A stretch of DNA of 64,000 nt, taken from an uncultured Pseudobdellovibrionaceae bacterium. GTDB taxonomy: Bacteria > Bdellovibrionota > FAC87 > UBA2466. Of this stretch, positions 1 to 64,000 are shown piece by piece. The first letter of the stretch is position 1, and the number at the start of each line of letters is the position of its first letter. The stretch covers positions 13,478 through 77,477 of the forward strand of contig CAYNEF010000013.1 of assembly GCA_964396165.1 (NCBI GenBank), read 5' to 3'. A model generated the notes under the pieces. It made no database searches. It was not told the DNA's origin and saw nothing but the letters and a program-made list of their open reading frames with translations. Made by a program: the position numbers and the translations under genes.

Positions 1-921
1 AAATGTCTGTGCTTTTTTTTCGCGCTTTTGTCAGTGTACCTTTTTCGTGTTCGTGATCTTACCGGATTGTTTATTTTTGCCACACTTTTAGGGAGCATGA
101 TTCCCGCTTTCGGAGCGCTTGCGAATTTGTTTTTGATTCAAGGGACAAGTGAAAAAGATCGTTCGAAGTGGATGTGTGCGTTGCACATGGTGTATGGAGG
201 CGCGTCTTTGCTTGCGCCTCTGGTTGTTTCCGTTCTGGTTTCTAAGCACTATAGTTGGAATTCTCCGTTTCTTTTTTACCTTCCTTTCATCGCAATTACG
301 TTAGCGGCGCTTTATCTGAAACCTAAAACGAAAAACGCGGAACATGAGATTGTCGCTGAAAAGCAGGCTATTGGGCTTCCTCGAACGCAATGGTTATCCA
401 TTGCGGTTTTTTGTTTTTACGTCACTGCCGAAGTGATGGTTTCTGTTTGGATGATTAGTTATCTTAAGGAAGTAAGACAGCTGAGTTTGCAGCAAAGTGC
501 GCCTTACCTAAGCGGGTTCTTTGTCATGATGACTTTAAGTCGAGGAGTCAGTTTTTTCTCGTTGAATGAGCAGACCGAAAAAAAAATGTTGTTTGGTTGT
601 TTGCTCGTTTCAGCTTTGGGTTTATTTGCGGGATACAACGGCATGCTTTTGGGGTTTGTTTTTGCCGGCCTTTTAGGGCCCTTTTTCCCGGTTTTTCTCT
701 CACTTTGTAGCCGAAAGTTTATTGGGCATTCCAGGTCTTTTACGCTTTGGGTGCTAGCTTCTACGCAGTTTTCGCTGGGAATGCTCAATTTGATACTGGG
801 GAAAGTCAGTGACCGCTTGGGAATGGGCACGGCATACAAGATTCCGGTGTTATTACTGGGTTTTTCGCTAGTTTTGCTGAGTATTTTCTTTTTAAAAGAG
901 AAAAAAACGGCCACAGTTTGA
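1..921 (+). CDS. MFS-type transporter, C-terminal part; probably truncated at the window edge
   Basis: ORF 28..921 encodes a polytopic membrane protein with at least 6 hydrophobic helices. The reading frame stays open back to nt 1 with no stop, and 297 aa is short for an MFS transporter, so the true start probably lies upstream of the window. Confidence 0.45.
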   Translation, partial: KCLCFFFALLSVYLFRVRDLTGLFIFATLLGSMIPAFGALANLFLIQGTSEKDRSKWMCALHMVYGGASLLAPLVVSVLVSKHYSWNSPFLFYLPFIAITLAALYLKPKTKNAEHEIVAEKQAIGLPRTQWLSIAVFCFYVTAEVMVSVWMISYLKEVRQLSLQQSAPYLSGFFVMMTLSRGVSFFSLNEQTEKKMLFGCLLVSALGLFAGYNGMLLGFVFAGLLGPFFPVFLSLCSRKFIGHSRSFTLWVLASTQFSLGMLNLILGKVSDRLGMGTAYKIPVLLLGFSLVLLSIFFLKEKKTATV

Positions 922-970
922 CTGTGGGATACTTTCTTGTATTCTCTTCAAAATTCAAAGTCTTTCAGTT

Positions 971-1054
971 GCTCGCATGGCGGAATTGGTAGACGCAAGG
1001 GACTTAAAATCCCTCGGTCGCAAGGCCATCCCAGTTCGATTCTGGGTGCGAGCA
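971..1054 (+). tRNA. tRNA-Leu, anticodon TAA
   Basis: Cloverleaf read by eye. Acceptor stem GCTCGCA/TGCGAGC plus discriminator A. Anticodon arm AGGGA-CTTAAAA-TCCCT gives anticodon TAA. Long variable arm, typical of a class II Leu tRNA. T-arm CCCAGTTCGATTCTGGG. CCA is not encoded. Confidence 0.85.
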
Positions 1055-1084
1055 CTCTAAATTAAATAATTTTCAAAATATGCA

Positions 1085-1109
1085 GAGGGATTTTAAGTCC
1101 CTGCGGGAC
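1085..1109 (-). terminator. Putative terminator hairpin downstream of the response-regulator gene; contains an inverted copy of the tRNA-Leu anticodon arm
   Basis: Stem-loops agggattttaagtccct and gtccctgcgggac lie just after the minus-strand stop at 1115. On the minus strand they are followed by ctgcatattttg. Confidence 0.35.
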
Positions 1110-1114
1110 TGCCA

Positions 1115-1453
1115 TTATTTCTGTTCGAAAGAGGCGATGAAGGTTTCTAACTCGCTGAAGTCGAAAGGTTTTGAGAAGACTTTTGAGAATTTGCTGGAAG
1201 GCTTAACTGTGAGATCGCCTGTGATGAGGGCTTTGGGAATTGTGGGACTGAGTTCGCCTGCAACAACTTCCCCGGTTGTGCCCGGAAGGCGGAAATCCAA
1301 AAAAATCAAATCGGGCGGGTTTTGATTGATCGACTGTATTGCCACTTGCGGATCAGTAAAGGTTTCAATTTTAATCGTCGGACTTTCAAAGTTTTCTTTG
1401 AAGTTGATACATAAATCCGGCTCATCATCGAGATAAACGATTCTAAGCTGCAT
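1115..1453 (-). CDS. Single-domain response regulator (CheY-like receiver)
   Basis: The likely start is the internal Met (MQLRIVYLDDEPDL...). The acidic pocket DDE and the phospho-acceptor in LIFLDFRLPG are present. The start overlaps the kinase stop at 1443, indicating translational coupling. Confidence 0.75.
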   Translation of the reverse strand: MQLRIVYLDDEPDLCINFKENFESPTIKIETFTDPQVAIQSINQNPPDLIFLDFRLPGTTGEVVAGELSPTIPKALITGDLTVKPSSKFSKVFSKPFDFSELETFIASFEQK

Positions 1454-4070
1454 TTTTGAACTCCTCTGCAACGATAGGAAAGCGAATTTCAAAACAAGTG
1501 TGACGCTCATGACTTAAAAGCTCTATCGTCGCTTTGTGCTCGTCTAAGATTCCTTTGACTATCGAAAGCCCGAGGCCTGTGCCTTCTCCCACTGGTTTTG
1601 TAGTAAAGAAAGGTTGAAAAAGTTTTTTCTGAACACTTTCGGGAACTCCACTGCCTGAATCTCTAATCTGCAATACAACTGCACCACGCTCTTCAAAGAT
1701 GCTGACGCGAATCCATTTTTCGGGCAAGTTTTTCACAGCATCTACGCTGTTGTTAATCATGTTAACAAAAATTTGCTCCATTTCCACTTCGTCGCATAGT
1801 ACTTGTTTGTCTGTGCGGCAATCTACTGCAATGGGTGTGAAATATTTTTTTGCCTTCGACTCCGTTAAGATTAACGATTCATTTAAAATCGCTCCTAGAG
1901 AGTGCAGCTTATGCTCGTTCTTGTCGGAGCTTCTGGAAAACTTTTTGAGCCCACTGACAATTTTTGCAATTCTATTTGAAGCTTTTTCTATCGTTTCGAC
2001 TTTTGCTTTCAGTTTATCCGGGTCATTTGCAAACTTTGGAAGTAAGCGCACGGTTCCAAGGATGATTGTAACTGGATTATTGATTTCGTGTGCAATCCCA
2101 GCTGACATCTCGCCCAAGGAAGCGAGTTTTGCGCTTCGCAAGCTTTTTGTTCTTTCCAAGTCGAATGCTTCTTTTGCCTTAATTTCTTCCGTGATGTCAT
2201 TGGAAATTCCAATAAGCAAATGAGGGCTCCCATTTTCTTCATAAATGGGTACTTTTTGTGTAGATAATATCCGTTTACCTTTAGGAGTGGATATTTCCTC
2301 TTGAGCAATTTTTAAAATGGAATGGCTTTCAAATACTGCCTTGTCTTTTTGCGTAAAGAAATCGGCCTGTTCTTTGGGGAAAAGATCATAGTCTGATTTG
2401 CCTACTAATTCAGACTGTTTCAATCCGAGTAACTCTTCCCCCGCTTTATTGAACAAGGAAAATCTTAGACCTTTTGTGTAGTCTTTTACGAAAATCATAG
2501 AGGGGACATTTTGTAAAACCACATCCAATAGTCTCGATACTTCGGCGCCTTTGTGTTCTGCTTCTTTTTCAGCTGTAATATCAAAACGAATGGCTACATA
2601 GCGAGATACTTTTTTATCCGATCCGATCAATGGCGTAATCACCGTTCTTACCCAATAGAGCTCACCATTTTTGCGGCGGTTTTGAATATCCCCAGTCCAA
2701 GATTGTCCAGAGGAAATTGTTTTCCACATTTTAGCAAAAAATTCATTTTTGTGGGTTTTTGAATTTAAAATGCGGTGGTTTTTACCAATAAGTTCTTCTT
2801 TTGAATAACCAGAGATTTTGCAGAAATTATCGTTCACTTCTGTGATTGTTCCCGCTGCATCCGTATATGCAACAATCGCTGTTTCATTTAAAGCTGTTAG
2901 AACTTGTTTAAAACCTTCCTCTGTTTTTCTTGTCTCTGTGATATCTCTGCCAATCGCAAAAAGATCTCCAGTTTGTGTATTCGGCTGACAGTGCCATGAG
3001 ATCAACCTGTATTCGCCTGATTTACATCGGTAGCGGTTTTCAAAGTTTAGAAGGAGAACCCCTTTAGCAAGATTCTCTACCACCTTCATCGTCGCTTCTA
3101 CATCGTCAGGGTGAATGAAGTTTAGGAACTTTTCTGAGAGTAATTCTTTTTCAGTATAGCCAAGTATATTTTTAAAACTGGGATTCACTCGCTTAAAATA
3201 CCCGTCTGTATTGGCAATGCAGATAAGATCTAAAGAAGCTGAAAAAATATCATCGATTTGGTTTTTGTTTTGTACTGTTTCAGTGAGATCTGCAAAAGTA
3301 ACTAGTACCTGTCTTTCAGAGTCTTTATTCAAGTAAGGGGTAGCATTAACTTGTACCCAGCGGATAGGACGGTCCTGTATATGTACGCCCATCAATGTTC
3401 CAACCACTTTTTTTCCAGTTTTTAGAGCGATGGAAGAAGGGTGTTCTTCACCACGTAGAGGAGTTCCATCAGCTCGTGTTGCTTTCCAAAGCGGATCCAT
3501 GGAAGTTTTTCCTAGTAACTGATCTGCCGTTAGACCCAGAATTTTCAATGCTGATTGGTTATATTGGATGACCTGTCCATGGTTGTTATGCACAACCATA
3601 CCTTCATTCATTGTTTCAAAAACCAAATTTGTTTTACTTTCACGATCATGTATTTCTGTAATATCAGTCACGTTGACAAAAAAACCTCTGACTTTACCTT
3701 TTACGATATCGGGAATGTATTTTGCCAAAGTATGTTTGTAGCCATTATGAACAGGAGATGGAATGTTGCGCTCGAAAGTTTGAGCTTCTCCTTTTAACAC
3801 TGCTTCAATATAGGGCAAATTAGCTGCATAAATCGTTGGTCCAAGAAGCTCTTTAATATGTTTTCCTAAAATTTGTTTCGGAGTCTTGCCAAAGAAGTTG
3901 GAGTACGCGGAGTTTGCGTGCAGGTTGATCAAATTTTTGTCCCAATAGCCAATCATACTGGGCAAGTTATCAATTATTTTAGCAAGATCAGCTTGTCTGT
4001 TTTTACGAACTACTTTTCGCTTTTTCGAATTTCTTTTTTTTAACTTCGACATACCCTTACTTATCGACAT
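1443..4070 (-). CDS. Multi-PAS sensor histidine kinase
   Basis: 875 aa with at least 4 PAS/PAC-like modules. H-box AHEINNPVTII, N/G boxes NLPEK...GSGVPE and [12 protein letters not shown]. No obvious transmembrane segment, so probably cytoplasmic. Confidence 0.85.
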   Translation of the reverse strand: MSISKGMSKLKKRNSKKRKVVRKNRQADLAKIIDNLPSMIGYWDKNLINLHANSAYSNFFGKTPKQILGKHIKELLGPTIYAANLPYIEAVLKGEAQTFERNIPSPVHNGYKHTLAKYIPDIVKGKVRGFFVNVTDITEIHDRESKTNLVFETMNEGMVVHNNHGQVIQYNQSALKILGLTADQLLGKTSMDPLWKATRADGTPLRGEEHPSSIALKTGKKVVGTLMGVHIQDRPIRWVQVNATPYLNKDSERQVLVTFADLTETVQNKNQIDDIFSASLDLICIANTDGYFKRVNPSFKNILGYTEKELLSEKFLNFIHPDDVEATMKVVENLAKGVLLLNFENRYRCKSGEYRLISWHCQPNTQTGDLFAIGRDITETRKTEEGFKQVLTALNETAIVAYTDAAGTITEVNDNFCKISGYSKEELIGKNHRILNSKTHKNEFFAKMWKTISSGQSWTGDIQNRRKNGELYWVRTVITPLIGSDKKVSRYVAIRFDITAEKEAEHKGAEVSRLLDVVLQNVPSMIFVKDYTKGLRFSLFNKAGEELLGLKQSELVGKSDYDLFPKEQADFFTQKDKAVFESHSILKIAQEEISTPKGKRILSTQKVPIYEENGSPHLLIGISNDITEEIKAKEAFDLERTKSLRSAKLASLGEMSAGIAHEINNPVTIILGTVRLLPKFANDPDKLKAKVETIEKASNRIAKIVSGLKKFSRSSDKNEHKLHSLGAILNESLILTESKAKKYFTPIAVDCRTDKQVLCDEVEMEQIFVNMINNSVDAVKNLPEKWIRVSIFEERGAVVLQIRDSGSGVPESVQKKLFQPFFTTKPVGEGTGLGLSIVKGILDEHKATIELLSHERHTCFEIRFPIVAEEFKNAA

Positions 4071-4117
4071 GTTAAGTGGGCATCTTGATGGGCAATTGGG
4101 GGGGGATCTTCACAATT

Positions 4118-4903
4118 TCATTCGCCAAGAGGCGCAATGGGGACAAAAACCTGGGAAGTAGAGATGGGAATAGCCTGAACATTAGGATCAAAGAAACGCT
4201 GCATCGTCATTTCTGTTTGGGGATTATGCTTTGCAACAATGTCGGTGCAGGTGCCAGTAAAAATATAGGTGTTGTTTTTATTTTCGGCTTTCATGCCAAA
4301 CAGCGTCGCCAGATCAGAAATGACTGCGTCCATTTCTTTGGGAACGCCTCTGCCGCCTTCGTTAAAACTCCAATCGACAAGTTTGTTCGCACATTCACCG
4401 GGGATAAGATAGCTTAAGGATCCGCCCGTTTGTTGTTTGATTTCTTTTAAAAGATCTCTTAACGGAACGGACTGCGCTTCAATCGATACAATTTTATTTC
4501 GAGAATCATTTAAGACTACTTCCAAATACCCATTCATCGGTTCAGAGAGAGAAGCACGGTAAAACATGGATTTGCCACGCGCGCGTACTTTGCCGTTGAG
4601 ATGTTCGATTGCTTGTGCAATCGCCGCTTTGAAAGGAGAACGCAAATCTTCCTGATCCGTCATAATCAAGATGACTTCATTTCCACTGGTGCGTACATCG
4701 ACACGCTTGCCGCGCATCTCGGGAAAGGCGCTTAAACTCTGATCCATTTGCTGCATAACGAGTCTTTGTGATCTGAGTAACAACTCAGGCGATCCTTCTT
4801 GGATTGCCATCTGCATGGAAGAGATAAAATGCGGTTTTGCCGTACCTGCTATTGCAAGAGAAGTAAGGAACACTAAGGGACTGTATTTAAATAATACGTT
4901 CAT
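4118..4903 (-). CDS. Secreted hypothetical protein within the sigma/anti-sigma/two-component operon
   Basis: N-terminal signal peptide MNVLFKYSPLVFLTSLAIAGTA. The ATGA start overlaps the anti-sigma stop. No recognisable catalytic motif. Confidence 0.4.
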   Translation of the reverse strand: MNVLFKYSPLVFLTSLAIAGTAKPHFISSMQMAIQEGSPELLLRSQRLVMQQMDQSLSAFPEMRGKRVDVRTSGNEVILIMTDQEDLRSPFKAAIAQAIEHLNGKVRARGKSMFYRASLSEPMNGYLEVVLNDSRNKIVSIEAQSVPLRDLLKEIKQQTGGSLSYLIPGECANKLVDWSFNEGGRGVPKEMDAVISDLATLFGMKAENKNNTYIFTGTCTDIVAKHNPQTEMTMQRFFDPNVQAIPISTSQVFVPIAPLGE

Positions 4904-5418
4904 CTGCCTGTACCTGATGTTTCAAACTCCACTGTTTGCAGGAGTTCTGGTTTCATGTACTGCACTTTGACCCGGTTTTTTTCTTCCATTCGGATCTGTG
5001 CATAGGGAACCTGGCTGCTATTTTCAGAAGCAAATTCGTTATTGTTATTTTTCGATTGTGAAAGTGCTACAAAAAATACGATGAGAAGAAGTCCAACGCC
5101 CACGGCTCCTCTGAAAAGCCAGTTGCTGGCTGTTTGATTCTGTCTGGATGGGGATTCGGTATTTCCCAACTTCCAGCCTTTTAAAATCAGCGTCTCATCC
5201 TGCTTTAATCGGGAATAAACTTTGATAAGAGAAGAAGTGATTTCTGGTTCAGGTTTAAAATACGCGTTCCATTTTTTTTGAACCGTATCGGCCTGTTCCT
5301 GGCAGCGGTTACAGGTTTTTAGGTGCAGCGAAAGAAGCAAGCGATCTTTTAAACCCACTTCTTGCGGGATGGTAACAAACTCAAGCAAGAGTTCTTGATT
5401 AGGACAATTCAGGAACAT
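4900..5418 (-). CDS. Anti-sigma factor, zf-HC2 type, single-pass membrane protein
   Basis: N-terminal C-x-x-...-H-x3-C-x2-C pattern (CPNQ...HLKTCNRCQ). Transmembrane helix GAVGVGLLLIVFFVAL. Lies directly downstream of the ECF sigma gene and overlaps it. Confidence 0.65.
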   Translation of the reverse strand: MFLNCPNQELLLEFVTIPQEVGLKDRLLLSLHLKTCNRCQEQADTVQKKWNAYFKPEPEITSSLIKVYSRLKQDETLILKGWKLGNTESPSRQNQTASNWLFRGAVGVGLLLIVFFVALSQSKNNNNEFASENSSQVPYAQIRMEEKNRVKVQYMKPELLQTVEFETSGTGR

Positions 5419-5983
5419 AATCCCCTCCTAACCCAGGCATTAAATTTTCTTTGAACATTTCCAGAAGTGATTTTTTCGCTCTCACATACGCTTGTCTGGA
5501 TGCCTGTTCTGTAATGCCGACACGATCGGCGACTTCTTTGTGTGAGAGGCCCAATGCGTCTCTTAACCAGATAATTTCTGAATCTTTTTCATTTAAAGAG
5601 GACATGGCAATTGCAAGTTCGCGCATTTCAACGGCACTTTCTGTTCGGTGCATGGAAGCGATTTGAAATTGCACATCTTCCAAAGGCACCTGGTGTTTCG
5701 AACCTTCAGGGGCGCGTGCGACTTTATCGATGAGACAGTTTTTTACGATTCTTAATAAGTAAGATTGTACCGAAATGGATTCGAGCGATTCGATCTTATC
5801 GAGGTTCACGAGAAAGCGCACAAAAGACTCTTGCATGATGTCTTCTGAAAGTTCTCTATTTCCATTCGTTTTCCACATAAGAAATTTAAATAGGCCTGGG
5901 GAAGTTTTCTCGTACAACGGTAAAAAGGCAGATTGATCTCCTGCTCTAAGCCTTTCCACCCAATTTCCAAGTTTATTTCCCAT
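5399..5983 (-). CDS. ECF-family RNA polymerase sigma factor (sigma-70 regions 2 and 4)
   Basis: Region 2 (FLVNLDKIESLE...) and the region 4 helix-turn-helix (LSHKEVADRVGITEQASRQAYVRAKKSL). The start is likely the internal Met (MGNKLGNWVERL...), whereas the ORF track extends to 6091. Confidence 0.8.
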   Translation of the reverse strand: MGNKLGNWVERLRAGDQSAFLPLYEKTSPGLFKFLMWKTNGNRELSEDIMQESFVRFLVNLDKIESLESISVQSYLLRIVKNCLIDKVARAPEGSKHQVPLEDVQFQIASMHRTESAVEMRELAIAMSSLNEKDSEIIWLRDALGLSHKEVADRVGITEQASRQAYVRAKKSLLEMFKENLMPGLGGDYVPELS

Positions 5984-6662
5984 GCTCAACCTGATAGACG
6001 TAACCTCGATGAATAATGTGACATACGAGACACACAAACGTGGAGTTTTTTTTGATTTAGACGGCACTTTAGTAAACACGCTTCCCGACATCGCCGGAAA
6101 TTTAAATCAAGTGCGTGCCCATTTTGGTCTTAAGTTATTGAATTCAAACGAAATTATTGGAAATATCGGCAAAGGCATCGAGCATTTGATACGCCACTGT
6201 TTCCCGGAATTAGACGCATCGAATCGGGAAGAAGGCTTGCGCGTGATGATGAAATTTTACGTGGAAAAACCTTACCACGGGGGAAATCTGTATCCCCAAG
6301 TACTCGAAGTTTTGAACCACTTTATCTCGAAGGGATTTACAGTCGGGATCGTAACCAATAAACCTACACAGGCTGCCATCAGTACAGTGAACCATTATTT
6401 CCCCGATTTTCCGTTCAAACTCATCTATGGTCCAGAAAAAGTGAGTGCGAAGAAGCCTGATCCGAGGCATTTATTGGAAGCGATTTCGTATTGTGGCCTT
6501 ACTCCCCAAAACTGTTATTACGTTGGGGATGACGAAGTGGATTTCCTCACAGCCGATTCCGCAAAAGTTCCCTTTTTGGGTGCAGGTTGGGGCTTTGGCA
6601 GTGTCGCAAAGACACCCGGCAAAATCCTACAAAATTTCAGCGACTTAACGACGCATATCTAA
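5982..6662 (+). CDS. HAD-IA family hydrolase (phosphoglycolate phosphatase-like)
   Basis: Motif I FFDLDGTLVNT, motif II VGIVTNK, motif IV YYVGDDEVD. The true start may be the Met at about 6009 (MNNVTYE...). Confidence 0.7.
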   Translation: MLNLIDVTSMNNVTYETHKRGVFFDLDGTLVNTLPDIAGNLNQVRAHFGLKLLNSNEIIGNIGKGIEHLIRHCFPELDASNREEGLRVMMKFYVEKPYHGGNLYPQVLEVLNHFISKGFTVGIVTNKPTQAAISTVNHYFPDFPFKLIYGPEKVSAKKPDPRHLLEAISYCGLTPQNCYYVGDDEVDFLTADSAKVPFLGAGWGFGSVAKTPGKILQNFSDLTTHI

Positions 6663-6697
6663 AAACAGTCTTTGTAAAAGGTACTGTATATCTAAAA

Positions 6698-6782
6698 GGT
6701 ACGGCATTCCTTTCGTGAATTTGCGCTCCCCTATAAACCCATTATTTAAGGGAGCACAAATTCACGAAAGGAATGCCGTACC
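6698..6782. terminator. 85-nt near-perfect hairpin with a 33-bp stem; bidirectional terminator-like or palindromic element
   Basis: ggtacggcattcctttcgtgaatttgcgctccc ... gggagcacaaattcacgaaaggaatgccgtacc, with one mismatch and a 19-nt loop. Flanked by AAAA on the 5' side and TTTT on the 3' side. Confidence 0.5.
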
Positions 6783-6835
6783 TTTTGAAGAAAGTACCTT
6801 TTAAATGCGGTTTGGGGTATAACGCGGCTTCTCAA

Positions 6836-7903
6836 ATGGAAACGCAAAAAAAAGAAATTATTAAGGGGCTTCCGATAGAGGAGCTCGAAGCAAAAATGGT
6901 GGCGATTGGCCAGCCTGCGTTTCGTGGCCGCCAACTTTTCAGCTGGATCTATTCCAAAAGAGAAGCGGATTTTTCCAAGATGACGGACATGAATAAAGAA
7001 TTCCGCGCATACTTGAATGAAAAGTACGAACTTCCAACGATCAAGGTTGTAGAAGAACAACATTCTTCCGATGGCACTGCGAAGTATCTCGTGCAGCTTG
7101 CGGATGGCGAAAAAGTTGAATCCGTTTTTATTCCTTCTGAAGACAGAGCAACTTTGTGCGTTTCTACCCAAGTCGGCTGCAAAATGGCGTGCACATTTTG
7201 CGCGACGGGATATCAAAAATTTACGAGAGATTTAAAAGCGTGGGAAATTGTCGAGCAACTCACAAGTATCCAATTTCCCAAACCTGTGACCAACATCGTG
7301 ATGATGGGAATGGGCGAGCCCTTTGATAACTACGATGAAGTTATCAAGGCACTGAAAATTTTACAGCACCCGATGGGTGTGGCTTTGGGGAAACGCCATA
7401 TTACTGTTTCCACAGTCGGCTTAAACCACAACATTAGTCGCTTTGTAGATGCAAATTTAGGAAAGCTTGCGATTTCACTTCACGGAACGACAGATGAGCA
7501 GCGCTCGAAGCTCATGCCGATCAATAAAAAATATCCTATCAAGTCTTTGATGGATGTATGTCGCAATTTAAATTTCAAAGGCAAACTTAGAGTAACTTTT
7601 GAATACATTCTTTTTGCAGGGCTGAATGACAGTGATGAAGATGCGTACCGCTTGATTGAACTTGTAAAAGGCATTCCCAATAAAATTAACCTGCTTGCTT
7701 ACAACGAAAATGATTTTATTGATTTTAAGCGCCCCTCTGAAGAGCGTATTTTGCGTTTTCAAAATATTCTTTTGGCTCATAACCTGACTGCGACTTATCG
7801 CCGTAGCCGCGGCCGCGACATTGCTGCTGCTTGCGGACAATTAAAAACCCTGAAAACAAAACGTCCGGCGCCAGTAGTGACTGGCACTGAAACGATTCAC
7901 TAG
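6836..7903 (+). CDS. rlmN: 23S rRNA (adenine2503-C2)-methyltransferase RlmN (radical SAM)
   Basis: C-x3-C-x2-C cluster CKMACTFCATG. MGMGEP motif. C-terminal ...AAACGQL. The start is chosen at the Met after the hairpin (METQKK...), whereas the ORF track starts at 6773 inside the hairpin. Confidence 0.9.
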   Translation: METQKKEIIKGLPIEELEAKMVAIGQPAFRGRQLFSWIYSKREADFSKMTDMNKEFRAYLNEKYELPTIKVVEEQHSSDGTAKYLVQLADGEKVESVFIPSEDRATLCVSTQVGCKMACTFCATGYQKFTRDLKAWEIVEQLTSIQFPKPVTNIVMMGMGEPFDNYDEVIKALKILQHPMGVALGKRHITVSTVGLNHNISRFVDANLGKLAISLHGTTDEQRSKLMPINKKYPIKSLMDVCRNLNFKGKLRVTFEYILFAGLNDSDEDAYRLIELVKGIPNKINLLAYNENDFIDFKRPSEERILRFQNILLAHNLTATYRRSRGRDIAAACGQLKTLKTKRPAPVVTGTETIH

Positions 7904-7906
7904 AAA

Positions 7907-9826
7907 TTACTTTTCAATTCCGAATAAAACTTGGGCTTTAGACAAATCGGTTGAGAGCTTTTCCCATTCGATCATTTTTGTGTGGAGTGCGGAATCCAAA
8001 GCGGTGATTGCTTTGTAATCTGGACTTGGATTTGTCTCGAGTGCTGCTTTTTCTTTGGTGAGCTTATCCATTTCCGCTTCTATAACGGCGATTTTCTTTT
8101 CCAGAGATTTAATCTGGTTTTTCACTTTTTTGCGCTCTTCGAAACTTAAATTGGAACCTGGATTGGACTTGGCTTCTGCCTTGGGAGTCGCCGCAGCTTT
8201 GGAAGGAGAGCCGGAACCTTCAATATGGCGCAAGAATTCCGGATATTTTTCAAAGAAAGTAGTCAGATTCCCTAAGTGATCAATCAATCGGTGATCGGTA
8301 GTCAGGTAAATAATTCTGTCCGCAATTGCAGAAACAAATTCTCGATCATGGGATACGAAAACCGCAGTTCCTTCAAATTCCTTAATCGCGTTTTTCAAAA
8401 TTTCTTTTGTCTCGATATCCAAATGGTTGGTCGGTTCGTCCAGAAGTGAGAGGTTCAGTGGTTTTACCAGACAGCGCAACATCGCGATGCGGGCACGCTC
8501 GCCCCCACTTAATACACGCACTTCTTTTTCAATTTCATCGTTCGTGCAAAATCCGAAACTCCCGAGCCATCCACGCACCTGTTCAAAGCTAAGGCCGTTG
8601 GCTGATTCGCGTAAGTTATCAATTACACTCGCTTGAAGGTTAAGCTCATCTAGTTGGTGCTGACCAAAGTATCCGGTAATGATGTTATGGCCATACGATA
8701 CTTCGCCAGATGTGGGCTTTAATCTTTCAGCAATAAGATTGAGGAGCGTTGTTTTTCCAGCACCGTTATCCCCGATGATGGCAATTTTGTCTCCGCGTTT
8801 GATATCGATAGAAACATCTTTGATGATCCACGGGCCAAATTCATCATAGCGGAAAGAGATATTTTTTGTGCTGACAGGGAATTTGCCGCCCGTCGAGAGA
8901 AAGCGGTAACGCAAGTTCATACTGTTTGCGTAACCTTCTACACGTTGCAGTCTTTCGATAAAATCCCGCTTTTCGGCTTCGAAATCTTGCGCCATTTTGA
9001 GTTTGCTCTGCGCGCGTGCAGCAGTCTGAGCTTTTGCACGGAACTTGTAGACGAATTCCATGTTTTCGATAATTTTTTTATCGAGATCTTCAATCCGTTT
9101 TCTTAATAGGCGTTTTTCTTCGACCAAAGATTCGCAAAATGTCAGGTAGTCGTTTTGGTGTGATCTAAAAAAGAATTTCGAGCCATGAATTACAGCAAGC
9201 GAATCAGTCGTACGTCTTTGCAAGCTAATATCATGGGTAATAAGTACCAGGCTTCCGCGGTATTCTTTTTCGAGGAATTCCTCAAGCCATTGAATGGAAG
9301 ACATGTCCAAATGGTTGGTAGGTTCGTCAAGAAGAAGTACATCGGGTCTATCCAAAAGCGCTTTTGCCACAAAAACGCGCAAGAGCCAGCCCCCGCTTAA
9401 ATTGGAAATCGGACCGTCCATGTATGTGTCGTTAAAACCGAGCCCCGAAAGCATTTTTCTGATTTCCCACTCACGGTCGAGATGCATGTCGTCTTCATCG
9501 AGGGGGTTTTGGGCTAGTAGATCGACAAGCAGTTGCACGGGAGAACGGCTTTGGTTGCCATGAGATTTGGAATGAAGCACAGCGGAGTCGAGAAGTGACT
9601 GATCCAAATACCCGATTCTCAGACGTTTTCCACCCACGACAGTGAGCGAACCCGTAGTAGATTCTAATTGTCCTGCCAGAATTTTCATCAGCGTTGATTT
9701 TCCACAGCCGTTTCTTCCGGCTAAAGTCACACGCATGCCTTCAAACAAGGTCCAGTTGATTTCCTCAAAAAGGACCCGGTTAGGCAGTCTGACAGAGACA
9801 TTTTCTAATACGAGTTGTGCATTCAT
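7907..9826 (-). CDS. ABC-F family ATPase (tandem ABC domains, no transmembrane domain)
   Basis: Two Walker A motifs (GRNGCGKST and GDNGAGKTT), two LSGG signatures, and an inter-domain linker. C-terminal coiled-coil extension. Confidence 0.85.
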   Translation of the reverse strand: MNAQLVLENVSVRLPNRVLFEEINWTLFEGMRVTLAGRNGCGKSTLMKILAGQLESTTGSLTVVGGKRLRIGYLDQSLLDSAVLHSKSHGNQSRSPVQLLVDLLAQNPLDEDDMHLDREWEIRKMLSGLGFNDTYMDGPISNLSGGWLLRVFVAKALLDRPDVLLLDEPTNHLDMSSIQWLEEFLEKEYRGSLVLITHDISLQRRTTDSLAVIHGSKFFFRSHQNDYLTFCESLVEEKRLLRKRIEDLDKKIIENMEFVYKFRAKAQTAARAQSKLKMAQDFEAEKRDFIERLQRVEGYANSMNLRYRFLSTGGKFPVSTKNISFRYDEFGPWIIKDVSIDIKRGDKIAIIGDNGAGKTTLLNLIAERLKPTSGEVSYGHNIITGYFGQHQLDELNLQASVIDNLRESANGLSFEQVRGWLGSFGFCTNDEIEKEVRVLSGGERARIAMLRCLVKPLNLSLLDEPTNHLDIETKEILKNAIKEFEGTAVFVSHDREFVSAIADRIIYLTTDHRLIDHLGNLTTFFEKYPEFLRHIEGSGSPSKAAATPKAEAKSNPGSNLSFEERKKVKNQIKSLEKKIAVIEAEMDKLTKEKAALETNPSPDYKAITALDSALHTKMIEWEKLSTDLSKAQVLFGIEK

Positions 9827-9862
9827 AAAGGGTAAGGAGATAGCAGACTTAACTACTTTTGG

Positions 9863-10723
9863 CTAGCGGTGAACGTGGAAGGGCTGAACCTTAGATAAAA
9901 GCAATTCTGCGACTTTGACTTCGTTGTTTCCACGGTCACAGATGAACAAAGACATGCCTGAAATGAAGACGTTGGTCGGGTGTTTGAGTTCAGTTTGGGT
10001 AAAGATACCGCAGGAATTTCCCGATTTACCTGAGCCAATCAAAGTCGTTAGGGCTTTAGAAATCAAAGAAAACACCTTGATCTGGTGGTTATAGGTATCC
10101 GCAATATAAAGGTTGTTGCCACTATAAGACATACTCATCGGCTTATTGAGTTCAACGGGGTTTTTCGGCGTAAAAAGTGTTGTCACGTTTTTGCCGTCCC
10201 AAGCCTTGATGCTACTGGTAGCGAGATCTGTAAAAAAGAGCAGCTCTCCGTTAGTGGTCATGCCGCACATTTGTTTGCAAGACGTGTTGATTGCTACTTC
10301 CACCTGATTGCGAATGGGATCGAATGAGTAAATCGTGGATGTGCTGGAACTTAAGATAAGTAGCTTTTCATTGTATTCGTACACATCAATGGGAGAGGGG
10401 GGAGAATTTTGAATTGTAGTGACAGAAGCGTTGCTTAAGCTGACTTCACGCACCAGATTATTTCCGCAGTCAGCTACAAAAAGTGAGTTATGAAAAACTG
10501 CTGCACTTTGGGGGGAATTAAATTCGGCATCGCGCAAATGCCCGTCTTTGTAACCTTTTGTACCTGTACCTATTCTATAGCGTACTTTTCCGCCCCTATC
10601 TAAAACCCACAGACAATGGTTTTGAGAGTCAACGACACAAATATCGCGGTTGGGAAGTCCGCAAATTCGGCTGGGGGTGCCTAGTAGATGATCTGATTTT
10701 AATTGGCGTGCTGGGTCAGACAT
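9863..10723 (-). CDS. NHL-repeat beta-propeller protein
   Basis: Repeated ...LFVAD/LYIAD/LFICD-x-GNN/YNH-x-I/V-x-V... units typical of NHL repeats. No signal peptide. Confidence 0.5.
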   Translation of the reverse strand: MSDPARQLKSDHLLGTPSRICGLPNRDICVVDSQNHCLWVLDRGGKVRYRIGTGTKGYKDGHLRDAEFNSPQSAAVFHNSLFVADCGNNLVREVSLSNASVTTIQNSPPSPIDVYEYNEKLLILSSSTSTIYSFDPIRNQVEVAINTSCKQMCGMTTNGELLFFTDLATSSIKAWDGKNVTTLFTPKNPVELNKPMSMSYSGNNLYIADTYNHQIKVFSLISKALTTLIGSGKSGNSCGIFTQTELKHPTNVFISGMSLFICDRGNNEVKVAELLLSKVQPFHVHR

Positions 10724-10862
10724 TTTTAAAAACTCGAGTTTCTTACAGTTATTAATTATTCGGCTGAACTTACACTCAGCTTGAAGGGTACCTGCATTGT
10801 GAAGATCTTTTCATATTAGATCTTTTTATTTACGCCTGAAATAAGACGTAAAGCTATATAAG

Positions 10863-13800
10863 GTGTTAGGAAATAAGATAAAAATTCTATTTGTACTATT
10901 GTGCCAGATTTTTTTCGTGGGTTGTCCTGCGATTCAAGATCCGCGCTCCGCATCTGCTACCGATAACGCAACACTCGTATTGTCTGATGGTAAAACTGAA
11001 GGCACTGAAAATTATGATTATGATTACGGAGTTGTCATCGCTGGCAATTCCAAAGATGCGAGAATTACCATTTCCAATACGGGAATTGTCAAAGCGACTG
11101 ATTTAACGGTTGGAGCATTGCCTGACGTTCTGTCGTATGTAGGAGGAATCTTTCCGGGAACTGGAGGAAATTGTGGCGCGGTCTTAAATCCAGGTGACAG
11201 TTGTATTTTAAATATCAAATTTACACCCAATGAAGAAACGGTACTGGATGACACCATTTCCATTTCTTACTACAGCTCTTTCGATAAGGTGAAAACTCTC
11301 TATGCTTTTTTAAAGTTGAAGGGAACAGACGATAAACTGACTGCTCCTGAAATTACCAGTATCAGCCCCACGATTGGTAATATTTCGGGGGGGACAATCG
11401 TATCGATTTCGGGTCCGCATTTTTATGCAAATTCAGTTGTAAAAATTGGGGGAAGTTCATGTACCGGAGTCACACGGTTAAATAGTAAAACACTTCTTTG
11501 TACAACTTCGGCTCACGCAGCCGGTACGGTAGATGTACAAGTGACTTCTCCTTACGGCTATACCGGAACTTTAGCATCTTCGTATCGATACAATTCCACA
11601 CCGGCCATAAGTAGTGTCAGTCCAAGCGGTGGCCCACCCAACGCAACAACAAATATTTCCATTACCGGAACTTCATTTACAGCGGGTGCAACGGTTTTAG
11701 TGGGAAGTGGGACTTGCACTGGCGTGACTGTTGTCTCTTCGACGCAAATTACCTGCACGGTACCTGCACAAGCAGCAGGAAGTTATGATGTGACAGTGAC
11801 AAACACGGGAGGATTTACCTCAACACTTTCAAGCGGCTTTACCTACCGAGATGCTCCGACTGTTTCAAGCGTTGCTCCTTCACGGATTTATACAGCAGGA
11901 AGACAAATTACGATTACTGGTACGGGATTTGTCACGGGTGCGACTGTTACTGTGAATGGTAGCAGTTGCTCTTCTGTAAGTGTAAACAGTTCTACTTCAC
12001 TTACCTGTATTGTCGGATCCTCTACAGTTGGGACTTACGGTATTGTTGTGACTAACACCGATACGCAATACGGATCGCTCAGTAACGCGCTCACTGTTGC
12101 TAGCACTGGAGTTTGGCTTCCTATGTCTACTACCAATGCTCCTTCGCCACGTCTGCCAAGTAGCGTAGTTTGGACTGGTTCACAAATGATTATATGGAGC
12201 GATGGCTCTGCAGTGGGTAATGGAAAACTTTATGATCCGGTTGCAGATAATTGGACTACGGTGTCTACGACCAATCGTCCACAGTCCACATACGGTGGCG
12301 AAAGTACCGTATGGACAGGAAGCAAAATGATCGTTTGGGGCGGATACGGTGGGACGAATAGTGGTTCTCGATATGATCCGGTTTCAAATACATGGTCGTC
12401 GATGACTACTACTGGAGCACCTTCTGCAAGATTTGCAGCTTCTACCATCTGGACGGGTGGTGAGATGGTCCTCTGGGGAGGAAGATACAACCTCACAACC
12501 AATTATTTTAATGATGGCGGTAAATATAATCCGTATTCTGATTCGTGGGCTGCAATATCGACGACAAATGCGCCGCAGGAAGCTGTCGGTGCAGGTGGGG
12601 TTTGGAGTGGAAGTGAATTGCTAGTTTGGGGAGGGCAAAACACTACAGGAAATTTAAATACGGGAGGCAGATACAACGTCAATTCCGATTCCTGGACTTT
12701 GATGACGACGACAAATGCCCCAACGCGAAGGGCAACTTTTGGAATGCAGTGGACGGGTTCAAAAGCAATTGTAATGGCAGGCTTTGCGACGGGTACAAAT
12801 GATACAAACTCAGGGGGGATTTATGATCCAGAAACTAACTCCTGGACTGCAACGACAACAACAGGGGCTCCCAGATATAGATATGAATACGCGTCTGCCT
12901 GGACAGGTTCCAGTTATATCGTTTGGGGAGGAATTACTCTGGGAAGTGGAGCGAGCAACTTAAATACGGGGGGACTTTATAATCCTGTATCGAATAGTTG
13001 GGTGGAGTTGACATCGATTGGCGCAGCACCGGGAGATCCTGGATTGCGTGGAACTGTAGGAGTGTGGACTGGTCGTAGTTTTATCGTTTTTGGCGGACGA
13101 GATTACAACGGTACTGCCTACACGAACACGGGAGGACAATATATTCCCCCTGCTGATTCCGCATCGAACAGTTGGACATTGATGACAACGAGTAGTGCAC
13201 CACGCGGCGGATCAGGACATGTACAAGTTTGGACAGGATCTAAAATGCTCGTGTGGGGTACTAATTTATTAGGGGGAACAGTAAATACGGGTGGAAGTTA
13301 CGATACGGTCACAAATTCTTGGACTGCGCTTACCACAACAAATGCTCCACCAAATAGAAGTAGTCCACAGGGAGCTTGGACAGGAAGTAGAATGATTGTT
13401 TATGGAGGAACTTCAAATACCGGTGGAAGTTATGATCCCGTTTCAAATAGTTGGACGACACTTTCCACAACAAATGCTCCAGCAGCACGAACTCAGTTTT
13501 TAGGATTTTGGACAGGCAGAAAAATGATTTTCTGGGGAGGAATTAGTTCAGTGGGAAGTGTGGATATGTACGATCCAGCTACAAACTCCTGGACTAGTGT
13601 TAGTACATCTAATGCTCCTCCGTGCTACTACGCACACCCTGGTGTTTGGACAGGCAAACACCTTCTCGTATGGGGAACAAGTACTGCTTCCAATCAAGGG
13701 GGAGCATTTAATCCAGAGACAAACGTATGGACAACTATCACGACGACAAATGCGCCTTCGGTAAGGCTATACGCATCTGCGGTTTGGACAGGATCTAAAA

Positions 13801-14156
13801 TGCTTGTGTGGGGAGGAGATAATTCGGGCGCTTTGAACTCGGGAGGGGCATATGATGTCATCTCAAATTCTTGGACAGCTCTTTCAACGACTTCTGCGCC
13901 TGTAGGAAGAACGGGACACACGGCTATTTGGACTGGTAGCAAAATGATTGTTTGGGGAGGTAGTGCGCCTTCTGATTCCAACACAGGGGCACTTTATGAT
14001 CCCTACACAAATACTTGGTCTGCAACGACGACCATTGGCGTTCCACCGAAACGCTCTTCCCATCGTGCGATCTGGACTGGAAATAAAATGCTTATTTGGG
14101 GAAGCAACTGGTCCGGAGGAGTAAATGAAAATACAGGGGGAGTCTACACTCCCTGA
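10863..14156 (+). CDS. Giant surface lipoprotein with IPT/TIG domains and a Kelch-like beta-propeller repeat array (paralog A)
   Basis: Signal peptide with lipobox FFVGC-P. About 3-4 IPT/TIG-like units (APEITSISPTIGNISGGT...). Then about 18 repeats of roughly 45-50 aa with the motif WTGSKMIVWGG ... YDP-x-N-x-WT-x-STTNAP-x-R. Confidence 0.75.
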   Translation: MLGNKIKILFVLLCQIFFVGCPAIQDPRSASATDNATLVLSDGKTEGTENYDYDYGVVIAGNSKDARITISNTGIVKATDLTVGALPDVLSYVGGIFPGTGGNCGAVLNPGDSCILNIKFTPNEETVLDDTISISYYSSFDKVKTLYAFLKLKGTDDKLTAPEITSISPTIGNISGGTIVSISGPHFYANSVVKIGGSSCTGVTRLNSKTLLCTTSAHAAGTVDVQVTSPYGYTGTLASSYRYNSTPAISSVSPSGGPPNATTNISITGTSFTAGATVLVGSGTCTGVTVVSSTQITCTVPAQAAGSYDVTVTNTGGFTSTLSSGFTYRDAPTVSSVAPSRIYTAGRQITITGTGFVTGATVTVNGSSCSSVSVNSSTSLTCIVGSSTVGTYGIVVTNTDTQYGSLSNALTVASTGVWLPMSTTNAPSPRLPSSVVWTGSQMIIWSDGSAVGNGKLYDPVADNWTTVSTTNRPQSTYGGESTVWTGSKMIVWGGYGGTNSGSRYDPVSNTWSSMTTTGAPSARFAASTIWTGGEMVLWGGRYNLTTNYFNDGGKYNPYSDSWAAISTTNAPQEAVGAGGVWSGSELLVWGGQNTTGNLNTGGRYNVNSDSWTLMTTTNAPTRRATFGMQWTGSKAIVMAGFATGTNDTNSGGIYDPETNSWTATTTTGAPRYRYEYASAWTGSSYIVWGGITLGSGASNLNTGGLYNPVSNSWVELTSIGAAPGDPGLRGTVGVWTGRSFIVFGGRDYNGTAYTNTGGQYIPPADSASNSWTLMTTSSAPRGGSGHVQVWTGSKMLVWGTNLLGGTVNTGGSYDTVTNSWTALTTTNAPPNRSSPQGAWTGSRMIVYGGTSNTGGSYDPVSNSWTTLSTTNAPAARTQFLGFWTGRKMIFWGGISSVGSVDMYDPATNSWTSVSTSNAPPCYYAHPGVWTGKHLLVWGTSTASNQGGAFNPETNVWTTITTTNAPSVRLYASAVWTGSKMLVWGGDNSGALNSGGAYDVISNSWTALSTTSAPVGRTGHTAIWTGSKMIVWGGSAPSDSNTGALYDPYTNTWSATTTIGVPPKRSSHRAIWTGNKMLIWGSNWSGGVNENTGGVYTP
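11345..12100 (+). repeat. IPT/TIG-like domain array within giant lipoprotein A
   Basis: Tandem units of about 85 aa beginning AP-x-I/V-S/T-S-V/I-SP and ending Y-x-Y. Confidence 0.55.
12100..14153 (+). repeat. Kelch-like propeller repeat array within giant lipoprotein A
   Basis: Periodic WTG-x-x-M/L-I/V-x-WGG and TTNAP motifs. Confidence 0.6.
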
Positions 14157-14250
14157 TAATTTCAATTGTTAAGATCTCTTCACAAACCATCAATTTTCTC
14201 CATCATCTTTCCTTCACAATAATCGACTACAATTTGTACAGTTCACGTAT

Positions 14251-17200
14251 TTGGGACGTATATTGATGAGACAAAAAATAAATTCTAATGCAGTGAAAAT
14301 CTGCAATATTATTATTCTACTTGTCTGCCATCTATTTCTTTTAGGCTGCCCTAAAGATCCAAGAGCAAAAACAGGAAAGGGAAGTGATGTCGCAACACTT
14401 CTAATCTCAATGAGTGGACAAAGCACTTCTTCCGATTACTATACCTACGATTTTGGTTCTGTATTTCCAAACGCAACAAAAGACGCCACTTTTACAATCA
14501 GTAATAGTGGTACATTGAAAGCAACTGAAATTACTCTTTCGACACTCCCTACAACAGTCACTCGATCCGGGGGAACTTGCACAAGTGAAATCGAAGCGGG
14601 TGAATCTTGTACGATGATTTTCACTTTTGCACCGACAGAGAGTACGAATTTAAGCGGTAATGTGGATATCAATTATTCAAGCAACTTCAACAATAACGCC
14701 AGTTTTTTTAGCACAATACAGCTGAGTGGTCAGGATGGTTCATTCTCAGCCCCTGAAATCACATCTGTAAGCCCAGAGTATGGTTCCATTCTCGGAGGCA
14801 GTACGATCACTTTGAGCGGCCCTTATTTTGGTGAGGGAAGTACAGTAGCAGTTGGTGGAAGTACTTGCAGCGGAGTTTCACTATCCAGCAATAAAACCGC
14901 TCTTACGTGCACATATCCTGCGCATAGCTCAGGGCTTGTTAACATCGTTGTGACATCCCCTTATGGACTCACAGGAACTCTCACTCAAATTTTTAATTAC
15001 CATGAAGTACCAGTCGTTACTTCCATTTCTCGTTCTGCAGGTGCACTTGCTGGTGGAACAAGTTTGACTATCACAGGAAGCAATTTTGTCAGCGGCGCAT
15101 CTGTCTCAATCGGTGGCAGTAATTGCGGTTCTCTCAGTGTGGTTTCATCGACGCAGATAACTTGTGTCACAAGCAGTAATACAGCAGGTACAAAAAGTGT
15201 GGTTGTGACCAATGCAGATGGATTTAGCGGCACTTTGCCGAATGCTTATACGTATCAAGCAGCACCATCGGTCACGAGTATCAATGTTTCTGCAGGTGCA
15301 CTAGCAGGCGGAACTTCAATGACAATTACTGGAAGCGGGTTTTTAACAGGTGCAACAGTATTGATCGGGGGAAGCAGTGCGACCTCTGTTTCTGTAAATT
15401 CCTCGACACAAATTACTTGTGTGACGCCCACACACGCTGCAGGGACTGTCAGCATCGTTGTGACGAATACAGATTCACAAACAGGGACAGGAACAAATCT
15501 TTACACCTACCAAGCAGCACCTACAGCCACGAGTGTGAGTCCAACAGCAGGCGCATTGGGTGGAAGCACCAGTATTACGGTAACGGGAACAGGTTTTGTA
15601 TCGGGTGCGACGGTCACAGTGGGCGGAGTCAATTGTAGTTCAGTAAACGTTTCATCTGGTACATCACTTACTTGTACAACTGGTGCACACGCTGCTGGTG
15701 TCACGAGTATCATAGTAACAAATGCAGATACGCAAAGTGGTACAGGAAGTAATTTATACACTTACCAAGCTGGGCCTTCAGTGACTTCAGTTTCTCCGAC
15801 TGCAGGTGCGCTAGCCGGTGGTACGACATTGACTATTACAGGGACAGATTTTTTGAGTGGCGCGACAGTAACTGTGGGTGGAACCACATGTACATCTCCT
15901 AACGTCGCAAGTTCTACGAGTATCACTTGCACATTGCCCGCAAAAAGCGCAGGCGCGTATGCGGTAGCTGTTACCAATTCTGACACGCAAAGTGGCTCGT
16001 TAAGTTCGGCGTACACGTATCAACCTGCACCGACAGTCAGCAGTGTGAGTCCCTCTTCTGGTTCTGTTGCAGGTAGCACTTCGATAACTCTTACAGGTAC
16101 AGGATTTGTCAGTGGTGCAACTGTTTCGGTTGCAGGAGTTACTTGTACTTCTCCCAGTGTAACGAGTTCAACGACAATGACTTGTACGACTCCTGCTTCG
16201 CCATCCAGTTACGGTGGAGCAGTGGATATAGTGGCGACAAATAGCGACTCGCAAACAGGTACTCTCACTAATGGATATTTATATGATCCGGAAAAATGGA
16301 CGACATTAACGACCGCTAATGCTCCTACTTGGCACGAACATACTTTAACTCACTGGACAGGATCCAAAATTTTTATCATGGGAGGAAACTCGAGCATCCA
16401 ACAGAACATGGGTGAACTTTATGATCCCGTCACAGGTACTTCTACATTTGCAACGACAACGAATGCTCCACGCGGAGCACGTCCTCAATCTGGAGTATGG
16501 ACGGGGAGCAAAATGATTATCTGGGGGGGATTTAATGGCGGCTATTTAAATTCCGGCGGCATTTACGATCCAGTTGCAAACTCCTGGAGTGTAGTCAGTA
16601 CTACAAACGCGCCGACTCCAAGAGATGGCCCAAGTTTAGTTTGGACAGGTTCTAAAATGCTAGCTTTTGGCGGAGTCGCTGCCACCAATGGAAATGAGGG
16701 CGGCGTCTATGATCCTGAAACCAATACGTGGACGCTGATGACAACGACAAATGCTCCTTCTTCAGTTTGGAAACATATTTTAGGAGTTTGGACTGGGAAG
16801 TATTATATCAATTACAACAAAAGATATGAGCTAGCGACTGATACCTGGTTAGATAACAGCACAACCAACGCAGGTAGCTTTACTGACAGCGCTATTATTT
16901 GGACAGGGAAACATGTCATTGTTTGGGGAGGAAACGGAAACAATGTAGGCGGAATGTACAATCCAGAAACCAATACCTGGAATTTGACATCCACCTTGAA
17001 TGCACCATCAGCCAGAACTACCGCTATCAATGCGTGGACAGGTGGACGCATGATTGTCTGGGGTGGGTATGATTCAGGAAATGTCTTTTTGAATGATGGC
17101 GGAAATTTTGATCCAGAGACAAATACTTGGGTGAGAACTACTACCGTGAATGCGCCATCCGGCAGGCGATACCCGGTAAATGGAATTTGGATAGGATCTA

Positions 17201-18303
17201 AATTTTTAGTTTGGGGCGGTACGGATTATAGTGGCGGACCTGCAACACTGGTAGGAGGTCTTTACACGCCGCCAGCGGATACTGCATCTAATACGTGGAC
17301 TGCTATGACAACGTCTGGTGCTCCATCTATTCGCCAACAATTTTCTGCTCTTTGGATTGGAAGTAAAATGATCGTGTGGGGAGGAGTAAATGGTTCGCAA
17401 ATAAATTCGGGAGGGCAATTCGATCCTGTCGCTAATAGCTGGACGACAATTTCCACAACTGGGGCAGCGGGAATTCGCTCCTACCACACAATACACTGGA
17501 CTGGAAAAAATATGCTGATATGGGGGGGATCAAACGGCAGCAATTCCCTTAATTCTGGCGGTGCATATGATCCGATTGCAAATACCTGGACAGCTCTTTC
17601 CACTACTAATGCTCCAGTAGGCAGAACTGGCTTTGCCAGTGTCTGGACAGGAAGCAAAATGCTAGTTTGGAGTGGATCAGATTCTTCCAGCACATTATTA
17701 AATGATGGGTTTCAATACGACTACAATGCAAATTCCTGGAGTACGATTTCTACTACAAATGCACCGACTGCTAGAAATTGCAATAAGTCAGTCTGGACAG
17801 GAAGCAAAATGCTGATCTGGTCAGGTAGTACAGGATCCTATAGCACTGGTGGCGCCTATGATTTAGAAAATAATACTTGGACAACTACTTCCACGACTGG
17901 TGCGCCTTCAGGACGTGCTTATGATCCGCTCATTGTCTGGACCGGAAGTAAAATGCTCGTGTGGTCAGGGTATCCGGGAGCGTTTTCCAACGACGGTGGA
18001 CTATATGATCCGAATAGCAACACCTGGACAAGGACTTCGACTACAGGCGCGCCGGCACTTAGATATTATCCAGTAGGTGTATGGACAGGCTCTCGATTAA
18101 TCGTATGGGGAAGTTATAACGGAAGTTATTTAAATAGTGGCGGAATTTACGATCCGATTGCAAATAGTTGGGTTTCGACCACAACTACAAATGCACCCAG
18201 CACTAGATCACTATTTCAAGCAGTTTGGACGGGAAGTAAAATGATATTGTGGGGTGGATCAAACGGTACAAATTTAAATACCGGCGGAATATATACCCCT
18301 TAA
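14251..18303 (+). CDS. Giant surface lipoprotein with IPT/TIG domains and a Kelch-like beta-propeller repeat array (paralog B)
   Basis: Lipobox FLLGC-P. The N-terminal domain is homologous to paralog A. About 6 highly similar IPT units with an exact 255-nt period, shown by three contiguous 84/84/66-aa antisense ORFs. About 20 Kelch-like repeats. C-terminus ...GGIYTP, like paralog A. Confidence 0.75.
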   Translation: MGRILMRQKINSNAVKICNIIILLVCHLFLLGCPKDPRAKTGKGSDVATLLISMSGQSTSSDYYTYDFGSVFPNATKDATFTISNSGTLKATEITLSTLPTTVTRSGGTCTSEIEAGESCTMIFTFAPTESTNLSGNVDINYSSNFNNNASFFSTIQLSGQDGSFSAPEITSVSPEYGSILGGSTITLSGPYFGEGSTVAVGGSTCSGVSLSSNKTALTCTYPAHSSGLVNIVVTSPYGLTGTLTQIFNYHEVPVVTSISRSAGALAGGTSLTITGSNFVSGASVSIGGSNCGSLSVVSSTQITCVTSSNTAGTKSVVVTNADGFSGTLPNAYTYQAAPSVTSINVSAGALAGGTSMTITGSGFLTGATVLIGGSSATSVSVNSSTQITCVTPTHAAGTVSIVVTNTDSQTGTGTNLYTYQAAPTATSVSPTAGALGGSTSITVTGTGFVSGATVTVGGVNCSSVNVSSGTSLTCTTGAHAAGVTSIIVTNADTQSGTGSNLYTYQAGPSVTSVSPTAGALAGGTTLTITGTDFLSGATVTVGGTTCTSPNVASSTSITCTLPAKSAGAYAVAVTNSDTQSGSLSSAYTYQPAPTVSSVSPSSGSVAGSTSITLTGTGFVSGATVSVAGVTCTSPSVTSSTTMTCTTPASPSSYGGAVDIVATNSDSQTGTLTNGYLYDPEKWTTLTTANAPTWHEHTLTHWTGSKIFIMGGNSSIQQNMGELYDPVTGTSTFATTTNAPRGARPQSGVWTGSKMIIWGGFNGGYLNSGGIYDPVANSWSVVSTTNAPTPRDGPSLVWTGSKMLAFGGVAATNGNEGGVYDPETNTWTLMTTTNAPSSVWKHILGVWTGKYYINYNKRYELATDTWLDNSTTNAGSFTDSAIIWTGKHVIVWGGNGNNVGGMYNPETNTWNLTSTLNAPSARTTAINAWTGGRMIVWGGYDSGNVFLNDGGNFDPETNTWVRTTTVNAPSGRRYPVNGIWIGSKFLVWGGTDYSGGPATLVGGLYTPPADTASNTWTAMTTSGAPSIRQQFSALWIGSKMIVWGGVNGSQINSGGQFDPVANSWTTISTTGAAGIRSYHTIHWTGKNMLIWGGSNGSNSLNSGGAYDPIANTWTALSTTNAPVGRTGFASVWTGSKMLVWSGSDSSSTLLNDGFQYDYNANSWSTISTTNAPTARNCNKSVWTGSKMLIWSGSTGSYSTGGAYDLENNTWTTTSTTGAPSGRAYDPLIVWTGSKMLVWSGYPGAFSNDGGLYDPNSNTWTRTSTTGAPALRYYPVGVWTGSRLIVWGSYNGSYLNSGGIYDPIANSWVSTTTTNAPSTRSLFQAVWTGSKMILWGGSNGTNLNTGGIYTP
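14750..16290 (+). repeat. Tandem IPT/TIG domain repeats with a 255-nt period within giant lipoprotein B
   Basis: Units such as YTYQAAPSVTS...GALAGGTS-TITG-GF-SGATV-GG...QITC... are repeated about 6 times with high identity. Confidence 0.6.
16290..18300 (+). repeat. Kelch-like propeller repeat array within giant lipoprotein B
   Basis: WTGSKM-IWGG/WSG and TTNAP periodicity. Confidence 0.6.
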
Positions 18304-18365
18304 AGTTTTGAAATTTAACATAAAGTTTTGACGCAATTTTTCCGATAAGTGAGCTGGAGATTTGC

Positions 18366-21140
18366 GTGCCCATTAGACAGATTCAAAAGTCATTTTTCTT
18401 CAAAATTCTGAATAGTTTTGGACCTGTGTTTGGTTGCGTCATCTCTCTTATTTCTATTCTCGCGATTGTGGATTTAAAAACCGGAACTACGCTTTCCCGG
18501 TTCTTTCAGGATTCCCCCTCGACACATTTTCATTCTGCTTTGGTTTTGTTTTTTATGGGGTTGGGTATTTTGTCCTATTACGCTAAACGGAATACGCTTA
18601 CATTTACCATCGGATTTTTCATTCAAGTATTCGGTTTTCTAGCGTGTGCGCAAGTTCTCTATGGAATACCTCTGCATCTTGAATCTGTATTTTTTACGAG
18701 CATGAAATCTCGCCTCGGAGAATTTTCACATATTTCTCCGCAAGAGGCTATCGGCATCTGGTTTAGTGGCTGTGCTTTGATGTTTATTGTATCGCGAAGA
18801 AGGTCTTTACAACGGTATTGTCTGGGAGTGATTGCATCGGCACTTTTTGCAATCGGCGCAATTGGTACTTTTGGGTACTTGTCTTCCATGCGAGGAGGAT
18901 ACAACTGGCTGGAACTACCGCCGCTTTCTTCTTCTTCTGCTATTTCTATTTTACTCTTTTCTATCTGGCTATGGTCGACACAGCTTGAAAAATTTATTCA
19001 GGAAGAAAACTTTTGGAGCTTCTCTTTTGAATCCGGTCTTTTGATACTTCTCTGCACAGTAAATTTGGCCTTCGCCTTGCAGTTTCAAGAGAATGAGAGA
19101 AGAACGGTATATCTGAAAGAAAAAACAGTCGAATTAAATAGCAAGATAAGTGCACTACTAACAGAGAAATATCATACTAGTGAAAAACTGGCTAAAATGT
19201 CAGACACGGATTTTAAACCGGCTTTTCAGGAAGTAATCACTTCGGGCGTAGTGCCGGGCGTATCTTTCGAAATTCTTTCTAAAGAAGGTTCGCTTTTTTC
19301 CAGGACCTCTTCATCCGATATTACGGAACTTTATACAGAAGCTCTTGTTAATTTCGATAAGTTTCATTGGAAATTAAGAGTATGGGGTACCAGAAGTGCC
19401 TATGGAAAAATGAGAAACTATCTCATTCCGACTGTACTAGTTTTGGGAACTGCGCTGGCTCTTTTGTCTTTCTTTTTGATTCACTTGTTTTTTATGCTTT
19501 CTAATCAAGCGCGAGAGTTGAAAAAATCCCAGAGAGAACTAATACGCGCGCGAGAAAATGCACTACTCGCTTCAGAGGCAAAATCCAATTTCTTAGCCTA
19601 CATGAGCCATGAAATCCGTACCCCTCTCAATGCAGTGATTGGAATGTCGTCTTTACTACTAGATACCAAACTCGATAACGAGCAACGCGATTATGCAGAT
19701 ACGGTGAAATTCTCGGCCGACTCCCTACTGCAGCTTATCAATGACATTTTAGATCTCTCGAAAATTGAAGCAGGAAAGCTCGAGCTTGAGGCTATAGATT
19801 TTGATTTGCATGCTATTTTAAATGGAGTACCGGAATTATTTTTGTTTGTGCAAAGCCAAAAGGAAGTGGAAATCAGAAAAAACTTTTCACCGAATTTGCC
19901 TAAATACCTTGTAGGCGATCCCGGAAAACTTAGACAAATTTTGACCAATATCATCGGCAATGCTTTAAAATTTACTTCACATGGCTTTGTGGAATTAAGT
20001 GTCAGCACTTTGGAAAAGTCAGAAGGCTCTTACCGCATTCTATTTGAAGTAACAGATTCAGGAATAGGAATTCCTGAAGAATCCAAACACAAAATCTTTG
20101 GCGATTATTCCCAGGCTGAAAGTTCCACCAGTAGAACTTACGGCGGAACAGGGTTAGGTTTATCCATCTGTAGAAAAATGATTCAGGCGATGGGTGGAGA
20201 AATTAATTTTGAAAGTAAGCAGGGAATAGGGACTCGTTTTTTCTGGTCTATCCCCTATAAAGAAGGCATGGCAGAAAATCTGATGAAAGATGTCACTTTA
20301 TCCGCAAATTCTCTTTCTCGAGCCGCGAAAATTCTTGTCGCAGATGATAATCCTATCAACCGAAAAGTGGCAGCTAAGATGCTTGGAAAAATGGGTTTTC
20401 TTGTGGACACTGTGAATAACGGAGAAGATGCCTTTAACGCACATAAGACTGGAAGTTACGATGCTATTTTGATGGACTGTCAGATGCCTGTGATGGATGG
20501 TTATCAGACGACAACTGCTATAAGAAATCTTGAAAAGCTGACACGCAAACATATTCCCATCATCGCTTTGACCGGCCAGGCGATGGATAGTGATCGCAGA
20601 AGGTGTTTCGAAGTGGGAATGGATGCCTATTTATCCAAACCCTTTGAACCTATAATGCTCGAAAGAATTATTCACAAGGCTTTGCAAACAAACTTAAGTC
20701 TAAATCCAGAGAAATTGCAGGTAGAGACAAATGCCGCAAACCCACAGGTAGAAAAAGAAAGCGTTCTCGTTCGTTTAGAAGTCTTGAAAGAGATTGCCAC
20801 TCTACAGGAAGAAAATGGAACAGAATTTTTAAAGGAAATTGTGGAAATGTTTTACCGCACTTCTGACACCCAGATTGCGGAGATGGAAAAGTATTTAAAA
20901 TCACAGGATGGGATCAAACTTTCTGCTGTTGCCCATGATATGAAATCTGGTTGCGGCAATTTGGGTCTTGAAAAATTGACGGAAAGTTGTGCACGACTCG
21001 AGTTAACAGCCAAAAAAGGTACTCCTAGCGAGCTTTCAGAAACATTAGAGAAACTAAAAAGCGTACATTTAGAAACACGAAAAGAGCTTAGAGAAGCCTT
21101 GGAATTATTTTTAAGGCAAAACGAAAAGAAAGTGGCATAA
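18366..21140 (+). CDS. Hybrid sensor histidine kinase: polytopic membrane sensor, HisKA, HATPase, receiver and C-terminal HPt domain
   Basis: About 6 N-terminal transmembrane helices. H-box [16 protein letters not shown]-boxes DSGIGIPE and [13 protein letters not shown]. Receiver [13 protein letters not shown]...[12 protein letters not shown]...SKP. HPt motif [11 protein letters not shown]. Confidence 0.9.
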
Positions 21141-21147
21141 TTAAGTT

Positions 21148-21558
21148 ATGTTTTCTCCTGACACTAAAATCCTGATCGCAGAAGACACGGAAATCACCCG
21201 TTCTATTTTGCGTAAAATTTTGGAAAAATTGGGTTATCGAAAAATCACAGAAGTCAGCGATGGAAATCAGGCGTTGGCTGCGATGCGAGAAGGTGTGGCG
21301 CATAATTCTCCTTTCGGTCTTGTGATTGCGGATTGGAATATGCCGGAGTTAAACGGACTCGCATTGCTTAAGAATATGAATGCGATGCCCAGTCATAAAA
21401 ATTGTGCCTTTATTTTACTGACGTCGAATACCGAAAAAGATCATGTGATAGAAGCCATCAAGTCTGGAGTAGCGATGTACATGGCGAAACCGTTTACAGC
21501 GACGACCATAGAGAAAAAACTTCAAGAAGCCTACCAGTTCTACCACAAAAAATCCTGA
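21148..21558 (+). CDS. Single-domain response regulator (CheY-like)
   Basis: KILIAEDTEITR...VIADWNMPELNG...AKPF. Starts 8 nt after the hybrid kinase stop. Confidence 0.85.
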   Translation: MFSPDTKILIAEDTEITRSILRKILEKLGYRKITEVSDGNQALAAMREGVAHNSPFGLVIADWNMPELNGLALLKNMNAMPSHKNCAFILLTSNTEKDHVIEAIKSGVAMYMAKPFTATTIEKKLQEAYQFYHKKS

Positions 21559-21584
21559 AACTTGCTCTGTTGATCTCAGCATTT

Positions 21585-21778
21585 TCAAAAATTCAAATAT
21601 GCGAAAAAGACGGGTCCTGTCACCTGCGGGATGACCAGATGCTCTCCTTGGATTTGATCTTCGCCGTGAGTTCTTTCTGCAAGTTTCGATGTCGTTGCTA
21701 ATTTGTAAGGTTTTACCCGGAGCCACTGGTCTTCCCTCCGGCGCCACCCGTATTTTTCGCATATTTGATTTTTTGAAA
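21585..21778. other. 194-nt non-coding element bounded by 34-bp imperfect terminal inverted repeats (MITE-like element or 6S-like structured RNA)
   Basis: Left end ttttcaaaaattcaaatatgcgaaaaagacgggt. The reverse complement of the right end is ttttcaaaaaatcaaatatgcgaaaaatacgggt, with 2 mismatches. Inner complementarity: gggatgaccagatgctc pairs with gagccactggtcttccc. Lies between convergent genes. Confidence 0.45.
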
Positions 21779-21794
21779 ATACGGCAGTCTGGTA

Positions 21795-22820
21795 TTAGTC
21801 GCCGAAATACATGATCCAGTAGCTTAATAGTTGGATGGCTTTTTCGTCGGGGATTTTTGTGCCTAGGGGAGGCATATGAGATGCTCCGAAATTTTCCATC
21901 ATGTATACCATTGCGCTCATTTCGGGTTTGCCGGCTAGGATGCGAAATGATTTTGGAACGTTCGGCATGGAAAACACTTGGGTTGCTTTGTTCATTGTCG
22001 TTTTAAATGCTGGTGTGTCGTTTTCAAATTTAGCATTTAAAACGTGTCTTAAATTGAGGCTGATGTGTTTGGAACTTCCCTGTGGGTTATGACAGTTTGC
22101 ACAGTTTGCATGCATGTAACCCAAAATGGCGCGTCCTTCTTTAGTCGCAGAATGTATTTTTGGATTTCCGTCTTGGATATTGGGTGTAACGTTCGTCAGT
22201 AGCTTTTCATCAATCAACGATTTCAAAGTTACCATATCAAATTCCAACTTCTCTTTATGAGGAGCATTGGGATCGCGATCGGTAGAAAGCTGCAAGGCAT
22301 CGAAACCCATGACTGGATCTCCGCCACGTCTGTGACAGCGTTGGCATTCTGTTACTGAGGGGATGTCGTGTTTTACAGTTTCGTTGATAGGCGTGTAATC
22401 TTTGATTCCATCTTCAGGCGCAAGCACCGCCTCTGTAGCATCCTGGTTCCACAAGTAAGAGGCATAATCCCATTCTTCATCAGAAATTTTTTCAATTAAT
22501 CTTGTTTCTACAAGACGTGCTGCATGCGTCTCTGCATTTTCAAAAGCAAATTCTTTCCAGATCTTAGTCCCCACAGGGAATTGCCAGTGATCTTCATCGG
22601 ACGTGTCGATTTGTTTTCCCTTGGGAAGATAGATCCATCTTTTTTTTAGTGCTCCATCTGTCCAAAGTGGATACTGCGGGGAAAAGGGTTTGTTATCAGC
22701 TGCGATTTTTTTTGTAGCGATATCGGAGTAAAGGCCTGTAGCAGATAGATTCGCTTTGGGTGTTGCATATAGGCATGACGCAAAAAACAGTAAAAATACA
22801 AACTTCATCCAATTCCTCAT
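21795..22820 (-). CDS. Secreted di-heme c-type cytochrome (two CxxCH motifs)
   Basis: Signal peptide MRNWMKFVFLLFFASCLYA. Heme-binding motifs CQRCH and CANCH. Confidence 0.55.
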   Translation of the reverse strand: MRNWMKFVFLLFFASCLYATPKANLSATGLYSDIATKKIAADNKPFSPQYPLWTDGALKKRWIYLPKGKQIDTSDEDHWQFPVGTKIWKEFAFENAETHAARLVETRLIEKISDEEWDYASYLWNQDATEAVLAPEDGIKDYTPINETVKHDIPSVTECQRCHRRGGDPVMGFDALQLSTDRDPNAPHKEKLEFDMVTLKSLIDEKLLTNVTPNIQDGNPKIHSATKEGRAILGYMHANCANCHNPQGSSKHISLNLRHVLNAKFENDTPAFKTTMNKATQVFSMPNVPKSFRILAGKPEMSAMVYMMENFGASHMPPLGTKIPDEKAIQLLSYWIMYFGD

Positions 22821-22874
22821 TACTTAAGAGCAATCTAGACGCTTCCCCAATTTTTCACAATATAGAATCGACTC

Positions 22875-24485
22875 TTAGGCCTTGGAGGCAGCGCCGGTAT
22901 AAATGTCTCGACCCAGTTGCGCCATCGCCTGAAGCTTCTTTTTCGACTTCACCTGGTATCTGTCTTTTAAGTAGTCCACCCCGCCCTTGTCCTTGTAAAC
23001 ATGGCGGATATATCTATTGAAACGGGCAAGTATGCCAATTTCAAAAGGATGTTCGTAGTAATTGTGTAAGAGGCGGTAGCGCGCAAAATAGCGCAATACT
23101 TTTTTACCAATAGTACGGATGAGACTGGTACCCGGGTTATGGGTAAGCATGGCCGCATACTTGTTCATCAGGTTAAGGCGTCTAGCAAGCTCAACCCCAC
23201 GCAAGTCATAGTACCGTGCCCATTTAATATCGATGTCCCCATCAAAAGAATCCAAGTCTTTATACTCTTCCGGCGTTTGTGGGATCGGGTAACCAGATCC
23301 GACTGCGAGTTGATAAAGATCCGTTCCTGGAAACGGTGTGTACGTTTGCAGCGTCACTACCGTATTAGGGTGAATGTTGGTGACTTGCGCCGCCAGTTTT
23401 GCCGTTTGATTAATAGAGTATTCTGTCTCTGTAGGGAATCCGACAATCATCGCGCAGGTAACTCCCAGATCAGGGAATTTAGAAATCAGTTTCATCTTTT
23501 CAATAATGAGTTCATTCGGAATTTTTTTAGCGATGAGAATTTTGGTGGATACGCCTCCGGTTTCGATCCCGAAAAATAGACGTCTTACGCCAAGCTTGTG
23601 CAGGCTTTCCAAAGATTCTTTCGTGACATCTTCCACACGTGTCTGAAGGTAGCGGCAGTTGATGCCCACATTTTGCAATCGCTCTGCAATTTCATTCATG
23701 CGCTCGTATTTGAAATAAATATTGTCGTCCGTAAACATGACGGCATTCACGCCATAGCGGTTATTTAAAATTCTGCCCATGCGTTCTACCGCATCTGGTT
23801 CGTAATAACGCATTTTGCGCTTGGTGAAGCGGACGGAATAACAAAAACCACAATTGAAAGGACAGCCGCGTGAAGTTTGAATCGCGGTGAGCTTATCGCC
23901 GGTTGTAGGATCGTGGTAAATGCTTTTGTGCATGTCCACGAGAGAAAAATCTTCTTCTTCCAGTTCGTAATCAGGAAGATGCACGAACGGACGATCTGGG
24001 TTTAAGATCGTTTGCCCGTTTTCCTTATAACCAAGTCCTAAAATCTGGCTGAAATTCATTTTGCCAGAGCTGAAAGCGTCGGCAAGTTCCACAATCGTTT
24101 CTTCGCCTTCTTGGACTACGACAAAATCAATGTAGGGCTGCTTTAAAGTCTGCTCTGGTACCAAAGAAGAATGGATCCCACCCCAGACAATTGGAATTTC
24201 TTTTCCTTCTTCTTTAATCGCTTTTGAAATATTGGCAGCATCATAGCACTGACGGCCGGTGATGGAGGATACTCCCACAAAAAGCGGATTGTAATTCGCA
24301 ATTTTTTTTGCGAATTCTTTGGGCTCAAAGTGTCCAGTGCGTTCTAAAAGAATGACTGTTTCGTATTTTGCTTTTCTTAAGGCGTTTGCCAAAAACAAAA
24401 GAGCCAGAGGATGGTTTGTTTCCGATTCTTGTTCGATTTTAACAAGTACAACGGGTCGTTTGTCTTTAAGCACTGGGCGCTCCAA
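22875..24485 (-). CDS. B12-binding domain radical SAM protein (class B)
   Basis: N-terminal Rossmann-like B12-binding region. Radical-SAM cluster motif SRGCPFNCGFCYS (C-x3-C-x2-C). 536 aa. Confidence 0.75.
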   Translation of the reverse strand: MERPVLKDKRPVVLVKIEQESETNHPLALLFLANALRKAKYETVILLERTGHFEPKEFAKKIANYNPLFVGVSSITGRQCYDAANISKAIKEEGKEIPIVWGGIHSSLVPEQTLKQPYIDFVVVQEGEETIVELADAFSSGKMNFSQILGLGYKENGQTILNPDRPFVHLPDYELEEEDFSLVDMHKSIYHDPTTGDKLTAIQTSRGCPFNCGFCYSVRFTKRKMRYYEPDAVERMGRILNNRYGVNAVMFTDDNIYFKYERMNEIAERLQNVGINCRYLQTRVEDVTKESLESLHKLGVRRLFFGIETGGVSTKILIAKKIPNELIIEKMKLISKFPDLGVTCAMIVGFPTETEYSINQTAKLAAQVTNIHPNTVVTLQTYTPFPGTDLYQLAVGSGYPIPQTPEEYKDLDSFDGDIDIKWARYYDLRGVELARRLNLMNKYAAMLTHNPGTSLIRTIGKKVLRYFARYRLLHNYYEHPFEIGILARFNRYIRHVYKDKGGVDYLKDRYQVKSKKKLQAMAQLGRDIYTGAASKA

Positions 24486-25197
24486 ACTCGATCACAGGAC
24501 GAAAACCTGTCGTGTAATAGAAAGAAAAAATTCCCATGATTATGGATTGGGAAATGCGGCTGTTATCGGCATCAAATGCCCAGCATCCTCCCTTTAAAAT
24601 GCGATTCTTTTTTAATTCCTGTTCAGACTTGCTTGGCATTGCCCCATACTCTGGGCGCATTTCTTTTTCAGAAGGCACAGTCGATGTCCACTCCAGCGCG
24701 TTGCCAGTCATATCGTAAACACCAAAAGGATTGGGCTCAAAATGATTCACTTCCGTTGTTCCACCAAAATGCAAAGCGATGTTTGCCAATTTTTCAGAGC
24801 AATTTCCTGTTGGTGTAGAAAACTCAGCGTCTTTTTTACAGCGCGCAATTTCTTCCCACGTGCTTGCAGTGGGAAGAGTAAACTTGAGACCAAAACGTGC
24901 AGTCAGCCAGTCGCAATAATCTTCTGCGTCTCTAAAATTAATTCCGACAGCGGGATGATTCGGTTGGTTGAATCTGGGATCTTCATGATAGAGAAGATTT
25001 TTTTTGGAAACGAGTTTCAAATAGCTTTGATAAACTTTATTGGTAATCAGGTATTTGGATACGGCATACGGTAAACCCTGACTGCGTAAATCTACAAAAT
25101 ACGGTAGATAGAGCGGTGCCCCCTCGAATGGAATCGTATGATCGAGTGCTGCCAAGTTTTGATTGGGCTGTACTAACAAATCAGAAAACAACTGCAA
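24466..25197 (-). CDS. Formylglycine-generating-enzyme (FGE/SUMF1) family domain protein
   Basis: NPFGVYDMTGNALEWT and GGCWAFD motifs, typical of the FGE-sulfatase/DUF323 fold. The stop overlaps the radical-SAM gene start by 20 nt. Confidence 0.7.
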   Translation of the reverse strand: MQLFSDLLVQPNQNLAALDHTIPFEGAPLYLPYFVDLRSQGLPYAVSKYLITNKVYQSYLKLVSKKNLLYHEDPRFNQPNHPAVGINFRDAEDYCDWLTARFGLKFTLPTASTWEEIARCKKDAEFSTPTGNCSEKLANIALHFGGTTEVNHFEPNPFGVYDMTGNALEWTSTVPSEKEMRPEYGAMPSKSEQELKKNRILKGGCWAFDADNSRISQSIIMGIFSFYYTTGFRPVIEFGAPSA

Positions 25198-25286
25198 AAT
25201 TACTCCTACAACTAAGTCAGACTAAATTTATCCTATAAGGCATATATTTAATTTCATCGACCTCTATCTGGCAAGATAAACCGTAA

Positions 25287-26267
25287 GTGACTCAACGTGT
25301 TATATTGGTTTTACAAAAGGGAATTTTAGCAGTATCTAACCTTATGGGATTAGTAACAGCGCCGAGAGTGAATCAGCTGTTGAAGTCGCTTTATTATAGC
25401 ATCAGCAACTATTCGCTGTCTGGCTTTGAACAGTTAAATTTGGGGTATGTGTTTCATACCGAGCGCATTTTTGACAATGCGATTTTTTCGCGCCTTCTCC
25501 GTTTTTGCAAAAGTTTTAAATCCCTCACTGGGAAAAAACCTATTTGTACTTTGATGCCCTACACAAATGCGCGGGTTTATCAGGAGTCTACTGCGGCTTT
25601 AGTGGATGAGAAAAATTATCTTGAGAGAACCAGACAATTGGCTGAAGTTTCTGATTTGGGGTACCACGGGCATTTTTGGAAGGACACGAGCCGGCTTTAC
25701 GATGTTACTTCTGAAATGAAAAAGGAAAATTTCTCGCTTCTTGCATTTCGTAGCCAATTTGAAAAAGACATAGCCTGGTTTAAAAACAACAGCATCTCCC
25801 ACAATGGCGCCTATGCAGCTGGTTGGTGGTTTATGAATCGGGAAGTGCTTCTTTCTCTTTTGGAAAATAATTTTGACATCGATTTTTCTTTCTCCCACAG
25901 CAAGTGGTTTCAAAATCCTTATGCAGAGAAAAACATGCAGGAAAACGAAATCAAAACAGGAGAGTTATTTCGTTTCAAACAGGGCGATCACGGTATTTTG
26001 TGCGTTCAAAACTTGATTGGCTGCCACCAGACACCTTTTCCCGAAGATTTTGTGAGAAATTTACTGAAACTGGATTTTGCGCCCAATACAAAAGTAGTAA
26101 CCGGTGTAGTGAATTCACATGATTATGATTTGGATGAAGTGAACACACTTCACTGTATTGAGTTTCTTCTAAAAAATCAGCCTGTGCAATTTAAAGGGTT
26201 AGACGACTTTAAAAGGCTCACTGGTTCTTCTTATAAGTGCATTTCCTTGGATAAAAAAAATGACTAA
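25287..26267 (+). CDS. Hypothetical protein (first gene of the glycan locus)
   Basis: 326 aa with no recognisable motif. Its stop overlaps the GT4 start. Confidence 0.35.
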   Translation: MTQRVILVLQKGILAVSNLMGLVTAPRVNQLLKSLYYSISNYSLSGFEQLNLGYVFHTERIFDNAIFSRLLRFCKSFKSLTGKKPICTLMPYTNARVYQESTAALVDEKNYLERTRQLAEVSDLGYHGHFWKDTSRLYDVTSEMKKENFSLLAFRSQFEKDIAWFKNNSISHNGAYAAGWWFMNREVLLSLLENNFDIDFSFSHSKWFQNPYAEKNMQENEIKTGELFRFKQGDHGILCVQNLIGCHQTPFPEDFVRNLLKLDFAPNTKVVTGVVNSHDYDLDEVNTLHCIEFLLKNQPVQFKGLDDFKRLTGSSYKCISLDKKND

Positions 26268-27477
26268 GCCTTCTTTGCAAAAAAGCGGGCAGCGTCTTTT
26301 ACTCATCGCAGAGACACTGGATGTAGGCGGTACCGAGCGTTCTATTGTCAATATTTTGCCCGGACTGATTCAAAGAGGCTATGAGTGCGAAGTAGCCTGT
26401 CTGCGTTCTCCCTACACGTTTGCGTCTGAAATAGAGAAGTTAGGTGTGCCTGTACACCGGATGGAACTTTCTTTTTTTTGGAATGTGCCTGAGGGCGTAT
26501 TTAAACTCAGCCGCATTTTATGGAAGGGACATTTTGATGTTCTTTTTTCGTATATATTTTTCCCTGCGAATTATTTAGCGCTCAGTAAATTTTTATCTCC
26601 AAAGGGTATAAGAATTGTTTGTCTTGGGTGTCTTGAGTTTGAACGCGATGTATTTAAATCCGCATGGATGCGGTTTCGCAAATGGTTTCGAATCACGCTT
26701 TTAAAGTATCTGATAGATGGAAGACTGGCAGTGAGTAGCCCCATCGCATCCCACTATGAACAGTTTTTACACAGCGGCGATATCGCTGTTATCCCCAATT
26801 CCGTTTCCCATTTTGCCTTGAACTTCATGCCGAAAGACAGCAAAGAATCTACCCGCAAGAAATATTCTGTCTCGATGGAAGATCTTGTATTGGTAACGCC
26901 AGCACGTTTTATCAGGGAAAAAGGCCACACGTATCTCATCCATGCGATTAAGATACTTGCGTCGCGTGGAATCACCTTAAAGGCATTACTTTTTGGCTAT
27001 GGGAAATTGGAAGAAGCGTTGCGAGCGCAAATTCAGTCTGAGGGCTTAGAAGAGAGTGTCCTTCTTCTACCCGCACTTTCGCAAAGCGATCTATTTGAAG
27101 CCATTACGGCATCCGATTTATTTGTACTGCCTTCTGTCAGTGAAGGATTTGGCCTTGCCATAGCGGAAGCTGCGGCACTGCATGCTCCCATAGTCTCGAC
27201 GAAAGTCGGGGGAATTCTCGATGTCGTGGAAGACGGTATCAGCGCTCTTCTAGTTCCGTCAGAAGATCCGTTAAGTCTAGCCGATGCCATCGAGCGCTTA
27301 AGTAAAGACGAAGTTTTGAGAGAAAAACTAAGTACAAATGCGAGAAAAAGGGCAGAGGAAAAATTCAATAGTGACGCTGTGAGCGAACAACTCCACCAAT
27401 ACTTTCTTTCTCTGCAGAGTAAGAAAAAGCATGGAGAGAAAAAATCAAATCTTCTCTTGAACGAGAACCACGTTTAG
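26260..27477 (+). CDS. Glycosyltransferase family 4 (GT-B fold)
   Basis: E-x7-E region EGFGLAIAEAAALHAPIVSTKVGG. Domain order typical of GT4. Confidence 0.85.
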   Translation: MTKPSLQKSGQRLLLIAETLDVGGTERSIVNILPGLIQRGYECEVACLRSPYTFASEIEKLGVPVHRMELSFFWNVPEGVFKLSRILWKGHFDVLFSYIFFPANYLALSKFLSPKGIRIVCLGCLEFERDVFKSAWMRFRKWFRITLLKYLIDGRLAVSSPIASHYEQFLHSGDIAVIPNSVSHFALNFMPKDSKESTRKKYSVSMEDLVLVTPARFIREKGHTYLIHAIKILASRGITLKALLFGYGKLEEALRAQIQSEGLEESVLLLPALSQSDLFEAITASDLFVLPSVSEGFGLAIAEAAALHAPIVSTKVGGILDVVEDGISALLVPSEDPLSLADAIERLSKDEVLREKLSTNARKRAEEKFNSDAVSEQLHQYFLSLQSKKKHGEKKSNLLLNENHV

Positions 27478-28347
27478 GCCGAAGGGTTTTAAGAGAGAGA
27501 GTCGTCCCCATTTCATTTCAAGTTTTCTAGTAATCCCGTACATTTTTGCGGCAAGATTGGGGGAAAATAAGCTTACTAGCGGAAGTGTCGGGCTAAGTTG
27601 TGTCGAAATTTGCAATACGGGTTTTACTGTTTTGTCGCTCAGTAGATTTTTCCAGTGCTTGTGCGATGTTTGGCGTACTTCATCAACCCAGTGCGCTTGC
27701 GCCCCTTGTGTTTTTGGCAAAAGAGAAATTCTTTTGCGACTGGGGGAAGTTTTTTGAGAAGTCGGTTGGGACGAAACTTCAGTTTTTGCGTTCCTTTGAC
27801 TAAAGGGCAAAGCGGCGACGCGCTTTAGCAGGTACACATAGTACTCCACCAGTCGAATGAGCGTTGCAAAACGGGAAGGGACCACACAGAAATGTACACC
27901 ATGCGGTTTTAAAACGCGGTGTATTTCTGCGACTGCCTTTTTTTGATCTTTGATATAGCCCAGCACATGAGAGGAAAATACGAGATCAAAAGAATTGTCT
28001 GCAAAGGGTAAAGATTCCACGACCGCAGGTTGGAGTGTGACATTGCCAATCCGCAGGTGCTTTAGCAAAGATTTTGCTTTTTCAAAATTCCCCTGATGAA
28101 TCGCAATGTCTGAATCGGGTTGATCGGTTGCCACAACATTATCCGATAGGACGGACAAAAATGCCGAGTAATATCCGACGCTGCAGCCAATCTCGAGAGT
28201 GTTTTGAAAATGTTTTTTGGGCAAAAGATCGTAGAAACTTAAAAATTCAAAATAGCGCCGGGAAAAATAAGAAGGCCACATTTCAAGATTTTTTAGGTCT
28301 TGCTCACAATGTGCATAGATGGATTTAAATTTGTCTTTTGTGGACAT
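27445..28347 (-). CDS. Class I SAM-dependent methyltransferase
   Basis: Motif I LEIGCSVGYY. Motif post-I VVATD. Confidence 0.7.
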   Translation of the reverse strand: MSTKDKFKSIYAHCEQDLKNLEMWPSYFSRRYFEFLSFYDLLPKKHFQNTLEIGCSVGYYSAFLSVLSDNVVATDQPDSDIAIHQGNFEKAKSLLKHLRIGNVTLQPAVVESLPFADNSFDLVFSSHVLGYIKDQKKAVAEIHRVLKPHGVHFCVVPSRFATLIRLVEYYVYLLKRVAALPFSQRNAKTEVSSQPTSQKTSPSRKRISLLPKTQGAQAHWVDEVRQTSHKHWKNLLSDKTVKPVLQISTQLSPTLPLVSLFSPNLAAKMYGITRKLEMKWGRLSLLKPFGLNVVLVQEKI

Positions 28348-28350
28348 GAG

Positions 28351-29364
28351 TTATGCCCAATCCGTTTTTAACACGACGTTTTCGCGTTTGTTCATCGTCA
28401 AACTTAAATAGTAGTTCACGCGCTTTAATAAAGAAGCGGGAACAAAACTCGCAGGGATTCCAATTAAAGTGCGCGGGTGAAAAATCTGCCAAAAATCCCA
28501 ACTAATGGCATTGAGAAATCTGTGTCTCGCCCAACCGGGGTTGGAAGCAACCCGAATTCCTTGCCAGCCATAATTTCTGAGAGTTCTACCGACATAACGA
28601 TAGAATGCTTTTTTCTCTTCTTTTTTCAACAAGGGTTCCGTTTTCATTAGTTCCATCGAATGGATGAAATTGGGATAGTTTCTTAAAATCGCTTTGCCCG
28701 TATTATTCAAATGATCTCGCATCACGACCAAAGGAGTCTCTAAAAAGTGAAAACGGTAGCTGAGCGCAAAGCGAAAAAATATATCTTCTCCTTCTGAAAC
28801 CAATTCATCTCTAAAGGGAAAATCAATAAAACATTGCTTGCGAAAAAGAGGCGCGATGGGAGGGATGGTGCCTTCGGTGTGATAACCCTGCATCATTTGT
28901 TTGAAAATCCAGCCAGAGGATCGCAGTGAATTTTCCTGCCAGATTTCACCCGTAACCTGATTCAAACGAAAACCGGGACAATAGACTACACCAATTTCCT
29001 CGCCCTTTTGAAGAAAACACTGCATTTGCAGCGCGATTTTTTCAGGCAGGTAATAGTCGTCACCGTACAAAATCGAGAGAAATTCTCCATTACACAATTT
29101 TAAAGATTTTTTGGATGCGGTCTGAATCGATTCGTTTTTATCATTTAAAAAAAGTTGTATGCGCGGGTTATTCCCGTAAGTTTCTCTTAAAATAGACTGT
29201 GTGCGATCGCTAGAACCATTGTCGTATCCGATAATTTCGATATTTGGGTACGTTTGATTCAAAACGCTTTCGTACGCCTGCAAAATATACGCTTCTTGGT
29301 TGTAGCTTTGGATAAGCACTGTAACTTTTGGAAGCGAGTGGGCCATGTGCCGTGAACATAACAT
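28351..29364 (-). CDS. Glycosyltransferase family 2
   Basis: VTVLIQSYNQEAYILQAYESVLNQTYPNIEIIGYDNGSSDRT, with DxD-like YGDDYY. Confidence 0.8.
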   Translation of the reverse strand: MLCSRHMAHSLPKVTVLIQSYNQEAYILQAYESVLNQTYPNIEIIGYDNGSSDRTQSILRETYGNNPRIQLFLNDKNESIQTASKKSLKLCNGEFLSILYGDDYYLPEKIALQMQCFLQKGEEIGVVYCPGFRLNQVTGEIWQENSLRSSGWIFKQMMQGYHTEGTIPPIAPLFRKQCFIDFPFRDELVSEGEDIFFRFALSYRFHFLETPLVVMRDHLNNTGKAILRNYPNFIHSMELMKTEPLLKKEEKKAFYRYVGRTLRNYGWQGIRVASNPGWARHRFLNAISWDFWQIFHPRTLIGIPASFVPASLLKRVNYYLSLTMNKRENVVLKTDWA

Positions 29365-29402
29365 TGAATCAAATCCAAACTCAAGTTAACGTACTACAAA
29401 TG

Positions 29403-30287
29403 TGGAAGCTGCCAGGCATTATAATTTTATGCATGTGTCTCATCTTGCCGAGGCCTACTTTTGCCATGACGGACAAAGAAAAAGCGAAGGTATTTTTCTT
29501 CCCCCGCTCAGGTGATAAATACCCCCGCAAGTTTATTTTGCCTCCACTTTTTTCCCTGCTTTTGCCGGGCTCTGACCAGTATTGGGAAAAACAGTGGATC
29601 CCCGGACTTGCTTATACAGCAGGCGGATTATCCGGTCTGGGTCTTATCATGGCCAGTCGAGATAGTGGGGACAGTCGCTATAAAAATTTTGGATTTGATG
29701 TTTTTTTAACGTCGGGAAGTCTGAGCGCTTACCATTCTTTTCGCACCGCCATTATCTCGAGAAAACTGCAGGGCGAATTCACCTATGTTATGCAAGATGA
29801 AATTCCGGCAACTCTTCTTTTTGCGCCTTTTGATTACCACCACCTACAAGAAATCACGACGTGGGCTCCTCTTGCTGCGGGCTTTGTCTTGTTTATGTTT
29901 TTGGGCGAAAGAAAAACGGGTGGTACAGCCACCTTAAACGATTTGTTTTACGCAGGTACTGTTTCTTACATGAATGCCGTTGGGGAAGAGGCACTTTTTC
30001 GTGGCTGGGTATTGCCCGTGATGAAACATTATATCGGGGTAGATTCCTGGTCGATTGGCGTAACAGCTGGTCTTTCCAGTATTTACCACGGGATGCGTTT
30101 TAAACATTGGGTGAGCGCACTGGCGCTGGGGGCTTATTTGGGATGGCTCACTCAAAGAAACGACTACGCCATTGCCCAAGGAATTTTCATTCATACATGG
30201 TGGGATGTGATCGCGTTTATGAGCGATTATGCGTACAACCGGGAACAGGCTTTTTTAAGTCTTCCGCCAGTTGTGATTACATTCTAA
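29403..30287 (+). CDS. CPBP-family intramembrane glutamic endopeptidase (CAAX protease-like)
   Basis: Motif 1 EEALFRGW. Motif 2 FxxxH SIYHGMRFKH. Motif 3 HTWWD. Polytopic membrane protein. The ORF track begins at 29328 and overlaps the upstream gene, so the internal Met at 29403 is the likelier start. Confidence 0.6.
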   Translation, partial: WKLPGIIILCMCLILPRPTFAMTDKEKAKVFFFPRSGDKYPRKFILPPLFSLLLPGSDQYWEKQWIPGLAYTAGGLSGLGLIMASRDSGDSRYKNFGFDVFLTSGSLSAYHSFRTAIISRKLQGEFTYVMQDEIPATLLFAPFDYHHLQEITTWAPLAAGFVLFMFLGERKTGGTATLNDLFYAGTVSYMNAVGEEALFRGWVLPVMKHYIGVDSWSIGVTAGLSSIYHGMRFKHWVSALALGAYLGWLTQRNDYAIAQGIFIHTWWDVIAFMSDYAYNREQAFLSLPPVVITF

Positions 30288-30316
30288 TGCTGTAGTATAG
30301 AAGGTAAGAGGATAAT

Positions 30317-31039
30317 ATGCAGTGCGTAATACTTGCAGGTGGGCTGGCAACAAGAATGCGCCCCATTACCGAAAAAATTCCCAAACTTTTAATTCCCGTT
30401 CAAGGCAAACCGTTTGCCTACCACCAGCTGCATTGGCTGAAGAAAAAAGGTGTAACAGAAGTTCTTCTTTCCATTGGTTATCTGGGAGAGCAAATCCAAT
30501 CTTATGTGGGCGATGGAAATAACTTTGGCTTAAAAGTGGATTATGTCGACGAGGGAAAAAATTTGCGGGGAACTGCAGGGGCTTTAAGACTTGCTCTGGA
30601 TGAAGGAAAACTGCACGAAAATTTTCTTGTGACCTATGGAGATTCCTTTCTTCCTGTCGATTACCAGGACATTTTTTCCCAATTTTTATTCTGCGGTAAA
30701 CCCGCCCTGATGACAGTATTTGAAAATGCGGGAAAATGGGACGCAAGCAATGTCTGGTACGAAAAAAATACAGTGAAATTGTATGATAAACACGGCAAGC
30801 AACCGGAAAATGCAGCTAAATTGCAGTATATCGATTACGGGTTATCTGCACTTAGCAGCGAAACCATCGAAGCGCGCGTGCCCTCTAATACCAAGGCCGA
30901 TTTGGCCGAACTTTTCTACGATTTAAGCACCGAAGGCGAGCTTGCGGGCTATGTCGTCAAAGAGCGATTCTATGAAATTGGCTCGGTAAACGGCCTAGCG
31001 GATTTTAACGAATATATCAGTTATAACGCACAGCAATAA
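30317..31039 (+). CDS. Sugar-phosphate nucleotidyltransferase (HddC-like, heptose-1-phosphate guanylyl/cytidylyltransferase)
   Basis: N-terminal ILAGGLATRMRPIT-x-K-IPK motif. About 240 aa. Neighbours are GmhA and a transaldolase. Confidence 0.7.
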   Translation: MQCVILAGGLATRMRPITEKIPKLLIPVQGKPFAYHQLHWLKKKGVTEVLLSIGYLGEQIQSYVGDGNNFGLKVDYVDEGKNLRGTAGALRLALDEGKLHENFLVTYGDSFLPVDYQDIFSQFLFCGKPALMTVFENAGKWDASNVWYEKNTVKLYDKHGKQPENAAKLQYIDYGLSALSSETIEARVPSNTKADLAELFYDLSTEGELAGYVVKERFYEIGSVNGLADFNEYISYNAQQ

Positions 31040-31113
31040 ATCATCTCTTTTCTTTTCTTTCTGGCCCCCATCCTTTAGAGTCTGCCCATAAACTAACTTA
31101 CGAGGGATGAACC

Positions 31114-31833
31114 ATGAAATCGCCGTACCAAGGAAAAATCAAAATCTATTCTGACGGAGCTGACAAAGCGTCGATGCTCGAAATGTCTAAGAACCCACTT
31201 GTACAAGGTTTAACTACCAACCCTACATTGATGAAAAAAGCGGGCGTGAAAGATTACCGCACGTTCTGCAAAGAAATTTTAAAAGAGATTACAGACAAGC
31301 CGATTTCTTTCGAAGTGTTTGCTGATGACTTTAAAGAAATGAAAAGACAAGCCACTGAAATTGCTTCTTGGGGCAAAAATGTGTACGTGAAAATTCCCAT
31401 CACAAACAGTGAAGGCGAAAGTTCCATTCCTCTTGTAAAAGAATTGGCGCATGACGGAGTGAAGTTGAATGTCACAGCCCTTTTAACTTTGACCCAGACT
31501 TGGGAAACCTGTCAGGCATTAAAAGGTGGCGCACCTTCCATCGTTTCCGTATTCGCAGGCCGCATTGCAGATACAGGCGTGGATCCAGTACCCTTGATGG
31601 CTGCTGCAAGTGAAATGTGCTCTAGCGCCGACAAAAATATTGAACTGCTTTGGGCAAGTTCCAGAGAGCTTTACAACATCATCCAGGCAGAACAAACAGG
31701 TTGCCAGATCATTACGGCAACACCTGATATTTTGAAAAAAATGTCGATGTTGAATAAAGACTTAACTCTTTTAAGTCTTGAAACTGTTCGCATGTTTAGA
31801 AGTGACGCAGAATCTGCAGGTTTCACTCTATGA
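31114..31833 (+). CDS. Transaldolase / fructose-6-phosphate aldolase family (short TalC/FSA type)
   Basis: Contains TTNPTL. 239 aa. Its stop overlaps the gmhA start. Confidence 0.75.
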   Translation: MKSPYQGKIKIYSDGADKASMLEMSKNPLVQGLTTNPTLMKKAGVKDYRTFCKEILKEITDKPISFEVFADDFKEMKRQATEIASWGKNVYVKIPITNSEGESSIPLVKELAHDGVKLNVTALLTLTQTWETCQALKGGAPSIVSVFAGRIADTGVDPVPLMAAASEMCSSADKNIELLWASSRELYNIIQAEQTGCQIITATPDILKKMSMLNKDLTLLSLETVRMFRSDAESAGFTL

Positions 31834-32429
31834 AAACATTTACAGAAACGTTTCTTGAAGAAAGCGTGTCTTTGATAAAAGATCTCGATGTCAGCGCAAT
31901 TGAAGCGATGGCAAAGGGCTTGGCTGAAAGCCGTGATCAAGGCGGCAGACTTTTTATTTTAGGTGTCGGCGGTTCTGCCGGTCACGCAAGTCATGCAGTC
32001 AATGACTTTAGAAAGATCTGTGCGTTTGAAGCTTATACTCCAACGGATAACGTGTCAGAACTCACAGCAAGAGTGAATGATGAAGGTTGGGACACGAGTT
32101 TCTCCGAGTGGCTTAAAGTTTCGCGTTTAAATAAAAAAGATGCGCTTCTTGTTTTCTCTGTCGGCGGTGGAAATAGAGAAAAAAATGTCAGCGTAAATCT
32201 GGTGAAGTCTTTAGAACTCGCCAAAGAAGTCGGCGCAAACATCTACGGAATTGTCGGTAAAGACGGCGGCTACACAAAACAAGTGGCAAATGCCTGTTGT
32301 GTTATTCCGACTGTTTCTTCCGATCGTGTCACTCCTCATACGGAAGGCTTTTGCGCAGTCGTTTGGCACTTACTTGTCAGTCATCCGGCATTAAAAGTGA
32401 AAATCACCAAATGGGAATCGGTGAAATAA
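31830..32429 (+). CDS. gmhA: Phosphoheptose isomerase (SIS domain)
   Basis: SIS motif LFILGVGGSAGHASHAVNDF. 199 aa, typical of GmhA. Confidence 0.8.
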   Translation: MKTFTETFLEESVSLIKDLDVSAIEAMAKGLAESRDQGGRLFILGVGGSAGHASHAVNDFRKICAFEAYTPTDNVSELTARVNDEGWDTSFSEWLKVSRLNKKDALLVFSVGGGNREKNVSVNLVKSLELAKEVGANIYGIVGKDGGYTKQVANACCVIPTVSSDRVTPHTEGFCAVVWHLLVSHPALKVKITKWESVK

Positions 32430-32435
32430 ACTTTT

Positions 32436-33167
32436 ATGAAGTTGTCTGTCATTCTTCCTGTTTATAATGAAGCCGCCCATGTAGGTACGCTCTTAAGCCA
32501 AGTGTTTTTGCAGCCGTTACCCGACATGGATCGCGAACTTATTATCATCGAAAGCAATTCCAAAGATGGCTCCCGTAAAATCGTACAGGATTTTGCAGCC
32601 GCTCATCCGGATTTGGTTCGCGTGATTTTGGAAGACAGACCGCAAGGCAAAGGCCATGCAGTACGGCAAGGCCTTGCGATGGCTACGGGCGACATCATCC
32701 TCATTCAAGATGGCGATTTGGAATACGATGTAAAAGACTATCCTATTCTTCTTCAACCCATTATCGATGGAAAAGCAGACTTTGTTTTAGGAAGCCGCCA
32801 TCTATCAGCGGGTGGTTGGAAAATCAGAAAGTTCAAAGAAAATCCTTTTGGCTCATCCGTAATGAATTTGGGGGGCACTTTGTTCCACGCGTTTTTTAAT
32901 TGCGTGTACCAGACAAAGCTCACTGATCCGACGACGATGTACAAAGTATTTAAAAGAAAATGCATTGAGAATCTCACGTTTGATTCCAACCGCTTTGATT
33001 TTGATTTTGAACTTGTTGCCAAACTGATTCGCAGTGGGTTTATCCCGCTTGAAGTACCTATTTCTTATGTCTCGCGTGGTTTTGAAGAGGGAAAGAAGAT
33101 TCAGGTATTTCGGGATCCTTTCACCTGGATTTGGGCAATTTTAAAATTCAGATTCTGTAGAGTGTAA
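32436..33167 (+). CDS. Glycosyltransferase family 2 (polyprenyl-phosphate sugar transferase-like)
   Basis: LSVILPVYNEAAHV and DGD motifs. Confidence 0.8.
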   Translation: MKLSVILPVYNEAAHVGTLLSQVFLQPLPDMDRELIIIESNSKDGSRKIVQDFAAAHPDLVRVILEDRPQGKGHAVRQGLAMATGDIILIQDGDLEYDVKDYPILLQPIIDGKADFVLGSRHLSAGGWKIRKFKENPFGSSVMNLGGTLFHAFFNCVYQTKLTDPTTMYKVFKRKCIENLTFDSNRFDFDFELVAKLIRSGFIPLEVPISYVSRGFEEGKKIQVFRDPFTWIWAILKFRFCRV

Positions 33168-33168
33168 T

Positions 33169-34131
33169 ATGAAAAAAGCATTAGTAACCGGGGCTGCAGG
33201 TTTTATCGCAAGCCACTTGTGTGATCGCCTTGTGAAAGACGGTTATCAGGTAATCGGTGTGGATAATCTTTCCACCGGAAACAAAAGATTTTTAGCCGGC
33301 ATTCTCGATAATCCCGCATTTCGTTTGGTCGAGCGGGATATCACTGATCCCAATGCGTTAAAAGATTTGCTGGATAAAGACACGGAAAGAGTTTTTCATT
33401 TGGCAGCCAATGCAGATGTTCGCTTTGGTCTTAATCACCCGCGCCGTGATTTAGAACAAAACTTGATTGCGACCTGGAATGTTTTAGAAGCGATGAGAGA
33501 ACGTGGTGTAAAAAATATTGCGTTCAGTTCCACAGGCAGTGTGTACGGTGAAGCTCCTGTGATTCCCAGTCCCGAAACCTGTCCTTTCCCCATTCAAACT
33601 TCGTTGTATGGAGCAGCAAAAGCGGGTGCCGAAGGATTTATTTCTGCGTATGCAGAAGGGTATGGGATGAAGGCGCATATTTTTAGATTTGTTTCTATCT
33701 TGGGCGAGCGCTACACGCACGGACACGTTTTTGATTTTGTAAGAAAACTGCAAGCCGATAATTCAAAATTAGATGTTTTGGGAAATGGCAAACAGAGAAA
33801 ATCCTATCTTTATATTGGCGATTGCGTGGAAGCCATTATGACTGCTGTAAATTACACCACTCCAAAAGCAGTGGAAATTTACAATCTGGGAACAGATGAG
33901 TACACGACAGTAGATGCTTCTATCGAAACAATTTCCCAAATGCTGAATGTCCGCCCCGAAATCAAATATGCAGGCGGTGAACGCGGCTGGATCGGTGATA
34001 ATCCTTTTATCTTTTTAGACTGTACCAAAATAAAATCCACCGGCTGGGTTGCAAAAAAATCCATCAAAGAAGGTGTGGAGCTTACGGTAAAATATCTGCT
34101 CGCAAATCCTTGGGTGTTTGATAGAGCATGA
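33169..34131 (+). CDS. NAD-dependent sugar epimerase/dehydratase (SDR family)
   Basis: GAAGFIASHL glycine motif. Catalytic YGAAK. Confidence 0.85.
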   Translation: MKKALVTGAAGFIASHLCDRLVKDGYQVIGVDNLSTGNKRFLAGILDNPAFRLVERDITDPNALKDLLDKDTERVFHLAANADVRFGLNHPRRDLEQNLIATWNVLEAMRERGVKNIAFSSTGSVYGEAPVIPSPETCPFPIQTSLYGAAKAGAEGFISAYAEGYGMKAHIFRFVSILGERYTHGHVFDFVRKLQADNSKLDVLGNGKQRKSYLYIGDCVEAIMTAVNYTTPKAVEIYNLGTDEYTTVDASIETISQMLNVRPEIKYAGGERGWIGDNPFIFLDCTKIKSTGWVAKKSIKEGVELTVKYLLANPWVFDRA

Positions 34132-35138
34132 GTGCCAAGCCATTAAAAGTCGCAATCATTGGCGCGGGTTTGATTGGTAACAAACGCGCAAAAGCGCTTT
34201 TGCCTCAAGACAAGCTCTCGTGGGTTTGTGATGTTTCTTTAGACAGAGCGAAAACTTTAGCAGACAGTTACCAGGCAAAAGCTACGACAAACCCACAGGA
34301 TTTGTTTTCAGACGCAGAAGTCGATGTAGTCATCATTGCGACGTCCAATAAATTTATTCCAGAACTTTCCATCGCAGCTCTGAAAAGCGGCAAATCCGTC
34401 TTGGTTGAAAAACCAGCGGGAAGAAATCCGATTGAATTAAGAGAAGTCTTTGAAGTTGAAAAAAATTCGAAAGGCATTTTGCGTGTAGGCTTTAACCACC
34501 GGTTTCATCCCGCACTTTTAAAAGCCAAAAAAATGATTGATGAGGGTGCCATCGGAGAACTTATGTATTTTCGTGCCCGTTATGGACACGGCGGCCGAAT
34601 CGGTTATGACAAAGAGTGGAGAGCAGTTCCTGAAATAGCCGGCGGGGGAGAACTTCTCGATCAGGGTGTGCATTTGATTGATCTTTGCCGTTGGATGGGT
34701 GGAGAATTTGATTTGGAGTGGGGAAGAGTAGAAACTTTTTTCTGGGACATGCCGGTAGAAGACAATGGCTTTCTTCTTTTGAAATCGAGAGAAAAAAATA
34801 CGCGCGCGTTCTTACATGCAAGTTGCACCGAATGGAAGAATCTTTTTGATTTCGAAATTTTTGGACGCACTGGAAAATTGCAGATTTTTGGAATTGGCAG
34901 AAGTTACGGTGTGGAAGAATTGCGGTTTTTTAAAATGAAACCCGAGATGGGCCCACCGGATATCACGATAGAGACTTTTCCTGGGGAAGATCTTTCCTGG
35001 AACGACGAGTGGCAATCGATGCACCTCGAAATTCAGGGTGAGAAGACAAACTTAGGTACGGTCTATGATGCTTTGCGTACCACAGAAATTGTTCACGCAA
35101 GCTACGCGCAATCTGGCTGCTCTTACGCAAAGCAATAA
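34128..35138 (+). CDS. Gfo/Idh/MocA-family oxidoreductase
   Basis: KVAIIGAGLIGNKRAKAL and VLVEKPAG. Confidence 0.8.
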   Translation: MSAKPLKVAIIGAGLIGNKRAKALLPQDKLSWVCDVSLDRAKTLADSYQAKATTNPQDLFSDAEVDVVIIATSNKFIPELSIAALKSGKSVLVEKPAGRNPIELREVFEVEKNSKGILRVGFNHRFHPALLKAKKMIDEGAIGELMYFRARYGHGGRIGYDKEWRAVPEIAGGGELLDQGVHLIDLCRWMGGEFDLEWGRVETFFWDMPVEDNGFLLLKSREKNTRAFLHASCTEWKNLFDFEIFGRTGKLQIFGIGRSYGVEELRFFKMKPEMGPPDITIETFPGEDLSWNDEWQSMHLEIQGEKTNLGTVYDALRTTEIVHASYAQSGCSYAKQ

Positions 35139-35213
35139 GTCATTCCAATTGTTTTTTTTTCTTCATTATTTCTAATCTAATTCCGATAGATCATTGAACT
35201 TTATATCTTATTC

Positions 35214-36359
35214 ATGGCTATCACTAAAAAATTCAACCGAAAAAAAATACTAACAGTAATCGGTGTTTACCTACTTTGCTTGCTGGGTCTGGAAGTTGTG
35301 GGACAGTTCGTCATTAGTTATGTAGAAAGTAGACGCCCCAGTGGGATTTATGCAGAAAACATCATGAGCTTAAATGAAACGATGCTCGACTTTTCTCTAA
35401 AGAAAGGTGTCGACGAGGATTTCCCCGGATGGAATGTAAAAACTAATGCATGGGGTTATCGCATTGGAGATAAATTCGAATTAGAAAAACCAAAAGACAC
35501 TTTAAGAATTGTAATGGTGGGAGGTTCGACAGTGTTTGGCTGGGGAGTTGAGTACACAGAGTCTATCCCCAGTTACTTGCAGCACTTAATCACCAAAGAA
35601 ATTAAGTCCCAACGCGGGATCGCAAGTAACAATATCAAAGTGGAAGTAATTAACGCAGGTGTACCGTGGTATGCCACCTGGAATGAGAGCGCGATTGTTT
35701 TGCACCGTGTTTTAAAATTAAAGCCTGACTGGATTATCGCATTTGATGGGCTAAATGATGCAGCCAAGTCTCTCTCTCCTGACTGGAGCCCCGTGTACGA
35801 AGGCTATGAAGACATCGCGACTAACATTATCAAGCAACGCCGTTCGCACAAATTTGGATTCAAGGATTTCGTTCTCGAAGTGATTAAACTCAGCCCCACC
35901 ATGAAATATGTCTTCGCCAAAGTTAGAGCAAGACAACAATTGTCTTACGGTGCGTACCATCCTGAAGCGTGGGATCAGTATTTGTACTACCATAAAATGA
36001 TGAAGAGCACGTGTCAGGGGCTTGGGATCAAGTATTCCTCTTTTTTACAGCCTGTCATGATGGTGGACAAGCCGCTTAGTCCGAAAGAAGAAGCGACCAA
36101 TTACACCAGCATGCGTGACAATGTCATTGCCGATACCTTCCGACAAATTTACTGGTTGGGCCATTTGGCGGCATCGCAATCTGGGCTGGGAATCATTAGC
36201 CTTAAGAGTTTATTTAAAGACACAAAAGAAGTGATTTATCTGGATGGATTGCATTATAATGGACGCGGTAATCTGATGTTGGCAGAAGAAATTTTTGAAA
36301 AAGACGTAAAGCCCAATCTGATGCCTATCATTGCTTCGAACTTTAAGGAGTCCAAGTGA
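35214..36359 (+). CDS. Membrane-anchored SGNH/GDSL-like hydrolase (possible glycan O-acetyl esterase or transferase)
   Basis: N-terminal transmembrane segment. Block I VGGSTVFG, block III FDGLNDA, block V DGLHYN. Confidence 0.5.
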   Translation: MAITKKFNRKKILTVIGVYLLCLLGLEVVGQFVISYVESRRPSGIYAENIMSLNETMLDFSLKKGVDEDFPGWNVKTNAWGYRIGDKFELEKPKDTLRIVMVGGSTVFGWGVEYTESIPSYLQHLITKEIKSQRGIASNNIKVEVINAGVPWYATWNESAIVLHRVLKLKPDWIIAFDGLNDAAKSLSPDWSPVYEGYEDIATNIIKQRRSHKFGFKDFVLEVIKLSPTMKYVFAKVRARQQLSYGAYHPEAWDQYLYYHKMMKSTCQGLGIKYSSFLQPVMMVDKPLSPKEEATNYTSMRDNVIADTFRQIYWLGHLAASQSGLGIISLKSLFKDTKEVIYLDGLHYNGRGNLMLAEEIFEKDVKPNLMPIIASNFKESK

Positions 36360-37042
36360 ACAAAGTTTTCTTTCTGGTTTTAGTTTGTACCAATCTCATT
36401 TTCGCTGAACAAAATATCCAAAATATGGATCAACAGTTCATGCAAATGATGCAGCAACGTGCGCAAGAAGCAGAACGCGATGAAGAATTTAAAAATCCCA
36501 AAAAACCAAAATTGGATGCCAGCCGTGCCGTATTTGGAAACCGCAATGCCAAAATTCAAGTCATTGAATACTCTGATTTTCAGTGCCCTTATTGCAAAAA
36601 AGGTTCAGAAATTTTAAATGAAGTGAAAGAAAAGTATAAAGGCAAAATCATGGTGCAGTTTAAAAATATGCCTCTCCCTTTTCATCCTTTTGCGATGCCT
36701 GCTTCCAAAGTGTTTGAAGCCATTGCCATGCAGGATGCAAAAAAAGCATACGCCTTTCATGATGCTATTTTTGCTTCTCAAGAATCCTTATCCCAAGGCG
36801 ACAGTTTTTTATTTGAAGTGGCAAAAAAAGTGGGCGCGAATGTGGAACGTGTGAAAAAAGACATGAACTCCGATAAAGTAAAAAAGCGCATTGAAGAAGA
36901 CATGGAAGAAGCCAAAAAGTTCGGTATTCAGGGAACGCCTGGTTTCCTCGTCATGGGTGTCACCATTAAAGGCGCTTACCCGAAGGAAGAATTTTTCTCA
37001 GTCATCGAAAAAAGGCTCGCTTCAAAAAAATCAGCTAAATGA
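36356..37042 (+). CDS. DsbA-family thiol:disulfide oxidoreductase (periplasmic)
   Basis: Signal peptide. Active site CPYC. Thioredoxin fold. Confidence 0.8.
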   Translation: MNKVFFLVLVCTNLIFAEQNIQNMDQQFMQMMQQRAQEAERDEEFKNPKKPKLDASRAVFGNRNAKIQVIEYSDFQCPYCKKGSEILNEVKEKYKGKIMVQFKNMPLPFHPFAMPASKVFEAIAMQDAKKAYAFHDAIFASQESLSQGDSFLFEVAKKVGANVERVKKDMNSDKVKKRIEEDMEEAKKFGIQGTPGFLVMGVTIKGAYPKEEFFSVIEKRLASKKSAK

Positions 37043-37840
37043 TTGCAAGAGTTGTTTGTGCTCGGGCAAGCAGTACAGAATTTGATCGTGTAAATTAACG
37101 AGCAAGTACCCACATTCTTTTAAAAATAAATCAATTTCAGAAATATCCTCTTGGGAAAGAACCTGCGGGTGGTATTCCATCGCCAATATTTCAACTTTCT
37201 TATTTTTAAAGACTTCTCTCGCACCCTTCATGACAAGGCCTTCTGCGCCTTCACAGTCAATTTTCATGAGCCGGACTTTTTCTATCTTATTTACTGCGAA
37301 GTAAGAATCCATACTTACAGTTTTTATGGTTTCTTTGGTGGAACTGAATTTGGATGACTGAAAGAAACTGGAGGAACCGGTATTGGTAGTGGGACGTAAG
37401 AATATTTCAGTGGTCCCCGCAGTTTCAGAAAATCCTAAGTGCGAAATAGTAACCTCTTTGCATTTGTTTTCTTCGAGGTTTTTAGCAATCACAGGCAAGA
37501 GCCTGCTTTGTGGTTCGATACAAAATACTTTGGCACCGACTCGTGAAGCAAGGGCAGTAAAATAACCTTCGTTTCCGCCTACGTCGACAAAGACGTCTCC
37601 ATTTTTAAGAAGATTGCTCACCAATTTTGACATTTGCGGTTCGTAAATTTTGTCATTGAGAAGTGCTTGCCCAAAAACAGAGACCGGATCTGCCCAGAAG
37701 CAGAAGCCATTTGAAGTGGGTATCATTTTTCTCTCTATGCCAAACCACTTTTTTAAAAGCTCACCAAATTCTGCCGGGCGCACTTTGAGAAGCAGGTTGT
37801 AGAAAATAAGCTGCATCGGATTAAAAGCACTATGAGTCAT
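37031..37840 (-). CDS. FkbM-family methyltransferase
   Basis: VFVDVGGNEGYFTALASRVGAKVFCIEPQ. Confidence 0.8.
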   Translation of the reverse strand: MTHSAFNPMQLIFYNLLLKVRPAEFGELLKKWFGIERKMIPTSNGFCFWADPVSVFGQALLNDKIYEPQMSKLVSNLLKNGDVFVDVGGNEGYFTALASRVGAKVFCIEPQSRLLPVIAKNLEENKCKEVTISHLGFSETAGTTEIFLRPTTNTGSSSFFQSSKFSSTKETIKTVSMDSYFAVNKIEKVRLMKIDCEGAEGLVMKGAREVFKNKKVEILAMEYHPQVLSQEDISEIDLFLKECGYLLVNLHDQILYCLPEHKQLLQSFS

Positions 37841-37888
37841 GGATAAAAGTATTCTATACTTTTAAGCGCGTTAATTAAAGGTGAATCC

Positions 37889-38677
37889 ATGTATTATGAG
37901 CTGTCGCAAGTAATCCGTATTTTTGTATGGCCCTACAATATTGCGCTGTTCTTGCTTTTTACGACTTTTTTTCTTCTCTGTCGCGACCGGGTTAAAGCAG
38001 CAAAAAAGCTTCTTTTGATTACTCTTTTAGCTCTTTCTTTTATATCGCTTCCCATCATTGTGTATCACCGAACATATGCTCTTGAGAGCGCTTATCCCTC
38101 AAAGCCCCTTTCGGATTACGAACAAGCAGATGCAATTGTGGTTTTAGGGGGCAGTATTGGCGCAAAAGTTTATCCTCGCTATGAAGCAGAAGAAACGGAA
38201 GGAAGCCGTCTTTTACCAGCCTTGCGACTCTATAATAAAAATAAATCAAAACTGATTATTGTTTCCGGAGGCGTGCCCTACAAGTCGATTGATGGCACGG
38301 AAAGAACTGAATCTACAGATATGAAAGATATTTTGATGGATTTTGGAATCCCCAAAGAAAATATTATTGAAGAAAACCGGTCGAGAAATACTGTAGAAAA
38401 TGCGTTGTACGTAAAAGAAATTATGGAAGCTAAGGGGATTAAAAAAATATTACTTGTTACGGCTGCTGTCCATATGCGAAGGGCAATGATGATTTTTAAC
38501 CGCGTCGGCATTCAAGCGATACCGGTTCCCTGTCTTCACAAAGCAAGCGAGCGTAAATATAAATTAGGAGATTTTATCCCAGAAGTGGGCGCGATGAATG
38601 GAATGAATTCCCTGTTCAAGGAATTTATGGGCTATTGGATTACGTACTATATGCCATTGAAGGCTTTTTCAAAATAA
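37889..38677 (+). CDS. DUF218 / YdcF-ElyC-family envelope protein
   Basis: Transmembrane N-terminus. ADAIVVLGG, SGG and ENRSRNTVENA motifs. Confidence 0.65.
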   Translation: MYYELSQVIRIFVWPYNIALFLLFTTFFLLCRDRVKAAKKLLLITLLALSFISLPIIVYHRTYALESAYPSKPLSDYEQADAIVVLGGSIGAKVYPRYEAEETEGSRLLPALRLYNKNKSKLIIVSGGVPYKSIDGTERTESTDMKDILMDFGIPKENIIEENRSRNTVENALYVKEIMEAKGIKKILLVTAAVHMRRAMMIFNRVGIQAIPVPCLHKASERKYKLGDFIPEVGAMNGMNSLFKEFMGYWITYYMPLKAFSK

Positions 38678-38682
38678 CCGGA

Positions 38683-40644
38683 TTACTTCAAGGTTACTAA
38701 ATCCGAGAGAACATTAACAGACTCTTGAAGAAACGGGCTCTTCTCGTCTTCGTCTTCTTTCTTTTCGTCATCTAGAGGAGCTTTTTCTGCAGTCTTTGTT
38801 TTCTTGCCCGACTTGGCGTCTTTTTCTTCTTTGTTTTTTGCTTCCGCTTTAAGTTCTGCCAGTTTTACTACGCCAGAATTTTTCTCTGTCTTGGCAATTT
38901 TTTTCTTAAGTTCAATAAACTTGGTGTCTTTTGCCACTCTCTCAGCGGATTTTCCGGAAAGTTTTTTTGCAATAGATTCTGTAATCACTTCCCATTTCGT
39001 ATCGGGAGCAGAGCTATTGGCATCTTTTGAAATAAACGCAGGAACTTTTTGCGGTGGCAGAGAATAGTCGAGTGTTTTTTCGCCAATCTCGTCGTTGCTA
39101 AAGAGAGACGGGAGAACGACGTCAGCTGCTACCCCTTGTTGTTGTGTGGAAACTCCACTGGGAATAAAAAACATCGCCATCGTGACCTTCATGCCGCCTA
39201 AGTTAAAGGGTAAATCACTTAACGACTGTACCGAGCCCTTTCCAAACGTGTGATCGCCGCCCACAATTACTGCTCGGTGGTAGTCTTTCAATGCTCCAGC
39301 TAAAATTTCTGAAGCGGAAGCGCTAACGCGGCTTGTGAGCACAACGAGAGGTCCGTTGTATTCCACCCCTTCTTGTTCGTCGGATAAAACTTGCACGTCT
39401 CCGCGAAAGTTTTTAGTCGCAACTACGCCGCCTGTATTGATAAATAGTCCGGATATTTTTACAGCTTCATCCAGTAGTCCACCACCGTTACGGCTTAAGT
39501 TGAGTACAATTCCGTCTGCTTTTTCTTTTTTAGCAGCGCGAATCGCATTTTTTACATCTTCCGAGCAGGAGCGGCCGTCTTTGCCGCCGCTGCCGTAAAA
39601 ACCTGGCAAGTCGATGATGGCAAATTTATAATCCTTATTATCCACTTTTCTTTTTTCGTAAGTAACTTTTGCCGCTTGTTCTGCAAGATCCACTTTGTCG
39701 CGTACGATTGTTGTTTCAAAAGTTTCCGTCTTATCCCCTTGTCTTAAAATAGTGAGGATGACTTTGGTTCCTTTTTTACCGCGAATCATTTTTACGACAT
39801 CACGTAGATCCATATCGATGACAGATACGGGAGAACCTTTTTCTTGAGAGACAGCGATAATCTTGTCTTTTGGTTTGAGAACTTTCGCTCGATCGGCGCT
39901 GCCGCCTTTGATGAGTTCTTCAATCACGGTGAAACCATCTTCGGAACGCAAGGATGCGCCTATGCCTTCAAGGGAAAGCTGCATTTGAATCTGGAAGTCT
40001 TCCAGACTGTCAGGAGAGAGAAAGCTTGAATGCGGATCTAAAGCGGATGCAAATGAATCCAAAAAGCTTGCAAATACATCGCTTGCTTTTCTTTCACGGA
40101 AACGTTTGGTGATTAATTCATAGCGGTGGATCAATTGCTTTCTTGCTTCTGCGGGTTTTACTTTTGCAAGCTGCAAGTTGTACATTTGAAAATGCAGCAT
40201 TTTCTTTAACGTGTTTTGCTTGTCCTGAAGCGTTTTGGAGTAGCCACGCTTTTTAGGATCGGTAATTAATTCTGTCGTTTCATCCAGCTTGTAATTATCG
40301 TCCAGAAAGGTACGGACAAAGTCTTCGTTCTCTTTTGCACGAGTGACAATTTTTTTCTGTACTTCAAAAAGCACCGTACAAGATCCGTTTTTCGCTCCTT
40401 CAAAAATCTGTATGAGCTGCGTTTTTATTTCTGGAATATCAGACTCGAGAAACATCGTTTTTGATGGATCTTGTCCCCTCACATACTGTTCAATCGTATG
40501 TTCTTTTACTTCGTTTGTGATTGTTCTGTGCAAGTAGTGCGCTTTTAAAAACGCCTCTGTGATTTGCGGAACATGTGAGCATTGCAGGTCTAAAGCGTGC
40601 CCAACTGTTGCGAAGAGGGAGAATGCCAAGATGAGTCTAAACAT
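38683..40644 (-). CDS. prc: Carboxy-terminal processing peptidase (S41 family, tail-specific protease)
   Basis: Signal peptide from MFRLILAFSLFATVGHA; the ORF track extends to 40680. S41 catalytic region TSRVSASASEILAGALKDYHRAVIVGGDHTFGKGSVQ. K/E-rich C-terminal tail. Confidence 0.85.
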   Translation of the reverse strand: MFRLILAFSLFATVGHALDLQCSHVPQITEAFLKAHYLHRTITNEVKEHTIEQYVRGQDPSKTMFLESDIPEIKTQLIQIFEGAKNGSCTVLFEVQKKIVTRAKENEDFVRTFLDDNYKLDETTELITDPKKRGYSKTLQDKQNTLKKMLHFQMYNLQLAKVKPAEARKQLIHRYELITKRFRERKASDVFASFLDSFASALDPHSSFLSPDSLEDFQIQMQLSLEGIGASLRSEDGFTVIEELIKGGSADRAKVLKPKDKIIAVSQEKGSPVSVIDMDLRDVVKMIRGKKGTKVILTILRQGDKTETFETTIVRDKVDLAEQAAKVTYEKRKVDNKDYKFAIIDLPGFYGSGGKDGRSCSEDVKNAIRAAKKEKADGIVLNLSRNGGGLLDEAVKISGLFINTGGVVATKNFRGDVQVLSDEQEGVEYNGPLVVLTSRVSASASEILAGALKDYHRAVIVGGDHTFGKGSVQSLSDLPFNLGGMKVTMAMFFIPSGVSTQQQGVAADVVLPSLFSNDEIGEKTLDYSLPPQKVPAFISKDANSSAPDTKWEVITESIAKKLSGKSAERVAKDTKFIELKKKIAKTEKNSGVVKLAELKAEAKNKEEKDAKSGKKTKTAEKAPLDDEKKEDEDEKSPFLQESVNVLSDLVTLK

Positions 40645-40747
40645 AAATGATTCCTTGTAGTTAGCTTTCCATTGTATCACGGAAGTTTGGGAGATAGAAG
40701 TGGTGCCTGCCGTTGTGTAATATGGTAGAAATACTGCTTAAAAAAAG

Positions 40748-41806
40748 GTGGTGCGTATGACTGCAAATCCAAATCCAGTAGGCCTAGAAGGCATAGACTT
40801 CATCGAATTCAGCACAAAATCCCCTGACTGGATGCGAAAATTATTTTACGAATTTGGTTTTTCGAAACGGCTCGAGCACGCGACAAAAAAAATCGAGTAT
40901 TTTAACCAGAATGATATCCACATTTTTTTGAATTCTGAAAAAGATTCGTTTGCCTCAAGCTTTGAAAAGCTGCATGGGCCTTGCGTTTCGTCGATGGGTT
41001 GGAGAGTCAAAAATGCGAAGGCCGCGTTTGATAAGGCTGTGGAATTGGGTGCAAAACCTGCAAAAAATCTGGACTATGCGCGCACCGAAGGTGGCAATCT
41101 GTACGCAATCTATGGAATCGGCGACAGTCTGATTTATTTTATTGAGAATGGAAAAGACAAAAACCGGTACAAGAATCTCGGCTTTGTAGAAAAAGAAGTA
41201 GTCACGCATAAAGAAAAAGGTTTTTTGTGCGTAGACCATCTCACAAACAATGTGCCTCAAGGAACGATGACCGAGTGGTCGAATTTCTATAAAAATATTT
41301 TTGGCTTTACTGAAATCAGATATTTCGACATTCGGGGAATTAAAACGGGTCTTCTTTCTTACGCGCTGCAATCGCCTTGTAAGACATTCTGTATTCCTAT
41401 TAATGAAGGAACAGAGAGTAAATCGCAAATCAACGAATATCTCGAAGAATATAAAGGTCCGGGTGTGCAGCACATCGCGTTTCTTACTGTAGATATCGTT
41501 TCCAGTTTGAATTCGCTTCAAGGTTCTTCGATACAAACTCTCGATATTGACGATGAGTATTATGCAGAGGTTTTTGATAGAGTTCCCAATGTTACCGAAG
41601 ATCACAAAACATTGCAGAAGTTAAAAATTCTCGCAGATGGAGATGAACAAGGTTACTTGCTTCAGATTTTCACGAAGAATCTCATCGGCCCGATTTTTAT
41701 AGAAATCATCCAGCGCAAAAACCACCATGCATTTGGGGAAGGGAATTTTGGCGCGTTATTCCGATCGATTGAGCGTGACCAACAGAAGCGCGGGTATTTG
41801 AAGTAG
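40748..41806 (+). CDS. hppD: 4-hydroxyphenylpyruvate dioxygenase
   Basis: GPGVQHIAF, LLQIFT and FGEGNFGALFRSIE motifs. Confidence 0.85.
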   Translation: MVRMTANPNPVGLEGIDFIEFSTKSPDWMRKLFYEFGFSKRLEHATKKIEYFNQNDIHIFLNSEKDSFASSFEKLHGPCVSSMGWRVKNAKAAFDKAVELGAKPAKNLDYARTEGGNLYAIYGIGDSLIYFIENGKDKNRYKNLGFVEKEVVTHKEKGFLCVDHLTNNVPQGTMTEWSNFYKNIFGFTEIRYFDIRGIKTGLLSYALQSPCKTFCIPINEGTESKSQINEYLEEYKGPGVQHIAFLTVDIVSSLNSLQGSSIQTLDIDDEYYAEVFDRVPNVTEDHKTLQKLKILADGDEQGYLLQIFTKNLIGPIFIEIIQRKNHHAFGEGNFGALFRSIERDQQKRGYLK

Positions 41807-41869
41807 GGTAGATGCAGTGGGTTAGAGGTTCTGAGATGCAAATATTTCGGGGCCTGTTAAACTTATTTC

Positions 41870-42832
41870 ATGCCTAAAATTACTCTTTCCTTTTTTCGTT
41901 CGTATTTATCCATCCTTTTATTTACGGCGTTTGAAGTCGCTGCACTTCGTTTGATCTTGCACTCCGTATTAAGACTAGAAATCGGCTGGGTAGGGATGAC
42001 CGACTTTGACATTGCTATTCCGATGATGGTTTCTCTTTTTATTTCGTTACTTGTTTTAAGTCAGACAGGTGAATTGAAGTTAAAAATTCAAAAGCCCATT
42101 TTGTATTGCAATATAGCTTTAATCGCTTCGTTCTTAATCCTGAGCTCGATGCTGCCGCAAATAGGTGTATCGCCTTTGATCCACGGTATTTGGGTATTTT
42201 TATTACTTGCTGTTTTTCTTTCTTCTTTGTGTGTGTGGGTTGCCCCTTCTTTTTATGTATCTAATTCAAATAACTGGGTAGTTTTTCCGGCGTTGATGCT
42301 AGCTATTTCTGTTGTCGTTTATCAACATTACTATGAAGTAATGTGGCCTTCTTTGATTCCCCTAACGGGCAAGGCAAGTTGTGCTGTTTTAAAACCGATT
42401 TTGGGTGGGGCTTTAAAATGCAGCATGAATAGTTCCATGGACATGCTTTTAAGAGAAAAATATTTTTGGGCAGATATCGGAGCAGGGTGTTCAGGCATGG
42501 AAGGCCAGTTATTTTTCATTATTTCGTTTCTTATCCTGTTAAGTCTTTATGGAAAAAAAGTCGGCATCATTGAGTGGAGTATCTTTTTGATTTCAGGCCC
42601 GATCGTGATTTTTTGGGCAAATATATTAAGAATTGTCGTATTTTTTCTCATCGGGGCAATCTCGGTAAGGACGTCTTACTTTAATTTCGGTCGTACTACG
42701 ATGTTATTTCTCTTCCATTCTCATGCTGGTTGGGTTCTCTATTCCTCAGCAATCCTATGCCTGCAGTCCTTAGTTCTTGTGCCTTCAGTAAAGAAAAAAA
42801 TCTCGCAAGCTGCCGTTGCACACGTGAAGTAA
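41870..42832 (+). CDS. Exosortase/archaeosortase-family polytopic membrane protein (putative transpeptidase)
   Basis: About 8 transmembrane helices. Candidate active-site motif GAGCSGMEG, N-x-x-R motif WANILRIV and a downstream FHSHAGW, matching the Cys/Arg/His pattern of exosortases. No PEP-CTERM partner is seen nearby. Confidence 0.55.
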   Translation: MPKITLSFFRSYLSILLFTAFEVAALRLILHSVLRLEIGWVGMTDFDIAIPMMVSLFISLLVLSQTGELKLKIQKPILYCNIALIASFLILSSMLPQIGVSPLIHGIWVFLLLAVFLSSLCVWVAPSFYVSNSNNWVVFPALMLAISVVVYQHYYEVMWPSLIPLTGKASCAVLKPILGGALKCSMNSSMDMLLREKYFWADIGAGCSGMEGQLFFIISFLILLSLYGKKVGIIEWSIFLISGPIVIFWANILRIVVFFLIGAISVRTSYFNFGRTTMLFLFHSHAGWVLYSSAILCLQSLVLVPSVKKKISQAAVAHVK

Positions 42833-42958
42833 TAATCACTACTTAGCGATTATGAAAAAATCTCCTTAGTCCACTTAAGCCCCCGTCCTGACTGCTAAAA
42901 AGCCGTGCTCTCTCAATTATGAAAATAATGCAGCTGGAAAAGCTTCTGTAATACTCCG

Positions 42959-42964
42959 TATAAT
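42959..42964 (+). promoter_or_regulatory. Candidate -10 box (TATAAT) upstream of the giant adhesin gene
   Basis: TATAAT lies 64 nt upstream of the ATG at 43028. The ribosome-binding site GAGG sits 8 nt before the start. Confidence 0.3.
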
Positions 42965-43027
42965 CAGTATGTACAAAAGAATAGATTTTATTAGTTGTTC
43001 ATTTTGCAGAACGTATGTGAGGTATAT

Positions 43028-46000
43028 ATGAGTAATAAACCACGATTAATTTCCTATTTTGGGTTTTTAACACTGCTGCTACTAAGTACCCAGGTACAAG
43101 CAGAAGTAGGCAGTACTTTCACTGCAACTATTCCAGTAACCAAGCCCGGTGATTCTGCCGGCAGTTTCAACCTCGCAATTGGTGGTTTAAGCGGTACTGC
43201 TTCAGGTACATTCACCGATACCAAAACCGGTCATTATAAGTATGTTGTGGGAAGCGGTTCTGGATATTGGTCTACAAAACGTGCAAGTGAAATTACCAAC
43301 TTTGGTTCTTACATCAGATACGGGCTGCAATTAAATTCTTTGCAAATTATGCAAAGCTTTAATAGCAAAGTACAAAATACAATTTTAAATAGTTATAACA
43401 ATGCTACTGAAGATGCCTATGTTTGCCCTACAGGTGCAGGTGGTTCGAGCGCTGACTACAACTGGATTTTATTAAGACCCCGCACGCCAGAAGAAGCGAC
43501 ACTCAAAAAAGTTTATAACGATGCCACCAAAAATAGAGTGGGTGGACGTGTGCATTATACGCAAAGTGGAAATGCTGTAACAATGACGGGCGAAGGCTCA
43601 TTTGATTTAGTGAATTTGACTGAAGCTGGTACTGCTTATGCGGTAACTCCACAAGGTTCTGAAACTTGTGATACGACCAATGCCTCCAGACAAAAAACTA
43701 CTAGCACTGGTGCCGATTATTTAGATCCATTCGGTTATTTCTGGTTCGGAAAAAGAGACGGTTCAAACAATCCTCAAGCAGCAATGTATATCAGTACGAA
43801 ATCAAGCCCGATGGTAGCACTTTTTGCGCCTACTCAAGTACTCGACAGTACTGTCATGTCTACTTTGTCCAATTACCGTTTTGCTACACTTTATACTTCG
43901 TGGAACTCCAAAACGTCCATCACTACTAAGACAGCGGTTATCACTCCTGACACTGCTGGAACTACTTTTACAGTAGAAAATGTTTCTGATCTGGAAGCAC
44001 CTAAGACATCCAGAACTGCGTTAGGTACGATTACTTGTACCAGTTTGAACAGTCCTAGCAATGGATTTTGCTCTGGCACACTCACATTAAATGGCGTTTC
44101 TGGTACAGGCAAAAGCGTTTGCATGATTGCAAATATTGGGACTCAAAATACGATTTCTTGCATTGCTCAAAATCCGGCTGACAATCGCTATGCGATCACT
44201 TTAGTGGCAACTTATTCCAAAAAAGCAAATTTAATTATCACTCCTACTTATAGTGAAGGTACCGGTTGCAAAACTTTCAGCGTTGAAAATCCTTCCAATA
44301 GATATATTTCAAGTCTTGGTATTCCAGCAAATCCTGCGCAACAACTTTCTGGTAACTGGAGTCTTGGTGCAAGCTCATTCTCAGGAAGCGGTGGCTATTG
44401 CGGATCTTCTATTGCTCCTTGGGATACGTGTAATATTCAGGTGTGTAACAATGACACTACAGCGACTTCCGAAGTGGCAACTGTCAGAATTGCGTATGAT
44501 GACGGTGCAACGACAGTAAATTCTACTACGGCTGTGGCTAAAGTGCCTACCACTGTTGCAAGCGTGTTTTCAAATCCGGATGGGACATCCTATACTTGCC
44601 ACGACACTTCCACTGTTCATACTTTTACAAATAAGTTTCAATATAATGTTGAGTATGCAAATGCAGCAGTAGAGGATTTGATCGCTTCTGTAGATGCAGA
44701 TTCCTTACTGAGTATTTCTGTCAATTCTCCTGGTTGGTCCGTAAGCAGTAACAAAGCAACCATCGATTGCGGCAATGCTAATCTACATGACGGTGATCAA
44801 GCAACGTTTTATGCAAAATATTTCCCTGATGGTAATTTAACAGACAATAACGGATCTGTTACTTTCACATTACACTTCGACGTAGACAGTGATGGGGTTA
44901 ATGATTCAGCGGATAACTGCCCGCTTATTTCTAACGTCAGCCAAACCGATACAGACGGTGACCTTGTCGGGGATGATTGCGATAATTGCCCAGCCGTCAG
45001 CAACGTTGCTCAAACGGATACTGACAGCGACGGCGTAGGCGATGCATGCGACAATTGTCCTGCTGTTTCCAACGGCGATCAAGCTGAAACAGTGGCGGAT
45101 GGCGACGGATTAGGCGATGCGTGCGACAACTGCCCCACAGTATCGAACGTAGGACAAGAAAATAACCTAGGCGGAACTGCTGCAGGCGATGTGTGCGAAG
45201 ATCAAGATTTGGATAACGTAGTGGACGGATCGGATAATTGTCCGCTTGTTGCAAATGGTACACAAGATAATAACAAAGGTGGAACAGCTGCCGGTGATGC
45301 GTGCGAAGATCAAGACGGTGACGGTGTAATGGATGCTACAGATAACTGCGTGACTACGTACAATCCAGAGCAGGGAGATTCCGACAGTGATGGAATCGGT
45401 AATGCATGCGATGATACGGATGGTAACAGCACATGTACTCTATTAACTTCGATGACCGGTGTAAATTATACGAATACGCAAAGTGGTTGGTCGTTTTATG
45501 TTCACTCTGTGACCGGCTGCCACGCCCAAGTATATGCTACACAACTGGGCACTAGTACAGCTGCCTATGTGTATGATAATAAACTTTATCTTTCCAGCAC
45601 AGGGCTGTTGCACAACCCGTACCTTGCATTCGGTCAAGGCTACTATCTCGATTTAAGTTCGGGATTGGGAACAATTACATCAAATTACAACGGCTATACG
45701 TACTATGCCCCTGACACAGACGGTGATGGTTATTCTGATTTAGTCGACAATTGTATCTCCGCTTACAATCCGGATCAGGCAGATTCTGATGCGGATGGTA
45801 TTGGGAATGCTTGCGATACTTCAGATACAAACTGCAATGCAATTACAACTGCCTATGAAGGTGTGCAATGGTACGCTCCGAATTTAGGTTGGAGTTTCTA
45901 CTTGAGTTCGATAGCTGCGAACAATTGCAGTTTTACCCTCTATTCACCACAAGTCGGTTATGCTAACGCGTATTATTATAATGGTGCTCTCTATGCAAAA

Positions 46001-47239
46001 TCTTCAAGCGTTATGTATGGCTCTTACTTAACTATCGGCGGTGGCCAAACCATGCCGTTAAGTAATAGCAATCTCTCAGCTTATGCTGGAGGCGGTTATT
46101 ATTATAACGTAACTACCGACTGTGCCGGAGTAATGGGTGGAACAGCAGTGGTGGATAACTGCAATGTCTGTTCTGGTGGAACCACTGGAGTAACAGCTTG
46201 TACACAAGACTGTGCTGGTACTTGGGGTGGCGCTGCAGTTATTGGTGGTTGCGATAATATGTGCGGAAGTACAGCGGTAACAGATTGTAATGGTACTTGT
46301 GGTGGTACAGCTACTGTAGACAGCTGTGGTGTCTGCGGTGGTAATAACAATGATTGTGCTGCAGATATGTTTGGAACATATTGCTCTGCAGCTTCGAAAG
46401 GATGCAGCAATGTTTGCGGCAGCAACTCTACTGTAGACAACTGTGGTGTCTGCAATGGCAATAACAATGATTGTAGCCCAGACTGGACGGGTACGTATTG
46501 CTCAGCGGCTGCGAAAGATTGCAGCGGCCGTTGCGGCGGTGCTGCAATATTGGATTGTAACGGTTCTTGCGGAGGCGCAGCTGTTATAGACAACTGTGGT
46601 GTCTGCGGTGGAAATAACAGCAACTGTAGCCAGGATGCCAATGGAACCTATTGCGCTACAACTTCCTTAGGTTGCAACAACATATGTAATAGTGGACTGA
46701 CAGTCGATGCATGCGGCGTCTGCGGAGGAAATGATTGTAGCGCAGATGCAAACGGTACCTATTGCTCCGCTGCTGCCAAAGGTTGCAACAACGTCTGTAA
46801 TAGCGGTGTAGTAGCAGATTGTGCTGGCGTCTGTGGTGGTACAGCAACTTTAAGTGGTTGTGACAACGCTTGCGGAAGTACAGCAGTATTAGATTGCGCT
46901 GGCGTCTGCGGTGGTACGGCAGTTGTAGGCGGTTGCGATAACACTTGCGGAAGTACAGCAGTAGTCGATTGCGCTGGCGTCTGTGGTGGTACGGCAGTTG
47001 TAGGCGGTTGCGATAACACTTGCGGAAGTACAGCAGTAGTCGATTGCGCTGGTGTCTGCGGTGGTTCAGCCGTGTTAAGTGGTTGCGACAATGCATGTAA
47101 CAGTACAGCAGTAGTAGACTGCGCTGGCGTCTGCGGTGGTTCAGCCGTGTTAAGTGGATGTGACAATACCTGTAACAGCACTGCAGTAGTGGATGCCTGC
47201 GGAGTTTGCGGTGGTGACGGTTCAAGTTGTGCTCCGTAA
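43028..47239 (+). CDS. Giant secreted Cys-rich adhesin-like protein with thrombospondin type-3 repeats and C-terminal CxxCGG tandem repeats
   Basis: The ORF track starts at 42995; the Met at 43028 has an ribosome-binding site. Signal peptide. Central D-x-D-x-DG-x-x-D-x-x-DNCP repeats. Two homologous W/Y-rich modules of about 95 aa. About 40 copies of C-x-G-x-CGG-x-A... units. Ends ...CGVCGGDGSSCAP. Confidence 0.8.
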   Translation: MSNKPRLISYFGFLTLLLLSTQVQAEVGSTFTATIPVTKPGDSAGSFNLAIGGLSGTASGTFTDTKTGHYKYVVGSGSGYWSTKRASEITNFGSYIRYGLQLNSLQIMQSFNSKVQNTILNSYNNATEDAYVCPTGAGGSSADYNWILLRPRTPEEATLKKVYNDATKNRVGGRVHYTQSGNAVTMTGEGSFDLVNLTEAGTAYAVTPQGSETCDTTNASRQKTTSTGADYLDPFGYFWFGKRDGSNNPQAAMYISTKSSPMVALFAPTQVLDSTVMSTLSNYRFATLYTSWNSKTSITTKTAVITPDTAGTTFTVENVSDLEAPKTSRTALGTITCTSLNSPSNGFCSGTLTLNGVSGTGKSVCMIANIGTQNTISCIAQNPADNRYAITLVATYSKKANLIITPTYSEGTGCKTFSVENPSNRYISSLGIPANPAQQLSGNWSLGASSFSGSGGYCGSSIAPWDTCNIQVCNNDTTATSEVATVRIAYDDGATTVNSTTAVAKVPTTVASVFSNPDGTSYTCHDTSTVHTFTNKFQYNVEYANAAVEDLIASVDADSLLSISVNSPGWSVSSNKATIDCGNANLHDGDQATFYAKYFPDGNLTDNNGSVTFTLHFDVDSDGVNDSADNCPLISNVSQTDTDGDLVGDDCDNCPAVSNVAQTDTDSDGVGDACDNCPAVSNGDQAETVADGDGLGDACDNCPTVSNVGQENNLGGTAAGDVCEDQDLDNVVDGSDNCPLVANGTQDNNKGGTAAGDACEDQDGDGVMDATDNCVTTYNPEQGDSDSDGIGNACDDTDGNSTCTLLTSMTGVNYTNTQSGWSFYVHSVTGCHAQVYATQLGTSTAAYVYDNKLYLSSTGLLHNPYLAFGQGYYLDLSSGLGTITSNYNGYTYYAPDTDGDGYSDLVDNCISAYNPDQADSDADGIGNACDTSDTNCNAITTAYEGVQWYAPNLGWSFYLSSIAANNCSFTLYSPQVGYANAYYYNGALYAKSSSVMYGSYLTIGGGQTMPLSNSNLSAYAGGGYYYNVTTDCAGVMGGTAVVDNCNVCSGGTTGVTACTQDCAGTWGGAAVIGGCDNMCGSTAVTDCNGTCGGTATVDSCGVCGGNNNDCAADMFGTYCSAASKGCSNVCGSNSTVDNCGVCNGNNNDCSPDWTGTYCSAAAKDCSGRCGGAAILDCNGSCGGAAVIDNCGVCGGNNSNCSQDANGTYCATTSLGCNNICNSGLTVDACGVCGGNDCSADANGTYCSAAAKGCNNVCNSGVVADCAGVCGGTATLSGCDNACGSTAVLDCAGVCGGTAVVGGCDNTCGSTAVVDCAGVCGGTAVVGGCDNTCGSTAVVDCAGVCGGSAVLSGCDNACNSTAVVDCAGVCGGSAVLSGCDNTCNSTAVVDACGVCGGDGSSCAP
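44878..45833 (+). repeat. Thrombospondin type-3-like calcium-binding repeats (two clusters)
   Basis: DSDGVNDSADNCP, DTDGDLVGDDCDNCP, DTDSDGVGDACDNCP and similar, then DTDGDGYSDLVDNC...DSDADGIGNACD. Confidence 0.7.
46118..47230 (+). repeat. Cys-rich CxxCGG tandem repeat region; last 5 units are near-identical 75-nt DNA repeats (46817-47192)
   Basis: Protein period of 25 aa: DCAGVCGGTAVVGGCDNTCGSTAVV. DNA units at 46892, 46967, 47042 and 47117 are 75 nt apart. Units 1 and 2 differ by 1 nt. Confidence 0.85.
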
Positions 47240-47291
47240 GACATTACGCTCGCATCTTACGCACGGATTGTCTTTTTGATATAATTTACGC

Positions 47292-47933
47292 ATGAAAAAA
47301 ATAAATCCGTTTCTTTTCGCTGTGCCTTTTCTTGTTTTATTCTTGCTCCAATCTGCTTGTACTAAAGAAGAGAGTAAAACAGAAAGTAGTGAAGAGAAAA
47401 AAAATCCACAGGCAATAGCGCAAACTACGGAAACCCCAAAAGCCTTGGCAACTAGCCAGCCCACACCTTCTGCAGCTCCTGCAAAATCCGATGTCTTATT
47501 CAAACTTCCAGCTGAAATGAAGCCTACAGCGGAACAAGAAGTTTTGATTCAGAAATTGAAAAAGCAATATGCTGCACAGATTGAAGTAGAACAAGATAAG
47601 CTGATAAATACGTATACGGAAGAGCAAAACAAGCAGCGCATCGAAGCCGCAAAGCAAGCTGGCGCTGAAGGAAAAAAAGGAAAGGATTTTGCCGACGCAG
47701 TAAAAAAAGCTGTCAAATTATCTGCAGAACAAGAGCAAAAAATAGATCAAGCGCTAAAGGAAATCACGAAGTTTAGCTCTCTTATCCAGACAGAACTTGC
47801 AAAGACGTACACACCTGAGCAAAAACAAGAGCTATTAGAGTTCTCAAAAAAAGCTGCGGGAAGCGTTTCCCCTTCAGTAAAAACTGAAGAAACCAGTCAG
47901 AAAAAAGCGCAAAAGATAAAAACAAAATACTAA
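47292..47933 (+). CDS. K/E/Q-rich coiled-coil lipoprotein (possible periplasmic chaperone-like)
   Basis: Lipobox LLQSAC. Low-complexity helical sequence. Confidence 0.45.
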   Translation: MKKINPFLFAVPFLVLFLLQSACTKEESKTESSEEKKNPQAIAQTTETPKALATSQPTPSAAPAKSDVLFKLPAEMKPTAEQEVLIQKLKKQYAAQIEVEQDKLINTYTEEQNKQRIEAAKQAGAEGKKGKDFADAVKKAVKLSAEQEQKIDQALKEITKFSSLIQTELAKTYTPEQKQELLEFSKKAAGSVSPSVKTEETSQKKAQKIKTKY

Positions 47934-48035
47934 AATACGACCTAGCCACCTCGCGTAATAGACCTTACTCATGCTCTTTGCTATAATTTATAAGTCTTAA
48001 ACTACTCCACTTTTTAAAAATAACCTGAGGCAGCA

Positions 48036-48836
48036 ATGAACAATAAATTTATACAATCCACCCTATTTTTCGCATTACTTCTAAGCGTAACCAATTGCAC
48101 CACAAAGAATCAACTAAAAGCAATGCTTGTAGAAAATCCGGACATTTTAGTGGAAGCATTCCAGAAAAATCCCGATAAATTTTCACCCATATTCAATCAG
48201 GCTAGAGCACAAGCACAAGCGAGAAATGTGGAAGCTGAGAATGCGAAACGAGAAGAGGATTTTAAAAATCCCAAGCAGCCTTTAGTAGATACAAAACGGC
48301 CTATCAAAGGAAAAGTGAATGCGCCAGTTACGATCGTGGCCTATTCTGATTTTCAATGCCCTTTCTGCTCGCGAGTCGAAGACACGATGGCAGAACTCAT
48401 GAAAAAAAACGAAGGCAAAATCCGATACGTGTTTAAAAACTTCCCACTTCCTTTTCATCAATATGCCATGCCCGCAGCCCTTCGGTACGAAGCTATTTCC
48501 ATGCAGAGTAAAGAACTTGCTTTGAAATACCATGATGAACTTTTTAAAAATCAAAATCTGATGAATACGGAAAAAGAAGCGTATTTGGATAAAGCAGCGG
48601 CAAAGATTGGCGCCAATGTCGCAAAAATGAAAAAAGATATCGCAACAGATGCCGTTAAAAAGAGAGTCGAAGCAGATATCGAAGAAGGAAAAAAATTCGG
48701 CGTGACAGGAACCCCCGCCTTTCTTATCAACGGCGTCTTTATCAACGGAGCACGAGGAGTGCAGGACTTCGATGCGATTGTTCAAAGATGGCTTAAGAAC
48801 CCACCCACACGGGAAGTCAGTTCAGATAAGAAATGA
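48036..48836 (+). CDS. DsbA-family thiol:disulfide oxidoreductase
   Basis: Signal peptide. CPFC active site. Paralog of 36356 and 48833. Confidence 0.8.
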   Translation: MNNKFIQSTLFFALLLSVTNCTTKNQLKAMLVENPDILVEAFQKNPDKFSPIFNQARAQAQARNVEAENAKREEDFKNPKQPLVDTKRPIKGKVNAPVTIVAYSDFQCPFCSRVEDTMAELMKKNEGKIRYVFKNFPLPFHQYAMPAALRYEAISMQSKELALKYHDELFKNQNLMNTEKEAYLDKAAAKIGANVAKMKKDIATDAVKKRVEADIEEGKKFGVTGTPAFLINGVFINGARGVQDFDAIVQRWLKNPPTREVSSDKK

Positions 48837-49522
48837 AATATTTTTTAATTTCTATCCTGCTGGTAGGTCTTGTACATTGCACGCCCAAAGAGACCGTACC
48901 TGATTCTAAAACGGCGCAAGAAGAGCGAGCGCGCAAAGCCAAAGAAGAGTTTGAAAAGAAACTCGATGCAGATTTTGCAACCCCACTGCAACCTGATCTG
49001 TCAGAGAAACGCCCCTTTCGAGGTGCTAAGAACGCAAAAGTTGTTCTGGTTGTCTATTCTGATTTCCAATGCCCATTTTGCAGTAGAGGATTTCAGACAT
49101 TGGAGCAGGTGCGTGAAAAATACCCGAACGATGTGAAGATTATTTTTAAACACATGCCGCTTGAGATGCACTCCGCTGCTGAAACAGGGGCAAGGTATTT
49201 TGAAGCAATCGCACTTCAAGATGAAGAAAAAGCATGGAAGTTTCACGACACGCTTTTTTTAAACCAGGATCAGTTGGGGGAAGAAGCGGAAAAATACATG
49301 AAATCCACTGCAAAAAGTCTGAAAGTGGATATGAAAAAATTAGCAAAAGACATCAAGTCCGACGCTGTCACGAAACGCCTGAAAGCCGACTCAGAAGAAA
49401 CTAGAAAGTTTCGTTTTACTGGAGCTCCCTCTTTTATCGTGGGAGGAGTAAGAGTAGTTGGAGCTAAGGGTTTTCCGCTATTTGAAAAAATCATTGATAG
49501 GCATCTGAAGCCTAAGTCTTAG
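48833..49522 (+). CDS. DsbA-family thiol:disulfide oxidoreductase
   Basis: Signal peptide. CPFC. Its start overlaps the stop of the preceding DsbA gene. Confidence 0.8.
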   Translation: MKYFLISILLVGLVHCTPKETVPDSKTAQEERARKAKEEFEKKLDADFATPLQPDLSEKRPFRGAKNAKVVLVVYSDFQCPFCSRGFQTLEQVREKYPNDVKIIFKHMPLEMHSAAETGARYFEAIALQDEEKAWKFHDTLFLNQDQLGEEAEKYMKSTAKSLKVDMKKLAKDIKSDAVTKRLKADSEETRKFRFTGAPSFIVGGVRVVGAKGFPLFEKIIDRHLKPKS

Positions 49523-49527
49523 AAAAG

Positions 49528-49893
49528 TTACTTCTTCGCCAAGTTTCGTTGATTTTTCCAAATCATCACTGATGGCACAATCACAGAAATAAATAACGCT
49601 AAAATAATCCAAACAGACTTTGACGTATTTTCTCCTATTTCCGAAACCCCAGCAGAGCAGGGAAGAGTGGCTATGTTACGGCACTCGCCATTCGTAAAAA
49701 TACAAGGAGATTGTAGGTCACACGTTTCCTGGTCAGGTGCATCACAGCAATTTGAACATCCGTCTGGAGTGCCGGGGCAAAACTTGCATTGGCCCGTACA
49801 GTCGGTACTTGTAGCACAAGTACCTCCGCAATCTGCGGCGTAGAGATTCAAACTATAAAAAGATAGTAGAAAAGCTAGCAATGCAATTTTCAT
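49528..49893 (-). CDS. Small Cys-rich secreted protein with C-terminal transmembrane anchor and basic tail
   Basis: Signal peptide MKIALLAFLLSFYSLNLYA. 16 Cys in about 70 aa (CGGTCATSTDCTGQCKFCPG...). C-terminus ...VWIILALFISVIVPSVMIW-KNQRNLAKK, which is a transmembrane helix plus a basic cluster. Confidence 0.5.
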   Translation of the reverse strand: MKIALLAFLLSFYSLNLYAADCGGTCATSTDCTGQCKFCPGTPDGCSNCCDAPDQETCDLQSPCIFTNGECRNIATLPCSAGVSEIGENTSKSVWIILALFISVIVPSVMIWKNQRNLAKK

Positions 49894-49975
49894 TGGAAGA
49901 CCTTTGATTGAAGATAACAATAAGGATAAACGGAATGTTCTTATTAGACAATATGCTATGTTTTATGCGGTGAGC

Positions 49976-50620
49976 TTAAAAAATTCTAAAGGTGACTCGG
50001 CGGTTCTTACTTTGGTTTTCAATAATGGCGACACCTTCTTTATCACGGTTGGGAACAATGGGTTTTACGTCTCCCCAAGCAATGGCACTGGTTCTTTTTT
50101 GTAAGTTTTCAGGCAGGTTTAATGCGCGTAGTACTGCAAGAGCTCTTTTGGAAGACAGTTCCCAGTTATCCTCGATTTCTTTAGTGTGGATGGGAACGTC
50201 ATCAGTATGCCCTTCAATTCCGATATGAAAGCGATCAGGGACTTGAGACAAGGCTTTTGCCAAAGAATCTAGCTTTTGCAATCCCACTTCATGCAAGCGG
50301 TATTCGCCGCTGCTAAAAAAGACATTGTCTTTTACTTCAATGACAATCGCGTCTTCTTCTCTAGATACGGAAATTTGCTCTGAGAGTTTTTGCGTGTCGA
50401 CCCAAGCGTTAAATTTCTGTTGCATGACCTGGACTGGATCTGCGGGCTTAGGTTTGTTCTGGATAGTGGCAACAATTTCTTTAAAATCAGATTGTTTGAC
50501 TTTCTTGTAGGTGAAACTGAAAAGCATGACAAAAAATACGAACAGCAAAATCATCAAGTCGCTTAAAGAGGTAAGCCATAAGAACTCACCACTGTCTTCT
50601 TTTTTTCTTACGCGTTTCAT
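49976..50620 (-). CDS. motB: MotB/OmpA-family stator protein
   Basis: N-terminal transmembrane helix LMILLFVFFVMLFSF. C-terminal OmpA-like peptidoglycan-binding domain ...GHTDDVP...SSKRALAV. Confidence 0.75.
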   Translation of the reverse strand: MKRVRKKEDSGEFLWLTSLSDLMILLFVFFVMLFSFTYKKVKQSDFKEIVATIQNKPKPADPVQVMQQKFNAWVDTQKLSEQISVSREEDAIVIEVKDNVFFSSGEYRLHEVGLQKLDSLAKALSQVPDRFHIGIEGHTDDVPIHTKEIEDNWELSSKRALAVLRALNLPENLQKRTSAIAWGDVKPIVPNRDKEGVAIIENQSKNRRVTFRIF

Positions 50621-51397
50621 TTAAGAAGCTTTTTTGCTCGTCTGATTGGGATTTTCAATTTCCGCCGCATCCGCAAAATAATTGCTTGGCTTTCTTTTTT
50701 CCATCAGCTCAAGCCATTTCATTGTCTGATCATAGCCTTCGTTCTCAATATCATGAACCCGTTCCAATTTTTGTTGTAGCGGAGTCCAGACACAGATAGA
50801 AAAGAATAAACCGTAAAAAGTGGTAAGAAGCGCCAAACTCATGTTGGATCCTATTTTAGACGGATCTTCTAATGTGGAAAGCAGCCTTACCATCCCAAGA
50901 ATAGTTCCTAACATGCCGAGAGAGGGTGCAAGTCTGAGTCCCATGGAGGTGACTGAGAGACACTGCTGCGTTCTATTGGCAAATCTATCTCTTTCGATTT
51001 CCAGTAATTCCCGGATGTCAGAAGCCGGCATTTTTACAGACAGGCGTTCAATGGATTTTTTCACATAAGAGGATATTTTGCCCGTTTTTACTCTTTCAAA
51101 TACGGCAATTCCTTCGGCGTAAAAATCTTTGCCTAATTTATGTAAAAGCATGGCTTCTTTTTCATGCAAGTGGATTCTGGTTTTGGGCCCGTCTCCAAAA
51201 ACAAGACTTAAAACGCGCGCAAGCACTTCGCCTTCGAAACAAACCATGGCAAGCGCTATTGGGCCAAGACCCGTAAGCACAATGGCGGGCCAATGGAGCA
51301 TGCGGTAAGCCCCTTCCAAGGAAGATTGGCTTTCGAATTCATACACAACAAACAGGCAGGTAAACAATAATGCTACCCCAGATAGTCGAGAAATCAT
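50621..51397 (-). CDS. motA: MotA/TolQ/ExbB-family proton channel
   Basis: 4 transmembrane helices. C-terminal signature LTTFYGLFFSICVWTPL. Confidence 0.8.
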   Translation of the reverse strand: MISRLSGVALLFTCLFVVYEFESQSSLEGAYRMLHWPAIVLTGLGPIALAMVCFEGEVLARVLSLVFGDGPKTRIHLHEKEAMLLHKLGKDFYAEGIAVFERVKTGKISSYVKKSIERLSVKMPASDIRELLEIERDRFANRTQQCLSVTSMGLRLAPSLGMLGTILGMVRLLSTLEDPSKIGSNMSLALLTTFYGLFFSICVWTPLQQKLERVHDIENEGYDQTMKWLELMEKRKPSNYFADAAEIENPNQTSKKAS

Positions 51398-53082
51398 GCA
51401 ATCGCCTCACGGATTTTTTTGGTCAAAATAATTTTTGCTGCATTTGTTTTTTCTTTGTCAGATTCTTTATACCCTTGCAATTGATCGAGAAGGTGCTCTC
51501 TTCTTTTAGGAGATAATGCATCCAAAAGCACATCTGCTACATCCTTACTGCAAGTGGAAAGAGCCAGACACAATTCATCGTTATCTACATTCACAAGTAC
51601 TTTTTCAAGGATGGAGTCTGGTAAGCTTGCTGCGTCTTCCAGGGCAAATCGGTATTTTTTTAAAGAGGGATATAGGTCAGGTTTTTCTCTTTCAATGATT
51701 CTTAAAATTGAGTCCTGATCGTCTGCTTCACTTAAGATGTTTCCCCAGAAATCTGCTTCGTCTTTACTTGCGCCGAAAATATTTTTAGGAAGTTGGTTGG
51801 AAATCTTTCTTACCTGTTGTTCGATTTCGACAAGCTCTGAAAACGGAATCTGGTTTAGTTTGGAAGAGTAGGCTAGTACTTCTGATTTTTGCTTGTCAGT
51901 AAGTGTCTTTAGTATTTTTGCAGATTGTTCAGGCCGCATGAATCTTAATAGCACGCAAACAGTGCGCGGAGTTTGTTGCTGAGCAATCGCATTTATTTGT
52001 TCATCGGTTAAATAATGCATGAATCCGAAAAACTGTCCGCTTTTCCAGTCTTGTGCTCTTACGTACTCATCAAAGTTTTTTTCATGTCTTTGCAGTTTTT
52101 GATCGAGATCGGGAGGCTCGATGAGTTTAAGGGGACGGGTGACACGTACACCGTCTAGTAAACTGTCAAAAGCAGGTCCTTGAAGACCCGCATAGAGTTC
52201 CATACGAAGATCTGTATTTAAAACATCGTGGTAATTTTTAAAAGCTTCTGATCTGGAGAGAAATTTCGCAAGCAGGCGCTGGCGTAATTCAGCAGCAGAT
52301 TCTTCCGTCGATTCTTTCGACTGTGATTTTTGAAAAGACTGGCTCTTTGCTACTTCATGCGGGTGCATAAAGGGAAGTAAGTTTCTTAAAGAGGTGTCTG
52401 CATTCCCATTTTTTTGAGATTCCCGCTGAATAAGAAGCATCATGGCGATTGCACCCAAGACTGCTGCCCCAATCCATTTTACATACTGCCAAACTTGTTC
52501 CATGAGTGTGGGGGGAGTTTTTTCTTTTAACTTCTCAAGCTCAACCTGCATTTTTTCCATTAAAACTTCTGCTTCTGATTTTGCCGGTTTTCTTTCAGGC
52601 TTTAGCATAGGAAGTTCGGAATAGCTGACAAAGGCCTTATTCGAATAGCTTCCGCGTAAGTATTCCTGAACTGCGTTTTTTGCCTGTGTGATAGTGGCAG
52701 GCTTTAGCGCGTCATCGAATTTTACATACACTCGAAGTGCCGCTAGTTCGCTTGAGTCTACGGTTCTATAGACTTGTCTAGACTGCGTTGGCTTGTCTTT
52801 GGATCTTTCTTCTTTTATTTCGGGAACAAAGCCAGGCATCGGTGGAACAGTAGTTTCTTCTTCTCTTTCCACTTGAGAAATAATCGTTTCGCCTTCTACC
52901 AGTTTGCGTTCAGATTTAACCTGCACTTCGGCATTTACCTGCACCAGAAATTCTTCTTTGGGAATCAGTCGGGATAAAGCATTTTCCAGATCCCCTTGTA
53001 CTTTACTTTCGACAAGATAAGCGTCATTCATCGCAGAGGCGATAAGCGGAAATAAAAATAAAATGTAGCCGAAATGCTTCAT
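51394..53082 (-). CDS. Bitopic hypothetical protein with a periplasmic N-domain and a cytoplasmic helical (FliG/MgtE-N-like) C-domain; partner of MotAB
   Basis: Signal peptide. One transmembrane helix near aa 200. C-terminal helical repeats. ATGA overlaps with both neighbours. Confidence 0.4.
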   Translation of the reverse strand: MKHFGYILFLFPLIASAMNDAYLVESKVQGDLENALSRLIPKEEFLVQVNAEVQVKSERKLVEGETIISQVEREEETTVPPMPGFVPEIKEERSKDKPTQSRQVYRTVDSSELAALRVYVKFDDALKPATITQAKNAVQEYLRGSYSNKAFVSYSELPMLKPERKPAKSEAEVLMEKMQVELEKLKEKTPPTLMEQVWQYVKWIGAAVLGAIAMMLLIQRESQKNGNADTSLRNLLPFMHPHEVAKSQSFQKSQSKESTEESAAELRQRLLAKFLSRSEAFKNYHDVLNTDLRMELYAGLQGPAFDSLLDGVRVTRPLKLIEPPDLDQKLQRHEKNFDEYVRAQDWKSGQFFGFMHYLTDEQINAIAQQQTPRTVCVLLRFMRPEQSAKILKTLTDKQKSEVLAYSSKLNQIPFSELVEIEQQVRKISNQLPKNIFGASKDEADFWGNILSEADDQDSILRIIEREKPDLYPSLKKYRFALEDAASLPDSILEKVLVNVDNDELCLALSTCSKDVADVLLDALSPKRREHLLDQLQGYKESDKEKTNAAKIILTKKIREAIA

Positions 53083-53717
53083 TTGAATTTTTCGAGAAGA
53101 TTTTTTACTTGTAAGTTATTGGGTTCTAAAACGAGAGCTTGCTGCCAAGCTTTTTTTGCCAAATCAGATTGCTTTTGCGCATACATCAAACTGCCTTTCA
53201 TGACCCAGGCACGCGCATAGTCCGGTTTTTTGCGCAAGATTTCTTCCACTACTTGCGTTGACTCATAAAATTTCTTTTTGTTGTAAAGGCGGTTTGCCTC
53301 TAAGACCATTCGATCTGTCTCATCGTATTCGATGATGATTTTTGGGGGAATCACTGCGGCAGGTTCGCGTTTTTCTTCTTCCACTTTTTTTGTCGTAATG
53401 GTTGTATTGTTTTCAGTGGTATTGGATGTGGAATTTGCGCCGCCTGGCATTTGCATCCCGGGCATTCCAGGCATCATCATTACCGTCGGTAATTGTGGCT
53501 GTGGCGTTGGAGTAGGTGAGGGCTTGATTTCACTCATTGGAATTTCAATATTGTAGTTAAACCCGCCGTCTGGAGCATAATCGCCCATGATGATTTTTTT
53601 TCCATAGGGAGTGATCAGTTCAAGGCCGGCTTGAGTCTCATGCACGTGGTAGTTTTCATTGCTGTCTGCAAAGACAAGACACGATGAAAGCAGTATGAAT
53701 GTATAAACCCATTCCAT
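53079..53717 (-). CDS. Secreted TPR-repeat protein with a Pro-rich linker
   Basis: Signal peptide. PTPTPQPQLP low-complexity stretch. C-terminal TPR (...AWVMKGSLMYAQKQ...AWQQALVLEPNN). Confidence 0.6.
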   Translation of the reverse strand: MEWVYTFILLSSCLVFADSNENYHVHETQAGLELITPYGKKIIMGDYAPDGGFNYNIEIPMSEIKPSPTPTPQPQLPTVMMMPGMPGMQMPGGANSTSNTTENNTTITTKKVEEEKREPAAVIPPKIIIEYDETDRMVLEANRLYNKKKFYESTQVVEEILRKKPDYARAWVMKGSLMYAQKQSDLAKKAWQQALVLEPNNLQVKNLLEKFK

Positions 53718-53720
53718 GGA

Positions 53721-54665
53721 TTAATGTCCCAATGAGATTCCTATATGCGCGCCTGCGTATCCTTTGTTGATAGAGGCGTCTTCTTTGTCTGGTGAAAAAT
53801 AAATGGCGTCGGCACCCAGTACGGCAAGCGAACCTAAAAAGAGTTCCACTGAAGCACGGCCGGCAAATCCTTTTGCACCACCACCGAACGCGTAACCGAG
53901 TCCCGGGTTGATGGAATAACTTAAAAAGCTGTGTCCGAATCTTCCTCTAAAAGCAAGAGTGGGGCATAGAGCAATAATACTGCCACTGCCAAAGACTGCA
54001 TGTAAACTTAAGCCTGCTTTTGCAAATCCCACTTCTTCAAGCAGTGCCAATCCGACAGAGTTTGAAGTAGTCGATTCAGAGGATGTGGAAGCGCCACCAA
54101 ACATTTTTCCAGAACCAAGTGTAAAAAGAAACTGAACAGAACTGTCTTGGATGCTGAGTGCGGGTACGGTAAATCTCTCAGCGCTGATTAAATCTCCCGT
54201 TGGGTTTTTATAAAGACTGGCTTGAGCGATCAAATTCAATTTTGTTCGGTAAATTTCCACGATGAGAAAAGATTCTACGGGATAACGTTTGCCCAGCTGT
54301 TTGATGTGCTCAATATCAGGCGCGCCTTTACTGATCACTACTCTGTCTTCAGAAACATTGATCTGAGGGGTACGGCATTCGGAACAAGAGGTGACTTTAG
54401 TAATTCCTTTTTCAGACAACCCTTTCATTATTTCTGTTTCTACAATGTTGCTGAAATCTTGATCGAGCGGGTAGTTGGTGTGAACATAGAAAATACCTAC
54501 GGACCTAGGACGCATTTCCTGATCACTTATCCAATCGGCAATTTCCTCACCGATCGTAGAGCCTGCTTTAAACTCAGCCTCTTCCGGTGACCGTGCAAAA
54601 GTGCTTGCGGAAATTACGATCGCAAGAAGAAGAATAAAATAGTTGTATTTTCTTTTCGTATTCAT
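53721..54665 (-). CDS. Hypothetical secreted protein, possible outer-membrane beta-barrel
   Basis: Signal peptide. C-terminal half is G/A/S/F-rich with alternating hydrophobic residues. Confidence 0.4.
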   Translation of the reverse strand: MNTKRKYNYFILLLAIVISASTFARSPEEAEFKAGSTIGEEIADWISDQEMRPRSVGIFYVHTNYPLDQDFSNIVETEIMKGLSEKGITKVTSCSECRTPQINVSEDRVVISKGAPDIEHIKQLGKRYPVESFLIVEIYRTKLNLIAQASLYKNPTGDLISAERFTVPALSIQDSSVQFLFTLGSGKMFGGASTSSESTTSNSVGLALLEEVGFAKAGLSLHAVFGSGSIIALCPTLAFRGRFGHSFLSYSINPGLGYAFGGGAKGFAGRASVELFLGSLAVLGADAIYFSPDKEDASINKGYAGAHIGISLGH

Positions 54666-54706
54666 CCAGTAACCTTTTCGGTAAATCGTGAAAAAATCTC
54701 CACAAT

Positions 54707-55534
54707 TTGTTTTTGAGTCTTTATGCAGAGCGAAAAATTGAGAACTGCTACAATAGAATCGTGAAAAGGATCCAACTCAACCTGCTGCTGTGCATTGTTT
54801 TTGGAAGTGTTTCTTTTGCTGCCATCGAAAAGGCAGAGAATGTTGAATCAATCAAACCAAGACAAGCGCTAATGGGTAAAATTCTGACAGTGGATGCAGG
54901 AGTGGGCTTTCCCAATTTAATTTCTGTTGAAGCGGCGCTTCATATTTTGCCCCGTTTGCATGCGGGTGTTAGTTACGGGATGTATCCTTCCAGCTTTACC
55001 TTTCACCCTGTTTTAAATTCGAATGAACAATCAGCAAAGTTCTCTGACGGAAGAAACTATACTTTGACGCCCGATATCACAAGCAAGCTTGATGCTGCAG
55101 TCCCCTTTGTTCGCTATTTCCCCGGGCAGGATAATTTTTACTTTCAATTGGCTTACGCTATTTTGCGTGTGCAGTCCGATGTCACAAGCGGCCTGCAAGA
55201 TGTAAACGGAATTCCGGTATCAGGAGCCGTGATTAAAGGAAAAGTAGATTTCATGCAATATATGCCGACACTTTCCATCGGTGCCTTGTTTACGACAAAC
55301 ATCTTCTTTTTTAATACGAGTCTTGGAGCATCCGTCTTACAAAGCATCACCACAAAGGTTTCTTTAACAGGCGAGTTGCCCGATAGACTGGGAGGAAGCG
55401 GGGGCGACAACGCGACGGCAATCTCCAAGCTGGAAGAAGAACTCGCAAAAAATTCTGACACAGCGGTAGCTGCTTTGCGTAATCAGGTAACCTTTGTCCC
55501 ATCCTTCTACCTCTCCTTCGGCTTCATGTTCTAA
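54707..55534 (+). CDS. Hypothetical outer-membrane protein (beta-barrel-like, C-terminal Phe)
   Basis: Signal peptide. Ends ...FYLSFGFMF, an aromatic C-terminus typical of outer-membrane proteins. A GTG at 54761 is an alternative start. Confidence 0.4.
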   Translation: MFLSLYAERKIENCYNRIVKRIQLNLLLCIVFGSVSFAAIEKAENVESIKPRQALMGKILTVDAGVGFPNLISVEAALHILPRLHAGVSYGMYPSSFTFHPVLNSNEQSAKFSDGRNYTLTPDITSKLDAAVPFVRYFPGQDNFYFQLAYAILRVQSDVTSGLQDVNGIPVSGAVIKGKVDFMQYMPTLSIGALFTTNIFFFNTSLGASVLQSITTKVSLTGELPDRLGGSGGDNATAISKLEEELAKNSDTAVAALRNQVTFVPSFYLSFGFMF

Positions 55535-55617
55535 CCTCTTCCCAAAGGGTTACTATTGCTGTGCTTTACGAGCAGTCTTGAAGTTTCACGTTCGGGACGC
55601 TATAGCATTAGAACATT

Positions 55618-56352
55618 ATGGAAGCCGCCAATACCGCGTTCGCCGTTATTCCCGCAAGAGCGCACTCGTCCCGGTTCCCCTTTAAAATAATCGCCCCGAT
55701 TCTTGAAAAACCAATGATTCAATACGTCTGGGAAAACGCAAATCAGGCAAAAACATTGAGCAGTGTGGTGATTGCAACAGACAACGAAGTGATTGCAGAA
55801 GTCATCCGGGGATTTGGCGGAAAGGTTGTTTTGACACCAGAATTGCCATCGGGAAGTGATCGGGTAGCTTTTGTAGCAAAAGACTCTAATGCAGATTTCA
55901 TAATCAATATTCAAGGAGACGAGCCCTTGTTATCGTCTCAGACGATAGACAGACTGGTCTTGGCCTTGAGAGAAAACCCGTTATCCGATTTGTCTACGTT
56001 GGCAGTTAAATTGACCGATAAAAGCCAGCTTGCAAATCCCAATTGCGTCAAAGTGGTAATGAATAAATCTGGAGAAGCCTTGTATTTCTCCAGAGCTCCG
56101 CTACAGACAGAATCTGACGGCACTTTTTTCAAGCATGTCGGTATTTATGCTTATCGCAAAAATGCATTAATGAAGTTTTGCAAACTCCCTCAAGGGAAAC
56201 TAGAATTAACGGAAAAGTTGGAACAGTTAAGAGCGCTGGAAAACGGTATGAGAATACAGGTAGTGGAAATCGAAAACGATACCATCGCAGTGGATACGCC
56301 CGAAGATTTGAAAAAAGTTGAGTCGTACTTACGGAAAGAAAGAAAGATATGA
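55618..56352 (+). CDS. kdsB: 3-deoxy-manno-octulosonate cytidylyltransferase (CMP-Kdo synthetase)
   Basis: [22 protein letters not shown]. Confidence 0.85.
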
Positions 56353-58058
56353 AAACAAAATATATTTTTGTCACAGGTGGGGTGCTTTCGTCTTTAGGGA
56401 AGGGACTTGCTTCTGCTTCTTTGGGCGCTTTGCTTGAAAATCGTGGTCTCAATATCACGATGATGAAAATGGATCCGTATTTGAATGTCGATCCGGGTAC
56501 GATGAATCCTTTCCAGCATGGTGAAGTTTTTGTCACCGAAGATGGTGCAGAAACCGATTTGGATTTAGGCCATTATGAACGGTTTACCAATGTAAATTTG
56601 AAGCGCGAAAACAGTGTCAGTGCAGGCCAAGTCTACGAAACAGTCATTGCGCGCGAACGCCGAGGTGGATATTTAGGCGGTACGGTACAAGTGATTCCGC
56701 ATATTACGGATGAAATAAAAGAAAGAATTAAAAAAGCGGCAAAGGGAAAAGACGTCGCGATTATCGAAATCGGCGGCACAGTCGGAGATATTGAGTCTCT
56801 CCCGTTTTTAGAAGCTATCAGACAATTTCGCTTTGATGTGGAAGAAGAAAATGTTCTTTATATTCATTTAACCTTAGTCCCGTTCTTGGGTTTGTCGGGA
56901 GAATTAAAAACCAAGCCCACACAGCATTCCGTACAGAAATTGAGAGAAATCGGAATTCAACCTGATTTTCTCTTGTGCCGTACGGACAGAATAATTCCGG
57001 ATGAAGTGCGGGCAAAAATTGCGCTTTTCTGTAACATGAAAGCAGAAAATGTCATTACGGCACGTGACGTCTCCAATATTTATGAAGTACCGCTGGTATT
57101 TTATAAACAGGGGCTTGATGAAAAAATCTGTAACAAACTTAAATTGAAGAACAAAGCCAAGGGGCTCGAGCGTTGGGCGAAAATTTCTGAAGTGATTGCC
57201 TCTCCCAAAAATGGTGCGATTGAAATTGGTGTCGTCGGTAAATACGTAGATTTGACCGAGTCTTACAAGAGCGTCAGTGAAGCGCTTGTACATGGCGGAA
57301 TCGCAAACCAGGTTTATTTGAAATTGCGTTATATCGACTCTGAAAAACTGGAAAAAGAAAAAGATATCGCAGCACAGCTGCAGGGATTGTCCGGAATTCT
57401 TGTTCCGGGTGGTTTTGGCCAAAGAGGAGTCGAAGGCAAAATCAAGGCGATTGAATATGCCCGCAAAAATAAAATCCCGTATTTCGGGATTTGTATCGGA
57501 TTGCAACTTGCGATAATCGAATATGCAAGAAATGTCTGCTCTTTAAACAAAGCCACTAGCCGTGAGTTTTCCAACACGGGAGAATTTGTAATTGATCTGA
57601 TGGAAGATCAAAAACGCGTGGACAAGCTGGGCGGTAGCATGCGCCTGGGATCTTACATCTGTAAACTGACAAGCGGATCTCTTGCCAGCGAAACCTATAA
57701 AAAGAATGAAATCAGCGAACGTCACAGACACCGTTATGAAGTGAACAATCACTACCGAAAAACGTTGGAAGATGCGGGCTTGAGCATTTCGGGAATCAAT
57801 CAGGAGCTAAATCTTGTAGAAATGATTGAAGTGAAAAACCATCCGTGGTTTTTGGGCTGCCAATTCCATCCTGAATTCAAATCCAAGCCGTTTCTTCCAC
57901 ACCCTTTATTTGTAGGGTTTGTGAAGGCAGCTTTGAAGTATAGTTTGAATAAGGGCGGTACAAAGGCCACAAAAAAGGGCGGAAAAGATGTCGCGCCCTT
58001 ACTTTCTAAAATGAAAAAGAAGTCTCGTAGCCAATCAAACCGCGAAGTACGTTGGTAG
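56349..58058 (+). CDS. pyrG: CTP synthase
   Basis: N-terminus [16 protein letters not shown]. Glutamine amidotransferase triad region GICIGLQ...HRHRYE. Confidence 0.95.
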
Positions 58059-58065
58059 TCGAGAA

Positions 58066-59157
58066 TCAACCGCGCGGTTTTAATTGAGATTCTACTTTTT
58101 GTTTCAACTTTTCGTACGGTTGATTGCCTTGAATCAATGTGCCGTTGACGATTAGAGAGGGAAGGGCAAGTATTCCCATTTTGACTGCCTGTTGTTTGCT
58201 TTTTTCAATTTGCTCCGAATATTGCTTTGAATCCAAACAGGAATTGAATTTTTGTGTGTCGATGCCGATTGTTTTTGCATAGTCTTTTAAATTTTTGTCT
58301 TCCAGTTTGTGCGGGTTTTGAAAAAGCAATTCCCGCATTTCCCAAAACTTGCCTTGATCATTTGCACAGCGAGCGGCAATGGCAGAGGGGTATGCGCGAG
58401 GGTTAGAAGGAGTCGGATTTTCTGCAAAGACAATCTTAACTTTGTCAGGACCAAATTCTTTTTTCAAACGCTCCATGTTTTCAGTGTTTCGCGCGCAATT
58501 GGCGCAAGGAAAATCAGAGTATTCGACCACTGTCACAGGAGCATTGTTGTTTCCCCACTTGGCATAACCATCGAGAGTCAGGGTAACAATATTTTCTGAA
58601 GGTTCGGGGATGAGTAATTTGATATTTGCTTCGGAAGCCAGTTTTTCTAAATAAGCTTCTCTTTTTTCTGCTGTAGCACGGTATTTTAAAAAGTTTTTAA
58701 TATCTTCTCTTTTGATTTTACGATCTTTCGGGTTCAGTCCCTTGGAAAGCATGTAGTTTGTGACATCGTCATTAGTAGGTTCGCTAACTTCTCCGCCTAG
58801 ATTTTTTGCGATTAAAGAAGGGATACTCATCTTCGATTTTTTTGCTTCTTCTTCGAGAAGCTTGCTTTGAATATGATCCAAAATGGCTTTGCGTTTCATT
58901 TCATATAAGGAAGATTCAATTTCGTAGACGCGGTTTTTTATAGAAAAGTAGGCGTCTTGCGCTGTGATACCGGTGCCATTGTACACAGCAACTACATCTT
59001 CTTGTTTAGTGATTTGAGTAGCTCGATTTTTATTTGCAAAGAAAAAACCCATGCCGAACCCGACTGCAATCCCACCCAAAGTTAGTAAGACAAACAGGGA
59101 AGAGTTGCCTTTGGAATTACACAAAATATTTTTTTGATTTGATTGGATTATTTTCAT
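58066..59157 (-). CDS. Membrane-anchored DsbA-like thioredoxin-domain protein with a long N-terminal extension
   Basis: Transmembrane helix. Region of about 150 aa. Thioredoxin domain with CANC active site. Confidence 0.65.
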   Translation of the reverse strand: MKIIQSNQKNILCNSKGNSSLFVLLTLGGIAVGFGMGFFFANKNRATQITKQEDVVAVYNGTGITAQDAYFSIKNRVYEIESSLYEMKRKAILDHIQSKLLEEEAKKSKMSIPSLIAKNLGGEVSEPTNDDVTNYMLSKGLNPKDRKIKREDIKNFLKYRATAEKREAYLEKLASEANIKLLIPEPSENIVTLTLDGYAKWGNNNAPVTVVEYSDFPCANCARNTENMERLKKEFGPDKVKIVFAENPTPSNPRAYPSAIAARCANDQGKFWEMRELLFQNPHKLEDKNLKDYAKTIGIDTQKFNSCLDSKQYSEQIEKSKQQAVKMGILALPSLIVNGTLIQGNQPYEKLKQKVESQLKPRG

Positions 59158-59190
59158 GAAGAGTATTCTATCAGAAGTAAGGTAGGCATC

Positions 59191-59227
59191 AAAAAAAAAG
59201 AGGCCAGCCCCGAAGGACTGGCCTCTC
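59191..59227 (-). terminator. Rho-independent terminator of the 59240..60304 gene
   Basis: Hairpin gaggccag-cccgaag-gactggcctc. On the minus strand it is followed by a T9 run, which is the A9 at 59191-59199 on the plus strand. Confidence 0.7.
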
Positions 59228-59239
59228 TGCGTTAATCTT

Positions 59240-60304
59240 TTATTTTTTTGCTACGCGATCAATTTTCTCTTTGAATTTTTCAAAGGGTTGAGCGCCTTGT
59301 AAAAGAGCTCCGTTGATCACGAAAGAAGGTGTGGCTTGAATGCCCAGGCTTTCAGCTTCTTTGCGACTCTTATTGACGAGTTCTTCCGGTTTTTTCTTAT
59401 CGAAGCACTCGTTAAACTTTGTCGCATCCAGTGCAAGTTTTGCTGCATAAGATTTTAGGTCTGCATCTTCCAGTTTTGCCTGGTTTTCAAACAACATGTC
59501 ATGCATTTCCCAGAATTTTCCTTGTTCGTCTGCACAATGTGCGGCGAGAGAGGCAGGGAATGCTCTTGGATGATTTGGCAATGGCATGTCTCTGAAAACG
59601 ACGCGTACTTTGTCTGGGCCGTATTCTTTTTTGATTTTCTGAATGGTCGGTACTGCTCTTGCGCAGAAAGGACATTGAAAATCAGAGATTTCTACAATGG
59701 TAACAGGAGCGGATTTATTACCCCAAGTTGGGTAACCTTCTGTCGCAATCACCATGCTGGGGGACTGTGGCTCAGGAATCATCAATTTTAATTTTGCAGA
59801 TTCTCTAAGTTTGGCCACATATGCCTGGCGTTTTTCAAACTTTTGTCTGTATTTCAGGTATTCCCGTACGTCGTCTTTTTTTACTCGTGGATCTTTTAGA
59901 GAAAGACCTTTTGAGGAAAGAAATTCGTCGATTTCCTTATCGGTAACATCAGCAACTGCTCCGCCCTGGGATTCTTTATCTAGGAGTTGTTCCATGGAGA
60001 GGTTTTGTTTTTTTGCTTCGTTTTCGATAATTTTTTGATCAACGTATTCGTTTATCGCCTGTTCTTTTGTGCGGTAAACTTCTTCTTCGAGATCAAAAAG
60101 TCTTGTTTTGATTGCAGCAAAAGCTTCAGAAGCTTTTACGGATTTGCCGGCGAGTTCCGCAACAACGGGATCGCCACCGGACATTCCAACGCCGCCTTTT
60201 ATGGCCATGGTTCCGATGATTCCCACTGCAAGTCCCACGACTACGCAAATTGCGTAGGCCATCGTGTTATTTGGTCCACCCTGTGAGTTATTTGCCTCTG
60301 TCAT
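59240..60304 (-). CDS. Membrane-anchored DsbA-like thioredoxin-domain protein (paralog of 58066..59157)
   Basis: Transmembrane helix. CPFC active site. Same architecture as the neighbouring paralog. Confidence 0.65.
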   Translation of the reverse strand: MTEANNSQGGPNNTMAYAICVVVGLAVGIIGTMAIKGGVGMSGGDPVVAELAGKSVKASEAFAAIKTRLFDLEEEVYRTKEQAINEYVDQKIIENEAKKQNLSMEQLLDKESQGGAVADVTDKEIDEFLSSKGLSLKDPRVKKDDVREYLKYRQKFEKRQAYVAKLRESAKLKLMIPEPQSPSMVIATEGYPTWGNKSAPVTIVEISDFQCPFCARAVPTIQKIKKEYGPDKVRVVFRDMPLPNHPRAFPASLAAHCADEQGKFWEMHDMLFENQAKLEDADLKSYAAKLALDATKFNECFDKKKPEELVNKSRKEAESLGIQATPSFVINGALLQGAQPFEKFKEKIDRVAKK

Positions 60305-60357
60305 GCTCGTTATCTCCTAGATGATTAATAAAATGATAGGGATAAGAGTAACGGCTT

Positions 60358-60993
60358 TTAGGTAAGTTTGAAACTTTTTTTAATAGATTCCAGTAATTGA
60401 CTTGCAGCGTCTACCCAAGTGAGTTTAATGCCTTCTTCCCATAATGAAGTCAGTTGTGCGTTTTCTTGTCCGCAAGGATTGATGCCACGAAAAGGTTCTG
60501 TCTGTGAAGACAAGGAAAGTGCAATGCCATGGGTGGTAATGCCTCTTTCCATTCGCACGCCGAACGAGCAAATTTTTTTGTTTTCAACATACACTCCGTA
60601 CGGTGTTTCTTTTACGCTTGTTGTCAGGTTGTGAAGAGAAAGAAAGTTTTGCACGGCTTCCGTCAGCAGATCGACATAGCCTTTTGTATCTCTCGAGGAA
60701 AAACCAATCTTCTCCATCGCAAAAAGGGGGAATACGACGATTTGTCCGGGACCGTGGTAAGTCCATTTACCCCCGCGGGTAACGGGCAGTACAGTGATTG
60801 CTTTTTCTTTTAACTGGTCTTCATTCCAAAGAAGATCGCGCGACTCTGCAGAGATGCCGCGGGTAAAGGTGGGCTTTGGTTCAAAGGCGATGAGGAAAGA
60901 CGCCTCTTTATCCTCGGTTACTTTAAGTAAACATTCTTGTTGGATATTTAGAATGTTTTCAAAAGGAATATCTCTGTACGTTAAAACTTGCAC
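60358..60993 (-). CDS. lipB: Lipoyl(octanoyl) transferase
   Basis: VTRGGKWTYHGPGQIVVFPL. Confidence 0.85.
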   Translation of the reverse strand: MQVLTYRDIPFENILNIQQECLLKVTEDKEASFLIAFEPKPTFTRGISAESRDLLWNEDQLKEKAITVLPVTRGGKWTYHGPGQIVVFPLFAMEKIGFSSRDTKGYVDLLTEAVQNFLSLHNLTTSVKETPYGVYVENKKICSFGVRMERGITTHGIALSLSSQTEPFRGINPCGQENAQLTSLWEEGIKLTWVDAASQLLESIKKSFKLT

Positions 60994-61033
60994 TTGGGTG
61001 CACTCATACTGCTCTCAGAATAGATTGGCAAGA

Positions 61034-61621
61034 CTAGCGCTGGTAGACGGCTTTAAAGTCCTGTCGGACGTGGCTGCGAAAGTAATTGAAGTAATGAATA
61101 AAAGTGGCAATTTGCAAGAGCGCAAGGCTGCCATGTCCTATCCAACGAAACCAAACGGTAAAGTTAGAATAGGGAATAGAAAGTAGTTGAATTGTCACAA
61201 GAGAGGCAATCCATACGTATTGTAAAAAAGTGTTCACTTTGCCGATTTTTAAAGTCGTGAAACTCACGCGGGTGTGCGTGCTAGGAAGACTCAGTGCCAG
61301 ATACCCGATGATTTGAAGCAAGTTGACGGAGAAGACAAGACCTGTAAACCACGGAGGGCTGATTCCCAGAGACATGAGGCTTGTAAAAAAGGAAACAAGA
61401 ATAATTTTGTCTGCTACGGGATCAAGAAGACCACCCAGTTTAGTCGTGCAATTATATTTTCTAGCAATATAGCCATCCAGATAATCAGACGCAGCTCCTA
61501 CGAAAAACAGAATGGCAGACGGTAAAAATTTATTTTGAAAAAGCAGAAACAAGGCGAGAGGGCAGAGAAAAATTCTGGAAATTGTTAAAACATTGGGCAG
61601 AAATTTGATGTATTTCTTCAT
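61034..61621 (-). CDS. pgsA: CDP-alcohol phosphatidyltransferase (phosphatidylglycerophosphate synthase-like)
   Basis: DYLDGYIARK...GGLLDPVADK. Confidence 0.8.
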   Translation of the reverse strand: MKKYIKFLPNVLTISRIFLCPLALFLLFQNKFLPSAILFFVGAASDYLDGYIARKYNCTTKLGGLLDPVADKIILVSFFTSLMSLGISPPWFTGLVFSVNLLQIIGYLALSLPSTHTRVSFTTLKIGKVNTFLQYVWIASLVTIQLLSIPYSNFTVWFRWIGHGSLALLQIATFIHYFNYFRSHVRQDFKAVYQR

Positions 61622-61623
61622 GC

Positions 61624-62622
61624 TTATTGAGTGGGGGGAGTATAAACTTCCACTCTGTCTCTTTCTAAAAAGCCTGCGCCCGAATGCATGACGGCTACCG
61701 AGCCATCGTTTCCGAAAAACTCGACTACTTTTAATATTCCTTTGAATCTTCCCGGTGCTACGCCCAGAGAAGAACCGCTTTCTTCGTCAAAAATTTCGCG
61801 GCCCGATCCGAACACTTTTAAAAGCTGTCCTTTTTGGATGCCGCTGTTTTCCCCTGCATTGATGTAGTAACGGTGTAGATCAATTTTTGCGATTCTTCCT
61901 ACCCACGCAATTTTTCTGGCGTGAGCCGCGAATGCCGGAAATATTTTATCGAGCGCTTTTTCAACGGCGCCTTTTCCTCTGTCAGCTTCGTAGTCTTCTT
62001 CAGTCTTGGAACTTAAAAAACGCGTGTGTTCTTCGGTGACTTCTGCTTGAGCAGCTTTGGAAAAGAGGAGTTTTTCATTTCCGCAATCATGCAGCATGAA
62101 TTTTACTGTCGCAGTGACTGTTTGATACTTCGTTCTAAATAATCCGACTTCGTCGCCACGCTCTTTGATTTCTACAGATTCGATTACGCCTGTGATCACT
62201 GCAGATGCACCTTGTGCGCGTGCCATTTCAAATAATCTTTTGTAATCCATTTTTCCGCCGGCGGAGTAGAACGGTTCGTGATCTTCCAGTTCGTCTTCCC
62301 CTTGAAACGTATATTCTGCAAAAGAATTTACTTTATCTTTCACGGCTAATGCCGCTTGCTCGCCCAATTCTTTTCCTCCAAGTCCGGAGTGGTTGTAAAA
62401 CTTCACTACCAGGATTTTTTTCTTGGGACGGCTATTTACTTCACCGGCTGTGGGTGTCGGTGTGGGAGTTGCCATCGGATCGGCCTGATGAACAATTTCG
62501 GGCGCATTATAGACAACAGTTTTTGCAGGCTCTGGGGGCGTATCCATGATTCCCACAAGACGCAAAACGGCGCAGCCCTGGGAGAGGATTAAAAGTGGGA
62601 CTAGCAATATAAGGGTTTTCAC
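61624..62622 (-). CDS. Hypothetical lipoprotein
   Basis: Lipobox ILSQGC. Pro/Thr linker. No catalytic motif recognised. Confidence 0.4.
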   Translation of the reverse strand: MKTLILLVPLLILSQGCAVLRLVGIMDTPPEPAKTVVYNAPEIVHQADPMATPTPTPTAGEVNSRPKKKILVVKFYNHSGLGGKELGEQAALAVKDKVNSFAEYTFQGEDELEDHEPFYSAGGKMDYKRLFEMARAQGASAVITGVIESVEIKERGDEVGLFRTKYQTVTATVKFMLHDCGNEKLLFSKAAQAEVTEEHTRFLSSKTEEDYEADRGKGAVEKALDKIFPAFAAHARKIAWVGRIAKIDLHRYYINAGENSGIQKGQLLKVFGSGREIFDEESGSSLGVAPGRFKGILKVVEFFGNDGSVAVMHSGAGFLERDRVEVYTPPTQ

Positions 62623-63746
62623 TAATGTAAGTATCGCATAACGATCGTATTAGAATCAACGCGAACTGCTTGAAGTTTGAAACCAGTCCACGCAGTGCCC
62701 TGGATGCGCTGTGCTAATTCTTCTGCAGAAAGATTACTCATCACGTTAAATTCGGCTACTGCGGCTTCCATCAGCTTTAACGAGGGCTGACTTAAGAAAT
62801 CCTGCCTTTGTAAGTCTTTTTCGACAGCTTTGTAACTTCGATAGGCGTCAATTCCTTCAATGCGCAGCGTAAGGTCTTTACTGAAAAGCTTACCGTCGGA
62901 AATAAGTTCTTCAAGTCCTTCGTGTAATACGGCAATGAAAGGAGCAATATGCGTTTTGGATTTTTCGCCTGTGAGAGCTGAAGCGCTCACCGCGAGATCT
63001 TCGCTTTTAATCAAAGCGAGTCTTCCGGGAGCAAGACTGTAAACATACATATCCATGCGCGCAGTTGTGCAACCATTGCATTGAGAGAGATGTACCCAGA
63101 CGACTGTATTGTAATTAGAGTTAGTGAATTCAGTCGATAAATTGGAAATGTCGTTTTCATTTGTCGGCGCTACGGCAAAACCCAAACGGGAATTTAAGGC
63201 CGTGAGTTTTGTATTGAGTTTTTGGAAGTGAGAACTCAGTTCTTTGTAAACTAACTGCGCTGTAGGCCAATCTTTAGTGCGATCTAAAGTATCGCGGGGT
63301 GAACTTTGCAGGGATTGGGCATTACTGGAAAAAACAAAGACAGGGCGGATGGCGTCTCCTCCTTTTTCTTTCGTTTCAGAAATGCGAGACCACTTTCTCA
63401 GCGCATCGCTATCCAAGTGGCCAGAAATTTCAAGAGTGTTGGCTTGACCAGGTACTTTTGCGACTTTGTAGTCAGTGACGTATTTATCCCCAAAATCTTC
63501 AGTAATCGATTTTTGGTAACTGGCAAAGCGAGAACCCAAGTAATTTTCTAACCATTGAACAACCGCTTTTTGTTTTAGCTTGTTGATAAGATTGTTTTGA
63601 ACTTCTGGATTGTCGAGAAGAAGAGCTTCTGTTTTACCAGGTTCTTGTTCTGGAGAGCCGGTAATAGAAAACGGTGCTCCTTCGGCAGCGAGAAGCGAAA
63701 AACTAAGAAGCGAAATTAAAATACCGGCTTTTATTGTATTCATCAT
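62622..63746 (-). CDS. Hypothetical secreted protein
   Basis: Signal peptide MMNTIKAGILISLLSFSLLAAEG. Its stop overlaps the start of the next gene. Confidence 0.4.
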   Translation of the reverse strand: MMNTIKAGILISLLSFSLLAAEGAPFSITGSPEQEPGKTEALLLDNPEVQNNLINKLKQKAVVQWLENYLGSRFASYQKSITEDFGDKYVTDYKVAKVPGQANTLEISGHLDSDALRKWSRISETKEKGGDAIRPVFVFSSNAQSLQSSPRDTLDRTKDWPTAQLVYKELSSHFQKLNTKLTALNSRLGFAVAPTNENDISNLSTEFTNSNYNTVVWVHLSQCNGCTTARMDMYVYSLAPGRLALIKSEDLAVSASALTGEKSKTHIAPFIAVLHEGLEELISDGKLFSKDLTLRIEGIDAYRSYKAVEKDLQRQDFLSQPSLKLMEAAVAEFNVMSNLSAEELAQRIQGTAWTGFKLQAVRVDSNTIVMRYLH

Positions 63747-64000
63747 AAAGTTTTGATGTCGATGACGAAGCGGTACTTTACCTGTCCTTTGATAGTCCGT
63801 TCGTATGCCTGATTGATTTCATCTGCCTGAATCAGTTCGATATCCGAAAATACTTTTTTGCGAGCGCAGAAATCAAGCATCTCTTGCGTTTCTTTGATCC
63901 CGCCGATTAAAGAACCTGCCAGTTTTTTTCTTCCGAAAATAAGAGCAAACGCAGCCACCTGATTCGGTTCTGGTGCAGCTCCTACAAGAACATGTGTTCC
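63743..64000 (-). CDS. Zinc-type alcohol dehydrogenase (MDR family), C-terminal fragment; the gene continues beyond the window
   Basis: The frame is open to nt 64000 (…GTHVLVGAAPEPNQVAAFALIFGRKKLAGSLIGGIKETQEMLDFC...YRFVIDIKTL). Resembles the C-terminus of cinnamyl/aryl alcohol dehydrogenases. Confidence 0.6.
   Translation of the reverse strand, partial: GTHVLVGAAPEPNQVAAFALIFGRKKLAGSLIGGIKETQEMLDFCARKKVFSDIELIQADEINQAYERTIKGQVKYRFVIDIKTL

Follow-up and report, generated by a model that had tools for sequence, protein, structure and literature searches.

Which protein does an exosortase-like enzyme act on when no PEP-CTERM protein is encoded in its vicinity? This question is raised by a locus within the window (the whole 64 kb stretch of DNA analysed here), in which the gene for an exosortase-like membrane protein is followed by genes for a giant Cys-rich secreted protein, a lipoprotein and a tandem pair of DsbA-like proteins and, on the opposite strand, by a gene for a small Cys-rich protein with a hydrophobic C-terminal tail. 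A first-pass annotation of this DNA regarded the cluster as a candidate island for surface-protein sorting and oxidative folding, with an enzyme that would recognize a non-PEP signal or, equally, belong to a glycan-linked anchoring system outside an EPS context.

An exosortase-family enzyme of an uncurated subfamily

Judged by its sequence, the 320-aa polytopic protein encoded at 41870..42832 (+ strand) is a genuine member of the exosortase family that belongs to an uncurated subfamily. It matched TIGR04178 (exo_archaeo) with 27.5 bits (cut-off 23; E = 2.9e-6), a model that was also passed by 58 of 60 enzyme relatives (best E 6.6e-13). None of the named Xrt/Art subfamily models was reached by the window enzyme or by the 60 relatives. 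The exosortase models that the first-pass annotation had put forward for comparison thus yielded a superfamily assignment by TIGR04178, no match of the window protein to TIGR02602 and no named subfamily. The alternatives considered there, a CPBP protease or an O-antigen ligase lacking the conserved Cys and Arg, were rejected since no such matches were obtained (none to PF02517).

Word-indexed homologue searches with the enzyme and with the small protein each retrieved the query itself and one relative only; a scan of a genome collection gave nothing but a decayed copy (L003) and distantly related exosortases belonging to other types, and a metagenome scan yielded three useful loci. An exhaustive HMMER search (E <= 1e-3) recovered a full-length enzyme family of ~210 cluster representatives (clustering at 50% identity).

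The Cys, Arg and His motifs that had been read from the single sequence were borne out by this family. The candidate catalytic residues Cys207 (nt 42488-42490, in IGAGCSG), Arg254 (nt 42629-42631, in WANILR) and His283 (nt 42716-42718, in FLFHSHAGW, which holds His283/285), all encoded on the + strand, are kept in 126, 126 and 125 of 127 representatives, respectively, as are N251 (125/127) and G209 (127/127). Such near-invariant Cys, Arg and His residues constitute the proposed catalytic triad of exosortases (bioRxiv 10.1101/2023.06.07.544157).

The AF2 model of the enzyme (pLDDT 92.7, pTM 0.86) is an all-helical membrane bundle of 8-9 long hydrophobic helices, with a small beta sheet immediately before Cys207; a search for a solved structure with this fold, for comparison with the model, found none. 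By the positive-inside rule, the K/R-rich loops at positions 64-74 and 228-232 and the K-rich C-terminus would be cytoplasmic, so that Cys207 and His283, on the other side of the membrane, would face the periplasm.

A small Cys-rich protein linked to the enzyme gene

The proposed cognate substrate is a small secreted protein of 121 aa (49528..49893, - strand) that carries a signal peptide and 12 Cys residues. In both strict and relaxed scans it was the sole credible ORF in the 64 kb to combine a C-terminal TM helix with a basic tail, so that, as first annotated, there is no PEP-CTERM protein in the window. Members of its family have a signal peptide, an ectodomain of ~60 residues, 9-13 Cys and a tail made up of a motif, a TM helix and a basic cluster. 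The small protein had no match in Pfam, NCBIfam or PDB and no similarity to the Cys repeats of the giant protein (tblastn).

In the window, the small gene lies 6.7 kb from the enzyme gene, on the opposite strand and downstream of motB. The suggestion that it encodes the likely substrate is strongly supported by the related loci: 11 of the 13 informative ones encode a homologue of the small protein at a distance of 0-6.7 kb from the enzyme gene, mostly directly adjacent to it, and the enzymes of these loci span 22-74% identity to that of the window. The Cys pattern is shared by homologues found next to or near the enzyme gene in L001, L011, L012, L013 and L015, and further in L017, L019, L020, L023 and L024, the linkage persisting down to 22-36% enzyme identity. 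The gap between the two genes is -4 to 196 nt in seven loci, the genes of two loci overlap within one operon, and the distances among the enzymes co-vary with those among the small proteins (Mantel r 0.85, p = 2e-4). Between the window and its nearest relative, L001 (74% identical), dN is 0.20-0.23 and dS saturated for four genes, those of the enzyme, the two DsbA proteins and the small protein, which are therefore real.

According to published work, dedicated sorting systems are recognizable by an enzyme gene that lies beside the gene for its only target (PMC3237569; bioRxiv 10.1101/2023.06.07.544157). The exosortases described so far mostly act on a large number of PEP-CTERM proteins (PMC1569441; PMC3237569), and the enzyme could likewise be a general one for which the small Cys-rich protein is one of many dispersed targets, or merely the nearest; the inspection covered the 64 kb of the window and up to 21 kb around each relative. 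We consider this unlikely. In many-to-one systems the targets are typically not encoded beside the enzyme (PMC3237569), whereas here members of a single target family accompany the enzyme gene in 11 loci and have diverged in step with the enzyme, and none of the flanks of the family loci, within those same limits, contains a second tail-bearing ORF.

The C-terminal tail and its motif

The tripartite tail, as read from the sequence, comprises residues 79-121 of the small protein (49531..49659, - strand) and reads GVSEIGENTSKS-VWIILALFISVIVPSVMIW-KNQRNLAKK. Its parts follow in the order Cys79, GVSEIG, a spacer, a TM helix (WIILALFISVIVPSVMIW) and the basic end, and the core motif VSEIG is encoded by nt 49633-49647 (- strand). 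The last ectodomain Cys to take part in a disulfide is probably Cys79.

Alignment of the relatives gave a family consensus of C-x(2-4)-[VIT]PExP followed by the TM helix and an R/K cluster. Glu85 is invariant across the aligned tails, PExP is present in 9 of the 11, and the most distant member, L023, has PEPP, so the signal is a relative of PEP-CTERM. The tail of this most distant member aligns in register with TIGR02595 (PEP_CTERM), albeit below the cut-off of 16 bits, the best score of any relative being 8.3 bits; the window tail gave no match to that model even at E <= 10. The window and L001 share VSEI within the form VSEI[GN], in which both prolines are lost and the Glu is kept. On this alignment, VSEIG is a derived form of [VIT]PExP that retains only the Glu. 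The earlier proposal of a non-PEP signal thus holds for the window lineage but not for the family, whose motif is a variant of PEP. Because the window motif lacks both prolines that the relatives keep, its recognition may be altered or lost, although VSEI is common to the window and L001. Motif and helix are separated by 1 to 8 residues in the tails, and at the upper end of this range the motif is farther out than in canonical PEP-CTERM.

These irregularities would suit a small protein that is not cleaved and instead remains permanently tail-anchored in the membrane, where it would assist or regulate either the enzyme or the giant protein, its conserved motif acting as a hinge or contact. The loss of the prolines in the window and the variable spacer are consistent with such a role, as is the AF2 model of the small protein (built from two sequences; pLDDT 53, unusable), in which residues 86-119 form, at low confidence, one long C-terminal helix. 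We nevertheless hold a permanent partner to be quite improbable, given that the three parts of the tail are exactly those of known sorting signals, that its Glu is invariant within a motif that mostly resembles PEP in the form PExP, and that the enzyme paired with it has a near-absolutely conserved Cys/Arg/His centre.

The giant protein

The neighbouring gene on the + strand (43028..47239) encodes a giant secreted protein with a signal peptide. The large Cys-repeat protein of the first-pass annotation is indeed present, with a length of 1403 aa instead of 1404 when counted from the ATG at 43028, which is preceded by a GAGG ribosome-binding site; an alternative TTG start at 42995 would give 1414 aa. 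It has 88 Cys residues and the small protein 12, not the approximately 100 to 160 given earlier. Its C-terminus, ...CGVCGGDGSSCAP, has no TM helix, in agreement with the first reading of the sequence, and no basic tail, and we therefore reject the giant protein as a substrate of the enzyme.

Three regions can be distinguished, all on the + strand. The first is the conserved N-terminal domain (nt 43028-44587, aa ~26-520). It is followed by Ca-binding repeats of TSP type 3 (nt 44870-45862, aa ~615-945; Pfam TSP_3, PF02412, 98.5 bits over six stretches, 1.6e-28) with DxDxDG motifs, and then by an array of CxxCGG-type Cys repeats evident from the Cys map (aa 1031-1403, nt 46118-47236). The N-terminal ~500 aa are conserved among the loci, whereas the Cys repeats are not. 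This domain was found in eight loci, and homologues (26-35% identity, E from 1e-30 to 1e-68) form part of large proteins encoded beside the enzyme gene in L011, L012, L013, L015, L017, L019 and L020. It has six invariant Cys and an invariant NxPxxGFCxGTLT motif, and gave no match in Pfam, NCBIfam or PDB.

The giant gene is absent from L001, and from within 10 kb in L024, so its link to the small protein, which is one of gene neighbourhood, is not obligatory. The view that the adjacent giant protein is part of the system is retained for its conserved N-terminal domain, but not for its Cys repeats, which are not linked to the system, and subject to the absence of the gene in L001.

Lineage-specific neighbours and wider context

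Between the giant and the small gene lie a lipoprotein gene and two DsbA-like genes, all on the + strand. The 213-aa lipoprotein (47292..47933; Lys/Glu/Gln-rich, lipobox LLQSAC) had no family match and no homologue in the related loci, including L001, so that this coiled-coil lipoprotein, once counted as part of the system, is specific to the lineage of the window. The DsbA-like thioredoxin-fold lipoproteins (PF01323 / PF13462) comprise 266 aa (48036..48836; Thioredoxin_4, 97 bits, 1.3e-27; DSBA, 69 bits, 6.7e-19) and 229 aa (48833..49522; Thioredoxin_4, 81 bits, 2e-22; DSBA, 76 bits, 3.7e-21). Both exceed the Pfam cut-off and have a CxxC active site, CPFC in each; their genes overlap by 4 nt, and the second is convergent with the small gene. 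The tandem pair described in the first-pass annotation is real, although the interval contains two DsbA genes, not three, and the window five, the others being at 36356-37042, 58066-59157 and 59240-60304. The pair follows the enzyme gene in the window and L001 only and is missing from the other related loci, so that it does not belong to the conserved system; being lineage-specific, DsbA is rejected as a core component.

An integrated oxidative-folding and sorting island, with the DsbA proteins as its core and the enzyme acting on the giant Cys-repeat adhesin as the real cargo, would explain the window's gene order (enzyme, giant, lipoprotein, DsbA, DsbA) and the 88 Cys, but is very improbable given a giant protein with no C-terminal TM helix or basic tail and with Cys repeats unconserved in relatives, the absence of the DsbA genes from other loci, and L001, where the giant gene is missing but those of the enzyme, the DsbA pair and the small protein are retained.

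In the window, genes for HPPD and an S41 protease lie upstream of the locus and motAB downstream. No EPS genes were found in the flanks of the window and L001; glycosyltransferases are encoded near the locus in L017 and L024. Promoter and terminator scans did not exceed chance level. The window also encodes one tRNA-Leu and gave no Rfam match.

Proposed mechanism and significance

Taken with the gene neighbourhoods, the sequences make it fairly likely that the locus encodes a dedicated, possibly one-to-one exosortase-substrate system with an associated adhesin. After export by Sec, the small protein would stay anchored in the inner membrane through its C-terminal helix, its basic end facing the cytoplasm. 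Its ~60-residue ectodomain would be oxidized to a disulfide-knotted module, here probably by the two adjacent DsbA lipoproteins. The enzyme, with its presumed catalytic centre (Cys207, Arg254 and His283) on the periplasmic side of the membrane, would recognize the motif that immediately precedes the helix ([VIT]PExP across the family, VSEIG in the window). It would then remove the helix and, by analogy with archaeosortase A and sortases, transfer the new C-terminus to an acceptor. The giant protein would most likely be a functional partner, held or organized at the cell surface by the processed small module, with its variable repeats pointing outward.

A more specific version goes beyond anchoring to a lipid or glycan: the enzyme would link the small module by a covalent bond to the giant protein's conserved N-terminal domain, or would make the module a dedicated surface dock for this domain. 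This is a speculative extension to which we give little credence; if true, either form would amount to an exosortase-built two-part adhesin analogous to the products of pilin-polymerising sortases, and the covalent one would be the first protein-protein ligation by an exosortase.

A dedicated exosortase-substrate pair of this kind would be a minimal system, consisting of a 320-aa enzyme and a substrate with a ~60-residue ectodomain, encoded by adjacent genes and, to judge from the flanks of the window and L001, outside an EPS locus, so that both the site of cleavage and the acceptor could be addressed directly by co-expression combined with mass spectrometry. Both the acceptor and the question of one-step transpeptidase action are unresolved for exosortases in general, widespread as these enzymes are (bioRxiv 10.1101/2023.06.07.544157). 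The natural drift of the PEP motif to VSEIG bears on what such an enzyme actually recognizes. Three uncurated families are defined here, namely the enzyme subfamily, its putative Cys-knot target with a [VIT]PExP tail and the ~500-aa N-terminal domain of the giant protein, and across distant relatives the system usually includes a giant surface protein.

Comparison with known sorting systems

One close parallel is XrtA/EpsH with PEP-CTERM, which has the same superfamily signature, the same Cys/Arg/His set and the same tail design, and of whose motif the [VIT]PExP of the relatives (PEPP in L023) is a close Pro-Glu-Pro variant. However, TIGR02602 matches only 2 of 60 members of the enzyme family (E 3e-4), the tails score below the TIGR02595 cut-off, and the system described here has a non-EPS context in the window and L001 and apparently one adjacent target in place of many dispersed ones, with VSEIG as the motif in the window. 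XrtJ with PExPT-CTERM (TIGR04199/TIGR04200, 'targ_of_XrtJ') is similar in being a subfamily with a single small target family and a PExP-type tail. It differs in that 2 of 60 enzyme members match its model (E 5.7e-5) and in that the target here is a module with 9-13 Cys, to which a giant protein is co-linked; the 11.6-bit match of TIGR04200 (cut-off 40) was a spurious one to the signal peptide. The best-scoring named subfamily was exosortase X (NF046081), at 21 bits for the window enzyme against a cut-off of 170, with weak matches in 18 of 60 relatives.

Archaeosortase A with PGF-CTERM is a homologous enzyme and the mechanistic template used here, since ArtA is the only branch with experimental evidence of helix removal and lipid attachment (bioRxiv 10.1101/2023.06.07.544157). 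ArtA is archaeal, differs in its motif and acts on numerous targets, among them the S-layer glycoprotein; matches of ArtC-type models to the enzyme family are weak (15 of 60, best E 6e-9).

Myxosortase (CPBP/Rce1-type; MYXO-, JDVT-, Synerg- and CGP-CTERM) shares with the present system an invariant Cys in the tail, placed a short distance ahead of the helix. Cys79 and its counterparts lie 2-4 residues before [VIT]PE and, unlike in myxosortase tails, the motif distance is variable; moreover, the partner enzyme here is an exosortase and not a CPBP protein, with no PF02517 match. In rhombosortase/GlyGly-CTERM and the Gram-negative sortase/LPXTG cassettes, the folds and chemistry of the enzymes are unrelated to those of the exosortase described here, but the arrangement is the same, the gene for the enzyme being next to that for its only target (PMC3237569).

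Gene content of the interval

The interval at 41870–49920 of the window comprises six genes. A 320-aa polytopic protein (41870–42832, +; the enzyme in what follows) is succeeded by a secreted giant protein of 1403 aa (43028–47239, +), a Lys/Glu-rich lipoprotein (47292–47933, +), two DsbA-like lipoproteins (48036–48836 and 48833–49522, both +) and, convergent with the second of these, a small Cys protein of 121 aa (49528–49893, −). The latter has a signal peptide, 12 Cys and a tripartite tail consisting of a motif, GVSEIGENTSKS, a transmembrane (TM) helix, VWIILALFISVIVPSVMIW, and the basic cluster KNQRNLAKK. The first-pass annotation had counted 1404 aa in the giant protein, about 100 to 160 Cys in the proteins to be oxidised and three DsbA genes in the island; starting from the ATG preceded by a GAGG site, the length is 1403 aa, the Cys number 88, and two of the window's five DsbA genes lie in the interval.

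Just 5 nt (49522–49528) separate the stop codon of the second DsbA gene from that of the small Cys gene, and no terminator-like hairpin lies in between. With motB ending 82 nt upstream on its own strand, the small Cys gene may be co-transcribed with the motAB block. That block (49976–54665, −) encodes MotB, MotA and a 562-aa protein with FliG_M and FliG_C domains, a hydrophobic N-terminus and a TM-like segment in mid-protein; a TPR protein and a 314-aa protein of unknown function follow. The block, which recurs in L001 (the locus of the enzyme's closest relative) and has no further flagellar genes next to it, may represent a stator/FliG-like module that is not flagellar.

An exosortase subfamily lacking a curated model

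The enzyme scored 27.5 bits against the exosortase/archaeosortase signature TIGR04178 (cut-off 23), which bears out the earlier view of it as exosortase-type. No named subfamily was reached: the second-best model, exosortase X, gave 21 bits, far under its cut-off of 170, and Pfam yielded no match. A word-indexed database search gave no hit beyond the protein itself and a single 74%-identical relative (that of L001). When 1.84 billion cluster representatives were searched exhaustively with HMMER, 210 proteins reached E ≤ 1e-3 and 133 reached E ≤ 1e-10; nearly all are 310–350 aa long and align over their full length. TIGR04178 was passed by 58 of the 60 best relatives; none of the 60 approached a named Xrt, Art or Crt model, and just 12 matched Pfam Exosortase_EpsH. 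Public sources label family members 'exosortase/archaeosortase family protein' or 'hypothetical protein'. In an alignment of 127 sequences, Gly209 is invariant, Cys207 and Arg254 are each present in 126 and Asn251 and His283 each in 125; these conserved residues correspond to the catalytic centre proposed for the superfamily (bioRxiv 10.1101/2023.06.07.544157). Thus, judging by scores, relatives and conserved residues, the enzyme truly belongs to the exosortase family, within a sizeable subfamily for which no curated model exists.

In the confident AF2 model (60 sequences; pLDDT 92.7, pTM 0.86), the helices form a membrane bundle and a small beta sheet immediately precedes Cys207; no solved structure shares the enzyme's fold or sequence. 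Lys/Arg-rich loops are found at residues 64–74 and 228–232, and the C-terminus is Lys-rich. From the positive-inside rule we infer that Cys207, His283 and a conserved T-D-x-D loop (residues 44–47) are periplasmic.

Linkage of the enzyme and the small Cys protein

DNA flanking enzyme family members was taken from Logan, ENA, JGI and NCBI assemblies. The gene order in L001 is enzyme, DsbA, DsbA, small Cys gene and MotB, with neither the giant gene nor the lipoprotein gene. Between the window and L001, the enzyme, small Cys and both DsbA genes show dN of about 0.2 and saturated dS, and are therefore under purifying selection.

Each of the more distant loci L011, L012, L013, L015/16, L017/18, L019, L020, L023 and L024/25 (L021 and L022 were left out of this judgement, their sequence being too short) encodes a homologue of the small Cys protein. 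These homologues are 18–36% identical to that of the window, have 111–134 aa, a signal peptide and 9–13 Cys with the same spacing, and all end in a TM helix and then an Arg/Lys cluster. The small gene is divergent from the enzyme gene at a distance of 48–196 nt in L011, L012, L013, L015, L019 and L020, overlaps it by 4 nt in one operon in L023 and L024, and lies 2.5 kb from it in L017. Distance matrices of the two proteins from 11 loci are correlated (Mantel r 0.85, permutation p 2e-4). In L003 (9932–10603; MAG 'Proteobacteria bacterium LLD_190'), the enzyme gene appears to be a decayed copy, internally deleted to a 223-aa ORF from which the catalytic Cys region is gone; the small Cys gene is absent there, although the flank is syntenic with L012.

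Glycosyltransferases occur within a few genes of the enzyme gene in L017 (5240–7583) and L024 (7631–8434 and 12474–16198), namely a PMT-type protein mannosyltransferase and GT2 enzymes, accompanied by sugar-modifying enzymes, so that a glycan link is possible in part of the family; there are none near the enzyme gene in the window or L001.

The tail signal

The tail motif reads C-NNGIPEAP in L012 and L013, CPTEQIPE[SA]P in L011 and L015, C-TGVPEAP in L017, C-AVPEIP in L019, CPTVVPETP in L020, CPVSVPEVP in L024, C-TPTPEPP in L023 and CSAGVSEI[GN] in the window and L001, both prolines being replaced in the window lineage. Only Glu and the Cys before it are invariant. The aligned tails therefore define a family signal, C-x(2-4)-[VIT]PExP, followed by 1–8 residues, the helix and the basic cluster; this signal is a relative of PEP-CTERM. 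No curated sorting-domain model reached its cut-off on any small-protein tail; that of L023 aligned in register with TIGR02595 at just 8.3 bits (cut-off 16). A single match to TIGR04200 ('PExPT-CTERM') was rejected as spurious, as it falls on the signal peptide. The ectodomain has no relative in Pfam, NCBIfam or PDB, and its AF2 model was uninformative (pLDDT 53).

Giant proteins and DsbA paralogues

The giant protein consists of a signal peptide, an N-terminal region of ~500 aa (10 Cys), TSP type-3 repeats and a C-terminal array of 58 Cys in CxxCGG-type units. Its N-terminal region is the only part conserved elsewhere, with 26–35% identity (E 1e-30 to 1e-68) to large proteins beside the enzyme gene in L011 (1613 aa), L013 (2437 aa), L015 (more than 2898 aa), L017 (695 aa) and L020 (1301 aa), and to gene starts truncated by contig ends in L012 and L019. 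This domain keeps six invariant Cys and an invariant NxPxxGFCxGTLT motif, and has no match in Pfam, NCBIfam or PDB; the distal parts vary (PT-rich repeats, beta-propeller or Ig-like domains). The giant gene is missing from L001, and in L024 none lies within 10 kb; it is thus common in the cassette without being obligatory. A short Pro/Ser-rich lipoprotein (82–96 aa) is encoded between the enzyme and giant genes in L015 (11135–11425) and L017 (11119–11367), with no counterpart in the window's 195-nt gap. Elsewhere in the window (10863–21140, +), two proteins of >1000 aa with TIG/IPT domains and Kelch beta-propellers, the Kelch repeats resembling a 940-aa protein near the enzyme gene in L013, precede a hybrid histidine kinase that contains receiver and Hpt domains.

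Of the loci compared, only the window and L001 have a DsbA pair downstream of the enzyme gene. In this lineage alone, the pair may plausibly act locally to oxidise the ectodomain with its 12 Cys and the giant protein with its 88. None of the related loci encodes a counterpart of the 213-aa lipoprotein. Three more DsbA/Thioredoxin_4 paralogues are encoded at 36356–37042 (+), 58066–59157 (−) and 59240–60304 (−), the last two with N-terminal extensions of ~190 aa, one of them SurA_N-like; five in 64 kb make an unusually expanded periplasmic oxidoreductase set.

A probable dedicated exosortase-substrate pair

In dedicated sorting systems, consecutive or nearby genes encode an enzyme and its one target, which carries a signal peptide at its N-terminus and a tripartite signal at its C-terminus (PMC3237569; bioRxiv 10.1101/2023.06.07.544157). 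As the same features are found here, we interpret the locus as encoding an exosortase and its dedicated substrate, with which a giant surface protein is associated. An enzyme serving many targets, with further ones encoded elsewhere, is rather unlikely; strict and relaxed six-frame scans of the 64 kb found no other credible ORF with a terminal TM helix and basic cluster, leaving the small Cys protein, as first proposed, the sole candidate in the window. That this protein is an uncleaved tail-anchored partner seems improbable. The integrated folding island of the first-pass annotation, in which the giant protein would be the cargo, is contradicted both by L001 and by that protein's lack of a tail, and we give it very little credence.

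The kind of enzyme, the logic of the tripartite signal and the idea of a dedicated cassette are already known. New are the enzyme subfamily, the Cys-knot target family with its drifting PExP/VSEIG motif, the conserved N-domain of the co-linked giant proteins and the non-EPS context; full-text literature searches pairing exosortase with Bdellovibrio, cysteine-rich or disulfide yielded no account of such a system. Its main value is as a compact system in which to work out exosortase chemistry.

Under the dedicated-pair reading, the small protein would be exported by Sec and retained by its C-terminal helix, with disulfide formation after retention. By analogy, cleavage at the [VIT]PE motif or close to it, dependent on Cys207, would then remove the helix and allow transfer to an acceptor. 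Gene neighbourhood alone, with a conserved proximal domain and variable distal parts in the giant proteins, suggests that the processed small module may dock or organise them at the surface. Archaeosortase A and the sortases serve as models for the mechanism proposed here.

What the first reader, a model, noticed from the sequence alone, without database searches (positions are those of the whole stretch)
46118..47239. About 40 CxxCGG cysteine-knot-like repeats ending in an ADAMTS-like CGVCGGDGSSC motif, with 75-nt near-identical DNA units
The C-terminal third of the giant protein is built from units of 20-25 aa, each with 4 Cys, of the form C-A/N-G-V/T-CGG-x-A-x-x-D-x-C-D/G-N-x-C-x-S. The final motif, CGVCGGDGSSC, closely resembles the CxVCGGDGSxC motif found at the start of the animal ADAMTS Cys-rich/spacer region. 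The last five units (46817-47192) are 75-nt tandem DNA repeats. Units 1 and 2 differ by a single nucleotide and units 3 and 4 are also near-identical. This indicates very recent duplication and a substrate for slipped-strand or recombinational copy-number variation, as in phase-variable or antigenically variable adhesins. Three long antisense ORFs across this region are artefacts of the repeat composition.
Basis: seen in the sequence. Interest (0 to 1): 0.6.

Follow-up and report, generated by a model that had tools for sequence, protein, structure and literature searches.

The report
Bacterial disulfide-ladder rod of ADAMTS-like modules
The last quarter of a large secreted bacterial protein is a string of tiny cysteine-stapled turns related to the rod-shaped connector of animal ADAMTS proteases; it most likely forms a stiff disulfide-laddered stalk, and it belongs to a widespread family of bacterial repeats for which I found no curated model and no paper.

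Summary
The cysteine-rich repeat region is real, but the counts in the finding are wrong. Window 46118-47236 encodes 373 aa with 58 Cys. These form 19 "rungs" of 12-13 aa (C-x3-C), 6 "caps" (C-x2-C-x4-9-C) and 4 extra Cys. There are only 4 strict CxxCGG motifs, not about 40.

The 75-nt tandem array (46817-47191, 5 units) is confirmed. Units 2 and 3 differ by 1 nt, units 4 and 5 by 9 nt, and the other pairs by 12-21 nt.

The ADAMTS resemblance holds and covers a whole module. A profile of the 31-aa module matches only ADAMTS5 and ADAMTS13 in the PDB, on the C_B subdomain. That subdomain is a rod of turns with no secondary structure, held by two disulfides. The region is below Pfam threshold, so it is not an ADAMTS Cys-rich domain.

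Two tests on 120 homologs (rung/cap covariation, p=1e-89; Cys parity 368/378) support a continuous ladder of disulfides between neighbouring units. The CGVCGGDGSSC motif closes this ladder.

The family has about 1,750 representatives, mostly from uncultured marine bacteria, with varied partner domains.

The gene lies in an 8-kb island absent from a close relative. The island also carries two DsbA-like oxidoreductases and an exosortase-family gene.

Phase variation is not supported, because the units are in frame. Length variation is plausible. The antisense ORFs are compositional artefacts.

The parts
43028..47239 (+). Gene for the 1403-aa secreted mosaic protein. It has a signal peptide, an orphan head of about 600 aa, TSP type-3 repeats with two unassigned inserts, and the C-terminal Cys ladder.
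   Evidence: ORF and translation. An identical 1403-aa protein is in the representative library (P0242). TSP_3 hit at E=1.5e-28.
43028..43102 (+). Predicted signal peptide (MSNKPRLISYFGFLTLLLLSTQVQA|EV).
   Evidence: Read from the translation. This is an inference; no predictor was run.
43103..44857 (+). Orphan N-terminal 'head' region.
   Evidence: No Pfam family. Only one homolog among 5.8 billion proteins (P0121, 46% identity). P0121 carries TIG and fn3 domains where this protein has TSP3 repeats and Cys repeats.
44858..46117 (+). Thrombospondin type-3 (calcium-binding type) repeats, interrupted by two copies of an unassigned Tyr/Gly-rich domain of about 105 aa.
   Evidence: Pfam TSP_3 at 1e-30 with 5 stretches. 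Partial NCBIfam MtsC match at 153.9 bits, below the 350-bit cut-off.
46118..47236 (+). Cys-ladder array: 373 aa with 58 Cys, made of 19 rungs (C1-x3-C1'; two lack C1'), 6 caps (C2-x2-C3-x4-9-C4) and 4 insert Cys (C5).
   Evidence: Homologs. AF2 model has mean pLDDT 66.7, with blocks above 85.
46286..46816 (+). Middle part of the array, containing the four caps that are each followed by a GTYC insert (CGVCGGNNNDC..GTYC..). These lie mainly in units of about 39 aa (117 nt) with 6 Cys, with extra rungs between some of them.
   Evidence: TRF period 117 over 46311-46525 at 79% matches. Repeat families D3 and D4.
46817..47191 (+). Five tandem 75-nt (25-aa) double-rung units.
46892..47041 (+). The most recent duplication: units 2 and 3, which differ by one synonymous nucleotide.
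   Evidence: A short-read contig of the same organism starts at 47018, inside unit 3.
47192..47236 (+). Terminal cap DACGVCGGDGSSCAP, the ADAMTS C_B-like motif that closes the ladder.
   Evidence: ADAMTS_CR_3 profile positions 83/91-115, 16.2-16.9 bits. PDB profile hits only to ADAMTS5 and ADAMTS13.
46102..46641 (-). Antisense ORF (179 aa), a compositional artefact.
   Evidence: Codon-shuffle control.
46656..47225 (-). Antisense ORF (189 aa), a compositional artefact.
   Evidence: A similar antisense ORF lies over the array of the unrelated locus L005.
46759..47244 (-). Antisense ORF (161 aa), a compositional artefact.
41870..42832 (+). Exosortase/archaeosortase-family membrane protein, the first gene of the island.
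   Evidence: TIGR04178 at 27.5 bits, above the 23-bit cut-off, E=2.9e-6. Sequence.
47292..47933 (+). Lipoprotein of unknown function, rich in Lys, Glu and Gln.
   Evidence: Lipobox LLQSAC in the translation. No family found.
48036..48836 (+). DsbA-like thioredoxin-fold lipoprotein with a CPFC active site.
   Evidence: Pfam Thioredoxin_4 at 1.3e-27 and DSBA at 6.7e-19. Sequence.
48833..49522 (+). Second DsbA-like lipoprotein (CPFC), 39% identical to the first.
49528..49893 (-). Small secreted protein of 121 aa with 12 Cys. Its C-terminal tail has a transmembrane helix followed by basic residues. It is a candidate substrate of the exosortase-family enzyme.
   Evidence: Translation. No NCBIfam match. 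The substrate role is an inference.

Best explanation
The C-terminal 373 aa form an extracellular, disulfide-stapled rod built from mini-modules related to the C_B subdomain of animal ADAMTS proteins.

Proposed structure (inferred)
- Each 12-13-aa 'rung' (D-C1-x-G-x-C1'-G-G-x-A-x-x) is a turn with no regular secondary structure.
- C1 of one rung bonds to C1' of the next rung, 16-17 residues away.
- A cap (C2-G-V-C3-G-G-D-x-x-x-C4) ends a run: its C3 takes the last open C1, and C2 bonds C4.
- The final CGVCGGDGSSC is therefore the closing piece of the ladder, not an isolated motif.
- With this pairing all 58 Cys fall into 29 disulfides.

Proposed function (inferred)
- The array is a stiff, protease-resistant stalk or spacer, very roughly 35 nm long if it scales like C_B. 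It extends or spaces the functional parts of a secreted or surface protein.
- The two DsbA-like lipoproteins of the same island would oxidise it in the periplasm.
- In-frame duplication and loss of 75-nt double rungs changes the length of the rod.

What is shown and what is inferred
- Shown: the repeat grammar, the specific similarity to ADAMTS C_B, the covariation and parity of Cys, the variety of partner domains, and the island context.
- Inferred: the exact disulfide map, the rod geometry, the spacer role and the role of the DsbA genes.
For: 1. Similarity to ADAMTS C_B.
- A profile of 34 modules (A2) searched against all PDB sequences matches only ADAMTS5 (E=1.3e-4) and ADAMTS13 (E=0.18-0.34), across the whole module.
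- The single sequence also matches ADAMTS5 at E=0.002.
- The top four Foldseek hits of the AF2 model are ADAMTS13 chains (29-36 columns, 44-45% identity). RMSD is 1.0-1.1 A for three of them and 4.2 A for 6qig. E-values are 0.8-2.4.
- C_B is described as having no secondary structure, being a series of turns held by a pair of disulfides, and forming a rod about 25 A long (PMC4885070).
- The AF2 model likewise shows almost no helix or strand, only periodic isolated bridges.

2. Ladder pairing.
- In 120 homologs, C1' is Cys in 3 of 183 rungs that directly follow a cap Cys, and in 408 of 502 rungs that follow another rung (Fisher p=1e-89).
- The number of Cys between successive caps is odd in 368 of 378 distinct segments (p=5e-95). 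This is what closed local pairing requires if each 3-Cys cap borrows one Cys.
- In the model, C1' (11 of 17) and C3 (5 of 6) are bridge residues, while C1 (0 of 19) and C2 (0 of 6) never are. C1' and C3 therefore share a structural register.

3. Spacer role.
- The array occurs with many unrelated extracellular domains: fn3, Fib_succ_major, Peptidase_M43, Dockerin_1, CBM96, LamG, LRR, and T9SS tails.
- In 81 of 120 homologs it is N-proximal, often directly after a lipoprotein signal.
- The only homolog of the head domain carries TIG and fn3 domains in place of the TSP3 and Cys repeats.
- The conserved positions are Cys, Gly and Asp. The rest are small residues.

4. Oxidation.
- Two DsbA-like CPFC lipoproteins lie 0.8 kb downstream, in an island absent from a syntenic relative.
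Against: - No coordinates were available, so no disulfide was actually seen. The map rests on spacing, covariation and my recollection of the ADAMTS13 pairing (C532-C548, C545-C555).
- The AF2 model is only moderately confident: mean pLDDT 66.7, pTM 0.29, with 115 residues below 50.
- Structural and sequence matches to ADAMTS are short, with E-values near 1 for Foldseek and 1e-4 at best for the profile.
- Homologs are not independent samples, so the p-values are inflated.
- In this protein the array is at the extreme C-terminus with no anchor after it. This is a rare arrangement in the family (19 of 120) and fits a stalk less well than the N-proximal arrays do.
- DsbA adjacency is not conserved: it occurs in 1 of 79 other loci.
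- A binding function of the 39-aa units, which have conserved GTYC and aromatic residues, is not excluded.
Confidence: 0.6

Rival explanations
1. The array is mainly a binding or adhesive module for a polysaccharide, matrix or prey-surface ligand, not a passive spacer. It would act as the distal, sticky end of the protein, in the way ADAMTS Cys-rich regions contribute to substrate and matrix recognition.
For: - In this protein the array is at the free C-terminus with no anchor.
- The 39-aa units carry conserved aromatic and polar inserts such as GTYC and DW/DMF.
- Relatives occur in adhesin-like giants secreted by the T9SS and alongside CBM, LamG and LRR domains.
Against: - The part of ADAMTS that is matched is the C_B connector, not the C_A subdomain where the cited VWF-binding pocket lies.
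- Conserved positions are almost all Cys, Gly and Asp. The 25-aa units have no aromatic or basic residues.
- The array partners with many unrelated functional domains, which is typical of linkers.
Confidence: 0.2
2. One reading: the 75-nt repeats form a contingency locus, whose rapid copy-number change gives phase or antigenic variation of an adhesin.
For: - Units 2 and 3 differ by 1 nt.
- Other lineages hold their own 95-96% identical 75-nt arrays, with 4.2 and 3.2 copies in orthologous genes.
- Short-read assemblies break inside the array. Many related loci end at contig edges.
Against: - Units are 25 codons long, so no frameshift and no on/off switching is possible.
- Only one unit pair here is near-identical. 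The rest are 72-88% identical, and several pairs differ mainly by synonymous changes, for example 7 synonymous against 1 non-synonymous codon between units 4 and 5. This points to old, selectively maintained copies.
- No population data exist for this organism.
Confidence: 0.15
3. The cysteines are free thiols that bind metals, or act as a redox buffer in the manner of a metallothionein, rather than forming disulfides.
For: - Cys density is 16%, with CxxC and CxxxC spacing.
- Many relatives come from low-oxygen habitats, including Desulfobulbaceae, cable bacteria and Marinimicrobia.
Against: - Cys parity between caps is odd in 368 of 378 segments, and rung/cap covariation is strong. Metal ligation imposes no such pairing rule.
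- The module resembles a solved structure that contains two disulfides.
- The protein has a signal peptide, and DsbA-like genes are adjacent.
- His is absent from the array.
Confidence: 0.04
4. The array is a substrate for radical-SAM modification, belonging to the Pfam family PF27846 tSAM_targ_Cxxx_rpt that is precomputed on some relatives.
For: PF27846 is listed for several relatives.
Against: - Those hits are marked only 'weak' or 'faint'.
- The island contains no radical-SAM gene.
- These are large secreted multidomain proteins, not short precursor peptides.
Confidence: 0.01

Closest known systems
C_B subdomain of the ADAMTS / ADAMTS-like cysteine-rich domain (Pfam ADAMTS_CR_3 positions about 88-115; ADAMTS13 '[25 protein letters not shown]')
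   Same: Both share the 4-Cys pattern C-x12-C-x2-C-x6-7-C, with a conserved Asp two residues before CGVCGGD(N/G)S. ADAMTS proteins are the only PDB sequence matches and the best Foldseek matches. In both there is no regular secondary structure. C_B is a rod-like connector held by two disulfides (PMC4885070).
   Different: ADAMTS has one copy, embedded between C_A and the spacer domain. Here 25 units are concatenated. Most are stripped-down 2-Cys rungs that must pair with their neighbours. There is no metalloprotease, disintegrin, TSR1, C_A or spacer domain. Scores are below the Pfam threshold.
Uncharacterised bacterial 'DCAGVCGG / CGVCGGDNSxC' repeat proteins of marine and sediment MAGs (Neomarinimicrobiota, Myxococcota, Bradymonadia, Chitinophagales, Desulfobulbaceae, Bdellovibrionales)
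   Same: They use the same rungs and caps. The 25-aa double rung is up to 75% identical (L005). They follow the same cap-terminated grammar. There are 1,746 representatives at E<=1e-3.
   Different: The partner domains differ. Most relatives place the array near the N-terminus. Only here did I see it combined with this orphan head domain and with a DsbA/exosortase island. One relative (L050) also combines TSP3 repeats with the array.
Long tandem-repeat surface proteins with in-frame, near-identical repeats, such as the streptococcal alpha C / Rib type (from general knowledge)
   Same: The DNA units are in frame and highly similar, so they can be gained or lost by recombination to change protein length.
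   Different: Those repeats are Ig-like domains of about 80 aa at close to 100% DNA identity, with documented size variation. Here the units are 25 aa, only one pair is near-identical, and no variation is documented for this organism.
Disulfide-braced short-repeat rods, for example the 12-residue Cys-containing coils of the beetle (Tenebrio) antifreeze beta-helix, or stacked EGF/TNFR-type cysteine-rich modules (from general knowledge)
   Same: Short periodic units of about 12 aa, each pinned by cystines into a stiff elongated body.
   Different: No sequence or fold relationship was detected. The Cys spacing differs (4 and 8-9 here). Those modules have intra-unit disulfides, whereas inter-unit bonds are inferred here.

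Membership tests
ADAMTS cysteine-rich domain (Pfam PF19236 ADAMTS_CR_3) | Score at or above the Pfam gathering threshold (21 bits) | tested here: not met
   There is no hit for the whole protein or the 373-aa region at E<=1. Isolated segments score 12.6-16.9 bits. Some relatives do pass, at 34-46 bits.
ADAMTS cysteine-rich domain (Pfam PF19236 ADAMTS_CR_3) | Match over the whole 115-position domain (C_A plus C_B) | tested here: not met
   Only profile positions 83/91-115 are matched. In relatives the match covers 88-115.
ADAMTS cysteine-rich domain (Pfam PF19236 ADAMTS_CR_3) | C_B signature: C-x12-C-x2-C-x6-7-C with D-x-CGVCGGD(N/G)S | tested here: met
   This signature is present at four of the six caps, each with its preceding rung; the first cap has a longer C3-C4 loop and the fifth a shorter one. 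The module profile matches ADAMTS5 at E=1.3e-4 and ADAMTS13 at E=0.18, and nothing else in the PDB.
ADAMTS / ADAMTS-like protein | Domain context: TSR1 before the Cys-rich domain and a spacer after it, with or without a metalloprotease | tested here: not met
   Pfam finds only TSP_3 in the 1403-aa protein.
Phase-variable (contingency) repeat locus | A change in repeat number shifts the reading frame or alters a promoter, giving on/off switching | tested here: not met
   Units are 75 nt (25 codons) and lie inside the coding sequence.
Size-variable tandem-repeat surface protein | Copy number differs between strains | tested here: inconclusive
   No second strain of this organism was found. A short-read assembly breaks at 47018. 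In another lineage, orthologs carry 4.2 and 3.2 copies.
Exosortase substrate (PEP-CTERM-type protein) | C-terminal motif, transmembrane helix and basic cluster | tested here: not met
   The protein ends ...CGVCGGDGSSCAP with no hydrophobic tail. The neighbouring 121-aa Cys-rich protein does have a TM-plus-basic tail.
MtsC (NCBIfam NF047638, MYXO-CTERM cohesion protein) | Score at or above 350 bits, plus a MYXO-CTERM tail | tested here: not met
   The score is 153.9 bits, confined to the TSP3 part. There is no C-terminal sorting tail.
tSAM_targ_Cxxx_rpt (Pfam PF27846) | Significant match to the model and an associated radical-SAM enzyme | tested here: inconclusive
   The model is not in the local Pfam copy. 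Precomputed hits on relatives are only weak or faint. There is no radical-SAM gene in the island.
Thrombospondin type-3 repeat protein (Pfam PF02412), for the region upstream of the finding | Score at or above 25 bits, with several repeats | tested here: met
   98.6 bits with 6 stretches; 105.5 bits with 5 stretches.

The most novel reading that the evidence does not exclude
These arrays may be an undescribed protein architecture: a continuous cystine ladder in which every 12-13-aa turn is covalently stapled to the next and the run is closed by a CGVCGGD-type cap. This would give bacteria a length-tunable rigid rod. The single C_B connector of animal ADAMTS and ADAMTS-like proteins would then be a one-module relative of this ancient prokaryotic building block. 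In this genome the rod arrived as part of a mobile cassette that brings its own pair of DsbA-like oxidases and an exosortase-family enzyme with a small Cys-rich candidate substrate.
Probability: 0.35. Interest if true: 0.7.

Novelty: new variant of a known kind. Interest (0 to 1): 0.5.

Why it matters
If the ladder model is right, it defines a simple, evolvable structural element. It would be a stiff extracellular rod whose length changes in 25-aa steps through in-frame DNA duplication, used by many uncultured marine bacteria to space enzymes, binding domains and anchors.

It would also give the conserved C_B connector of ADAMTS and ADAMTS-like proteins a prokaryotic relative and an explanation for its sequence pattern.

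In practice it would justify a dedicated family model. At present these regions are either unannotated or mislabelled as 'ADAMTS cysteine-rich domain' on the strength of a 25-residue match.

The finding also flags a source of assembly breaks and collapses in metagenome-assembled genomes.

Tried and rejected
- Pfam and NCBIfam on the 373-aa region gave no hit.
- A scan of genome contigs with the N-terminal head found no relatives. Only one homolog exists in the big protein database.
- I tested whether DsbA adjacency is a conserved feature of the family. It is not: 1 of 79 loci has it. The exosortase-family gene and the lipoprotein have no relatives next to other arrays either, nor next to the head-domain homolog.
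- I suspected a cohesin-like domain after the array in L005, L006 and P0016. Pfam gives no support, so I dropped the idea.
- I looked for a PEP-CTERM-like tail on the giant protein and on other ORFs. My first automated scan found none. The small ORF at 49528-49893 was spotted later by eye, and it matches no NCBIfam sorting-signal model.
- PF27846 turned out to be tSAM_targ_Cxxx_rpt, with only weak or faint hits. I rejected it as the identity of the repeat.
- Literature searches for CGVCGG, PF19236/PF27846, ADAMTS in bacteria, and 'Cxxx repeat' found nothing relevant. A search for the ADAMTS13 disulfide residue numbers also failed, so that pairing is quoted from memory.
- Rfam found nothing in the window.
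- Model coordinates could not be read, so disulfide geometry could not be checked directly.
Full report
WHAT IS THERE

The finding lies in the last 27% of a 1403-aa ORF (ATG 43028 to stop 47239, + strand). The same 1403-aa protein is present in the public representative library (P0242).

The protein has four parts:
- a signal peptide;
- an N-terminal region of about 600 aa with no Pfam family, which has a single homolog among 5.8 billion proteins (P0121, 46% identity);
- thrombospondin type-3 repeats (Pfam TSP_3, E=1.5e-28), interrupted by two copies of an unassigned Tyr/Gly-rich domain;
- the cysteine-rich region at 46118-47236.

The cysteine-rich region holds 58 Cys in 373 aa. The 1030 aa before it hold 30.

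CHECKING THE OBSERVATION

The repeats are real, but 'about 40 CxxCGG' is not. There are 4 strict CxxCGG motifs (all CGVCGG), 6 CxxC pairs and 18 CxxxC pairs.

Tandem Repeats Finder reports two periods:
- 75 nt over 46810-47215, with 4.8-5.4 copies at 85-86% matches;
- 117 nt over 46311-46525.

In register there are five 75-nt (25-aa) units at 46817-47191, followed by DACGVCGGDGSSCAP and the stop codon. Their pairwise differences are:
- units 2 and 3 (46892-47041): one synonymous nucleotide;
- units 4 and 5: 9 nt;
- all other pairs: 12-21 nt.

Several pairs differ mainly at synonymous sites; units 4 and 5, for example, differ at 7 synonymous and 1 non-synonymous codon. So there is one very recent duplication among older copies whose peptide sequence has been maintained.

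The three antisense ORFs are what the codon composition produces. When the codons of the region are shuffled, the longest antisense stop-free run averages 186 aa, and 49% of shuffles reach 179 aa or more. The same length of the N-terminal part gives 83 aa. An unrelated locus with the same repeats also has a long antisense ORF.

THE GRAMMAR OF THE REGION

All 58 Cys fall into four classes:
- 19 'rungs' of 12-13 aa, D-C1-x-G-x-C1'-G-G-x-A-x-x. Two of them have Met or Trp in place of C1'.
- 6 'caps', C2-x2-C3-x4-9-C4, typically CGVCGGNNxxC.
- 4 extra Cys (C5), in GTYC inserts after caps.

A rung followed by a cap gives the pattern C-x12-C-x2-C-x6-7-C.

RELATION TO ADAMTS

- The last 45 aa give a sub-threshold match to Pfam ADAMTS_CR_3 (16.9 bits against a threshold of 21), covering only profile positions 83-115 of 115.
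- The whole region searched against all PDB sequences matches one protein, ADAMTS5, at E=0.002.
- A profile of 34 rung-plus-cap modules from this protein and its homologs (A2) matches only ADAMTS5 (E=1.3e-4) and ADAMTS13 (E=0.18-0.34) in the whole PDB. The alignment runs across the full module, for example to [25 protein letters not shown] in ADAMTS13.
- An AlphaFold2 model of the region has mean pLDDT 66.7, with blocks above 85. It has almost no helix or strand, only periodic isolated bridges.
- The top four Foldseek hits of that model in the PDB are ADAMTS13 chains (29-36 columns, 44-45% identity). RMSD is 1.0-1.1 A for three of them and 4.2 A for 6qig. E-values are about 1 because the match is so short.
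- The matched part of ADAMTS is the C_B subdomain. A structural review describes it as having no apparent secondary structure, as 'a series of turns stabilized by a pair of disulfide bonds', as rod-shaped with its ends about 25 A apart, and as highly conserved among ADAMTS and ADAMTS-like proteins (PMC4885070).

The motif sits at the end of the ADAMTS Cys-rich domain, not at its start. This region is not a member of that domain family, because the threshold, the coverage and the domain context are all unmet.

HOW THE CYSTEINES PAIR (INFERENCE, WITH THREE TESTS)

As I recall the ADAMTS13 structure annotation, the C_B disulfides are C532-C548 and C545-C555, that is C1-C3 and C2-C4. I could not find a paper to cite for this.

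A plain rung has only C1 and C1'. The next rung's C1' lies 16-17 residues after C1, which is the same distance as C1 to C3. I therefore propose a ladder:
- C1 of each rung bonds C1' of the next rung.
- A cap ends the run, with C1-C3 and C2-C4 bonds.
- C5 supplies a partner for the first C1' after a cap.

This pairs all 58 Cys into 29 local disulfides.

Test 1, covariation. A rung that directly follows a cap has no open Cys before it, so it should lack C1'. In 120 homologs, C1' is Cys in 3 of 183 such rungs, where it is usually Trp, Phe, Tyr or Met. It is Cys in 408 of 502 rungs that follow another rung (Fisher p=1e-89).

Test 2, parity. The number of Cys between successive caps must be odd. 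It is odd in 368 of 378 distinct segments (p=5e-95). This also argues for disulfides over free or metal-binding thiols, which impose no parity rule.

Test 3, register. In the AF2 model, C1' (11 of 17) and C3 (5 of 6) are the bridge residues. C1 (0 of 19) and C2 (0 of 6) never are. C1' and C3 therefore occupy the same structural position.

The alternative of intra-rung C1-C1' bonds would require bonds spanning up to about 150 residues along the chain to satisfy the caps.

Caveats:
- Homologs are related, so the p-values are inflated.
- No coordinates could be inspected.

THE FAMILY

- The repeat is common in uncultured bacteria: 832 hits among the scored candidates, and 1,746 representatives at E<=1e-3 out of 1.84 billion, with 467 at E<=1e-10.
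- There are 153 matches in species-representative genomes. They come from Neomarinimicrobiota, Myxococcota, Bradymonadia, Chitinophagales, Desulfobulbaceae and cable bacteria, Bdellovibrionales and others.
- Partner domains vary widely: fn3, Fib_succ_major, Peptidase_M43, Dockerin_1, CBM96, LamG, LRR, beta-helix, and T9SS tails. One relative is a 2739-aa protein in a T9SS type-B locus.
- In 81 of 120 homologs the array is N-proximal, often directly after a lipoprotein signal.
- The sole homolog of this protein's head domain carries TIG and fn3 domains where this protein has TSP3 repeats and Cys repeats.
- Conserved positions are Cys, Gly and Asp. The remaining positions hold small residues.

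All of this fits a structural stalk or spacer module. If the array scales like C_B, at about 1 A per residue, it would be roughly 35 nm long. That figure is an extrapolation.

Neither Pfam nor NCBIfam has a model covering the region. PF27846, which is precomputed on some relatives, is 'tSAM_targ_Cxxx_rpt', and it hits them only weakly or faintly. I found no paper on these arrays.

REPEAT DYNAMICS

Because the units are 25 codons long, gain or loss changes the length of the protein, not the reading frame. Phase variation is therefore not supported.

Length variation is plausible:
- Two related MAGs carry orthologous genes with 4.2 and 3.2 copies of their own 95-96% identical 75-nt unit.
- A short-read assembly of this same organism breaks at window 47018, inside unit 3, and another contig stops at 43022, just upstream of the gene's ATG start (43028).
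- Many related loci end at contig edges.

The copy number in this assembly could therefore be an underestimate. I could not test that.

GENOMIC CONTEXT

The organism is an uncultured bacterium. Its CTP synthase is 76-81% identical to those of MAGs labelled Proteobacteria, Deltaproteobacteria or Bdellovibrionota.

A relative with 86% identical CTP synthase keeps the flanking gene order Prc - HPPD - MotB - MotA - FliG-like, at 59-84% protein identity. It has a single DUF4360 gene where this window has about 8 kb, 41870-49893. The island encodes, in order:
- an exosortase/archaeosortase-family protein (TIGR04178, 27.5 bits, cut-off 23);
- the giant protein;
- a lipoprotein of unknown function;
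- two DsbA-like lipoproteins with CPFC active sites;
- a 121-aa secreted protein with 12 Cys and a C-terminal TM-plus-basic tail.

The giant protein has no sorting tail. The small protein is therefore the more likely exosortase substrate, though this is an inference.

DsbA adjacency is not a family trait: it is seen in 1 of 79 other loci. Here, however, a 59-Cys mature protein travelling with two dedicated oxidoreductases makes functional sense.

VERDICT

The region is best read as a disulfide-laddered rod built from ADAMTS-C_B-like modules. It belongs to a large family for which I found no curated model and no paper. It has one very recent in-frame duplication.

It is not an ADAMTS domain, not a phase-variation switch, and not a metal-binding or radical-SAM-target repeat on present evidence.

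The disulfide map, the rod geometry and the spacer role remain inferences. I put confidence in the overall explanation at about 0.6.

Noticed in passing
window 41870-49893: An island of about 8 kb is absent from a syntenic relative (L084), which has only a DUF4360 gene between HPPD and motB. The island holds an exosortase-family gene, the giant Cys-rich protein, a lipoprotein, two DsbA-like genes and a small Cys-rich protein.
   Followed up: partly
window 41870-42832 (+): A multi-pass membrane protein matches the exosortase/archaeosortase signature TIGR04178 above its cut-off. It has GCSG, an Arg and a His that could be the catalytic residues. No canonical PEP-CTERM protein is nearby.
   Followed up: partly
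window 49528-49893 (-): A 121-aa protein has a signal peptide, 12 Cys and a C-terminal tail (..SEIGEN.., a TM helix, then KNQRNLAKK) that looks like a sorting signal. It matches no NCBIfam model and is a candidate exosortase substrate.
   Followed up: partly
window 48036-49522 and 58066-60304: The window holds four DsbA-like genes, in two pairs of paralogs (39% and 42% identity within pairs). The relative L084 has a single gene at the second site.
   Followed up: partly
window about 45410-45740 and 45860-46117 (protein aa about 795-905 and 945-1030): Two copies of an unassigned Tyr/Gly-rich domain of about 105 aa (..GWSFY..) are interleaved with the TSP type-3 repeats.
   Followed up: no
window 43028-44900: The N-terminal 624 aa have only one homolog among 5.8 billion proteins (P0121, 46% identity). 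That homolog is fused to TIG and fn3 domains. There is also a weak choice-of-anchor-D-like match at aa 440-493.
   Followed up: partly
L001 position 15 = window 47032: The short-read contig that starts inside unit 3 differs from the window by one synonymous base (ACG against ACA) near its tip. This could be a variant repeat copy or an end-of-contig error.
   Followed up: no
window 50621-53082 (-): A MotA/MotB pair lies next to a 562-aa protein with FliG-like C-terminal and middle domains. The arrangement is conserved in the relative L084.
   Followed up: no
L005 6298-6612 and L006 6157-6396: Orthologous lipoproteins of two low-GC MAGs carry 4.2 and 3.2 copies of a 95-96% identical 75-nt unit encoding DCAGVCGGDSVVGGCDN(A/V)CGSTAVE. 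L005 has a second array further downstream.
   Followed up: partly
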